Origin: Balanoglossus misakiensis
Lineage: Eukaryota; Animalia; Hemichordata
NCBI GenBank assembly: GCA_040954595.2
Contig: CM082595.2
Location: 3,023,943-3,087,942, forward strand
DNA: 64,000 bases
Direction: 5' to 3'
Shown here: positions 1-64,000 of the stretch, one piece after another
Layout: the number at the start of each line of letters is the position of its first letter
Position numbering within the stretch: the first letter of the stretch is position 1
Program-made: the position numbers and the translations under genes
Notes under the pieces: generated by a model
The model's database searches: none
What the model was told of the DNA's origin: nothing
The model's input: only the letters and a program-made list of their open reading frames with translations

Positions 1-3000
1 TGACCTCTGACGCCCACTCTCCCCCCTAACCTTCCCGGGAAAGTCATGGTCATTTGGACTTCCAAGTCCATCGTCCATTTCAAACAAGTGGGTTATTCTC
101 ACTTTTTCCTGTTGCGAGGCCCGGCTATTACTCTTAGCGTGCTTCTTCTCAACTATCCTTTCCATTGGATTGAACACAGGCAGTTCATTTTCAATCCTTT
201 TAACAGTGTCCGGTTTTTCAACCGTTTTCTTGGAAATGATCACTGGAATGAATTTACTCTCCGGTACTTTCTTCTCCTCCCGAGGCTCCGGCTCCGCCTT
301 CACCTCAATTTTCTCTTTCATTTTCACATCCAAAAGTTCAAGTTTTATAGGTTTAAGGTTAATGCTCTTAGGAGTCCTGTCTTTCCTGACTTCACCATTG
401 TCAGTTTGTTTACTTTTTCTATCCTGTCTCTTGGACGAATCAAGGTCATATTTTTCCACATGTTTCACATCTCTATCCACAAGACTTTCCGGGATTTTAT
501 CCTCTGCCTTCTTTTCCTCAACTTTCCTTTCCTCGTTATCAACTTTCCTCTTCTTTTTCCATTTTTCCTCTTCCCTGTAACTCCCAACGGTCAGTTTCTC
601 GTTACTCCGGTCAATCTCATGCTTGACTTTCACCTTTTTCAATTCCGGTTCAAACTCGTGCCTATCCAGCATTTCCAGGTGTTTTCCGTGTTCAAGTCTC
701 TCAGTCTTAATCAACAGTTTCTCCTCAAGGTGTTGCTGCTTCTTGGCTTTGCCGGTCGACTTCCCTTCCGATTTCTTGGATTTCCCCTTGGGGCTGTTAT
801 TCCCTTCCTTGCTCCTCGCAGGACTAGCACCGGAATCCACGGAAACCTTTTCAAGTTTTATCTTTGCCTTGGACACTTTCCCGTCTTCTTCGACAGCTTT
901 CCCTTTCGAGTGCTTCTTGCTCTTCTTCGGTGTATCCTCCTTCGCTGCCAACTTCTCTTTCAATTTCTTGTGCTCTTTCTTCTTCTTGTGTTTCGGTGGT
1001 TCTTGATCGGGGGTGACCGATCGACTTTTCACTTTACTGATGATCACAGGGCTCTCTACGGTGGGCGGTTCCTTCTCTTTGACAGCAGCGACCTTCTTGT
1101 GTGTCTTCGTCACCTTGCGCTTCACGTGCGGGCTTCCGCTTCGACTGCGCTGCAGGGAATTCAGACTGGGACTCGGCGATCGCCGCTTCATTTCAAGTCG
1201 GTCGTCGCTGACACTTCTTCGGCTTTGACTCATACCCCTGTTGAGGAGGACACAAAGTAAATTAAAAACATGTCACGTGGGGACTCCACAAAAACTGTAT
1301 GCAATCAGACGGATCAAATTCACTAGTGAAACCTGGCTTGCAATAAAGTTCAGTATGAGATCAGCATGTGACTGGCTGTAATGTTTCTAAATCCCATAGA
1401 AACACACACATTAATGAGCAAATTGTATGTGCATTCAACGACTGTTAGTTTCTGTGCCCCCACCTGTTACAAAACATATCTACATCACTACATGCTAGAA
1501 TCACCATCTCCCACGTACCTGTCTCTTTCCCTGTCTCTGCCGGGACTCTGATCCATATGCAACTGTTCCCGTCGTTCTCGCTGCCGGTATCCGTATTCCC
1601 GCAACTCCTGCTCGTAGGAATCCTCAATGTCCCTGTAACTGGCAGCGCTTCCGGTACTGTAGCCTTCCTCGTAGCCTCTCCGACTCCATTCCTCGTAGTC
1701 GTAGTGCTCGTCTCCGTACGCTATTCTCCCGGCGGCCTGGTAGCTGTGATAGGCGGGGTGGTTGTCTCTGTTGTAGTAGCCATAAGCACTGCTACCATCT
1801 CTGTGAAGCAAAGAGATATCACACAATCAAAACATGGCCAGTTGCATTTTCATTACATTGTGCAATTTTGCTACAAGATTCTGTAAATTTCACTTTTCCA
1901 GGGATATCTAGGCCTGGTTTTGATATTCCCGGATTTTTTCCTGGTGTGTATAAACTCAGGATCGTTGCATAATTTCCTTACCGTACGTCTCTGTATCTGC
2001 CATAGTGGGCTGCATCTCTCCTCTCAGGATAGGCCTGCCCTGTCCTCTTCAGAGAATCATAGAAGTAATTCTGTAATTCAGGACTTGCAAAATCCACCTG
2101 TGAAACACAAATGGGATATAATCAATCAGAGAATTTCCTTATTCCAGCCAGGGACATTGCCTGCTGTTACCAAGTCTTTAGTTGCTTACAGAGTCAATAA
2201 TACTCAATATATCAGTATGCTGCCACCAATGTTGACTTAGAAAGATTCTTTTCTTTACCTGAAGCCTTGTCTTTGACAATTTCCGTCCCTTAGTTTCATT
2301 GAGTACGTACTGGGCACTCTCAATGTTGTCAAAGTATATCAACGCCTGTTCGGTCTTCCGGTCAATATCCGACCGCGACACAACGCCATATCGTCCAAAG
2401 AATCGACACAACGCTGTTTCTGTCACGCCACTGTTGATTCCCTCTACCCACAGACAGTTGTTCGCCATACTTTTACCAAAACCCAGCTGCAATCAAAAAT
2501 ATGAATACATTCATTAGCTTCAATGTATTGAAGATCCATTGATCATTCATGAAAAAACACTTACAATGCCAAGATGCATTGGTATTGACTGCAAACATAA
2601 AATTTATCATGCTGGGTGAAATGTTTTTTGGAAAGGGACTTACTTTGAGTCTACTCTTTCCTAACGGTTCACCGTCCATATTCTTCAAAGATCGCACAAC
2701 GCTCTTGATGTCCGCAAACTGCATGAAGGCATACGCTGGCACTCCCAGTTGCTTCTTGATGTCAATATCCTAGAGTAAAATACAGAGGTTAGTTCTGAAT
2801 CAGCACACGCACAGACACATAAAGACACAAGTGAGGTCACAAGACATAACACACATAAACGACTTACCACTATATCGCCAAATTGCTTGAACTTGTCTCT
2901 GAGGTCTGTGTATGTGGTGTTCTTTTCCAAGTTTCCGATGAAGAGGGTTCTGGAGGCTTTGGAATGGTATTCGTGGATGGGCTTCTCATGAAGTCTTAAG

Positions 3001-6000
3001 TCTCCATCTATTTCAGTGTCTGGGGAGAGATGAAGATGAAGAAGGCAAGAGTAAATAGAATGAAAATCAGTTTGCTTGGGAGAAAATTCTTCCGCTGTAG
3101 ATTTACAAGTAGAATTGCCCATTCCTCGTCCCTTCTTGTCAGAGACTCTTGTAAAAAGATGGTGTTGGGAGAAGGGCATTAATTGAGAACGGTTTAATTA
3201 TCTGACATTTCATTTCATGGGATTGGCTTGTAACAGTTTCGAAACAGAAGAAAGAATTAGAAAAGGATGCAATAGAGTGTGTGTTAGATACATCCTACCC
3301 TGAAACCAAATGAGACTCAACACAAACACTGGTGGAAGACATACTGTATGAGACAATGATAGGAAAAAGGAAATTTCCAGGTCTTTAACAAAGTGTAACA
3401 TCATTGGAAAACCATGGTTCAGCTTTTAAAAAAATAAAACTTCTAAGGACGAGTGTCTGCCTGACATTAATGCCTACAGACATTTCTTAATGATATTTTA
3501 TTGCGTAGGAAGGCTGCCATAGCAACAGCAGATACCCTGCATAATTAAAACACCATACACTATCTAATTCAGTTTGTTTTAATTGTCTATTCCCATTCAA
3601 TTTCAATCATGGAGGTCAATCAACCTGACAGTAATTTCAATTAAACAGCGATAGAGAAATAACAGCAGACAAGAATTCCCAGTTAGGAGTTATCAAGCGT
3701 CTTTGCTTTCCATGTCTCCTGAACAGACTTGGACGGGAAATCTTCTGATCACCATGTCTATCAAAGGCCTGTATATTCCCCACACTGGACCAAAGACCAG
3801 AAATCCCCTTTCACTCATTTTGCAGAAAAACTGGTCTTTGATTGAAAACAGCAGTAAGAGTCAGAAATCTTATGGAACTGAATTTCATGAATTGTGAATG
3901 CTTGTATTGATGTTGTTGTTTTTCTTTCTGAAATCCTCTAAGACATAGCATCCACTTCGCCTTGGCTAGCCTAACGATTTTTTCGGTACAATGAACCAAC
4001 TCTTTTATTCACAGGCTCTATTCATTGCCCCGAACAATACCTGTAGACTGTGTGTGACATGGGCATTCATGCGACTATAGCTCGTTATTGGTGACAGGCA
4101 TTGTTGAGAGTATGTGGTCAACCGAGGTAATCAATGCAAGTCGGCCTCAACATGTACCAGGACTGACTTGACGCTTTTTGTTATGCATATGTGGTATTGT
4201 ACCCTTTAGTCTGATACACATCCACAGTGTTCTGTTCACGATAAAAGCTGTCTTAGATTCTAAGAATTTTTTTTATCTAACTTTAAGACAGAAAAATAAT
4301 CCTTTGACAGCCAAGGTAATGTTATACAATTTTGTTCACATTCGGCACTGAAGGCAGGATCTCTTACTTTAATATTAAGTATTACAGTCTTTCTGTGCCC
4401 ATAGTTATCCTTGGGCAGACGGCACCATTATTTATTCTTCAAATGTGTACCCACGTACGTTGAGTTTCCGCATTTTGAGCAAACTCCGGCGACAATTGAG
4501 AGCGAATAAACCAAATATAGGCAGAAGAGGCACTGAAGGTGTTTTTTCTCTTCGCTTCAGACAAGGGTGGGAAAATACAATCTTGAAAAGGGCTGATCAC
4601 CACAATGCCGTGTTGTAATTACTTTTGTCTCTGTGCTTCAATGGTTATTGATCAAACACAGTGACGACAGCTTTATAGTGGCACACTATAGTTACTCTGA
4701 AGTATTATTGTGTTTCTGAAAACAGCATTAAGCACGAAATGAATGCTGGCTTGAGGGTGACTCATTGGATTGGAATCCTGGCCATACAGCTGAACAGCTC
4801 TCCTTGGGCTCTGCACATGAACAACCATCACAAGCAATGGGATTATCATGAGTGAATATTCAAAGTTTTTGACTTGTCCGCTGGGAAAACAGGCTCCGAA
4901 TACACAAAAGAAATACTACACTCTGCACCAGAAGCATCTTGGGATGAAGGAAATGATTTCTTTACACATAATCCTATTCAAAGGAAAAAATTGAATAAAG
5001 TTTTTCGCTGCTGGTGCAAATTGACCTTATTTGCACTTGGCTAAAAAAATGGCAGATTTAATCCAGCGAAAATGCGTCATCGTTTTAATATCATATTTTT
5101 TTGTTGAGATTGTTTTAGCAAATGACTATAAGATAACATACACAGCCTTGTTCTGAGCCCCCAAACACACTCCACCAGAACACACTGTCCGTTTCAATTC
5201 TCTTCCTCAATCTAATCAACACTTGACAGAGCAATGTTTACAGACAAACACAAATTCAACGCTTGATTTTTATGCAGCAACTGCGTGGGCGTGCTGACGT
5301 TACTGTCATACAAAAAAACCCAGACAGCAACCGCGCACAATTTCCTTTCGCCTATTAGCGATTGTTCGCGATGATTCACTAGGCTTCTGACATCACTGTG
5401 ACGTTAATCCATGCATTATGCTGCTCTCCTCGTTTTCCGTTAGCGATGGAGTTTCATCACCCGGAGGAGTCGGATATTCCTGTCCTCATCCGGGAGAGAG
5501 CAAGTGACCTGTGACTTTGCCGGGATTGGCTTGGTTACCGTACAGAGCCATGGATTAATTACCGTACAGAAACAAGGGGTATTAATTAATTAATTATAAT
5601 CATGGTAATCACTGTGTAAACAGTACTGACAAACTAGTTACCATGGGCAAAAACCAATGGTACCTATGCAGCCAGATCAATTGCACATTGGCTACTGCTG
5701 GGTAAGACAAATATTGCCAAGACAGAACCAGACGTATTCAAGTAAATGGGTCAATTTTGGCAAGGCTGTGACTCAGTTTATGCACAATCATTCTTGGAGT
5801 ACTGTTGTTTGGCGTACACCCACAGAAACAAACTAGACACCAGGAAACAGACAATAGCATAACACAAGTCATCTTCAGTGTAAATATCAAATCAGACGAG
5901 AAATAGGCACGCTAACGACTAACTAGATTACAGTAACCAGAGTGGGACCAACATTAGCTAGTTCCTCAGTCTATGGCCTCATTGTAACCAACATGGACTG

Positions 6001-9000
6001 AAATCGACTTCTATCTCACGGCAAGCAAGCAAGCCAGCACACAAAACCTTACTTCTCAACAAAATTCCATTATGCTTAAAAATAGCAGAGAAAATTGATT
6101 TACAGGATATAGATTTTTCTGTCCCAAGGCAGAATGAGAATTCCACGTATTTCTGAAATCGCATCTACAGTCGTGCCACGACAAGCAAATACTCATTTCA
6201 ACATGTCTAAGCAAGACTTATTTTCTAAAAGATTGTTTATTTAGTATTTCAATCAACAGCGTTGCATAACAGTTAATCTGAAACAAGGAGAGATAATCAG
6301 GCGATTAACTATTCATTGTCTTCTAAATCGTCTGAGTAGTACAGTTACAATGGGAATTCAAGAAGTCCTTTTTTCTGATGAATTTTTTACTGACAAATAC
6401 TGATCGTAAATTTACCCACTAATTTTGTGAGTTGGAAATCGAGTTGCCTGGTGGTGAGAATATATTCTAGGTAAATGTCAGGACAAAATTGTGAAATGGG
6501 TCAAAACATTCTTAACTTAAAAGGTGGATTTCTATCCAGACTGAAGGTGTAAGCACACGCGAACAAAAGTGGACAGGAACTTCATCAAAAACATTTCTCG
6601 AGAATTGTGTGTTATTTTCTTTCTTGGGGAGATGTGTTTTGATGTCGTGACAATGGGGCGATACAGTCAAGGTCACAGAAATGTCAAGGTCATTTGTGAA
6701 TCATGATCCCATTAGCGGGCCAAACCTGTGACATTGGAAGTGAGATCAGCAGATGGTTGGTTTGCCCTTGACACTTCCCGTGAAGGAACCTCCCCTCACG
6801 GCTATGAGCGAAGCCATTACTGGAAAGTCACAGCGAAAACAGTGAGTCGCAGCGTGTGAAAACTGCACACATACTTGAGGCAGTCGAGATAAAAGTATCA
6901 AATTCAACACCGAAAATGTTTGCACAAAACTCTGTTACAGTCTCAAGTTGAATTAAAGCTGCAAGCAGCATTGAAGGGGCCAAAGCATAGAGATAATAAC
7001 CATTAGACTCCATTCAGGGTTGTACCATTCAAATGCGTAGGCTGTATTTGCTCTGGATGTGGAGATATGGGGAAGTAGGCAACCACCCGAAATGGATGTC
7101 CTACAAGTACAAACACAACAACCAAAAGTGAACTTCTACGATATGTAAGGACTTCAGTTAAGTACTTCAAAGGTCAGCTGAGGGTACCCAAAAATTAGGC
7201 CAAAAATTTGGATTCCTATTTGGTTCATATTCAAGACAACGGAAAATTCTCGCCCTTTGGGTTTTTAAAATTAGGTATGGCCATAATAATGAGTTACGCA
7301 AGTAAGTTACAGGTGGCCCTAGGAATTTAGCATTTCATGACGGTCCTACCCTACCCCTCCAAACACCTGGCTATATATGCTGTGCGTGCTAACATATGGA
7401 AAGCAGGTCAATGGACACCTGAGGTCACCCAAAAATTTGACAAAAAAATTTCATTCCTGTTAATGTCATGTGCAACAAATCCTACATTTGCAGCCCTTTC
7501 ACTTTGCCTAACATTAGGTATGCACGTAATACATGAATCAAGCAGGTGTCACAGGTATCCCCCTGTATTTGACATTTCATGATAGTTTCATCCCTCCAAA
7601 TACCAAAGCTGCACCTGTACAACGGGCTGAGATATGGCACTGTATGACAGAGGTCATCCAAATCACCTTATACATTTGGGCAAAAACGTAATGACGGTCA
7701 TAATGACGGTCAAAGTCCGATGCCCCAGTGTCCGTCCTCAGCCCACCAAAAAATGCGAAAAAATATTACAAAAATCTTCTTCTCAAAATCGGCGTGGCCT
7801 AGGACCTTGAAATTTGGCACAGGGTATTTTGGCCACATGGTCTACAAAAATCGCGAAAAGAATGTACATGCCCCCATTAACGTGCAAATTAGGTCAATTT
7901 GAAAATTTCGCTCGATTATAGCCACAAAGTCACGTGACTAATTACAAATTCAAAGGGCAGGTGCACCAGTACTCATGGGCCCCAACCACCGTGCCAAATT
8001 TGGAAGGCGCACCTGCCGGAATTTCAGAGAAAAACGGGCGCAAAAAAACGACTCAAGAAGAAAGAAGACAAACTCCAGCAATAACAGAAGGGGACCAAGC
8101 GCCTGAGGGCGCTTGGTCCCCTAAATAGATACCGTCTGTAATGGAGCGGAAAATGGGCTGCAAACACACCAGCTGCTTTCTGATATGTTTACAAACTGGA
8201 ATTTCTGAACGTAATATCATTTATATGAATCACACATTTGTACGGTGTAAGGAAACACTTCAAACATAGCCCATGTCCCTATAAATCATGCAAGAATGAG
8301 ACAGCTCTGTTGTAATAAATAGGTGGAGTATTCCATATTGTGATGGATGGGGGTATTAAGGGGGTGGGAGGATTAGTTTACCATGCAGAGAAATAGAGTC
8401 AATTGGAGCAATCTCACCTATCTTACCTGCACCAGACCAGATTGATAATTCGATTTCGGAGCCGAAGAACAGCTTGCCCTTGGTGAGTTGCATTGCCTTC
8501 TCCGCGTCGGCCGGCCTCTTGAAGAATATCAGCCCGTAGCGATCAACTCCGGCGCCTTGCACCCGCACGGCCAGAATGGTCCCGTGTTTCTTGAACTCGT
8601 GAAAGAGTCCATCCTTAAGACTGGTATCTGAAAATAAGAAGATTAAACACAGTGTTTAATTTTGCAAGCATAGGAGCTGCACAAAAATATATCTTTTTTT
8701 ACCACACAAATTTCGCGACAATTAATTTTCGCTCACACCCACACAAACAAGCTCACCTACTTGCACAGTCAACAGATGTACATGACAAATTACATGCTAA
8801 TTTAGGCGCACAGTTTGATAGTCACAGCACGAATACAGCACTGTCGATATTAACAAGAGTGGCCAAGCACATTACATCCATTTATAACCATGATGGATGG
8901 AAAAAGGCTTGGGGTGTGAATTTTTCAAAATGTCGGATAAAGAGCAGAATAATGGAATGGGTCAAGGACATCACAGCCATCAGATATTTCTGTTCTCGCT

Positions 9001-12000
9001 GAAGATGTATTTCTGGGGATGCTTATTTCTCAATTTATTTTTATCTGAAATCCAATGCTTTGTACAGGCATATTTTGCAGCAATCTTCAAAACAACATAC
9101 GATTTCAAATGAAATCCGCAGTAAATTTAGCACTGCACACGAAACTGCATTTTTCTGAATAACACACAGCTCAAGCTCAGAAAAGGATGTATGTCTCGAT
9201 GAAAATTCTATGAATGATTTCTTTGCTTCTGTCCGAATACTCACAATTTCTAATACACAAAAAAAATGCACAAAATTTTCTTCAGACAAAAATATCCGAT
9301 CAACACTTTGTGCTGTCTCCAAGAGATGTGTACAAAGACTTCGTTAATTGGTATGAAATAATAAATTTTTGCGTGCAAGATAAAATAACGAGCTAAAATA
9401 TCCTGTTCGTCTCATCATCGTGCCATGGGCGTGGGCGCGACAATAATACATCCCAGTTTCAATTAAGCCCAGTCAGAGAATCCACAGAAAACGCTGCAGC
9501 ACAGGTTGCTGGCCACGGGTCTATGGAAAACAACAGCTGCCAGCATTTCCGAATGCAAATCTAGAGTGAAATATCTGTTTTCCGAGTTAGTCATTCTTTA
9601 ATAATACTGTGAATAATTGCCTGGGCTTACAAAACTGGTTCACGTTACACATTAAACCTTGGAAAGCTGTGTTTTACCTCACGCTGATAAAATATAACTG
9701 CCTATATTTAAAAATACCAAAACTGCAGATGGGGATATAAATCAAGAAAAAATGGGACTAAACATGATAAAATAGACGAGTTAAATTTTCTTCATTAAAT
9801 GGTGAAATATTTTCTTGATATATCTACAAAGAAATGATTGAGGATTTTTACAGCAAAGTGCAGGATAACCCTCTGTGGCCCCTCTGTCGTTATCAGACCG
9901 ACTACATTTGCACACGTCATCAACATTACACAGACTGTCGTGTCAGGCTAGCGTTTGCACCAGTATTAACTAGTATTTCAATGCACAGCCGTTCCCTGCA
10001 GCCAGCCCTGCATTTTAAGTAGAAGCCAAGCTGTGTTTCGAGACGCTTTCGTAAACAAGAAATTCAGTCGTTACATGTTATGGGGATCTCTTCTGAACCA
10101 CAGAATGACTGATTTGAATTTACGCTAATTTTATAGACACCCACCTTTTTTATTCATAATTTTATTTCTTTCATAATATTTAAATTGGCAAAAATAACAA
10201 TGCTAAACCTGCTATGTAGTTTATTTTGGTATGTTTCTATGCAGCCGATTAAAATGTTATGAATGTTTGCATTAATGTGTATATTTCACTGGTGTTGGGC
10301 GATTGTCTATTTCAGCTGAAACTAGACCACACTCCCATACCCAAATCCCATGTCAACCCTCAGGCCACAAAACACCGAAGTATCAGGAATACACAGATCG
10401 TAAATGCTGTGACATCATCTACTTTCGATTCTATTTCTGTATTTAGCTGTATTTACATATGTGTCTGTCTATATAGTACTTCCAGCTGGTAGTTTCAAGA
10501 TGGCCGCCATTTCATCTATCTACAAAACAGATCACGTCAAAACCAAATGCTACATCATCATGGAAATTGAGAATTGTGAACGATACAAATCCGTAGAAAA
10601 GATGAAACGTGTTTCTGTAAACATAATACCAATATAGAGAAGTACGCGTGCTAATTATCTAGCCTGCATTTCCAGCATCTGCACATAAGCAAAACATAGA
10701 CTACCTTGAAATTTAATAGCCAGGATGTTTGATGATGCAATAACCAGTCTGTACCACAAATAAAATGCAGGCCGCTGGCAAAAGACCACGACTAAGTAAA
10801 TTATTACAGGCTACAAATAGGAAAAAATACTGCTCCAAATGTATCTCATAAACACCAACACAACTGACATTGTGTGTTGAGGCAACGCCGACAACAGCAG
10901 ATATTCCTGTATAACATCAACCATCTGTTTGTTATTTGCGTTTCTGTCAGGGTTGTAGTACACACATCACAGACAAACACACACACAAGGTGTGGCCCTT
11001 GTTAGCACAGCAAATATACAGGTACACGCATTCCTCTCATGTTAACTGGCAACCTCGTGGGGAGAAAAAATTAATCTGGGCCCAAACAGGCATGACTCAT
11101 AGTTTAAAAATAGCAAATTTGGTACAGATGTTTTTGCTGACACTTTTATTGTTATAATACATGCCAGTTTATATTTATTTTTGGCCAATCATTGTACATT
11201 GTAGTTCTGTGGTCTAGGACCAGCAGGCATTTCCGAAAAGAAATGTGACATAAATACCCAGATAATGTTGTTCCAGAAATGTACGTACATGTAGTAAAAA
11301 TACATACTATTTCTGACATCTTTGTAACTTTCCACAACATAAACATTATGACATACTAAAATACCATGGTTTTATTCTCAGGAACTTGAGAATAAAGTTG
11401 AGGATTTAAAATGGCACCAAATAGTGTCTTTTATTGAATTATTGAGTTTTTGTTTGTTTCATTTAGGTCTGCTGGAAGCAAGTGAAGTCATTCTTGCCTT
11501 GAAACCAAACAGCTGCAAACTGGACAAGTTGTGTGTTGGGCGAATTCTTTGATCACTATTTGCGTACCAAAATAACTGCTTGGGTGACAGGGACAAACAT
11601 ACTGTCCTGTACAAATATATGAACAACCCAATCAAACACGAGGTAGGCCATGGATGGAAAACACCTGATATTCTAAGTAATTCCCAGTTTGCCTAATGAA
11701 GCAAAGCACCCGACCTTGTTCAGCGTTATTCAACGCAGTGGTGGAATTTGAATAACAGTGTCAGCAGACAAACGAAGGCGCTGACCCTAAAATTTACGCC
11801 CATCAATCAAACCGGTCAAAACCGGTCTGCAGGCGCGCGCATGACGCGAGTGAATCATAACTGCCTCTTGTGAAACGCACATGCTCGTAATCTGTCGAAC
11901 GCTGCTTCATTAAAATATTTTCTATTATTCATGCTCAGTACGACAAAGGAATGATTTTGCTCTAACAATATATAACTCGTATATCACGCATCTGGTTTCG

Positions 12001-15000
12001 AGGGAAGGATGACCTGTAATCTAAAGACGCATCACGTCTGTTGTGAAATGGCTCTTCAGATTTATGAAGCGAGGAAAAATCACCGTAACTCATGTTTTAT
12101 TTTACAATGCGACATTTTATTTTGGAGCAGGCCTCCTACTATAAATATAACATCAGCATCCAGACGTTTACACCTACACCTGCAGTCACTCAGTCAGTGT
12201 ATACTTCAAACAAACACGATTTTTTAAAGGCTTCAAGTCAATTTACAGTCTGGCAATAACACCCACTCACACTCCATTTAACTTATCACAGGTATCCACC
12301 CACAGTATCAGACCAATACCTTGTCAGTCTTTACCTATTTACTGTGAACTGTGGGGGTGAAATAATTGGAGCTGAAACTCACAAGTTTGAGATTAATAAT
12401 TTTAGAATGTCTATTCTTCTAATGTCATACTTTAATCTATTTAATGATTTTTAGAAAGCGATCCAATTTCCTGTACCTGGAAGGCTAAAGCTGATATTTT
12501 TATCCTGTGCACATGAAACGCGAACATGAATTACACAAACAACCCAAACATGTTTCAATTCAACAGTACACAGAATCTGGGCCAGTTGCTTCAGCCCTGC
12601 TGGGTACATTTCATGAGGTACTTGGCCAAAGAAATCGCTCGGTTGCCATAGTGACAGATAAAAGGCCATGCAAACACAAAGCCCTGGCATGCTGGGGCTG
12701 AAATTAAACAGCTATCAGCTAGGTTTAGGAGCGAGGTAATGTCAACTAAGCCATTTATAGAACGGTCTCAAACAACACACAGCTGCGGCCCTGAAAAAAC
12801 GGCTGGGCAGCTGACCAGACATTCACACTGCCTGGAGGACAAGCATAACAAACAAACACTTCACCACCGATGGTTGAAAACATCCATTGCACTGAGAAGG
12901 TCCGTGATTGATGTCCCGTGGATATAATGGCTTGCGTGATTAATTCAGACAGTACTGTGGTACTGCGACGCGTGATTTGCATACAAACCGTTTCCCCTGT
13001 ACACACACACACACAGTGATCAGCAACTGCCAACATTTTTCGATACTCAATGGTGTCTGTGGGACAAAGTTGAAGGTACTCTGCACCCATAAACAAAGAG
13101 GCAATTATCAAGAAAATTTACTGCCGGGTGATAGCGTGACTCTAGGGCAGGGCATAGTGAAATATGGCACGGAAACGCACTTAAGTGGGGGAAATGCACA
13201 ATAGATTTTTTTCAATCATGCGCCGTGCTTGTAAGTTGAAAGGGTAAAATTTTCTTTTTGTTGTTGTTGAAAAAGTCTGGAATAAAAGTATGATTCAGAA
13301 GAACGAAGATTAAATTTTGAAGGCTTGTGAGAATGCCCTAGACTGAATATTTTTCTACAACAAAGAGGCTAGAATGTGTACTCTGCCTCTGAATGATTCT
13401 TTCATGTTGTTTCTCATTATGTAAGGGTCTGATACGAACACACCTGACCACGTTGAGGACCAAGCATGTTTGTGTACTATGGACTGCTTAGATTGGTTTT
13501 ATCTGATTTGACTCAAATCTAGCACAAGGTTTTATCTGATTTCATTCAAATCAAGCACATGGTGATTATATTCAATTCCCTTATTTGCCGCTTCAATTAT
13601 GGTGCAACGAAAAAAAAAATGCTAACGTTGAGAGATGATAAGCTTTGAACTAATTAATTAGCTGAATGGACCACTTAGGTGGGAGGGTCTTTGCATGTCC
13701 ATATTTGGGTACAGAATACCTGGTATATCGAGTAGAGTAGCAAGCTTTTGGGACCTCTATTTGAATAAGGCTGATTGGTCGCTGTGTGATCAGCGTTCAA
13801 AACAAACATGTCTACCCTTGCTGTGGTATAAATTTAACAACAAATTCCTCACTGTTATATACAGAAAAACTGGCAGATAAACTGTCTACCTATAGTAGAC
13901 TCATCATCTTGTGTGGCTTGTTAGCTGAGTTTAGGGTCAGAAAACAGCCGGAGAAATCTGTAAAAATTTCCCGCCATGGGAGGTTTCGAAATTCCTGGCA
14001 CGTTATTTTAGAACATGAAGGATACGAGTTGTGATTAAGATGAAACCAATGTGTGTCCCACTGTGGTTGTACTGTGCTACAATCGGAAAATATGCACTGC
14101 TACTTGCAACAAAGGGGCGAACATCTAAGAAAAGCCAGCCAATGACAGCTTGTGGTGTTCAAGTTAATACCTACTTCACACATTAGGGGGTCCCAACTAT
14201 ATCCTTTATTTCTTCCATTCTTTTACAGTTTTCAGACAGTTGTTGTCAAACAGAGGGAACCACAGCCTAGCGTTCACACAAAATGCCAAAAAGCCCAGCG
14301 GTCTTTTATTATGGATATTAACCATTATCAAAGAAGACATCAACTTTGAAAATGCTTCCCTCAATACTGACATTTTATATTATTCAGGTCAAAAAAACCT
14401 ATCAACAGAGTCAACATATGGTGTATACATACATGTACTAAAAATATCTGATGCCACGCTAAAAAATACTTCCACCCCTTTTAAAATATGTCTGTCAAAT
14501 TTTAATAGATTATATTTTTTTCTGTCAAATGTTGATGTATAGGGCTTCTTCATAAATACATGTGATTTCCAATTGTCAATTTCGGATTATTATAGGGCTA
14601 TCCGGTCCATAAATGCCCCCTAGTGTAAGGAAACTTCTCATGTTACAAAAAACGCTCACATGCCGAGTATATCGTTGGCTTCTTGCCAATGAACATTTGC
14701 ACTGGCAAAACACATTTTTTTACAATTACAGTACTACATCAAGACAAAGGCAGCCATAAGCTTTAAAAATTATCTTCTAATAAACCAAACTGTTATAGGA
14801 TTTTTCAACACTTTTAAATGGTATCTCTCAAGACAACCTTGTCACAGTTTCATTTCTCTGAGAAACAACTTGAAATTTAACCCTTTTAGCCCCGGTTCCC
14901 TCTTTAGAGGTTTAACCTTACCATGGAAAACAATGGGTTAGTTTTGGTGAAAGGGTTAATTTTGTAGCATGGTATGAAGCTGGCATGTCTGAGAAGGCCC

Positions 15001-18000
15001 TTATCTGTGCTCCAAACAATTCTCACTGTTTGTCAAGACATGACCCTGGTACACTGTGGTCCATTCACGCACAGCATAATTTGCATTCAGCTTTGTCAAT
15101 AGGCAAGATTCGCACCTATTTTCCATCTGCCTCCAAATTAATTCTCTACAAACTCCTGAAGGTGTGAAATCCAAGCCTTTCTTCACACAATACAGATACC
15201 ATTTTCGGGTAATGAGATTAGCTCCCAGGATTGACAGGTTGGCATGGTCTCACAGGAATTTCAATGTTATTGGCCGTGTACTCTGGTATTAGACCTGTCC
15301 TCCATAGAAGGACACCTTCAGCAAAAACCTGATAAGACTCTTCCTATTTACATCATAAGATGAGCAAGATAAGACTCCTCAGATTCTTAAAATTATTTCA
15401 AAATGGCCATTAGTGGTAACTTTTGGTTATTTCTACACTATTTTGTACATCAACTACTTTTCTTGTTCTACTTCTTACATGATGTTGATATTCCCAGCAT
15501 TCTGCTTGTTAACATACCCTGTATATGTGTTGACTGAAATTCAATTTTGAACGATAACAATGATGGCTGTGTACATATAGGTTAGATCGATAAACACTGG
15601 GCATTCAACCATGCTCCAGAGATTTCAACAAGAAACTGTAGTTGTCACACCAAATAAAAATACTGAAATAACCAAAAGTTACCGTTTCAAATCACAAAGT
15701 CAACTTCCCTTGAAATATTTCTTTGTGAGGGGGAGGGGCATCGAGACCTACCTGTTGATCTTGTGGGGAGATTCTTGACACACAAAGCGACAGATTTCCT
15801 GCTGCTGTTACTAACAATAGTACTCTCGGTATTTCTGCTCTCTTTGCTGCTAGCCCTACTGCTCTGACTGAAAGAACAAAAATATTATTCTCCGTTAAAC
15901 ACATCGCAATAATTTTACACCAACAAAATATGGATTATGAAACAGAATCACTGTCTGAAGGTAATACTTTTCGTTTGCAAAGTGAACACACCGCCAACAT
16001 CAATCAAGAAATATAATTGAGGGATATGGACAACTGAATGTGTAAATATTACTTTTGATTTATATGTTATGAATTGTAATTTAACTGACTGTGATGTGAT
16101 AAATATAGCAGAGTGCAATACGCACCTACGAGAACGATGTGAACCACTATCTCTGCTGTTGCTCCTGCTTCGACTAGAAACACTACTCTGACTACTTCTT
16201 GACCGACTTCTCGATCCACCTGAACTCCTGGAACCGGAACACGATCTGGATTTCGACTGCGACCGGGAGCGCGACAGCGACGGGGAATGCGACCGCGATC
16301 GTGATCCGGACTGTCCACGGGCAAGCGCTTTCTTGCGGATCTTTTTATGCTTCAACTGTCCCCTAGGTATGTCGGTGCTCTGGGTATCCCCACTCCGCCG
16401 CCTGTGTTCGTATTTACTGCTGTACTTATATCCGGGAATGTACGTCGCAGACGGCCTTTTCTGCTGCGAGTACGCCGCTGCAGCTCGCGAATACGGCTTT
16501 CGCCGCGAATGCGAGGAATAATACATGGCTGCAATGTCTTCGTTATCATAATAAGCGGCTGCTGCAGCAGAGGCTGCGTGCTCGTAGTGTCGCTCGTACA
16601 TACTCCGGTCGTACGCGTATGCTCCATGTTCGTAATTCCGTTCATCGGGGTACCTGAAATGACATCAAACAACAATAATAAGTAAGACGGCGTGTTCTCT
16701 GAACCAATCAAAACGCACGTATCAGCATGCATTAGGCGCTCCAGAATAAAATCAGAGCAAACCACCTTATTAGCATATATGCAGGACACATCTAGCAGGC
16801 AGTCACGCCAGCCTTGGGGGAAAAATCTAATCAAGAGATGCTAAATAAATGTATGACAGAATGACCTGGAGGAAATTTAAAATTTCCATTTCCATGCAGC
16901 TGCTGGCCAGAGAAGAGGACTAATCAGGATTTTAATAGGACTGGGTCAGCACTATCAATTACGTCTGTCTAGCTCGCAATCCATTATTCATCTGATGCTT
17001 TGACATTTTCACTGCACTTGGCTGGCCTCATTGCAGGGTGTTTTTCAAACACAGTCCACGCGGTGAACCTCAATCTGTCTTAATTATTCGTAGATTTCTT
17101 TACTCCTATCTGTGCTTAGAGAAATAACACCATTTAAATTGAACAGAAATTTAAAATATGATCTAGTGGCTTGTGTAGTTTTCCTGAAAGCTCGTTATGT
17201 CTATGTCAATTTCTCTTTGCTATATTTTCTGATTGTCTGAGCATGGAACCCTTTTTTTTTCAATTCCAATGGGAGTAACCTAGCTACCTTGGAATGAATT
17301 GATTGACGGTCAGAATTTGTAACGCTATCTGTCAGACGACAGACATACAAGCTTTAACAGCATGACATTTTTTTCTCTCCTAATAACCTCTTCTTATTAA
17401 AATGCTGGGGAAAAAGCTTGATTATTGAATATTGAATTTAAATCAAAGCAAGTTATGGTTTTAAATATATTTGTCATTTCGCTATAAAAAGTAAAACTGA
17501 ACGACATCAAACTAAATAAAATTTAATTCTTACACCATGCCTATTTTTAACGCTAAGTATTTTTGCATATTTAATTCTGTAATCCATCTGCCAAGTGTTT
17601 GATTTTTCAACAGAAGAATGAACCAGACAAAATATATAATGAGACAGGATTAGATTTTCTATACAGTGAGTGGGCGGATCCATATCTTAGTGGCTTTTTT
17701 TTCTAAAATGTCAATATTCCAATGCACTTCATTTTTCATGAGGCTAGCATTTATGTAGATTACTTTATGCGGCACAGCTATGAAAATTAGGCTTTGGGGA
17801 ACACTAGCCTTCCCTGTCGTTAGCATTCCCTATCACTAGCCTTCCATGTGTCGTTAGCCTTCACAGATACAGTTACTTCCCAAGCCCACCCTTTTTTAAT
17901 TAAATACATTTGCTTCTATAAATGTGTCTGACAGATAGCTGAGTATTTCTAGACGAAAAAATCTAAATTTATTCTTGCTCAAAAATTTATGAATCCCATT

Positions 18001-21000
18001 TTAGTTGTCTTAAAATATGCCATCGAGCATTTAATCGAAAGGTAACTGTAGTTTATATGTTTCACATTTAGTTCAATTCATGTCCAAACTACCGTTAATC
18101 AAATTATATAACACAGTATCAACACTGTATTGGTTTAGTGTAGTTGTTGAATTGTGTTTGTAGCATCAATCTCACCAGATTATTTATTCAGAATTCTCTT
18201 AATAATTAAACCTCGAATCTAAATGTGAATAAATATGAAACAAACTGAGCTATCATCAAAGGAATCTTAATTCAGAGGCTTTGTTTAACTTTATTTTTAT
18301 TCATTTTATTTTAGTTCCCATTTTTATTTGTGGACTAGTTGCTTCTTTTGTTGGGGGAGGGGGATCTCTCTTATTGTTTATTTTTAAATTTTATTTCTTC
18401 TTGTGACTTGCACCTGCATGGGGAAAGATGTTCACACCAAAAAAAATATAAGCAGACATATAATCTCTCAGACAGCATAGAACAGGGAGAAATATCACCT
18501 GGTTAGGTAGCAAGAGATATAATGAGATGCAATCAATCAATAAATGATGATGTATTATGTAAATGGTGACATACTGACGAGACGCAAGATCAGCAACTAC
18601 GATATCTCTTCTTTTCTGTCAATTTTGAAAATTTGATCTACTCCACATGCTGTTAGTAGCTCCGATCGAAATGGCCAAAATGTGATGTGTTAGTCAAAAC
18701 TGAGTTACAACTGAATTGTCACACAACACAATGAAGAAAATACCAACCTTTGGGTGGCTTGTTTCTTATACTCCTGGTATATTCAAAATCCAGGGGTATG
18801 AGCAATAAGCCAACTTAAACAATACATTTTTTTTTATTAGAGAACCCAATCCTGAACAAAACACATGGAAAATGAGGTATATCCAGGGAAAGAGAGGGGG
18901 TACCCCAGGACAGAATACTGCATATATAAAAATCCCAGAGAATTATTGCATAGATAATTGTGTTGGCCGTCATCCACGGCTCCCGCGAGTGCTGATGACG
19001 CGCGCGGCGGTAATTATCCAGTGTCTGCAGGGCGGGGCTGTTTCATTTATCCATCGTCATCAGTGTCATTGTGTGCACAAGTTCATAAGTCCAGTGTCAG
19101 TTACAGCTTCGCTCGATATCAACAGTCTGGCAGAAATCTCGAAAATAAAACCAGCATGTTATCCCAAACCTGGAGAAGTATTCCAGCCAATGCTCAGGCT
19201 AGGCGTCAAGAGTACAATAGTGTCAATCACTCGCATATCCTGGTTGTGTGTGACAGAATAATGCCATGGTAAAATTTTACGTCCGGTCAATTGTCAGAGG
19301 TTGTTTAGTGTTCTGTAGCTACACGTACAATTAGTCTGTTATGTGTCCAGCTCGAGGTGATATTACAATGTTATTCCGATGCTACCATATCCAAACTAAT
19401 TCCACCGAGACTTGCAGCCATCACGTTGATATAAATCCCAGATTTTTTCTTTATTACTTTCCCAAAAGTAATCACGATCCAAACCTTACTGCATTCTACT
19501 AGCGGTACGCAAAATTGTCTCTTCTGGTCGATGACAGATAAATGCAGGAAAATACATTCCTGGAGGGACGGAGATGGCAAAACTGTTCTGCAACACTGCC
19601 GATGGCTGATGACGAAGACATCTAACGTTCTAACAGTAGTAATGTTTCCATTAGAAAATCCTTGTACTTTGGTACCAGACTGAGCTGATCTCCAGTACCA
19701 ATACACTTAGTCACAGTTCAATATATCCATAGCTGGATTTCTGTTTTGATAAGATTCATCCTCAAGGCGTAGGAAGTGGTACAGTAAATCCACATCAGGG
19801 GCTGGATTAAGATTTCCTCCCAGCAATGGTTATCAGGAGACCGCCAATTACTCGATCAGCAACCACTGTTACGCTGGGTAGTTGGGATGACTAGTAATAT
19901 TATGATATACTCCTAAGATTTCCTTGCCATGATGAGGATGATGGTTGATGATGACATCAGGTACTTATCCCCACTGGACTGAGATGGAGAAAGTTCAGAA
20001 CTGCTGGTTGTGGATGAAGCTGGCAGATGGTCTGGGGGAGGTTCTAAGCTGCGGTATTTTCTCCGGGGGCTAGCTTGCTGCCCGGGGGGACAGACCGGAT
20101 TACTTTTCCCCACAGCTGCTTAGGGAGAAACCTGGAATACATTTCCTCGAGTTCAGGCAGGAACGTGGCTGGGAATATATTCTCCAACTGCTGCTGGTAC
20201 GACTCTGAGTATATATGTCCGATGGTCGGCTTCGAGGCGAGACACTGGACAATAATTCCTCATATTGTGCGTCAACGGAAGACAAAATCTAGAACGCCGC
20301 CTGGAATTATAATTTTCCCCGTGGACTTGCAGTAGTAGGCTTAATTCACCAGACGATCATTGCCTGCTATGCCTGAGAATTTATCCACACAGGGAAACAA
20401 GCAAATGCGGATATATCCCATTGAATTGGCAGTTGGGACGAACCGAATGCACCACACAAAAACCGAGCAGGTCATGCATCGCTGTGTGCAGACATTGTAT
20501 CACACTAAAACAGAAAACCTACCCTGTGTTTTTTGTTTAAATTGAAACTTACCCTTCCCTGACATAACGCGACTGGCGACCGTAGGTACTACCGAAATCC
20601 CTGGAGCTCATCATGGACAAGTGCTGCGACGGCGAGTCCTCTCGTTCGTGAATATGTACGACTGTACCCGGCGTCCTTTCAGGCTCATTATAGTCTGTCC
20701 TCAACTCACGATCACCAACTTTATTGACAGATTCATGAGCAATCGTTGCACATTTAATATCTACAAAATCCACAAACGCCGATAACGTTCCATCGGATGC
20801 ACGTTTAGGTAAAATCTTCACACTCTCAATACGTCCATACCTGCAAATCAATGAACAGACACATGAATAACTCTTGAAACATTACACTGTAAGCGGTTCC
20901 TTATGCAAAAATAGATTAAATGTGAAGGTAGACCGCAGGAGTGCTAATCACCCAGTGTTTTGTTCAGGAAATGTTGGTCGTCAACATAAATGCATATTCA

Positions 21001-21983
21001 TAAGGGAAACCCACATTTAGAAACCCACATAACACAAAATAATGTGCCTCTGCAGAAAATTTAATAAAAAACAGCAAAATTTATGTCGTATTTTTTCCTG
21101 TCGATCGGTGTGCACTGGAAAAAACGTCCACCCACCCTATCCAGTTGGAAGACATTATAGCAAGATCTCTGCGACCAAAAATAGAACAAGCATCCTGTCA
21201 AAATGCTTCTATTATCAGACAAGAATTACAATGTAAATTTCACAGGTTTAGCCATTTCTCCCTCGCAAAAATCAGGCTTGAGTTCAGCCAAAGTAGGTCC
21301 ATGCAGTACAATTGAAGCGATCGTCTGTCAACACACTCAGAATTTATCACCGCATTTTGGCGATCTCCCCGTATTATTATAAAACGCTGATCTGCGATAT
21401 GAAGTGCGTCTGATCAGATTTCAATACTAGTCTGCAACACACACAAAATACGTCACATTTTGTCGTCTGGCCAGAATCACAATCATCTTAGCCCACGAAA
21501 CATAGCGAGTTGTGACTGTGGATACAGTCGTTTCCATACGTTCATTAGATTTATGTTTATTAGTTCTCGACTCTGTAGAAATCAAACATTTCTGAATGCC
21601 AGAGTTTTATAGCGTGTGTGTCATATGCATTGGGAGACCTCGCTGCTTGCACTCACAATATGACAATCAAGTTATCAACTGCGATCGTGCAAACCTGTGG
21701 CCCGTTCCGCAGGCGTATGTTTGATTTATTTCAGGGTACACAATCAAGCAGTCGCGATCTCCACGCTCACAAAATAACTACGGCAACAAGACAGCCTTTT
21801 AGTTCTAGTGATTAAACAAGGTAGAGCTCAGGAAAAAATATGGCGAGAAACTCATACAAGCGCAGCAAGCATGCAATGCAGCCAGCTACTAGCTACTCAC
21901 CGCTTAAAATGTTCGACGATTTTTTCCTCGCGAATGTTTTCTGGTAGATTCCCGACCCAGAGGTGCCTTGTCTCTCGCGGCAT
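1..21983 (-). CDS. SPEN: SPEN/SHARP/MINT (Msx2-interacting protein), N-terminal ~1119 codons; the gene continues off the left edge
   Basis: Phase-consistent GT-AG exons: 21983-21901, 20840-20553, 16653-16126, 15867-15752, 8627-8427, 3019-2868, 2769-2644, 2486-2259, 2097-1982, 1800-1519, 1237-<1. The N-terminus MPRETRHLWVGNLPENIREEKIVEHFKRYGRIESVKILPKR is RRM1. It is followed by a Tyr-rich and RS-rich linker, RRM2 (VKNLPTRSTDTSLKDGLFHEFKKHG), RRM3 (ASRTLFIGNLEK), RRM4 (LGFGKSMANNCLWVEG...VDFAS) and the start of the large Lys/Glu-rich exon. Confidence 0.96.
6951..8125. mobile_element. Non-autonomous Helentron/HINE-like (Helitron group) element in SPEN intron 5
   Basis: The left end reads aattaaagctgcaagcagcattgaaggggccaaagc. 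The right end has a GC-rich palindromic hairpin ggggaccaagcgcc-tgag-ggcgcttggtcccc followed by taaat, preceded by an aag-rich tract. The subterminal ggggccaaagc is an imperfect inverted match to gcttggtcccc. No transposase ORF. The family assignment is by architecture only. Confidence 0.7.
13495..13560. repeat. Two-copy ~33-bp tandem duplication
   Basis: ggttttatctgatttgactcaaatctagcacaa followed by ggttttatctgatttcattcaaatcaagcacat. Confidence 0.8.
14877..14959. mobile_element. Short piggyBac-like MITE (TTAA-CCC...GGG-TTAA), copy 1
   Basis: ttaa|cccttttagcc...ggtgaaaggg|ttaa. The internal core ctctttagagg...gaaaacaatggg is shared with the copies at 25452 and 33076. Confidence 0.7.
18770..20420 (-). 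repeat. Degenerate array of GGA-(W)n-UCC/ACC mini-hairpin motifs in SPEN intron 2 (candidate structured RNA element)
   Basis: More than 20 sense-strand units, for example GGAAAAGUAAUCC, GGAAAUGUAUUCC, GGAAUUAUUGUCC, CGGAGAAAAUACCG, GGAUAAGUACCUG and GGAAUACUUCUCC. Spacing is 28-45 nt between 20050 and 20420. No long ORF in any frame. Confidence 0.6.
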
Positions 21984-22039
21984 CTTGAAGCGCTAACACT
22001 TCAAAAATACAGATCCTATGGAGAGTATTTCGTCGAAAT

Positions 22040-22210
22040 TCCCAGGTCAGCTCCAGAACATCATTGTCCGAGGTTGTAGTAAAATTCAGCTTCCCTCTCT
22101 CGACGGTGACGTCACCACACACAATGAATTGTGGGAAATATCACATGATTGTAAATGCGGACGGACGCGGACGCGCGCGTACGTGTGCCATGTGTGTGCC
22201 CCACCTTTTC
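22040..22210 (-). promoter_or_regulatory. SPEN proximal promoter/5' leader with an extended CRE palindrome and a short uORF
   Basis: GGTGACGTCACC at 22105-22116, a CpG-rich gcggacggacgcggacgcgcgcgtacgtg tract, and a uORF ATG ATG TTC TGG AGC TGA at 22064-22047, all just upstream of the SPEN ATG at 21983. Confidence 0.55.
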
Positions 22211-22781
22211 TGATAATGAAATCGGATAATGTTTGTGTTGACGCGCAGAAAAAGCGACACATCGGGAATCTTACGGTGCCATCCTGTGTGGTAACACGCT
22301 GTAAAGCAGATAAAGACCATCTCTTACGGATATAATGTGTTTTAATCGACAAAATAACGATCATAAGGCGTTTTCCAACGTACACGTCATTCTTCAACAT
22401 ATTTGCGTCGTCCAGAATTTTCTACCAATTTAAACCCGGAATGGTGTCATTATCTATTATCATAAGTACGATGGAATTGTTCCAGTATAGAAACATCCAG
22501 GAGATAATGTGCTACGAAAAAAAACTGGCTCCAACACGTTCTTACATGTATTGCCATGGTGTAACAAAGGCGTAAACCCAACTCTTATGTAAGAGAGATA
22601 GACATGGTGATTAGCAGATATCACTCGTTTTGCGCGTAAACTTCTCTCGGGAAAAATAGCTAAAAGGAGTAGAGATTAGCCACCAGGACGCATTTTCACG
22701 ACTGGAAAATACTGCTATCGGACAGAATTGACGGATATTTTTCTTTCTTTCTTAATGCGGGCCATTGATCACGTCTCTTGG

Positions 22782-22873
22782 TAGCTCTGCGTACAGGTCT
22801 GTGTGTTCCCGGCGTTACACGGCCTCCACCCACGGTATAACGCCGGGAACACACAGACCTGTACGCAGAGCTA
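22782..22873. mobile_element. 92-bp foldback MITE with 36-bp perfect TIRs and a 9-bp TSD
   Basis: TIR tagctctgcgtacaggtctgtgtgttcccggcgtta (22782-22817) and its exact reverse complement (22838-22873). The direct repeat gtctcttgg lies on both flanks. Confidence 0.88.
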
Positions 22874-24554
22874 GTCTCTTGGATGGTTTCTTTGTTTGCC
22901 GACAAAGCCTACTGGTGGTGGGGGTATGCTGAGGCGACATGAGGCGTAGGAAGCAATTCATGGTTGGGGGAGGGGGGCAAATGTAATCTACATTCTGGTG
23001 GCGAATGACCGACAGAGTAAATTTGTATATATGCATGAAATAAAATAATTGAAATAATACATATGTATATGAATGAATTTCTAAAATGGTGGCACGAGCG
23101 CATTCATTGTGTTTTGAGGCACTAACTTTCGACCCTTTTTTCGGGCTTTCTTTGTCTTCATTCGGGGTTGTTATTTTTATTATTCGGATATTAAGATGTC
23201 ATGCGATTCGGCAATAAAGTCTAATTCTTCCAAAACTTACAAATTTCAAAGCATATCACGTACACATTTTAGTACCACTTTGGCAGTAAGTAGCGCTTGA
23301 TTTTCAACCAATAAGAAACCCTACAAGTACGCATGTTTCCTCAATAAACTGTAGAGGGCGTTGTTTTGGGGTGGTTTTGCAGGAAAAAAGTGCGAAAAAC
23401 GTAGTCGACAGGGGAAAAACAGTTAAGATGAGACTTTATATAGTAATAACAAATGTCCCTTGACAGTTTTATTTATAATATTTTACAGAATGGCTAGGCA
23501 ATAAGTTTTCTTGCCATAATAAAGTCCACAGGTACCACAAGTGTTCTCAAGAATGAAATCTTGTATTGTAAAACAAAAAAAGTGCAATGCTTGTTTCAAG
23601 TACTGGGTCCATTTATGTGTGTACAATGAAAGTGCGAACTGAGTTTGTGCGAAAATAAGTTTACATATTTTTATTTGTTTTACATTTTTTTAAAGTTCAA
23701 AGTCTCTAACACAAAGACCTGCTTTCAATATACTGAATCATGTACCACTTTAATCCTCATGTTTAGAAAACCATTTTTTTTTGTAAATGTGTATTCACTT
23801 TGTTCGTTTCATAAAGGATTCATTTTTGAATTTTTTTAATAAACAAAGCAAATTTCCAAACCTCTTTGTAATTTGTATGAGCTTATATTTTTCTCAACAT
23901 ATACATAGGTAAATTTGTGATAAGTAGTTAGAGGTACAATTCAAATGTTGCATATACTTTCCTTCTCAATTGGCCAGACTCCCCAACGTACAAACTATCA
24001 CAAAATGACAAATATCTCTGTGTGCCTAAGTATCGTAAACATTCAAAATTTACAGCCACAAAATATTCAAAGATTATAATAATTATTTCTGTATATTTAC
24101 ATGTATAATACTTTTATCAAGGTTTTCTCAAAGACAAAATGACAAATATACATTTCACTAACTACTCTACTACAGGTAATGAATATACAACAAGAGGAAA
24201 CTATAAACATATGCAAGAATTATTCATTCTACATCTCAGATAGAAGAAGGGGCGGACCAAATACCGAATTTCACATCATTGGAAGAATTCTTGTCTCTGA
24301 AATAATAACTTAAAGGTATCCAGTGACGACAATAAAACAACTACCGTACTTCACATATTCAATGAAAGTTTCCACTCTCAGTAATCACAAGTTCATATTT
24401 TATAGCAGCATCGTGCATAAACACGTGTACTTTGCACAAATTATTATAATTTTGGACCCCCTTACATCCCCATTTACAGTTGTACACCAGGTCCTTCATA
24501 AAGAACAGTGCACTGGGTGACTCTGATAAATACTGTACAGATCCACGATATTAA

Positions 24555-27500
24555 TTACTGAATAGTAACAGTTTTTGCAGACCCCTTTCTCGATGTCCCT
24601 GACCTTCGACTGCCAGCTGACAATGGCCTTGAACTGTGCTGGCTGCTCGGACGACTGCCGGCTTGACTGCCATCGCCACGACTTCTTGGACGCTGAGAAC
24701 CATGGCTTGCTGGTCTGATATCGTCGCCTGTTTTTGATGCGCTACCTAAAATACAAATCATTGTAGATGATTAAGTTTTGATTGATGCAAAGAAGAATTA
24801 TCTCTGATAACTTTAATTAGCTTTGCTGATAATTTATTTAAAGTCATCTTTTCCCATCATTGCATGAAGTAAATGTTTTATCATACAATTATTTGCGTGT
24901 TGTCATTCAATGGAATGCAAGTACACCTGGTGTGCAGTGAGCAGGACACCTGGTAAGACATACAACCACCAATCAAATGAATGTGTGTACGTTAAGGCAG
25001 TGTCCGTTCGGCAGAGGAACTGCAAATGTACCAAGCATGCATGAAAACATTAGCTGGATTGGATGTGTTTCAGGTACGTGCACATTCCCGGGACGTGTTC
25101 AGTGGACGGACACAAAACCATTTGTGAACACCAAACTTTCAACGATTGTACGTGAATGCATGGACGGATGGGTGGATGGATACACTGTGTGAGGGCGATA
25201 GACAAGTACCATTGCTAGTACATGTAACCGACATGCTATATCATTTTCTCATCGTGACTGAGTAGGTTTCCATGCAGGTAGTAGTAAATGAAATACACGT
25301 TCTTGTATATACGGGGTCTCAGGCATTACAAAACAGTGCAACAAAAAATTCCGTCCGCATGACTACTTACTTTGAGTACTTACTACCTGCTGTTACGTCG
25401 CCTTGGAAATTGAAACAACGAAGAAATGATGTTTTGTGTTAAAATGTATTATTAACTCCAGTGACCTCTTTAGAGGTCCAACTTTCCCTTAGAAAACAAT
25501 GGGTTTGGACTGAACCATGGTGGTGAAAAGGGTTAATCTCTACAACACTGCATTCTCATTAGCACAAAACCCTGGTAGTCAATTCAACACACAGCTATGC
25601 TACAGTTACAGAGATTCAACACTTCTAACCAGTACTATTTGGTCAGGCTCTGGTGCTTTCGGTGACGTGGGTGAATCCACACAGGGAAAATAGGGGTGTC
25701 ACTCACAGTAAAGATGACAGGTTCCCCTCTGAGTGACATGTGACAAGCAACAAAACAGACGTTGTATGTGTGTGTATGAGTGTGTGTTTGACACAGCAAG
25801 GAAGTGTGTTAGCGCATCTAGCCAGTTGCCATGATCACTGTTGGCATGGTAACAGAGCTGTCACATTGTGACACATTTCTGAGACATAAGATATGTGATG
25901 TACAGATTGCAACCATGACACATACATAAACATTACATCACTGTGTGAGAGTGCCCCTAAGGAGCACGATAATGTGACATGAAAAGCATATCACACTTTA
26001 CTTGTTAATATTCCACAATGAAGTGAAAAGCACACAGCGTTAGATGTGAGACTTGTTGAACATATTTAATAGTGGGTGAGAGGGGGGTAACTTACTGAGG
26101 GGTGTGGTCAGTCTGCTGTTAGCGATCGACGGACTACTGCTTCCTATGGGTGGCAGTGTCACGTCCGTGTCGCTTATGAAACCTGTGTGTGTGAGTGAGC
26201 AGTCGGGGGGAATGGGTTAGTTATTGGGCAGCATGCATATTTCAACATAGACTCTCTCACAGCCCACGGTTCGCTACAAGGCTCTTCACTGACGCGCCCT
26301 CAACCGTTTAGCAAGGGAGAAGCACCGTTTGGTGTTGTGTAGCGGGCACACATGCAATCAGTCCATAAGCCTGCATGGACGGCGAGAGGGGCTGTGAGAG
26401 AGTCTAATTTCAACATAGCAGGGATGGAGAAACATATGGGGGGTGGGGTTGTGGGGTTGGGTTAACAAAATAGGCATTTTGAAGTTAGACGGGCAAACAG
26501 TGCCATACAAGCACAGGGGTAGGTTTGCATGGGAGATTTTCCTTTGTTGAAATATTTCCATAGCTAGTTATCTTCCTTTACTATTCTTCAAAATCCCTAC
26601 TCTTTAAAACAACCTTTCCTCTTTGTGTATATTTTCTCAAGAAAACATTAACATTGATCATCGATACTTACTTTGTCTGCTGGAGCTTGGTCTTGACTTG
26701 GGGAGTTTGTCCGACGGTTGCGGCTGTGGTGGAGGTGTCTTCAGCCCTCCTCTGCTTCCTGGACGAGAGCCACTCACGTCTGGAGTGCGGGGTAGTTTAG
26801 GTCGGGATGAAAACGCCATGCTGTATTCCTTAGTACTGCAGGAAAAAGTTTGTGTTGTCAACATTCCATGCAAGAAATTATCGGTGTGCACTACAACCCC
26901 TGACTGACATGGGTGGACCTTCAGACAAGCATGCAGATCTTGGCCAATCAAACTGAGCAATCAATACAAAGTTCTCCTTACTTTGTAGAACAAAGTAAGC
27001 AACATCATGTGATGAATAGTAGAACTGATTAAACTCCTCCTTTGTATTGTGAACATGAAGACATCACAGGAAAACCTTACTGTGATGAAGATGGAGGATA
27101 ATAAATATGGATGTACTCTTTGAAGCGAAACAACCACGAAAGTTCATGAGACATTTTTTGACAATAATTTCCAGAACACTCACTTTGCTTGACCCCCGTT
27201 GATATTCTGTAGAGCTTTGTTGGATGGTCTGACACCAGAGCTCTCCATGGCAGCGGCAACTGCTCTCTCTTGCTGTAATTTGCATAACAATAAAAGTTAT
27301 TGTTATGTTGGATGAAATATTATAGTTTTGCCAAAAATGGCCCAGTACGAAGATGATCAATAATCTACATCAGAATGCCGAAATTGATAAGAAGCCATAT
27401 TACTTACTCCCGTAGCTTCTGCTAACATTCTCTGTGCCTCCGGATCAGTTCCTGAAAAACAAGTCAGAAAACTGTGAATATCACTACAAACAGCAACAGA

Positions 27501-30500
27501 AATTTGTCTACATCGGTCAATTTGTTTCATGGCAAATCTTAACATGCCATTTCTGCATTACTTCGACTTACTGGGCGCTCTACAGAAAGACATGATAGAA
27601 AATATTTGAGTGTTGGCCAATTTTTCATAAGGCATCATCATTTTCATCATCTACAACTTTAAGTATGTGAAATGTGAACAGCATCTTCGTCAACAGTGAC
27701 TTACTGATTGGAGGTGGTAATGGTGATGGCGGGATGGACTGTGAGGAGCTGGGACGGCTACCACTTGACCGCGGTCTGGAGTTTCCGGTCCCGGGTCGAC
27801 TTCCACTTCTTGTTACTGGTCTGGATATCTGCAAGCGAAGTCAAGTGTTGTACCGAAGTTTGAAAATGTTTTGTAGCATCCTACAGATTTTGTTGTTTCT
27901 ATAGAATTCAACAGAAAAAGGGTCCAAAACTATACAGAATTCTATAAACTTATATAGAAATTCATTAGGACTTACCTGTCCATTCATTTGACTCAGAGGT
28001 CGGCTGCTTGGAACAGGACTAATTGAAAAGTAAATTATTAAAATATTTGTTTATTTCTCCAGAAATGTAACTTATAAGATGATGTATATTTGTAATCAAA
28101 ATGCATCGATTTTAAGAAAAAGTTGAGCATCTTGGACTCTTAGAGCAAACCTGAAGCCAAAGTAAACAAACTGCCCAAATCTTAGATATCCACCCCACTC
28201 CCATTTATCAGATAGCAAGAGGGGTGTCACTCACCTTGGAGGAATGTCAGCTGCCATTCTGCGAGTACTTGGTGTGACAGGTCTTCTTAGAGGTTCGTCC
28301 AATATTGCGTCTAGTTGCTGATTATAAAATATGCCATTATTATGTGCGATCATGGATGTCTATTACAAATATTTGCTATAAGAACTTCATGTACTTAAGT
28401 GCTTAAAAATGTCTAAGATTACGAGAATACTATTGGTAGTAAGTTGAAGTCATGATAATTTACACATATGAAAAAAAAAGTTAAACATTGAAAAGATAGC
28501 ACTGGCAGTATGTCACATGAAAGTATTCTAAGTTATGAGTGAACAAGATGGGAATAATAAAGACACAACAAAGAGCATGTGCAGACACAGCAGTGTTGAG
28601 ACATTCACCCCTATTTGCTGATGAAATGATCCACTCCTCAGCATGTTACAATGGGAAAGGGGCATGACTCACTGGGGAAATAGGGGTGTAAGGTGCATGC
28701 TTAAGTCAGAAAGCAGAGGATGTGGATAGAGTTATTACAATTGTCAGAGGGGGTACCTTATTTCTCTTGGGTTTGGCACTGTGATTCGGAACCTGGAAAT
28801 AGAGACGGGACCGTACGTTACGGACATGCAACATACATGCATTTAATACAACAGTCAACCACATGATATGCCTCGGACACCATGGTCTAACTATATGCAT
28901 GTTAGTTTGCGATGTTCTCATGACAAACACACATATGTGTGCACACAAACGTATACTTGCATACACACATGCATGCAAACACATAGACACAGTCACCTAC
29001 ATGATACACAGAGACAAAAACACACATGCACGCATACACACACATACACTAATGTATACTCACACACACATATACGTACACACACACAGCCACTCACACA
29101 CACTACACACACAAACTCACCCCAAGATACACTGCCTGGAGTAACTTCTCTCCAGCTAATTCCCCAGGCTCTGCTTGGATCACCTCCGCCTTATCAAGAT
29201 CTGCCTCCATCGCATCCTGTTCCTCCTGATAGAAATAATCACATTTCACACTTCAATATTTCCCGTTTAAGACTTCTGCATCACGTTAAAAAAAGCATCA
29301 AATACTGTCATCGACACTGTCAACATCAACACATACTGACTTCTACACCATCAATAATAACATATGTAGACCTCTGTCAATATCAACCTATATTGACCTG
29401 CAGAGTGATGTAATATTTACCTCGTCATCATCCTCATCTTCATCATCTGAATCGTTACCATCATCTGGTTGTTCATCTGTCAAAAAACAGACATTTCTTT
29501 GGTGAAATATGGTCAAAGGCACTATGTAAGACTGGTCATCTTCAATTATCTGTGTTCAGTGCTTTTAACATTTACCTGGGTACCACCCTTGACAAAAACA
29601 ATGTATGTTACTGCAAATGGTTGACTCAAGAACTTCACAAGATATACACTCGATGTCACTTACTTGAATTGAGTTGCTTGATAATGAATTGAATCTGTCG
29701 ACTCATGTCAGGATTGTCGTCTTTCAGGAAAGTTCTCAGAATCTCCTCCAAACCCTGAAAAATAAAAACAACATTTGGTGTCACATCAAACAGATGATAA
29801 TACAATTTATTCTGTACACATTTCAGGAACTTTTGCAGTGTCTCTTTCATTGGAAGACTGCTGAATCTTATCTGCACAACCTCAAATGGTTTATTATTTA
29901 CAGTTTCTGTAAGTCGTCTGAACCTGCCCACATATTAAACACAGTGTCCACCACCCAGACTTACCATTGCCTTGGCCTCGTCTCTGATTGATGGAATGGC
30001 AAGGATGCTGTAGAGTGTCCCATTCACATACGGGCGAATCTAGACAGAAAAAAAATTATTATTAATTTAATGACAATTATTGAAAATACGTTATATATAG
30101 ATAGATGGGAATATCTAAGTTGCCAAAAACCATTTAAGAATTATTCCTCACCTCTTGATTTTCATGACCGAGGAGATCACTCAAAACTTTCAAGATGTGT
30201 GGTGCGTCTTCGATACACTTCATTTTACCTGCACGGTACAAAAAACAGCAAAAATATTGATACACAGTACAATCTATATGTACACTAACTGACCTGTAAA
30301 AGACTGAGTTTAGGAAAGTCCTTGACTGGCCACTATAGATATGTTTGACTGTGTTTGTGTGAATTATATACTCTTACAGAGAACAGAGCCTTTGGAACAG
30401 GTGCAAATCACCAATACAAACAAACAGTGGACACCATTTACTGCTGATCATGGGACACATTTGCTGAGATGACTTACCAGCCGTCCTGAGACACAGATTC

Positions 30501-33500
30501 ATCAACAAGGCTACTGAGTACTCCAGTGTGTAGTCTGACAGGGCGTCGCTGTCTTCCAGTACTGAGACCAGCCACTGAATCAGATTTCCGTCTATCATCT
30601 GAGTTTGCAGAATACGCCTGTGAATCAGAGGTAGAATTGTCAATAAACGAATCGGTTTGGACAGTAAATATACACTAGCCAGCTATGCCAGTCAACTGGT
30701 GGATATCAATACTTGAACCTCATTCACTCGATGTTGTATAACAAACCTGACTTACTTCAGACTTAGTTTCTGCATGGCTCCTAGGATGTTTTCCCTTGTA
30801 ATGGAGTCTTTGTCTTCTGACTGTAGTGTTTCATGCAGTTCGGGGAGTAAGTGGGCGTTCTTGGCAAGGTAGGTCCTCCCTGTCGTGATGAGTGGCAGAC
30901 AGTGTATTGTTAGAAGGCGAGGGGGGAAGGGGAGGGGAGGGAAGAGGTGGTTGTGATGGCTGAGAGTTACTCACGCTAAAATGAGATCTCACACATGGTC
31001 AAGTCACATACCTTCTGCTAATGATGCAAATGCATTAAACAATCTGGCTGTGTACTGCCGAACAACTTCTGCATTGGAGCCAAGTAAATCTAACACTTTT
31101 TCCTGGAGAAAAAAGAAGAAACACATGCATTTGGACCAACCACACATATCAACCCTTTTAATGCCTTAGTAAACTTGTCGTCATCTTTCAAAAAATACAC
31201 GCTCATAACTTTTTCCACATTTGTTCTCAAATTTTGATTAAGACCTGAAGACAGTGGAAAATTATGACCACTTCGTCTAAAATTCAGGAAAACAATTGGA
31301 GAAAAATGAGTGAAAATGTAAAAATATTGCACCATATTATGACAGGGAAAATGTGACATACCTGGTATTCCCCTCTTTGAGCACATCCTAATAAATCATT
31401 CAAACAATACGATGACATCACCATGTTTCTCTGTTCTCCAGGCATGCTTCGTGTCAGTCTCTGCCCAAAAAAAAAGAAGTCAAAAAATCAGGAGAAACAT
31501 CTCTGTATGTGAGAATTTTTCCCAATGCTCAGAGATGACAACAAACGTCTATAATAGAACACAATGAATAGTGGCCAATTTCTAAACATATCAGAAATTC
31601 TTACATCTTACCAGTGTATATTACATGAAAATAGAAAGGTACAAAACACTCACCCATCTCAAAGCCTGTAAAAGTAACATTTTTCTTCTGTCATCGCCGT
31701 TTACAACATCTTCTTTGACTTTGGCATAATCCAACGCTGGCAACAAGTTCTCTTCCGCTTCACTGTACAGAACAGAAAACAACATGTAGATAAATCTTGG
31801 CACCGCTGCAATCCTGAAACCCCTACATTTCTGCCATATTCCCTTATTCCCATTGTATTTCTGGGTCGGTTGGACTATACCATTTGGAGTTGGGTGTGAG
31901 TAGGTTTATATACAGAGAAGTGCACTGGGTTACGGGTACATGTGTCAGTAAATTACATGTATTCATTTGTTGCTGTGTGTTGCAATAACTGTATTGTATT
32001 GTAGTTTAGTGGTAGTAGTGTAATGTATTGTAGTGTGAGTGTAGTGTAGTGTAATATGCTGACTGTAACATTCATTGATGATATGCTATTTTAGTATCGC
32101 TACGAGCAGAGTTAGATATATTAATTCGTATGCAAGCAACGCCGGGTCTATGCCTACTGAAACTAAAAACAAGCAGATTTATTGGAGTTTTAATGTTGCT
32201 ATTAAAATGATTAGATAAGGTCCATCAGTTGCAGCTATTAATTTGGAAAGGGTTTAAATAATTTAGAAAATGCATGAAGTACATGTGTTAGTGTACTGCA
32301 TGTACTGTTAGTAATTGCTGTACCAGGTTGTTGTGTATTTGGTGTAGTTAGCGTCATTAAGTTGAGGTTAATGGCTATGTGTGTCTGTTTGATCATCGTG
32401 AATTATGAACTGTGTACAATACCTGGATTCCTCAGGGATAGGACTGAAAACAAAGGGAACGCATTATGCTGTTAGTCTTAGAAGCCAAACAGAAGCCTGA
32501 AGTTACCCCTGCTGTGGTTCAGGTTAAGACATGCAATCAGGTTTGTGGAGAACACTACAATGGCAGAATGGAACCGATCACAGCCTGGTCTTTCCGGAAT
32601 CATCACTTTAATATATTTTCGTTCAGAATTAAATAACTTACCTGTGAGGTAATGCAGAAGCTCTCAGTAACGTACCAGCCTATAACAGATTTTAACAAAA
32701 GATTAACACAATTCCATGTCACACTGATTTCTATATCCTATAATTTAGTACAAAATTTGTATTATATTAAATATTCCCAAGTTAAACCAAGACTCAAATT
32801 GAAATATCATAAATTGAAATTCATAAATTTGGGTAGGGAAACTTACAGTTCCTGGCCGACTGATGTCCACAGATTCAGCAACATGACTACTGAATAATTT
32901 TGTACACACTGTTTGTAGATATTCTGGCGTAACCTAGGAGACAACAATGTATGAATGTTACTAACTGTACTCATAATCCAAAGTCACTGAAAAAGTGTTT
33001 TTAATTGATACACAACTTTTCAACAAAGTAGAAGGCAAAAATGCATGAATGTTATAAGATTGAATGAATGGTCTGTTAACCCTCTCACCACCATGGTTCA
33101 GTTCAAACCCATTGTTTTCTATGGTAAGGTTGAACCACTAAAGAGTGAACTGGGGGTGAAAGGGTAGGCTTGCGGCAATCTAAAATGATACACAACTTTT
33201 CCAAAAAAAGTAGTTGGTGAGAGAGTAGTCTGAATTGAGTTATGGCAAGGATCTTGCCACCCCACAAATTGAACTCAAAGTTGCCAGCAATGAGACTGCT
33301 TTCAACTGCAGCACGGGCTCAAAGGCAATCCACCTCAACCCGACCACAGCCAGATCCAAGGCTTCTTACGCCAAACTTCGCACCATGCCAATCACAGTTG
33401 CTGGTGTCTCACCCGTCGTGATAACGACAGCGTCCATCTAGGAACGTTTGATTGCTTTGGTCTCAGACCTTCCCAAGGGTAAGACAGAGGTTACAACAGA

Positions 33501-36500
33501 ACCTGTAGGTGACCCCTAAAGTGAGCATTCACACCAACATACCAAAACCAAGGAAAGCGAAATAGTCTTAAATGCTTATTTATATCCTCAAACTTTATCT
33601 ACAGTGAGAAAATAAAGTTTTACATTTAAGAAAAAACTTACTAAATTCCCATTTATACAACTTTCTAGTGAGTCCACCAGCTCTGCAGTAATTCCAATCA
33701 AATTGTGGTAGTCTGCCTGTAATGAAAATTAAGAAATAAGACCATTTTTACAATTATGAATACATAATGAGAGAATGGAGCATTATGGGAGTAATTTATT
33801 TGCATATCAAGTGAAATTTATTGTTGCAAAAACTATCAAATTTTGGGTAAATGACATCTAGGGTTAATAGAGATGTAAGCGCTTTACAGTAAAGTTTATT
33901 TTTTTTCACACCCTCACGCACACACATACACGTACACACACACACACACACCCCTACCTGTACTTTGTTGTATCTCTTCATGTACGTCATAGTTTTCTTT
34001 TCTGCATCCACTAACGCCTGCTGTAAATCTTGAATTTGCTGTGCACTGGCTGTAAATCAATAAAAACATCAAAATTAATAATTTCACCAATGTTGTACTC
34101 AGTTCAAACACCCATCACACTTGTCTGAGAACTTAAATACTGTAATAATTGATTTCAAAAATGTTATTAAGTTTGTTTGAATCAGTTTTACTTACCTGTA
34201 TTCATGTCTTGCTGTGTTTGGGGGAAAATCAGTTAAGGTCCATCAGCAAACTGATTCAGTTCATAAACATTGACTGCACATGTAAATTGCATGTGGCCAC
34301 TATACAGAGGTGGCCACCCAACCAGGTTTGACTGTAGTCATTTTTAAAAGGATACCCATATTTCTAATAACTTTGGTTGTGGTTGTGACTTGAGTGCAAG
34401 GGTCAGGAATTTCTCAAGTCTCAACTGCAAATCCGGAACCCAGCTATCCTGGAAGAGTTCCTTGAACGATGGATGCTGCGTAGGATTTGGAACAAATGGC
34501 AAGGCGTAGAACGGAAGAAATTCCGTGGTTTGGCTGAGAGGGGCTCCCCTGTCCTCCAGGAAATTTTTGAACTCTGACATGGATTCTTCAACCCGAGATT
34601 TATTCTGAAACGTCAAAAAAAAAAAAGAATGTGATGAAAAGTTTACTCAGAGACATATAACTCCATCAAAAATGCTCTCAAAATAGTCTTGGCTAGGATA
34701 GCAAACTTGGGTGTTTTTTCAGTTCATTTAGAATAGCCTAAATTCACAGCAAATCAGAACTCACCTCTTTACCAGTAGTCATGGCATATCTTATTGGATA
34801 AATGGCAAAGTATATACTGACGTAGAATTCAAGTTTCTTGCAGACGGGATCTTTGTTCCGTATTCTTTCTGTGATGTTGTCGTCCCAAAGTTTGAAGAAC
34901 TCCCGCCGAGCTCCAAGTTGAAACATGGACAGTATATCCGACTGAAAAGGCGAAATATTTATTAAGGGTTAACGAACAACAGGAATGACACAACTTAATC
35001 TACAACAGAGGTCTTTGATTTTTTTAAACTAAAGAACCAAATATAAAAGTGACAGACTGGTGAATTAGTTGCCATAAATATTTTATTTACTGACAATCTA
35101 ATTCGGACTGGAGGCATTATCTGGTCATTTTAAACCACAAATACCTAATAAAATCATAAATATTGGCCTAATGCCATATATGTGCTTGCACAGATGACAT
35201 AGTGATGATGTAGAACGCAGCTGTCAGTTCATTTCAGAATGCTTTAAGACAAGTGAGTCATACATGATCCGCACAAAGTATTTGCACTGCTGTGTAATTT
35301 TGATTTTTACTCTTGACAATCAGAGAAATGTTTAATTCTCCGAAATTTTTCATCAGAAGGCGACACAATTCGAGACAAGCGGAGTGGCCTTGCACTGGAT
35401 TGATAAAAAGTTGAGTCACAACGCAGCTGTATTCACTATCACTGACTCATGACATTCAAACAGAAGTTAATTCTTCTGTTTGAGTCACTGCAATTTTCTG
35501 TTTATGCTAAAGAGAAATGTGCCCACTGATTTGAAGATTTTTTAGTGATGTACATAGTTATTAGTAGTCGGTCACCGGTCAAAATGCCACCTGTACTCAT
35601 AATATCACCAGCTTGAAGGATTGTCACAGAAACACTCTTTATTTCAAAATATAATGAAGTATGTGACATTCTCATCTATCATAATTAAAACATAACCCCA
35701 GCTCTGTATTACCACAGCATTACACATGAATTAGATCTTACCATGCACCATGACAAATCTTCATTAATCAAAGCCAAGTATATTAGTATTGCCACAGACA
35801 GCATCATTCATCATCTTATGGAAGCAAAAAGTTGGTGTTGAGTCAAAATTCTGAGTTTCATATCAACAACCTGAATTTCTTTCACTGATGTTTTAGTTCA
35901 ATCTTTACATGTTTTCTCTCACCTGGATATCCATTTTCTGTTTGTTCCATTGTGGCTTCGGTTTTGCTTTTAGAGGTCTACCCCTCTCTCTTGATTCAGC
36001 AGAAAATGTGTCCGCTGCCTTCTTGTAGTTACAGAAATCCAAATACTGAAGGAAAGAAATGGAACATGAAAATTTGTGTTGTATAATACTTCTAACATTA
36101 GCGTACATGTCAATTGGGATACCTACATATTTATTAATTTTGATATTTTTGTAAACAGAACAATTTTCCCTTGAATAAGTTGTAACGGCAGGTGTAGTTT
36201 GAAAGATATAGTTTTCTAGACTGCTTCAATCAAAAGCTGTTGTGCTAAATCTAGTGTGAAATGCCCACATAAATTATTGAAGAGTCTGAGTTTATTACTT
36301 ATACATTAATTTTCAGTCAAGGTAGCCAGAGTAAAATGGATAAAGTCTGTCACCCCTATTCCTAAGTGGAAGGTCCATAGATTGAAAACAGTGGGAGTTT
36401 GGACCAAACTACTCTAAATGGAATGAATCATGAAATCACCGCCTTGTAAGTTGACCAAATGTCACCAAAAGCATGCTAAAATTCCCAGCATGCTTTTCAA

Positions 36501-36749
36501 CATAGCCTGTACATGTGTAACAACTAACTACCATTATCATTGTTGATAAAATGAATTCAAGTCCAGACTAGAATTCAAGTTTCACCAGTAGCATAGCTGG
36601 CTACATACGTATAGGCTGTGTTGACAGGTAAAGTCAGTGTTGTTTGTTTACCTGAATGGTTTACACCAGTTACTCACCTCTTTCACGATGGCATTCAATT
36701 CTGATTCAAAAGGCACCATTGAATCAGTGCTCTGTGCCTTGGAACTCAT
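24555..36749 (-). CDS. ARMC9: LisH domain-containing protein ARMC9 (~925 aa, ciliary)
   Basis: Phase-consistent exons: 36749-36678, 36045-35923, 34941-34765, 34604-34356, 34211-34196, 34049-33958, 33716-33642, 32933-32847, 32679-32642, 32443-32423, 31762-31654, 31460-31362, 31102-31012, 30879-30756, 30617-30478, 30228-30152, 30039-29965, 29754-29664, 29476-29421, 29225-29121, 28792-28757, 28317-28235, 28018-27976, 27828-27705, 27451-27408, 27272-27184, 26835-26672, 26182-26096, 24745-24555. Diagnostic peptides: [14 protein letters not shown] (LisH), [70 protein letters not shown]. Confidence 0.95.
25452..25536. mobile_element. piggyBac-like MITE, copy 2 (left end eroded)
   Basis: ttaa...ctctttagaggtccaactttcccttagaaaacaatgggtttggactgaaccatggtggtgaaaaggg|ttaa. 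Confidence 0.65.
26248..26406. mobile_element. 159-bp MITE with 18-bp perfect TIRs and a 9-bp TSD in an ARMC9 intron
   Basis: TIR tagactctctcacagccc / gggctgtgagagagtcta. The direct repeat atttcaaca lies at 26239-26247 and 26407-26415. Confidence 0.85.
28920..29115. repeat. Degenerate (CA)n microsatellite
   Basis: Interrupted acac/atac tracts within an ARMC9 intron. Confidence 0.8.
33076..33164. mobile_element. piggyBac-like MITE, copy 3 (opposite orientation)
   Basis: ttaa|ccctctcaccaccatggttcagttcaaacccattgttttctatggtaaggttgaaccactaaagag...gggggtgaaaggg, the reverse complement of copies 1 and 2. Confidence 0.7.
34212..34355 (-). other. U12-type (minor spliceosome) GT-AG intron of ARMC9
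   Basis: The 5' splice site is GTATCCTTT. The branch sequence GACCTTAAC lies about 20 nt upstream of the 3' CAG, with no long pyrimidine tract. Splicing here preserves the ARMC9 frame. Confidence 0.9.
35254..35845. promoter_or_regulatory. Cluster of five AP-1 consensus sites (TGAGTCA/TGACTCA), candidate enhancer
   Basis: Sites at 35254, 35412, 35443, 35481 and 35839. Confidence 0.4.
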
Positions 36750-37479
36750 ATTTTAACTCCTTTGTTTTGACAGTTATTATCAGCACATTATTACAGAATT
36801 ACTGAAATCGGAATAAAAAAAAACAGGAATAAGTTATATATCACAGATTCAACCCAGACATCCAAGAAATACATAAAAACAGCCCTGTCCCCATCCCCAA
36901 ATAGTACTGAGAAAAACCAAGATGTCAAACATTGGAAAAATCGGGGTGAGGCCACTGCGAAATGTAATGATAAATGTACTGAACATTATTGTAAAATGGT
37001 GTTGAATATGCGTGGTTTATTCACTATTACAACTGTAATTTAATTACAATTACAATACAATTTTAACAGGTCCAGCGGATCGATGATCCTGGGGTCACCT
37101 CTGGGAACAGAATTGTCATTTTTATCGATCTGTATGGTTTTACAGTATCAATACCTGAGACTTTGCAGTTACTTCAAGAAAGTCTGAGGTTTGTCTATCT
37201 TTTATTCAGGGGACGGATCATTAAACTAAATAACATTTCTGGGCAGAATGCCGGTTTTTCTCTCTCTGAGAGCTTAAATTGTATTTACAGTGTAGTGTTA
37301 TTATCACTCGGTACATTTCAGTTCCATTCCCATTAAATTTCAAGACGCGCATTCCCCGATCACGCTCATAATTTGCACAGATTTCCACAGACACAAAGTC
37401 CCACATTCGATCTTAAGTTCGATCATTCGACCAATTGGGGGAGAATCGCTAATTTAAGTACATATTTATGGAAAACACC

Positions 37480-37850
37480 TCACCTGGAATCCATACACAC
37501 CAACCAGCAAAACAATGTCGACTTTACAAGAGAAATATGCGGCGCCGGTGATGTGAACTTGGTGCTGATTGGCTGATAGTCACTGCGACTTCCTGGTATG
37601 TGATGAATACATCTGTTATGGTCGGGTCACTAAATATGGGATACAAAGTCGGAAAATGATTGGCCCAGCTACCTTATGCAACAGTAATATCAAATCCAGG
37701 ACAAAAGACATTTAATTTAGGCATAATCTTGACCCGACTTGGTAATTCAAAAGGATAAATCCGTCCAATCAGACTCTCTCTTATGACAAAAAATTCCTGT
37801 TGTTAGTGCGCATGAACATGTTGGATTTCAAATCTAAAATGGCGGCGACT
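37480..37850. promoter_or_regulatory. Bidirectional promoter shared by ARMC9 and PPIH
   Basis: Minus-strand donor CAG|GTGAG near 37483 (putative non-coding exon 1 of ARMC9). CCAAT boxes near 37568, 37659 and 37765, an ETS-like ACTTCCTG near 37588, and a YY1-type AAAATGGCGGC over the PPIH ATG. Confidence 0.6.
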
Positions 37851-39584
37851 GAACACACGAACCCGGATAATCCTGTTGTGTTTTTCGATATTACTGTTGG
37901 TGGCCAGGTATTTGCAATTATTGCCATTGTAAAAATGGAAGAATATCGAATGAATGTTGCTAGTTTCGTTTGTACTGGTGGCGATCAAGATGCTACCACG
38001 TACAGTACTACACGCATGCACCCCATGTGACAAAATCAATCAAGGTTCACATTATAGAACCGACCCCCGGGTGGGGGAGGGGGTGGGGTATCGTGGGGGT
38101 GGTTATGATGGGGGGGGGGAGGCTTACTGCTACATGCATGCATGCATACAGACAGACAGACAGACAGACATAGATAGATACAGAAACATATACAGACGAA
38201 AAAACACATACAGGCAGACACACATGCATACACACATACATACAGACAGACATACATGTATACTGTTATACACACTGTCACACGTGCATATACATACAAC
38301 AGTCATGTGCTTTGAAATTGGTGAATCACACGATAGCTGTATATACCTGAGTGCTGTTGTATAGCTTCCCTTGTGACATTATAACTTGCACAAATTATGT
38401 TACAAGATTGCTACAAATTGGGGTGTTGAATTGTAATAAATTTATTGTTGATTATTTCCAACAGGATATTGGTCGCATTAAGATTGAGTTGTTTGCAGAT
38501 GTAGTTCCAAAGACAGCTGAGAATTTCCGACAGTTCTGCACAGGAGAACACAAGTGAGTGGAACCCTAAAAGTCTTTCTTTATCAGACACACTTCCGATG
38601 AGTCAGAAGTTTATGTTGCCAACACTTTAAGTCATAATGTTGACTTCTCTTCAGCAAACATCAGAACTCACTCAATTTTCTTATACTTCAGGAAAGATGC
38701 GATACCATTTGGGTACAAATCTTCACCTTTTCATCGAGTTATAAAAGATTTCATGGTTCAAGGAGGAGACTTTGTGAATGTGAGTATGCAGTGAGATTTT
38801 TAGTTGTTTTGACTTTTAGCATAAATTTAATACTCAAGTATTTAATATTTCTGGGTTAGATACTGTACATCACATTATGAACTTTTGTCAATTACTGTAC
38901 AGTATAATCCTTCAGTGTGTAATTTTGAAATTCTGAGATAGGGGATACCAATGGAGCCCCCCGTCACTGACCCTTAGTACACCATATAAGGGTGATTGTA
39001 TTCCTTTAATACATCTTTCTTTGATTTTATTTAGGGTGATGGCACAGGACTGATGAGCATATACATGGGAGCTTTCCCAGATGAGAATTTCCAACTAAAA
39101 CATGATGGTCCAATGCTGCTTGCTATGGTGAGAAATTTTTCCCTGTATCAACTCATTTAAATTAGTGCAATTATTGCTATACATCAAGAGTTTAGAGATA
39201 GTGATTTCATAAAGATTGATTTTCATACAAATTCATATATACAGGCAAACAGTGGTCCCAACACGAATGGCTGCCAATTCTTTATCACGTGTGCAAAATG
39301 CGACTTCTTAGACGGTAAACATGTGGTGTTTGGAAAAGTGATTGATGGCGTTCTGGTTGTCAGGAAGATAGAGGTAAGAGAACATCATAATTAAATTTTT
39401 ATAAAAAATCATTCAGCCGTTTCATCTTGTAGTCAGTTTCACTGAGCCAAAGGCCTAAAGGAAACAGACTGTTTCGTTATTTTCAATGTGTGTACTGCTT
39501 TTTTCTGTTCTGTAGAATGTTCCGACAGGACCAAACAACAAACCCAAAATACCAGTGGTGATATCCCAGTGCGGCGAAATGTAA
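37839..39584 (+). CDS. PPIH: Peptidyl-prolyl cis-trans isomerase H (cyclophilin H, U4/U6 snRNP), 178 aa
   Basis: Exons 37839-37907, 38465-38553, 38692-38779, 39035-39127, 39245-39373, 39516-39584 (537 nt). Peptides: [80 protein letters not shown] and [22 protein letters not shown]. Confidence 0.97.
38130..38300. repeat. Mixed (CAGA/CATA/CA)n microsatellite in PPIH intron 1
   Basis: cagacagacagacagacagacatagatagatac... tracts. Confidence 0.75.
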
Positions 39585-40713
39585 AACATTGTCTGGTTTT
39601 GGAGATAAACAGAAGAAAATGCAGAATGGAGTGTATGACGGCCGAAGACATCCAAAAAAAATAATAAAATGGAATGTAGAATTAAACAACGTATTTGCTG
39701 GAGATCTGCAGATTGAACTGATAAGCGAGTTTGAAGATGGCCATCTTTGCAGATCTGTCCACCAGCATGGATCACTCCACAAAGCAATTCCATATCCAGA
39801 ACTTATCCAGTACTGACCAGAGAGTGGACAGCCATGGTATTGGAAATATCTATTTTTCATAAAGTCAGGAAGATAAAGTATATTGTTCCTGCGATGGCAA
39901 AGCAAGAGGCAGATAAAGATTTTGTTTCTTTTCTTTTACAAACCAAGTTCCACGATTATAGTTTCATAGTGCTGAATGCCTGTATATTGCGACAGGAGGA
40001 AAAACAATAAAACATGATACACATACATGTACAGTGTACTTGTATTTTAGTACGGAGTGGTGGATGGAAACTGTCAAGTTCACTTATATGCAAATTTATT
40101 TAGGCGTACAGTACTGTACCCTGGACTTCATATGCTCAGGAATTTTTTCATTCAGATTTACCTTATAATTATGTGCATATCTTATAATAGTGTCAACTGT
40201 CAATGTGAGTTTGTGTTGGGAATTTGTATCAGGGCTGGTTCCAAGTTTGGGGGAAGGGGGTACACTGGTATTACAATCCAACAAAAGACACCACCACACA
40301 CAGATATTGCTGTTCAAACTTTTATTCATGCTGATCTTGCACATGTTGCTTTGACTTTGTCATTACACACAACTTCCGTATACAGGATGTAACATTTGCT
40401 CTCAGTTCATTAGTATTTTAAAGATAACAAAGTAGGAAAAAAACAACACTTCTAATTCGGTTAAACAGTAATGGCATGTCTGTTTTTTAAAAAATTCTGT
40501 TCTTTTTACGCAGCAACTAAGTCTAGGTTCTAATCCAACTTCTTCTTATCCCCCCTGGAGAAATTTGTCCAGGTTGATATTTTTATTAAACCAAGCTTGG
40601 ATGAAAAATTTTCTGTAGCCAAAACATACAGACACGCCATTACTTTCCCCACTGAAATTTCAGCAACATGTGCCAGCGCTGTTGTCAACTGTACTACACG
40701 ATGTCGACCCTCT

Positions 40714-42880
40714 CTAATCTTTAGATTCTTCATCTTTGACCGACTCAACTGGTGGTGGTGATCTGGGTGGTGGACTGCTCTCGTTCTCCTCTGCAGGTGA
40801 ATCACTCTTGGTCTGCTGGTCAGATTGTCTGTCCCTCCCTTCTTTGTTGTTGTACCCTCCACGTCCGTATCTACGTCTGAAAATGAGAGTCAGAAGAAGA
40901 GTTTATGAAATTAATGTTCATCACTCTAATGCAAGACAATGTTACTCTGTTTGGCCCAAACCATGGTGGTGAAAGCAAAATAGCAAAATTACATACCTTC
41001 TGTATCTGCCATAGAAGGGACGGTATTGGCGACGGTAAGAACGCTGATTGCGGTTGTCACTGCCTTCGTTCTCTTTTCCCTCACCCTATAAGGAGTAAAT
41101 GGAGAGAAAGTATAAAGATGAGTGGGTGTATATATTTATTCATAGGCTTGAGAGTTTTCACCATTTTGGCATCACTGACAATTTTCAGTGATACCTCAAT
41201 TACAGTCAAATGTGATCTATAGCAGCTTGGCAAAGAATTTGAAACTTCAAAACCAACCTCTCCACTATCTTCATCATCTCTCGGTTCCCTTGTTGCATTC
41301 CTTGGTGGGCCTCTGCGTTGATACCTGGGGTTGTAGCGACGATAGAAATATGGGCGGCGGCGCCGGGGCTTTCCATCTTGCATCTGGCCCTCACCGTCAG
41401 AGTTGTTGCCTTCACCACCACTCTGCTCCCCGCCACTGCTACGATCACCGTCTCGTTTGGTGGAGCCACCCTGTCTACGTCTCGGGTAGTAGCGACGCCT
41501 GAAGCGACGACGGTCTGCAGCATATTTGCTACCCTGGACTGGTGCTCCTTCAGGCCCAGTTACATTGGCAGCCTCATTGCCCTTCTGGCCTTCAACTACG
41601 TCAAATTCGACTACTTCTCCATCGCCAACACTACGAAGGTATTTCTTTGGATTGTTCTTCTTGATTGCAGTCTGTGGACATGATATTCAAAAAGCCATTA
41701 TTCTTCTAAACAATTCACACAAGGAAATTTACAATTCACTTTCTTTTAAATGCAGATTAGTAAGACTTGGCTTTCAGTAGCCAGTCTGAAAGCCAACAAG
41801 TTATCTGAACATGAAAGTAAACAACAAATTTCTTATTTCACTTCATGAAAATTGACACATGGCATCCAAAATTACTAATTGACCGGTCAGCGGAAATGTG
41901 CCCGTGATTAATGAGTAATATTCCTGTTTTGGAGAACTAGATTTATTGGCCAAAAAAACTTGCCAAAGGCCGTTGAGTCACTCATTTCAAATACATGTGT
42001 TTAGCATAAATTAACAGTGAATAATAAAAGCTGAACTCACCTGGTGGACAAAGACATCTTCGTTGGTATCGTTTCTGGAGGGAGAGAGTGAAAAAAAAAA
42101 TGATTACACGAATTGCATCTGAAAGACCAATCCGACACATGTAAAGAATGTCTTCGGTGTAAAATACAGATACAAATGTATAGACAAAGGGAAAACGGGC
42201 ACGGGAAAGCGTGTTTCAAACCAGCTACACTAAAAAGGTCAGAGTCAAGGACTTACACACTTACACACGTACACAAGACGCGCGCGCGCTTGCAAAATGA
42301 AATGTACATTTTGAAATTCGCGTTCGGCTTCAATGAAATCGACTACAGTATAGAGCGTCATTTCATTTCTGCATAATGCACAGTCCCATGGCCAGCAGGG
42401 AAACTGTGCTTTCTGTATATGATTGAAGATTTCACACTGCTTCTTTCATGAGAAACGAACACGCGATCTTACCTATTGATGAAACCATATCCATTCTTCA
42501 CATTGAACCATTTGACTGTTCCACTAACCTTCTCGGCTAGCAAAAGAAATCGGAAAGAAATGATATATTATACACCCAATGAAAAAGACAGTTTGCGAGA
42601 TAAATAACAACAGTAATCTTTGAATTCTCTTAGTGTTATTCATACAACTCCGCGGCAGAAGCTATTCGGTTACATTTGAATACTATTACAACCCTAAAAT
42701 GCCAAGCATGGCATGCAGCCATGCCGGCGTCGCGTGCTCAACAAAATTTCCAGTGAACTTTTAAAACAATTTCTCCGTGTTTTTTCGACAGATCGGTAAA
42801 ACTTTTTTAAGCAGCTTACCGAGGATTTTCTTTTCCGAGGCTACCTCCTTCTCGGGCTGTTGTTCCGAGCCTTCGGACAT
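40714..42880 (-). CDS. YBX1: Y-box binding protein (cold-shock domain; YBX1/2/3 co-ortholog), 274 aa
   Basis: Exons 42880-42820, 42536-42473, 42074-42041, 41671-41258, 41085-40997, 40876-40714 (825 nt). The cold-shock domain reads [71 protein letters not shown], followed by alternating Arg/aromatic and acidic islands. Confidence 0.96.
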
Positions 42881-43830
42881 GATGTTTTCCGCTGTTTCTG
42901 GTGGTGTCACGCTCTCGATGTTACCACAGCTTTGTTCTCTCTGCTGTAAAGATGGCCGCGTGCCGCGCACCGCATTATGGGACAACGCCACGCCGTTCGA
43001 GGTCATCACGATTTTTAAGTGGGGGAAAGAGGTAAATTCCATGAAAAACAGTATCGTAACTAAGGATACCAAACATTTAATATTTTTTTACAAGTGTATG
43101 AATATTATATTTGTTCCGTATGTCCAATATTACACTATGTTGCAGTCAGTTTATATTCTGTACATACCATTTTAGTAGAGCACACCCCCTTCGTAAAATG
43201 GTCTGACCATTAAGGCAACTTCCACCAATAAAAGAAAAAATCTTATGCCCAACCCAAACTGATGAAATGCTATATCCTTGAATCGAAGGTATGACTCACA
43301 TTTTGCTTGGAAGTTCAGGTCAAAAGGGCAAGAATGCTGAGCTCTCGGGAAACAGTAGTCGCAAGCGTTTACTGGATCGAGGAATAAAAGCTTGCACTGT
43401 TAACATAGCTTGAGCATATATTTGGGTAACTTATTTGTGAAATAAGTCTTTTGGGAACTGAAAAGTTTTCGCAAGCTTTTTACAACTTCACAAGCCCCAG
43501 ATACTCACACGTAAATATATGACAATGTGTAGATATACATGTATATGTTTATGTATAATTATGTATTTAGGCCAGTGTGGTGAGATGGATTTAGCTCAAG
43601 GCAAATTAATGTTTACTTTTATTCACTGACACATCGGCACTACGGTTGCTTATTTTAATAGTTAGTCACAGACCATCGTCCTATACCCTAGGCTTATAAG
43701 CCTTTTGATTTAATCAACAGCGAGTTTATTTACCAGGAGCTATAATAATGTAATAGGCGATCTAGTAATACATGTACACGTTACTACGGTAACGGAAGCG
43801 CTAGAATTGACGTAGTAGTCAATACCGTTA

Positions 43831-44090
<260 letters not shown>

Positions 44091-45460
44091 TTTTATGAAA
44101 CTTTCTAAATGAGCCGAAACTCGGAAAAATGAGCGGATGTTAGACAGCTTTTATATATTATCCGAGTCATTGGTCGCATTTTCAAACCACGCAGTTGGAA
44201 TCAGCTTAACGCGGACAGATAGGTCATAATAATTTTAAACTTTTTCATCTCCATACCAAAACACTCTTGTGAAGTTGTGGTAGACCTTACACTCGGTCAC
44301 AAAGGCCGAAAGTCCCTCTGTCTGAAAGTGTGGCCAAAACCTGGGCCAAAACTGTACATGTACTCGGTGTAACAAACGCCCTCTATCGTCAGTATATGCA
44401 TTAAAACAGGCCCATACACTCCACGTCTATGGTCAAATCAAATGCCATAGAATATCCGTTATGTTTGGAAAATGTCTTTAATAAAGCCCATGCGTAACTA
44501 ATGGAACTTTCTCCTTGACGGTTTTATTAAATTTCCCGGCCGTCGTGTACAAGATGGCTATCAGACCTGTTGCACATTTTAGTATAATGTTGAGCCGCAC
44601 TCGCATGTCTGGTGAAAATGACATGACAGGACAATTACTAAGATTATCATCTGACAATAGATCCTTTACGTTCAAGCGTTTACCATTAGTGAGTGAAAAA
44701 ATATCCGCGTGAGAATTTGTACAGGGCTTTGAAACAAACAAAGATACAAACGGAAAGTGACATATTAACCAGCGCAAAAGATAGGGTATATACAGTATCA
44801 TTTTGACCTGAGTGAGATTGAAAAGATTACCATTGCAGTAAAGGTTACAAAATCCAGTAACCCCGGTTGTCGATTTACTACGGATGTATTTTATTTCACT
44901 GTCCACTAAAATGATAAAAATGATGTATATTTTTCGTAATGTTCATGACAATAAAAATAGGCCCAAAGTTTTTTCTTGAAATCAAATTATATGATTCCCT
45001 TTTAACGGCATAGATGTACATGTATATGTAACATTTTGTTATATATTTTCAAGTCTATCTGCAGTCACAATATTTTTCAGATTACCCGACATAGTTTTTC
45101 AAGGCTCCTCCCCTCAAATCTCCAGTCAAGTCACTTTCCCTCCCTCCAGATACAAAGTCGTGCTATCTGTTGGGGTTTTTTTTTCACTGCCCTCGCCTGA
45201 CTCGACTTTTGACTTGGGATATAAGTCACCTCTCTCCAAAAAAGTGCTTAAGTGACAAATGAGGTTTTTGCGACCAAAAGTAAAGCTTGTGCGGGAGGCA
45301 CGCCATAGAAAAATACAATGCAATCAAGTTTAAGTGGTACACAATAGCCCACGTGTAATGAAACCGTTTCACACCTTTTGAAATTAGCTTTGTCTCGTAC
45401 ATTGAGTGTGAAAAGACTTATCGCCGAACGGTTTATACTAACTTTCTATCTCTTTTCTTT

Positions 45461-46225
45461 GATGGGAAACACTGTAAAGTCATGTTGCAATAGGGTTTAT
45501 ATATATTACAATCCAACTCCGCACCCCTCTAACAACCATTGCTCGAAATACAGCGGCACGCATGCTCAATCAGCCATTTCTGTTTCCCTGCAGTGAGAAG
45601 TCACATGTAAGTTGGTCTGTCCTTAATTTCACACGCAGATATTGTTAAGTGGTGACCGTTATATTCAATTTATGTGGAATATTCTAAACGTGACTTCTTG
45701 TGAATTCACTAGGCTGTGTATGATTAAGTCCGTTATTTATCTATGTTCAAATTTACGACAACCCGGCGGTAAATAAACAGTAAACCTTTAGATTCCGAGT
45801 TAGTTTTAAGCCCATGAACAGATGAAAACATTGTGAAGTCATGTTGCAATAGGGTTTGTGTATTTCAATCCAAATGCGCACCCCTCTAACAACCATTGCT
45901 CAAAGTAACGTGGTACGCATGCTCAATCGGCCATTTCTTTTTTCCCTGCTCTGAGAAGTCACATGTAAGTTGTCTGTCCTTAATTTTACAAGCAGATATT
46001 GTCAAGTAGCGACCGTTATATTCAATTTATGTAGAATTTTCGAAACTTGAGCGACACTCCACCATGGAAAGCTTGTGCTAGGTCAATTTGATGCCTTTTA
46101 TTTGAAGGAAAGTTGGTTTTCTTGTGAATTCGGGAGGCCGTGCGTGATGATGTCCGCCATGTTTCTGTGTTCAACTGTACGACAACACGGCGGTACATGA
46201 ACAGTTAACCCGTCCAGATTCCGAA
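45461..46225 (+). promoter_or_regulatory. Tandem ~360-bp duplication carrying the putative eIF5A core promoter and non-coding first exon
   Basis: Copy 1 spans 45461-45820. Copy 2 spans 45821 to about 46225 and has a ~70-bp insertion. Each copy has cgcatgctcaat-GCCATTTC-pyrimidine tract-tgagaagtcacat|GTAAGT, with donors at 45607 and 45965. The matching acceptor tttttcag| is at 47118, just before the ATG. Confidence 0.75.
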
Positions 46226-47137
46226 TGTGTGCAGCTTTTAAAACCTAACTTGTGCAACCTTTGAAAGAAAGGGTGGGGATTAATTATGTGGTTACGTCTT
46301 TTATTGGATTTTGAGATTTCAAACCCATATTTTTTAGCTTTCTTTTCGTCGATCTATGACAAATCCGTAACCGGCTTGGAGATAAATGTACATGTATGTC
46401 AATATTCAGGAAACTGTGGGTCGGTTTCTCTCTGTCGATCTGCCGTGTTGATGTCGTTATAAATCCGTCAGGCAAACGATAGAAAGTTTCAAAATGTTAA
46501 TCTGTGGTCACAAATCTGAATCGTGTGCTTGGCATTGTGAATCCTGGTGCTGAAAGCCCGGCAATGTCTCTTACGGCGGCTTCCTCCACAAACATGGCTG
46601 CCATGCAATGAACCATTGCCACCGCCTAACTGATGTGAACCCGTGATACTGATGACCGAGTTTGTAAAATGTCTTCAGGCGAAAAGCTTCGTGAACAGCT
46701 TGGATACTAAGCCAGATGTACCACTTTTTCTTGAAAGTTAAAGTTTTTGCCTGCTTGTGAAGTATTTATCTTTTTGAGACTTAGTGTTAAGAGAAACTCT
46801 GCCAGTGTCATGACATTACTAGACTGACTCAGCAATATGCCTTCTGTCAAAATTAGCCTTTTTGCAGCACACTTTGTGAAAAAAGTTTATCACTACAATG
46901 GTGTCATTTCATTATTTGGAATGCATGTCATGTTCAAGACTTCAAGTTGGATGGCAGCCCACGGTCATTTCTGGAACATGCAAACTCCTACCTTGTTAAT
47001 TTCTTTGCTTTGGTGTTGACCTAGTTTTTTTTAACCCTCAAAACAAACCTACATCTCACATGTACCGCAGTAATGACCTACAGCGCAATCTGAAATGTAT
47101 TTTTGCTTTCTTTTTCAGTTAGTAAAAAAAAGTTGAG

Positions 47138-48660
47138 ATGGCAGATGAAGATTTTGAAAGTGGTGATTCTGGTGCCTCCACAACTTACCCAGCCCAGTGC
47201 TCTTCTCTGCGCAAAAATGGTTTCGTCATGATCAAAAGTCGCCCTTGTAAAATTGTAGAAATGTCCACCTCCAAAACTGGAAAGCACGGTCACGCTAAGG
47301 TATATGATTATATTGTCTAGTCTTCTGTTGGTTACATACCAGCTGTGATTCTAAATATGCTCAAGTTTTTATGTTCTCATCAGTTTGTCGGCCATTGTAC
47401 TTGTCATCTTCAGCATGTTGGATATGTCTGAACTATTTTAAACATTTTGACTTTGGGATGGTTGCCATACACCCAGATCCAGCTGCACATGGACATCAGT
47501 CTACTCAGAAACTTTCTGGAAGAAAATTACTACAACTGCAACGATCATAGGCATAATTCTAAGGGGTCGCAGATTTCAGTCGCAGATATCATTTGAGACA
47601 TAGCGACTAGCAAGTGTTATCAAAGTGATCCTAACTTTGTTGATGCTTCTTTTTTTCAGGTCCACTTAGTTGGAATAGATATTTTTACAGGAAAGAAGTT
47701 TGAAGACATATGTCCTTCTACTCACAATATGAATGTACCCCATGTAAAACGTCTTGATTACCAGGTACTTACACCTTACTTTCTACTAGTTTACTTAAAG
47801 CCCCAATAGCTGCCATTTTTTGCCAAGTTGAGATAGTGTCATTTGTCCACTTGGCAGTGAGGAGATTGAAGTATTTTAAAGATAAAAATAAAGTAACAGT
47901 GGCAGCTGTTGGGACTCAAATACTCAAATTTGCAGTTCATGACCATATGATCAATTAGAATTTGGACAATACATGGGGGGAAAATACAGCTGGTTAACCC
48001 TTTCACCTCTATGGTTCCTTAATAATTTTGCTGATGTTCCTCAATCTTAGTAAAAACAACTGCATGTAGTATCGTGGTCTGATGCCAACTTTTTTCCTCT
48101 TCCAGTTATTAGATATATCAGATGATGGATATTTAACATTAATGGATGATGTTGGAGAAACTCGTGATGACATCAAACTTCCAAATAATGACATTGGCAA
48201 GGACATTTCGGAACGCCATAAGAATGACGACCAAATTACGGTAAGCGGATGTCTTTCATTCATTGTCCTGGGCTGTTGCTTTCACTTTCAGTTGTTATTT
48301 TTAGGTCACATTTGGTATATGTATATATACCATGGGACCTTATTGAGTCAGCGGCATGTATATCTCTGTGTGTATCAGTGTGCCCTCTAAGGCAATGTGG
48401 CACGTAACTGACTTTAAACTCAGTGGTGACTCAAGAAAATTATCCACACTACATGCAAAGGTATAGGGCTGACTCAGAGAAGTTTCTTGAAACCCTCAAA
48501 TTTACTTACAATGGACTTTTAAAGTATAGACTGGGTGTTAATGGTTTATGTTTTAAAAGCAGCAGCATACTAAAACTTTACCCTTGTTTTATTTCAGATC
48601 ACAGTAATTTCAGCTAACAATGAAGAAGCAGCAATTGCAATCAAGACCATGAACAAGTAA
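47138..48660 (+). CDS. EIF5A: Eukaryotic translation initiation/elongation factor 5A, 154 aa
   Basis: Exons 47138-47299, 47660-47764, 48106-48240, 48598-48660 (465 nt). Contains the hypusination motif [12 protein letters not shown] and [24 protein letters not shown]. Confidence 0.98.
47795..47916. mobile_element. Short TIR element in an eIF5A intron (Kolobok-like ends)
   Basis: TTAA followed by agccccaatagctgcca ... tggcagctgttgggact (15/17 inverted match). The right TSD is degraded. Confidence 0.55.
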
Positions 48661-51600
48661 CACTGCTACTATCTACAATGAGAAACATACAGTCACTATC
48701 TGCAACCTAGCCTACTGTGGCTTGACAACAGCATGTAGTTATTTCAGTACACTCCTTAAAATATTTTTTCTTTGTTCTGGTTTCCATGTTACACCAGTAG
48801 TTGCCCTGTTCCATTTCCCTTCTTGCAATGTAAATACATTATCGTCAATTTTTCCCAATCATTGTTCAAAAAACGTCTTGACATGTGTCCAATTTCCTAC
48901 GACTGGTTATTTTTCATGTGGCCAATTATGTTCCTTGTAAGTAAAAGGTTTTTCCCCCTGCATCTTTAGGAAAGTGTCTACAAATTTTATATGAAAAATT
49001 CAAATCAGTGTTTCAAAGTTGACCATTGTTATTTTTTATTAATTCCGAGGTTTTTAAAAATCTGTGTGAATGTACCACCCACTTGTGAACATGAACTTCA
49101 CTCACAGGACTGAAAATCGTTTCAGAAGCAGGGTCTGAAAACACCATTCTACGTTAGGTTTTCGTGTCACAGGGCAGGATGAAGAAATTGATCAAAGGAT
49201 AGGGTTCACAAAGTCTAGCAGACAGAAATAATGTGTTTGGAGCAAGAATTCACGAGACTGTGTATTGTGCTTTTTTGCTCAAATTTTTCAGAATAGTGAA
49301 AAGTTACAGAAAGTTATGTACAAGGACAAGTCCAAATGTGCAGAAGTTGAAGGGTATATCAGGGGAGAGAAACTGAGGGACATTTTGTGATGATTCTTGT
49401 AAAAACAACCAGTAACAAGATGGGGAATCATGGCAGCTGTTGGTTGATTTGTTTCTTTTACTACGTAACCAAAGACATTTTGGAAGTAGTGTCATTCGAT
49501 GTTTGTCATTTTTCTAATAAAAACTAATAGTGCTTGTTGTCAGGCCATGGTCCCTGAAATACCGAACATGACCATCTGGAGTTCCATGCAAACTATTGTT
49601 GATTTTCACTTCATTTATTCTGTATTAAAAGAAAAAAAAGGTAAAGGAATCACAATAAACTGTGGTTATTTTGCTACAAAGTCCATGTTGTAGATAGTAT
49701 TCCCAGAATCTTATTCGAGTGTATGGTACCATCTGTATGCGCATATGCAATAAGGCTGTATTTTGACTTCTTGTACTGATCTCTCTGTACATCTGTTGAT
49801 GAACACAGCAACATTCGAAATAAGTGTCTTCGAGAGTGGGGGAAACACCACATGCAATGGGGGAATATTATATATATAAAAATTAGTTCATACCAATTTT
49901 TCATGCTGGTCTTTCTTGTTTCAGATACTTTCTAATTATGTAACACTTGCGTACAGTGGCAAAATACATACAGTCTTCAACATAAGATTATTTTGGTACT
50001 GTGATTGGTTAGAACAGATCTGTGGACAGTTGTTGTCAATACTGTGGAATTCGTCTTAGATGGATGTCTAATTCGTTGACCAAAAGTTGTACCTCGGTTG
50101 ATCACGGCATAGATGTGGATCCATAGCTCTCCATCATTATCCCGATGCCGGTTTGTGGCCATGCCAGTTTCGTTTTTTTCACACTGGAATGGTCGGCATG
50201 ACATTGTGCGAGCTATGGGCCCTCAACTATTTGCCACGTTGGAAGTATTAAAATTTTTTCAGATGATACATTATCAGTGCTGTGGTGAATATATATTGTA
50301 CATCAGCTCCAGTCTGCACTTCAAAGTTCAATTTAAGCAATAAATGCAAAACTGAAATTTCAACAACTGCCACCAAGTTGAAATGACCCAATATGATAAA
50401 CTGATTTCAAATACCAAATAAAACCACTGAAAACAGTTAATGCATTACAGCTTACTTGGAACAAAGCCACCTAAATTTACATGCCCCTATATATTACAAA
50501 AGGATGTACCCAAATCTAAAATGGCCATGTGGTGGCGCTTTTTTGGCATGGCAACCCAACTGAAAATCTGGTTAATGAAAGTAACTTTGCATATTGCTTG
50601 TTTCTGAATGCATACATGACATGAGGTAATATGCAGTCTACAAATGGTAGCTAAATTTTACACTTTGCCAAGTTTGTTTGTCCCATGCTGACACATCTTG
50701 GTGAAAAGTGCAAGCAAACAACCAAAAAACACCTTTTCAACTTGTGTTTACGTGTGTCTAAGTGATGTTTGTTGTATAGTTGTAACTTTTTCCCAAACTA
50801 GACCATTTTAAACTCAGCTCAGGATTGGCTGTATCAAGTTACGTTTTCACTGTTTCTATAAAGATTGTACAACAAAACGAATTTGTCAATCAAGTACTGG
50901 AATAAACATTAATTGGATTTAGCATAGTGTTTTTTCGTGTTTTTTTTAATACAAATTTAGATCTTTCAGCCACAGGCTCTGTAGTATACTAAATATAATA
51001 GTAATACTGCGGAGGCATTTCGATATCTTCAGGCACCTTTGTTTCAAGCACAGACATTGAAAAAACTAGGAGGGTTATGCGAAACAAAATGTTTATATTT
51101 TTCCATGTATGTGGGCCAGTCAGGAATGTACAATTTCTTATGGAAAGCATCATCCACTTCACCTCTTGAGGGCGTACTATAAAATGCATAGTTACGGACC
51201 TCATTCTACTAGATCATAGTACGCGCTATAATAATCTTAATTTCTGGATCAGTGGTGGGCGAAAGTTGCAAAATGGTATGTGAGAGAAACCCAATATCGG
51301 AACGATCAATTTTTTATACACATGGATATAGGACCCTAAGCACGTGATGATATGTTGCACTGCGATTGGACGAAAGTTTTGATTACGTAAACGGTAAGGT
51401 TAAATCAAGATATCCCTGGTTTAGCTCATTAGCTGCAACAAATTGTAGGTTGGGTCGCTGTTTTCGCTTTCTGACAATGTCAGCGACCCTAATGGGTGAT
51501 ATAATTCAATGGAAAGCGAAAACGTCGACCCACCGCTAACGCTACCGGTCTGCGATGTAAGCAGTTTTGCTGGTAGAGGGCGTGATCATTTGATTGTATT

Positions 51601-52909
51601 TGGGGGCTCGCATGTTAAAATGGCGGATCATGTTGTCTGCTTTGCCGGCTGTCTGCACATTTTGTAGTTTATTACCTGTAAGACTCAACAAGTAAACAGA
51701 ATGGCCCGTCTCCCGGATTCACAGGAGAACAGAGGTATTTGATTGATCATTTCTGGATATCTGTGCTTTCCAAACTTCATATTAGAAGCTGTGATGGGCG
51801 TGGTTGTAACGTTGGACATGGAGAAAGTTGGTCATCTATTAAATTGCTATTTTCGGCTATGTTTCATATATTTTGAAGGAGGGTGTTTGCCGGCCTGCAT
51901 CCGTTCTCGTTTTCTTGGACCTGAGTGTAGCAGAGTGGCCAAAAGTGATCTATAACGGACAGAAATACAGGAGCCCCGAACAGATTGAAGGATGGACATG
52001 TCTATGCACCACAAACAGTTAGGAGAAGTTCTTGATTCTTATGGATCCGTCACACTGGTAACTACTAATGCTTGGTAAGTACAACTCTCACGTTTTCCCA
52101 ACCACAATTAGTATTATTAATAGTATATTGAAAAGCTGAAAACTATTCCTAGGATGGTGAGACAATATTAGGAAAGGTTTCAGTTAAGCATCAGGCATAA
52201 TGCCTATGTGATCTGTTTTTATTGGTATCTATTGCAAACATATATGTCTGCAGCAGATGCTGAAATAGGTTTGCAAACAAGAATGTAATCATTCAGCTAG
52301 GGCCTGTGATTGTAGAGTGGTATATACCGGTATATAGAATATGGTATCTGCAGTCTGCTAGCTACCAACTGTTCTGCCTGTATACATTAGCCTACATGGG
52401 TTTGGCGCGGATTCAACAATTTTCATGTAAAATGCTATGTATAATACTGCTGATTGTATGGGCTTAGTGTGTTGACAAGCTATACACTGGGCACTTGATC
52501 ACCCAAACCCTCACCCTGAAACAAGAAACTGCCAACTGTCATTGATAGACAGAAAAAAAGATTTTTGCAAACTATTCAAGTGAACATACTTGAGCTCTGC
52601 AAATGTTGGTATAGTTAAATAATACTGTTTTTAATAACTAAAAAATCTCAAATTCTCAAATACATTAGAAGACATCAGAGTTTAACCACATCAGTTAAAT
52701 CATAATGCGTACATGATTACGTGAAACACATAACTAAAAATAAAATAACCATTTTGAAAGGAGAGAGTACATTAAGGGGATAAAGTCTCATGAAGTGCCA
52801 GAAGAGACCAGCTCTCCATATCAATGGCAGTACCTGAAGTATCAAAAACGAGTCTTGAGTTTATAGAATTTAGATTTCCCAGGCATATTCCCTTTTTGCA
52901 AGTCTAACC

Positions 52910-53027
52910 CCCTCGGGCAGCCATCGCAAAGTCAAAGTGAGGCCAATAGGGAAAGTTGACCAATCACATCAAGTGGGTTTCCCCATTGGCCTCGCTTTGA
53001 TTTAAATTCATGATGGCTGCATGAGGG
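52910..53027. repeat. Imperfect foldback (~45-bp arms), probable decayed MITE or hairpin RNA
   Basis: ccctcgggcagccatc...tcaaagtgaggccaatagggaaa pairs with tttccccattggcctcgctttga...gatggctgcatgaggg. Confidence 0.7.
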
Positions 53028-53948
53028 TGCTGAACTTATCAAAAGGGTGTATTGTCCATACATATCAGAGCTTCACATCTCAGAAAAGTCACACACAGGT
53101 TACAAATCATCACAAAAATGGTATATTGAAATATTTTCACACATGACCGTTTTAAAGTTTGGCAAAGTTGTTTTGGCAAATGTAAAATAGCTTGAAAGAA
53201 AAAGCAGGCATGGATGGTAGTCACCGCAGAGATGTTGCTAGTTGTGCAACTGTGCATGCATGGAAAATGAAAAGTAATACACTATAGAACCATAGCTATT
53301 AAATGTATTAAATGAAAACACTTTTTTGCAAAATTCTCAATAAGTTCGACCATTCCCAAACCAAAACTACACTTGTGGTTCCAAACATAATCGTGTGTCC
53401 ATTTCTCTCTGTATTGACACCCTAGGCCTTGGACAATGAAATGATTAAACTATAAAACATATTTTCATACTGTTTGCAAAATCACTAGTTACCATTATAC
53501 ATATATTATAACATTTAAACTGAAGGAACAGGAAAGTGTGCTTATAGAGAAAGATAAAAAATAAATTCAACTTAACAACTGTCACGAAAAAACTAACATA
53601 GAAATCAATATTGAATGTATCATACACAGCTTTCAGTTTGGGCAAAATAAAATTGTATTTCATCTAACAATAATACTGTCAATGTTGTATATACTGAAAT
53701 GGGTCACTTTTGGAATAATACATATCTGTCGAATAGAGATATCATGTCATGTGAAAGGGTTAAATGCTTTTGTTCTCAAGGTGTCGTACAAGTCGACCCT
53801 CTTTAATACAGAATACAGAGTGACAGGACTTAAGTTCTGTTCATGAAATTGTCAAGCAAACTACAAACATTTTCTTAAAATGACACCTTGTCAGATTGTA
53901 ACAGCTCCTGCCCAAAGAAATGATTGTTTTCGTCAATCCATCAGTCAA

Positions 53949-56563
53949 TCAGTAAAAACTGTTAGTGTCCGACGCAGCATAGGTCAGGAAACTGCAGATA
54001 TCGAGTCTTGTTACCATGTATACAATCAGATTATCAATATCCTGGCTTGTTGTCTTCAGATATACCATTTTCGAGCCATCGTGGCATTTCTTGAATACTG
54101 TACAGCGATACTCCAGATGTGAAAAGGTTGTGATCACGTTGGTCATCCCTGGTACATTGTATACTGCTTGTGATGATCCGTGTAGTTCGTTTGGCAAAGT
54201 TTTTTGAAAATTCTCTTTTGCCTGTGACGTTTGACCTCGGCGTTCCTGAGATAACAATATACCGTAGACCATTCATAGCAGCGCGAATATAAAGCTAAAC
54301 TTCTATACATGTGATAAAATTATGAGTTATCATCCTGTTGATTTTCTTCTGTGTCGTCGTCAGTTACCTGTAACAAAACAAAAGTTATTTTTAGTCCGAT
54401 GTTTTAAAAATATACAAATATTCGTGATAAACAAAATTAAAAAAGGAGAAAATAGCACTGGATTTTATTTCTTGTACAGACAGGGTTTCAAATTCACCAC
54501 ATGGCTTCTGGGTCAACCCATACTCAAGGCTATGTCGGACTTCACAGCTATTTTTGTACGGCCCCTTACACAACCTTTTTTGAATCCAATGGCCAGCCAG
54601 GCCAGCCAGCCAGCCTTCAGCCAGCTCAGTACGTGACTGGCATGCCCGCAGGGAGAATGATAACCCAAGGATATCAAGAAGCCACCCCTTATTAATATCT
54701 ATAGAATTCTATAGAATTTCTATAGAATTTCCACTAATTTGTCAACCTATATCTAAAAATATCCCATATTTGCTGGGAATGTCCTATTCTATACAATGGT
54801 GCCAGTCCTGCAGAGTGTGTGCAATTTAAAGCATTGAGGAGAATGAAATGTAAAGTAGTGCATTTTATATTACACTATAAAACTTACTATTACTCACAGA
54901 CATTTAATATATTATCACTGTCCCTCTCACCAACAGATGTAAAATTTGTACAGCAGAGTTATTTTCCACTTTTAAAGCATTGTTGAAGATTATTCCTGAA
55001 GACAAGCAACCATATTCACTAAGGTACAGTTGATTTATTCTGTTTTCAAGTTCCATTTAGCTGTAACTTTTTGCTATGTTTGAAATCTATAGAATTTCTA
55101 TAGACATCTGTAGAAGTTCTATGTAGTTTTTGCCATTTTTTCTTCTATTTCAGCAGATCTTGAGTACAGTTTCCCTCAAGTTATGCAACTTTTCTCCTGT
55201 TTTTTTTTTTAGTTTGCTACCTCTCGTTGGAAATTCATTGGGATATGAGTGGATGATACAAGAGGGCGCCTCACACATCGACCTGTGCCAAGCAAGCCCA
55301 GATTGTACTGTACTTCTTCGGTAGCTAGAGAAACTGCAACGGTAAGCTTCTGCATCAGTTGCAGATGTGTCTCATTTTAAGAAAAGGGAAGAGTATGGGA
55401 ATGGGAGTATATGTGTGTGTGTGTATGTGTACGAATGTTCGAAGACAACCAAGGAAAATGCGGAAAGTTTGGAATCCCACTGGCCCATACCTGTCAGCTA
55501 GAGGAACTGCAAAAGGTAAGCTTCTGCATCAGTTGGAGAAGAGTATGGGAATGGGAGTGTATATGTGTGTGTGTATGTGTACTAATGTTCGAAGATGACC
55601 AAGGCAAATGCGCGAAGGTGGGAATCCTACTAGCCCATACCTGACCTGTTAACACAGCTAGATATGCTGGCCTTATAGTAGCAGTGTATGTACCAAATAA
55701 GTTAACACTAATTTTAGGTGTAAATCTGTATTAAGCAGAACTCACCCATAAGCATAGATCACCCTCTACGTAAAATGGCATGCAATCAATCCTTCTCTAG
55801 AAAGACGAAATACTAACAAAATCATGCAAAACCTTATCTCGAGTCTCTGTGAAAAATGAGGGGCACCGATGTTCTAGAGAAAATTCCAATTACAGTCGAC
55901 ATCGGTAGTATTTCTAACTTGATCGCCGAGCATGTATTTATAAGAAATGACGTCAGACCGAAAGGTTTAAACACGTCAATGTGCAGTTAACAAGTCTCCA
56001 GAGTTCATGATTACGTCCATTATCGCAAACCCTTCATTGAAGAAAGAATCGTTCTACAGTCGCCAAAATGTCACCATAAATGTTAATTGATGCTTCGAAG
56101 TAAAATTATCTGATGATGGTGATTCAAGATTGAATACTGTTAACTCTTTTGCTAAAACTGGATAGTTTGTAAGAACGTAGATTATTACTTTATATCTTAT
56201 ACGATTTAGAAATCAGAAACATTCATTAATTTGTAACTTTTTGACCTAAATACCATTCCACCCATACATACATGCGAAAAGCAATAACATCAAACTCACT
56301 TCGTTTTCTTTGTACCTCTCGCCGATTAAAACGTATCGTATCCTGGGACTCTGATCACCGCTGTTGTACGATCTTTTGTCGTTTCGCTCTTTCTCCGTCG
56401 ATCGGCACCAGTATCCCTTCTTCTGCGGGGAGGGCGATGCAGCCGGCGACTTTTGCTTGCCCTTCTTTCCATTGAAGGGACCAATGGTGGGACTCAACGT
56501 CGTCTTCCATGACGACCTCCGGTGATAAACGGATGACACGACTGAGGGTATCATGCTACTCAT
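53949..56563 (-). CDS. Candidate two-coding-exon uncharacterised protein (~186 aa)
   Basis: Exon A at 56563-56300 (ttttcag|ATG...GAA|gtgagt, 88 open codons, GC-rich relative to its flanks) joins in phase 0 to exon B at 54245-53949 (atctcag|GAA...TGA, 98 codons). I do not recognise any domain. Confidence 0.4.
55323..55643. repeat. Two-copy tandem duplication (~173 and ~148 bp) with internal (TG)n
   Basis: agctagagaaactgcaacggtaagcttctgcatcagttg...gcccatacctg is repeated at 55323 and 55496. The second copy lacks about 26 nt. Confidence 0.9.
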
Positions 56564-59167
56564 CTGAAAAATAAACAAGAATTTTACATGTAAATCACAT
56601 GTTTATAGAGAAAAAAATTGTTTGATTTTAACAATAGATGAATAGTTGGTCTCTCACATTCATCAAAGACGTATACGAGATTTTATATGAGATTCTTGTA
56701 TACCACAGTGATATGTACAGTAGTCACAGTGATATGAGTCAAAACCAAATACTATGCTGGATTCTTTTGTCTCCACCTACATCAGACCCTAATTACTCAG
56801 AGCAATTAATTGAGGTCAACTGGAATCCAGTCACCTTGCTTTAATATTATAATACCAAATAACAAACTCCCCGTTGAGTGAAAAAAGTAGAATTCCTGTT
56901 TTGCCTCTTTAGGCTGACTGTAAAATATATGCAACAAAAACATTTCTTATGAGGGTGGGACACAGGTGTGTATAAGGCCTTAATGTGTAATAGGCAAATC
57001 CTGTAGATCAATGTAAAGATTTTAAAAGTACATTCCTATAAAACCGTGGCTATGTGTGGTGCTAACTGTAGCAGTATATCTTTTGGTTAGAGTGCATCGT
57101 AAATCACATTTTGAGACAACTCGTGAAAGGCGATTTGGCATCAAAATCTAACGTATACATCGCCGTGGAAAACCTCTTTCGATGATTTATATGGCCTTCA
57201 ATATTAACGATGGAGGTGGGTGAAATCAGGTTTAATCACGGCGGCATAATTTCGCTTAAAGTAAAATATTCATGGTCTCGTAAACACGGAAAGGTGGATT
57301 TGTAATGACTAATCCGGTTGACAAATCTTCTTTTACAATCTTTCTCGTCTTTCGTTACAACCGTGTTTTCTCTCAGTCTATGGGAAAGCCTAGAACATCT
57401 CCCAACGTACAGGTCTGTCTGTATGTCTGTCTGTCCCTCCATCCCTTGACAGTCAAATCAAACTGCCCTTCCCACACTAACTACATATGGTAGAACCGGT
57501 ACAACCCGGTATATACGTTGCCCTGCTAGTGCCCTGGCAGACGCGAATCATGTCGCAAATACAAGCGTTTGCGAAATGACACAACACAAGATCGCTTCAT
57601 CAGTAAGCCCCTTGAGATGTGACATCGTGTTGTTTCACAATCACAGTTGTTGACCACTCACAAATCTTACTTTAACTAGCTGTAAAAAACAAGGTTTTAG
57701 GTAATGACTAAATGCATTCGCATTATATTCCGCGGAGAGCTGGAATTGATTGCTCAAGAATGCGTGGGTCACCATGGAAAGGTTGCCAGGGTTATTGCTA
57801 ATTTGGAAGACATGAGATCTGATCTTTCCATGCTGTTATGCATCTGACTTCGCAGATAGCATTCAGATTATTGCGGTATTACCCTTGTTTTTTCATCTTG
57901 CTAGAAGTCTACCGTGCTCCTCTGCACGATTCCTGAATACTCTCTGTCGCACATGCGTACAGTGTATTCTATTCTACTTGAAATTTCCTGTGGCATTACA
58001 GTAGATGGTAGTCTTGCTCATGTGGCTATGCCGTCGAAGGATAGAGTGAGGTCTGGCCAGTGAGGCCAAGTATTTTGTTTTTATCAGAAGTCAAAGTGTA
58101 TAGGCCTAAGCTTAAGCTTTTTCATTGAAACATGTCCGCTTAAATGTAGATGTGACACAGTATTACTTTAAAGTCTTACTGCAGAAAAATCAGTTGTTTA
58201 AGAACTGGTTTTGATCAACAATACTTGTATTTTATTGTTTTGCCACATTAACAGGTTGACATGACAACTGTGATACAGCTTAAGGGGTGTAATTAAGATG
58301 TATTGAGAATAAAACAAAGTGATATTCCATGAAAGAAAAACACGTAAATATGCCACTACTCGGGGCTTTTAATTTTGCTCACATCCTCTAACCTTTGGCT
58401 CCAAAACGGGCAGTATTGTTTATACTGTGATGTCTTCATTTGATACAGACATTGAGTGAAATTGACGTCACGAATCTTCTTGAAAACAAAATGGCGCCAT
58501 GGGCGATTTCAGGGGAAATGTTAAGAGTTCGAGAAGTGCAGATGCAGATTAATACGGAAACTTGAACGTCAGAGATATCAGGGTAGATCCATTTTATTTC
58601 CGGGAGGGGTGGTGGTGGATTTTTTTGAGAAAAAATGTTGGCAGACGGTGTAATGCCTTTGCTCTAGCAATTAATAAATCTGTAACATGCTCAAGATCTC
58701 ATCTATATACGACTCACTCGAAGCATATTCGAGTTCTAAACCACCGTCGTGAGTCAGATAAAATATTTAGAGTGGACACAAATTATATTTGTCAATTCAC
58801 TCAGCAAAAAAAGAAAGGTTACAAATGTGGAATTTATGCAGCAGCACGCTTAGAGCCGCGTGAAGTCGGGTCACAATCTGAACTCTGAAATGTCGACTGT
58901 AATTTCCGCTTGCGTGCGCAATTATCTGTCGACATGGAAAAGCCAAAATCTGCTCATGCAAGAGCTTGGATGGCATATGCTGGCGAATAACTGCAGAGTA
59001 CTTCTGGTAGACAATTATTTTCAATGGCGCCTCTATCTTGAGGAGGAGACAATCTTGATGCATATAGCTAGCTTCTCTTAGTGTGTGGAGGGACTGAGGT
59101 TATCCCATAAAACCAGAAAAATGCGCTTGGAAGCTGTTTGGCCTTCTGTAATTAACGTGTGACGTCA
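55948..59167. promoter_or_regulatory. Three perfect CRE palindromes, one next to a YY1-type motif
   Basis: TGACGTCA at 55948, 58463 and 59160; AAAATGGCGCC near 58488; AP-1 sites near 56735 and 58750. Confidence 0.35.
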
Positions 59168-62100
59168 GAATAATTGAGTTAGCCGCAAAAGCCTTGACAC
59201 AGTGTCAATAGTATTATCTTATAGAGGAAATCTCCCTGAGCTTTGATTTACTTGCGTGATTTTGTCAGTGGAATTGGTATAAAGGCTAATATAGCCGATC
59301 TGGCAGAATAACAAGCCATTAAGTTTAGTTCTCTTGTTGTCCGCCGATAACGAAGCTTAGAAACGCTGTGGATTTTTTTTCTTATCGACAGAAGCCCAGA
59401 TTTTGAAGTATCGCAAGTGCGTTGCCTCAGAGATAGAAAGGGCTTGGTATCCATTAACGAATGGACCGGATTGGCCCTTTCGCCTCTCGTAAAAGCGACA
59501 TTCTCCGAGCGAGATCCAATCGCCCAGACACATCCCTTCAATCGACGCAGACAACCGGGCCTGAATTGAAAAAAAATGCTGACAAAAGCCCAGCTGCCTT
59601 AATACACCGTCAATACGGCGATCTAATTGAATTTTCGCAAAGTCGAGAAAACGGGCTCTTCGGCGAGAATATTAACAGCATTTGGACTGTTGCTATACGT
59701 TGAGATACCAATCAGCTTTGTGTGAGGCTTTGCTAAATTCCATGATCTTTTCTAGGAAACTCTCAGGCAAGCTTATCATCCTGATTCCGTGCACACATTT
59801 GATGTTAAACACGGAAACGGGTACTTTAGAATACACTTTTTCTTAGCTTATTACATATTTTGAGGCACCGTGGTAACATTCATAGCTACCACGGACGTGA
59901 TTTTCTAAAGTTAAAGGAATTTATAGGAAACAAAAACTGATGGGTTGACATGACAACTGCGACACAGCTGTGACAAACCGATTGAAATATTTTTTTAAGT
60001 AACCTAAAATCTGGACTAAAATCCACTATGACTGGTATACCTGAGATGTTTCCGACGTGAGGTATGCCCCTTGTCTTGTTGATATCACATACATGCAAAT
60101 TCCTTTTGATCAAAACACGCGAAATTATTTTGTTTTCGTCTTCGTGCTCTCAACCGCTGCCGCTGAAACGTTGTGAAATGCAATTCGAGTGTGTAATGCA
60201 GTAGAAAGGCTTCGGGCCAGGTGACTCACTCAGGCATTTAATCAAGCGAAAGTACCACCCTCGGGCGAAATACTTGGAAATGCTTATGCTGCGCTGGGTC
60301 AACCCGATCGGGGCTGGCCAATTGACGGATGTGGTCTCGCAAATTACTGGCAACAGTTTGCGCGGGGGCAACCGGAGCGGAGCGGATGAAAGTGAAGGTT
60401 GGAGAAAGTGACGTGGCTGTGCCCGGCTACGAAAACTAAATAATAAAAGGCTTAGTCATGGTTTAATGGATTTTGATCCCTTAGGGCGATACACACAGCT
60501 TCATTTCTGTTTTAATTCAGAATAACACGTGTGTCCCGCGCGCCGTTATTTTTCTTCGTGTGATTTATGGGGAAAATAGAAACGGTGGATTAATATACAT
60601 AGCTTCAAAATCACATGGGAAGACATCATTTTTTATTCCGTGAAGATTTATCAAACCCCCACACCGCATTTGCCGGGGAAAAACACTAAATTCAGCCGAA
60701 ACAGCGCCTCCAAATGAGATGACGTCTCCAAAGTGACATCTAATGGTTCACAGAACAAGGCGAATAATTACCATTTAAATTGGATATCGTAGTTTGCATA
60801 AAACATCTGACACGAGCTCCGGTGAAACCCCTGTGGAGATTACCCGGACAAGTTACAAATCAAAGGTGAATGGGTATCGGATGGCACTAATTGTATTGTG
60901 CTGTTCGGCGTGGGGCAAATTCTGGGAAAATAGTGTTTAATAGCGAAAACACACCTCACGATTGCTTGGTCAATACATCAAACTACACTCAGGTAATTGA
61001 TTCAGTGCTTAGAGGCCTGAGCACATCTGCGTAGAATCTCAGATTTTTTCCCCTCTAGCTCTCGCTCTCTATGCTTCGTACGTGGGCACAGTTTAAAGTA
61101 AAGGGCTCCGCTTTTGAATTATTTACAGCGCGACCGGTCTGCCCACACCGACGAGCTATTATCATCGGAAAGAGATGGACAGAGTGTTTCACAGTCCCAG
61201 ACTCAATTTTGAGGGTTTTAAACGTAAAGTATTATCGAATTTCGCAAGGAGCTAATTCACATAATGGTTAAAACCTTTCATTTGAAATCCATCGCCCTTT
61301 CCTCCCTACGCGCACATACAACGGAATTAAAGTATATGCCCGTGCATGCTGCGTATAAAACTTATCTCGCACCATAAATGTTATACGTCGTTATACGACT
61401 GTGCTTGCCATATTGCTGTTTTCTGAACTCAGGATTTTAATTGCCGTTTTTACGGGAGAGTATTCTGGTTGGAATACACTTTGAGCAGGCGATAACAAAT
61501 GAGCATCGGTAACATCATTCCAGGTAGCTCAGTTCAAATGCATTTCATGGCTTAATATAATAGCAAATTGAAAGTTCAGGCGGAAATGCTTGAAATTTGA
61601 AACGGGTTTACAACATGCTGGTTGTAGCCAGAAAATAATAGGTAATAATACGTTGAATAAAAACAGGACAGGAGTTTGAAGATTTCTAAAATGAATGCAA
61701 GTGACTGAACCAAAAAAATTCATATTAATGAAATAAAACGAAACAAATTAATGTGAGTCGGAAAAACTAGTAGAAAGGGAATATCGTGGCACATCATGTG
61801 TTTAGGTTCAGTTCGGACGTCACGCTTTGGGAGCTGATAAATTCTTGTAATGTTAGTCTGTTGTCACGGTTTTGCATTCAGTTGACGCATCGCTAGCATT
61901 TTCTTTGTCGTCCTGTCAGAAGATGTGTACCACGCATTTGGCACCAGTATGTATGCCTGTCTCACTGCCTTCCTGTCTGGTGCATTCATCCAATACCGAT
62001 CGCGAAAATAACAGACAATTTCCCCCGCCAATGTGTTCTACCTGCCCTTTGTCGCGGCAAACCTTGTATCACCCGATCTAACCTCCCACACCGCTGGGAA

Positions 62101-64000
62101 AAATAATTTAATTGTTAACGGGGCATATGACCACGTTTTCCATCGTTGTCACTTATTATTTCGTCCTCTGTGGCGATAATCAAATTTCAGCTTAAACCTA
62201 AGATTAATTCTTTCGATAAATTGTCATTTGCCGGATATGCTTGTGCGAGCGAAGCACCCAAAGAGGCAAATTTATAACCATGGTCTGTGCGGTTCACACA
62301 TCCATCATTTAAAAAAGTCTGTTTAATGTCCCATGACACGCTGTCGACGGGCATGTAATAGAATACAGCGCATAAATACTGAGGCTGGCGAAATCACAAC
62401 GTCATAATACGTACAGGTGATTTATGACAAAGCCAATCTCTCCCCACTTGCGCGAATTGAACTGAAAAATAGATGATTCACTTTTCCCTCACCTCTCTTG
62501 TATAAATCCAGTGAAACCCTGTTCTTGCTGACAGACGTCAGGGTGTTGATTCGGAATTGGACAGTCCTGTCCAGAAGGTCTAACGCTCCATCTGAGCAAA
62601 ACACTTGCGGCGTAATTAACTTAGAAAGATAAGGCGCTTGATCATACACGCGATAGTATTAAAACTCTTACAGACTATCAATTATTCACCCATGAATAAG
62701 ATTTATCTTGGGAAATGTTGCAGCTAATGGAGCATGGTCGATATCACCTGATATTATTTAGCTTAATGACTCTTTTATATTTGAGGTTGTTTATGCCGTT
62801 ATAAACAGATAGACAGTCTGCCCTGTTGCTGTATAGCTGAAGTACACCTTTTGTATTCGGGATGTTGGAAAACGTGCAAACGCTACGGTGACGTGGTAAA
62901 GTGCTCTTTTGCGCAGAGAAAGACTGTCACAGAATCATGTGAGTGCATAATGCCCACAGCAAGGGTCGGTTCGCACATCCGATCGACAACCGAGAAACAA
63001 ACCTGTATTAGTCAGGCGGGCAAGATCAGATACTAGCATTACCGTTTCGTCTCCAACTCGACAAACAAGTGCTTGATGCTTTCAGATGACTCGGCTGAGA
63101 TAAATTAAGGAAGTTTTGTTTGAAAACTGCAAGTGTTTCAGTATAGTCATGTAATATTTTAAAGGGGCTTTCAACTCAATGGGCCTTTTCGCTATTTCTG
63201 TTCGACTGTTTGCTTGTAAGTACCAAAGTCGAGTTTAAATTCCACTTATCTTAGTCTAAAATTTGCGAATTCGCCATTCTTGCCGATTTTGCGAACACTA
63301 CACTAAATCTCTCGTGTATCTCATATAGTTTGACAAAGTGCGCGTTGTAGAGCTCGTTCATTTCGATGAAAAATCTCCCCTGTAAGTGCTTTAATAGTTA
63401 ATCCGTACGGGAGCTTTCCTTATGCGATTAATAACGGGATTTGTAACAGCTGGATGACGTATATCGTCATCTAGTTCTCTTTAGATGTCACGACTGTAAA
63501 TATCGCTGGAGGGTAGAATTACTGGATTCGGCGACATATACAGTACTGGCGATACACTTGCACAGTCATTGAGGACAAGGATCACTAAAACAATGATAGT
63601 ATCGGATTTCCTGTTGTTTTATTTTCAGCAAATGAACAAATTTGTCGATGAATTCTGATTTTGAACTCAGCTGTTGTCGTACATGTACCTGTAACCACTT
63701 ATCCTTTTATTTTGCGCGACAACAGTAGTGTGTGTGGGGGGGGGGGGGAGAGGGGGTAACCCAGCCCCACAACAGTCGTCATCAATACGTATTATGGTGT
63801 AATCGCTTGTTTTCATGATATTCCCGCAAGAAAACGTGGGAGAGACTAAAACACACGGGCGTTACCCGTTCCAGCTTGGGAATCAGTTTCTCGTGGAGAA
63901 AGGCGCACTTGGCACCGCACATGCACACACCTGTGATGACATCAGACGCTCAATTCAACTACGTCAGACGCACATCACAGTGTCTGTTTGCCCACTGAAA

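Follow-up and report, generated by a model that had tools for sequence, protein, structure and literature searches.

Xist silences an X chromosome through the repressor SPEN, which is far older than Xist itself. Unproductive (poison) splicing is known in the genes of SR proteins and other RNA-binding proteins. SPEN also appears to limit its own RNA. RRM2-4 of SPEN crosslink to Spen mRNA and to AU-rich single strands adjoining duplexes, and knockouts contain more Spen mRNA (Carter et al., 2020, PMC7282817); Spen RNA and transcription are likewise reported to rise without SPEN (Trotman et al., bioRxiv 10.1101/2025.05.21.655143). The available portions of both reports thus bear out, at the level of the literature, the proposal in a preliminary description of the present locus that SPEN binds and limits its own RNA, and their text names neither intron 2 nor a cis element.

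The same gene and intron appear in a study of m6A in mouse. According to the available part of Wei et al. (2021, PMC8327914), m6A lies in Spen intron 2 close to the 5' splice site, displayed beside an RBM15 CLIP track, and the intron is spliced through two junctions that have a common acceptor and donors 1,213 nt apart (supplement 5). The downstream donor accounts for 0.34 of junction reads and 0.17 after METTL3 depletion, in a splicing cluster with p 0.002 and an adjusted p of 0.156. Two further systems are related. Arabidopsis FPA, a SPEN-family protein, limits itself through an RRM1-only truncated form arising in an early intron, in this case by polyadenylation at a proximal site within intron 1 (PMC10111866, as far as its accessible text goes). 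Xist Repeat A is made up of numerous short units placed early in a nascent RNA, close to its 5' end, with G-rich cores beside A/U runs, and is linked to SPEN, SR proteins and the m6A machinery (PMC10870365; bioRxiv 10.1101/2025.05.21.655143). SPEN alters the reactivity of Repeat A at GAUAC and requires at least four units (PMC10870365). Among SR proteins, SRSF1 recognizes GGA through its RRM2 (PMC7813835) and, in the available text of the second study, aids SPEN recruitment (bioRxiv 10.1101/2025.05.21.655143). The motif reported for Drosophila Nito (bioRxiv 10.1101/2025.08.19.671041) is unrelated. The GGA field described below and its conservation were not found in the literature searched, which was mostly open text; figures and supplements outside that scope might place SPEN binding in intron 2.

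The stretch analysed here (the window) comprises 64,000 nt of the Balanoglossus misakiensis genome and carries a SPEN gene on its minus strand. Coding exon 1 (21901..21983, 83 nt counted from the ATG at 21983) and exon 2 (20553..20840, 288 nt) encode RRM1, and exon 3 (16126..16653, 3' end approximate) follows intron 2, which spans 20552-16654 with the common acceptor at 16654. The RRM1 exons are N-terminal and homologous to SPEN, the exon-2 peptide matches named SPEN/msx2-interacting proteins (62% identity to a Branchiostoma protein), and the intron lies at the same position as in other SPEN genes. The gene context proposed in the preliminary description, an array in SPEN intron 2 just past exon 2, is therefore confirmed. 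Intron 2 falls into two parts. The first 1,805 nt (18748..20552, minus strand) are rich in GGA next to A/U and have a GC content of 0.44, compared with 0.32 downstream of the segment; the remaining 2,094 nt (16654..18747) lack the enrichment. One limit of the segment is the productive exon-2 donor G/GTAAGT (20547..20555), in which a TAA at 20549-20551 is in frame on read-through. The other is a putative distal donor, AAAG/GTTGGTAT (18740..18751), with its AG/GTTGGTAT junction at 18747 and its GT at 18747-18746. A transcript spliced at the distal site would meet the TAA after 124 aa, 1,801 nt ahead of the distal junction. The two features, a distal donor-like boundary and an in-frame stop, point to alternative splicing. 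The array is there as the preliminary description says, and this boundary and the stop at its start had been missed. Two protein sequences, P0008 and P0015, join exons 1 and 2 and end at the donor stop; they are not counted as evidence, as P0008 may stem from a gene prediction on DNA (with an intron 1 of about 600 nt) and P0015 could reflect a contig end.

The density of the motif is strongly directional. Under a rule chosen after inspection of the sequence (GGA followed by at least six A/T in eight nucleotides), the sense strand of 18770-20430 holds 28 sites against 5.9 +/- 2.3 expected, a count reached by none of 2,000 shuffles, while the antisense strand holds 10 against 6.7, a count reached by 231 of 2,000. 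Across 302 sliding 1.66-kb windows on both strands the highest z is 12.7, and no window clear of the array exceeds 3.3; the intron background was taken from the 64-kb window and the flanking regions of other SPEN loci. All 18 units listed earlier lie on the minus strand at their coordinates with the letters as written, and their strand direction holds. The strict pattern proposed for counting them matches just two sites in the region, and the GGA described as near-invariant is absent from two of the 11 core units. The extension contains 42 sense GGA in all, so the array reaches beyond the units first listed; it belongs to a larger intronic element. The top 5-mer of the segment is GGATA (10 versus 1.4 expected).

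The most regular part holds 11 units 28-45 nt apart at 20052..20419 (minus strand), with a closing CC in most and unrelated spacers. Between successive unit starts the distances are 28-44 nt; earlier values of 32 and 45 arise from counting at the GGA. GGA spacing is evener than random placement both in the core (CV 0.27 versus 0.76, p 0.001) and over the whole extension (0.57 versus 0.87, p 0.001), so spacing is regular in the window, but the proposed period of about 35 nt is not supported as a conserved feature (one of seven other loci). Regular spacing could suggest a degenerate minisatellite, the relic of a transposon or coding sequence, or a coincidental pattern selected by eye. This explanation is largely refuted. 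As first noted, the ten core spacers are mutually unrelated (381 of 1,000 shuffles are equally similar), and tandem, direct and inverted repeat finders returned short chance families only, with no tandem repeat in the array. Read depth in runs of the organism's own DNA is that of single-copy sequence, 45 against 38-72 in adjacent unique bins among the matches listed, which upholds the earlier non-transposon reading; in runs X1 and X2, again among the matches listed, depth is single-copy over 18938-20839, true repeats nearby reach 10^4-10^5, and no other genomic copy at 80% identity or more is indicated over that interval. No peptide is common to the window segment and any other locus, 11 of 36 indels between a coral-like pair of introns are multiples of three, and the signal recurs in held-out loci. 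An Rfam search gave three chance-level matches (best E 0.43), and a bacterial promoter and terminator scan was empty. Among the matches listed, a contig of 1,906 nt from run X1 shows no difference from 19111-21016; run X2 has none over 19852-20358 and seven over 19111-19690, and in run X3 the interval 17623-17906 differs at 14 letters, with a further 15 gap letters. There is a weak hint that variation within the species is low over the array.

A hairpin was initially taken as the repeated unit, and its standing as the conserved unit is not supported. Folding of the core shows no excess over shuffles (z 0.13), isolated units fold at 0 to -3.3 kcal/mol, and local folding closes the unit's own hairpin with P>0.7 in only three of the ten core units that start with GG. 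A closing CC after GGAW is not enriched in the held-out loci (57 of 208 sites, 0.27 versus 0.24 background); the window core, L008 and L010 are the only places where the closing arm is commoner than background. Nor is a close likeness to the A-repeat supported: the 1,805-nt segment contains GATAC once, GGATAC not at all and CAWCG five times, and it shows no tandem repetition of a conserved core of about 25 nt. Mini-hairpin, period and A-repeat sequence match are thus mostly not conserved.

These results bear on the original idea that the units, as A/U loops beside short stems, are direct multivalent sites for SPEN RRM2-4 on the nascent RNA, with feedback mainly transcriptional through NCoR/SMRT-HDAC3 and splicing secondary. 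The crosslinks to Spen mRNA and its increase in knockouts (PMC7282817, in its available text), the reactivity change at GAUAC and its need for at least four units (PMC10870365), the binding of U-rich spacers by SPEN in vitro and the rank of GGATA among the segment's 5-mers all favour it, and it would be compatible with a poison extension. It is nevertheless unlikely, given the unenriched hairpin arm, the missing GGATAC and the absence of any folding excess; in cells, moreover, recruitment of SPEN to Repeat A rests more on SR-protein motifs than on its in vitro targets, and the distal donor would be left unexplained. The core units are also near-palindromic, with seven and six matches on the two strands against 0.5 and 0.7 expected, as would suit an intronic enhancer in which inverted GGA cores act as DNA sites, presumably for ETS/NFAT/Rel-type factors. 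Beyond the core, and at every other locus, only the sense strand carries the signal, which halts at the donor-like site; this explanation is very improbable.

Orthologous introns provide the comparison with other lineages. Fifteen SPEN-candidate loci were found, of which seven non-redundant ones were kept for counts. The eight dropped were copies (L003, L004, L005 and L007 of L001; L006 of L002; L013 of L012), L014, which has no donor at the exon-2 position and appears spliced or intronless, and L015, which at 42% identity over 31 aa was judged not to be SPEN. Candidate stretches in other contigs held no SPEN relatives (0 of 30 in genome contigs, 0 of 176 in viral contigs). None of the other introns aligns with that of the window. 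In the first 1,800 nt of intron 2, sense strand, words chosen from the window segment are in excess over the seven loci pooled: GGAT 126 against 56.9 expected (2.2x) and TGGAT 76 against 23.5 (3.2x), with ratios of 0.72-1.42 in the controls (antisense, the following 1,800 nt and the upstream intron). GGAT z by locus is 5.0, 3.4, 5.8, 1.2, 5.2, 4.1 and 2.3; L001 and L002 are related and hence not independent, and the weak value (1.2) belongs to L009, where the distal site is present. Between the coral-like pair, 12 of 17 GGAT and 14 of 22 TGGA are retained, compared with 0.38 for all 4-mers. The element is thus present in orthologous introns. Together with the sense-only counts and the single-copy depth, this supports the original view that SPEN intron 2 carries an RNA-type element that is non-coding, single-copy and strand-specific.

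The boundaries recur as well. G/GTAAGT with the in-frame TAA is found in all seven other loci (eight of eight with the window), although this is weak evidence because the TAA belongs to the common donor sequence. At the far end, a donor pattern relaxed to R at +4 after inspection of the data, AG/GTTRGTAY, occurs once per intron at offsets of 1805 (window), 1301, 1818, 2129, 2080 and 2256 nt, against a background of one per 23.6 kb; it lies 1.3-2.3 kb into intron 2 in five of the six non-redundant loci with enough sequence. It is absent from the intron of L012 and its copy L013, which do show word enrichment. GGAT/TGGA density falls past the site in all six loci having it (window included), and ungapped identity of the coral-like pair is 0.88 in the 250 nt preceding it and 0.67-0.71 beyond. 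The sole stretch of intron 2 alignable between amniote-like and teleost-like loci gives a vertebrate-only profile whose only match in the 64 kb, both strands searched, is 18726..18795 (minus strand), around the distal site. The match has E 0.11, with 16 and 5 of 300 shuffles scoring at least as well, and is by itself only modestly significant. In non-vertebrate loci the profile has no sense-strand match below E 4.9, and a three-sequence consensus fold of the distal block is weak (-6.7 kcal/mol).

A GGA-packed 1.8 kb that ends at a donor-like site, in a layout common to coral-like and vertebrate SPEN, is therefore likely to be an ancient dead-end extension of an exon. Motif density, strand, the two boundaries and the in-frame stop are read directly; building on them, we propose, with a probability of roughly 0.6, that the segment extends exon 2 as an ancient, alternatively spliced poison sequence that lowers SPEN output, and that SR proteins probably bind its GGA words as part of SPEN autoregulation. 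Nascent SPEN RNA would be spliced either at 20552, giving full-length SPEN, or at 18747, and the 124-aa distal product would be a substrate for nonsense-mediated decay or nuclear retention, or the source of an RRM1-only peptide. SR proteins that recognize GGA, SRSF1 among them, would likely bind the roughly 40 single-stranded (U)GGA(U/A) words. They would thereby define the extension, which is long and weak, and together with the A/U runs would bring in SPEN and the RBM15/m6A writer. More SPEN (or m6A) would then lead to more distal splicing, local transcriptional repression or both, closing a negative feedback loop.

A related arrangement would leave SPEN itself outside the loop, the extension acting as a sensor of m6A/RBM15 or SR-protein levels that tunes SPEN. 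The m6A mark near the mouse 5' splice site and the METTL3-dependent alternative donor speak for it (PMC8327914, available part). Two studies find more Spen RNA once SPEN is lost, however, and DRACH is not enriched in the segment (35 versus 34.1 expected, z 0.2) or in L010 (z -3.3), so the GGA words are not themselves m6A sites; the GGAC ratio in the held-out loci is 0.93. Such a sensor is accordingly improbable.

Set against the known systems, a poison extension comes closest to mouse Spen intron 2, where the second donor lies 1.2 kb downstream (1.3-2.3 kb in the window and five loci) and the minor form is presumably unproductive; the mouse alternative donor, at 1,213 nt, may on distance alone be the conserved distal site, which lies at 1,301 nt in the amniote-like locus. 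The available sections of that report describe no GGA word, invertebrate counterpart or deep conservation (PMC8327914). Poison splicing of SR genes similarly places a conserved alternative segment with a premature stop inside a regulator's own gene; the SPEN case differs in being a 1.3-2.3-kb alternative-donor extension that is kept as word density and one donor and is not alignable. Unlike the poly(A)-site truncation of FPA, both vertebrate extensions lack AATAAA. With Repeat A the window segment has in common its many short units, with G-rich cores beside A/U runs, early in a nascent RNA. The units of Repeat A, however, repeat in true tandem, their CAUCG and GAUAC parts are conserved and the spacers are U-rich, whereas only a 4-5-nt word recurs in the window segment, which has a single GAUAC and unrelated spacers with more GC.

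A broader proposal is more tentative and less likely than not: intron 2 may contain the RNA domain that natively recruits SPEN and that predates bilaterians. Such a domain would be a multivalent field of (U)GGA(U/A) words, kept from corals to vertebrates as word density without alignable sequence and coupling SPEN recruitment, m6A and poison splicing into a switch by which SPEN sets its own dose, with Repeat A as a late, convergent user of its grammar. If so, the element should replace Repeat A in a silencing assay.

Which RNA feature SPEN evolved to read is the question that this locus addresses. Separate reports describe SPEN self-repression and an m6A-dependent alternative donor in mouse Spen intron 2, and their available text names no cis element. 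What the locus adds is a candidate that has limits and can be mutated: two donors and one short word, over 1.3-2.3 kb. This candidate is found again in SPEN genes of coral-like, fish-like and bird-like type, although the sequences do not align. It makes testable how SPEN doses itself, whether the word is read by SR proteins or by SPEN, and whether the grammar of Repeat A was borrowed from it. If the human gene is alike, the distal donor may provide a handle to raise SPEN output.

The window is animal DNA with a SPEN gene on the minus strand, its start codon at 21983 (-). Exon 1 runs from that ATG to 21901, exon 2 occupies 20840-20553, intron 2 20552-16654, and exon 3 begins at 16653 (all -). 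The exon-2 peptide gives a weak RRM match; its alignment recovers named SPEN/msx2-interacting proteins, the closest named relative among the proteins compared being from amphioxus (62%). ARMC9 exons and a cold-shock-domain (Y-box-like) gene are the neighbouring genes (30374-36225 and 40530-43175, -), and microsatellites of 3-, 8- and 4-nt units stand back-to-back at 43833-44091. High-copy short elements with inverted arms are present at 22782-22862 (summed depth 25,000-100,000 in X1/X2, the organism's own DNA runs) and at 14876-14939 (16,000-42,000). Contigs of the same sample lack 22753-22883 and 23059-23328, and the insertions upstream of SPEN thus look polymorphic.

The first part of SPEN intron 2 (18748-20552, -) contains an array of GGA units followed by A/U-rich sequence. 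All 18 units listed in a preliminary description sit where it placed them. Under a site rule of a GGA whose next 8 nt include at least 6 A/T, picked with the sequence already in view, 18770-20430 holds 28 sense sites (5.9 +/- 2.3 across 2000 dinucleotide shuffles) and 10 antisense sites (6.7 expected), which upholds the strand direction first perceived. Among 302 windows of 1.66 kb, z reaches 12.7 at the array and 3.3 at the best position away from it, and the excess is absent from the 3′ half of intron 2 and from intron 1. GGA spacing is more even than random both in the core (20052-20419, -; CV 0.27 versus 0.76) and over the whole segment (0.57 versus 0.87). The ten core spacers resemble each other no more than shuffles do; they are unrelated, as had been proposed, and the array is not an ordinary minisatellite. 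Depth in the organism's own DNA runs is single-copy, differing from nearby true repeats, which rules out a dispersed repeat. From these counts, spacers and depth, the array is therefore real, sense-strand-specific and neither minisatellite nor dispersed repeat. Set beside the same evidence, a decayed repeat or chance pattern is hardly credible.

An exon-2 alignment scan of metagenome contigs returned 15 loci, seven of them non-redundant SPEN genes for which intron 2 sequence is available, a set that includes two related loci and no protostome. Labelled by best peptide match alone, these are stony-coral-like (L001 and L002, 96% to Oculina), anthozoan-like (L009), teleost-like (L008 and L011), amniote-like (L010, a perfect match to an eagle peptide) and unplaced (L012). 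None of the seven introns aligns with window intron 2. The expectation that orthologous introns would carry the signal was nonetheless borne out at the level of words: in the first 1,800 nt of intron 2, pooled over the seven, sense GGAT occurs 126 times versus 56.9 expected and TGGAT 76 times versus 23.5. Ratios in the controls (antisense strand, following 1,800 nt, upstream intron) are 0.72-1.42, and GGAC and GGAG are not raised in the pooled loci. By locus, GGAT z is 5.0, 3.4, 5.8, 1.2, 5.2, 4.1 and 2.3. GGAT is also the top 4-mer of the window segment, and the word common to the window and the other loci is (U)GGA(U/A). At aligned sites of the coral-like pair, GGAT is retained at 12/17 and TGGA at 14/22, versus 0.38 for all 4-mers; antisense words are retained at 0/5 and 2/8. 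A role for the units as a DNA enhancer has to be weighed against this one-stranded pattern, and is very unlikely. L012 (about 2650-3150) and its copy L013 are near-identical alleles differing by a ~500-nt insertion close to the 3′ boundary of intron 2 and not within its GGA-rich part.

The units had been read as mini-hairpins resembling the Xist A-repeat, and this reading fails. Folding of the core is no stronger than in shuffled sequence (z 0.13), single units have folding energies of 0 to -3.3 kcal/mol, 3/10 close on themselves under local folding, and the strict hairpin pattern matched 2 sites. Neither a closing CC nor regular spacing is a conserved trait: in the other loci, CC closes 57/208 sites overall (0.27 versus 0.24), with L008 and L010 the only loci showing an increase, and one of seven (L010) has regular spacing. 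In this amniote-like segment (L010:8321-9621), 45% of GGA gaps are 26-45 nt versus 24% (p 0.005, uncorrected), and DRACH is depleted (z -3.3). The window segment contains GGATAC zero times and GATAC once. Because it lacks the tandem core and the CAUCG/GAUAC unit, the element, judged by its motifs, falls outside the A-repeat family. An Rfam search gave chance-level matches only, including KCNQ1OT1_1 at 20010-20150 (+), antisense to SPEN (E 4.2). CATCGG, resembling the SRSF1-binding part of Xist Repeat A, occurs three times versus 0.2 expected (~19381, ~19605, ~20225, -); the seven other loci hold just three in total, so these words are possibly chance.

The preliminary description listed the units correctly and missed the array's boundary at a distal donor-like site, AG|GTTRGTAY, with its GT at 18747 (-). 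This pattern, broadened at one position once coral-like loci had been seen, occurs once per intron at offsets of 1805 (window), 1301 (L010), 1818 (L011), 2129 (L001), 2080 (L002) and 2256 (L009), versus a background of one match per 23.6 kb over all sequence analysed, intron matches included. It was not found in the L012 intron, and the L008 sequence stops at 1,353 nt. By textbook consensus the site is shaped like a weak 5′ splice site. Past it, GGAT/TGGA density is lower in 6/6 (window 14.4 to 3.3 per kb), window GC drops from 0.44 to 0.32, and ungapped identity of the coral-like pair goes from a peak of 0.88 in the preceding 250 nt to 0.67. Intron 2 of L010 aligns with that of L011 over a single 117-nt block (81%, E 8e-22), and the core of this block is the only 12-mer common to both and the window (18751-18740, -, just beyond the last GGA unit). 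A vertebrate-only profile of the two blocks has one match in the 64-kb window (18795-18726, -; E 0.11); among 300 local-alignment shuffles the observed block score was reached in 16 and 5 cases, and the window-vertebrate similarity taken alone is modest. Two GT dinucleotides lie 4 nt apart within the site (18740-18747); in vertebrate-like loci the second, too, resembles a good donor, so the exact cut could shift by 4 nt. A long imperfect stem-loop lies directly upstream (18750-18818), a fold that the vertebrate blocks do not adopt.

The proximal donor is G|GTAAGT with an in-frame TAA in 8/8 sequences. With splicing at 20552 the reading frame continues uninterrupted through exon 3; with the cut at 18747, the predicted product is 124 aa followed by a stop 1,801 nt ahead of the next junction. 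By textbook criteria, a stop so placed would make the transcript a substrate for decay. The segment is non-coding: no peptide is common to the window and any other locus, and 11/36 coral-pair indels are multiples of three. It has the sequence features of a poison exon and is a candidate for one. Predicted proteins P0008 and P0015 consist of SPEN exons 1-2, ending exactly at the donor stop, and are possible traces of an extended isoform.

Mouse Spen intron 2 has an alternative 5′ splice site dependent on m6A, and a peak of m6A close to the 5′ splice site, displayed with an RBM15 CLIP track (PMC8327914). LeafCutter analysis gives a pair of junctions that share an acceptor, their donors separated by 1,213 nt; METTL3 depletion lowers the minor junction from 0.34 to 0.17 (p 0.002, adjusted 0.156) (PMC8327914). 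RBM15 binds stem-loops (bioRxiv 10.1101/2023.07.20.549950). DRACH words are not enriched in the window segment, so the GGA units do not themselves serve as methylation sites. A sensor of m6A or SR proteins with SPEN outside the loop would suit the mouse event; it is quite improbable, with Spen mRNA raised in knockouts (PMC7282817) and Spen transcription higher without SPEN (bioRxiv 10.1101/2025.05.21.655143). Direct SPEN binding to the units, with mainly transcriptional feedback, is doubtful. In its favour, SPEN RRM2-4 are found on Spen mRNA, at AU-rich sites without a longer motif (PMC7282817), and SPEN binding is linked to GAUAC and at least four repeats (PMC10870365); against it, in-cell recruitment depends more on SR-protein motifs than on the U-rich spacers bound by SPEN in vitro (bioRxiv 10.1101/2025.05.21.655143). 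SRSF1 RRM2 recognises GGA (PMC7813835). FPA self-limits via an RRM1-only form (PMC10111866).

The mouse alternative-donor event and SPEN self-repression are already known. The literature searched describes neither the GGA field nor how it is conserved, and gave no prior description of the GGA word, the two-boundary anatomy or its reach to coral-like animals, with the caveat that figures and supplements beyond the accessible text may place SPEN binding. The window has a sense-only word field, two boundaries and an in-frame stop, and at the sequence level these recur in coral-like, teleost-like and amniote-like SPEN genes. The segment is probably (about 0.6) a self-limiting SPEN extension working through the distal donor, SR proteins, SPEN and the m6A writer. 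The distal site would serve as a donor whose product is unproductive; GGA-reading SR proteins would bind along the segment and assist in defining it as a long, weak extension; and SPEN with the m6A writer would be drawn to it, tilting donor choice or damping transcription.
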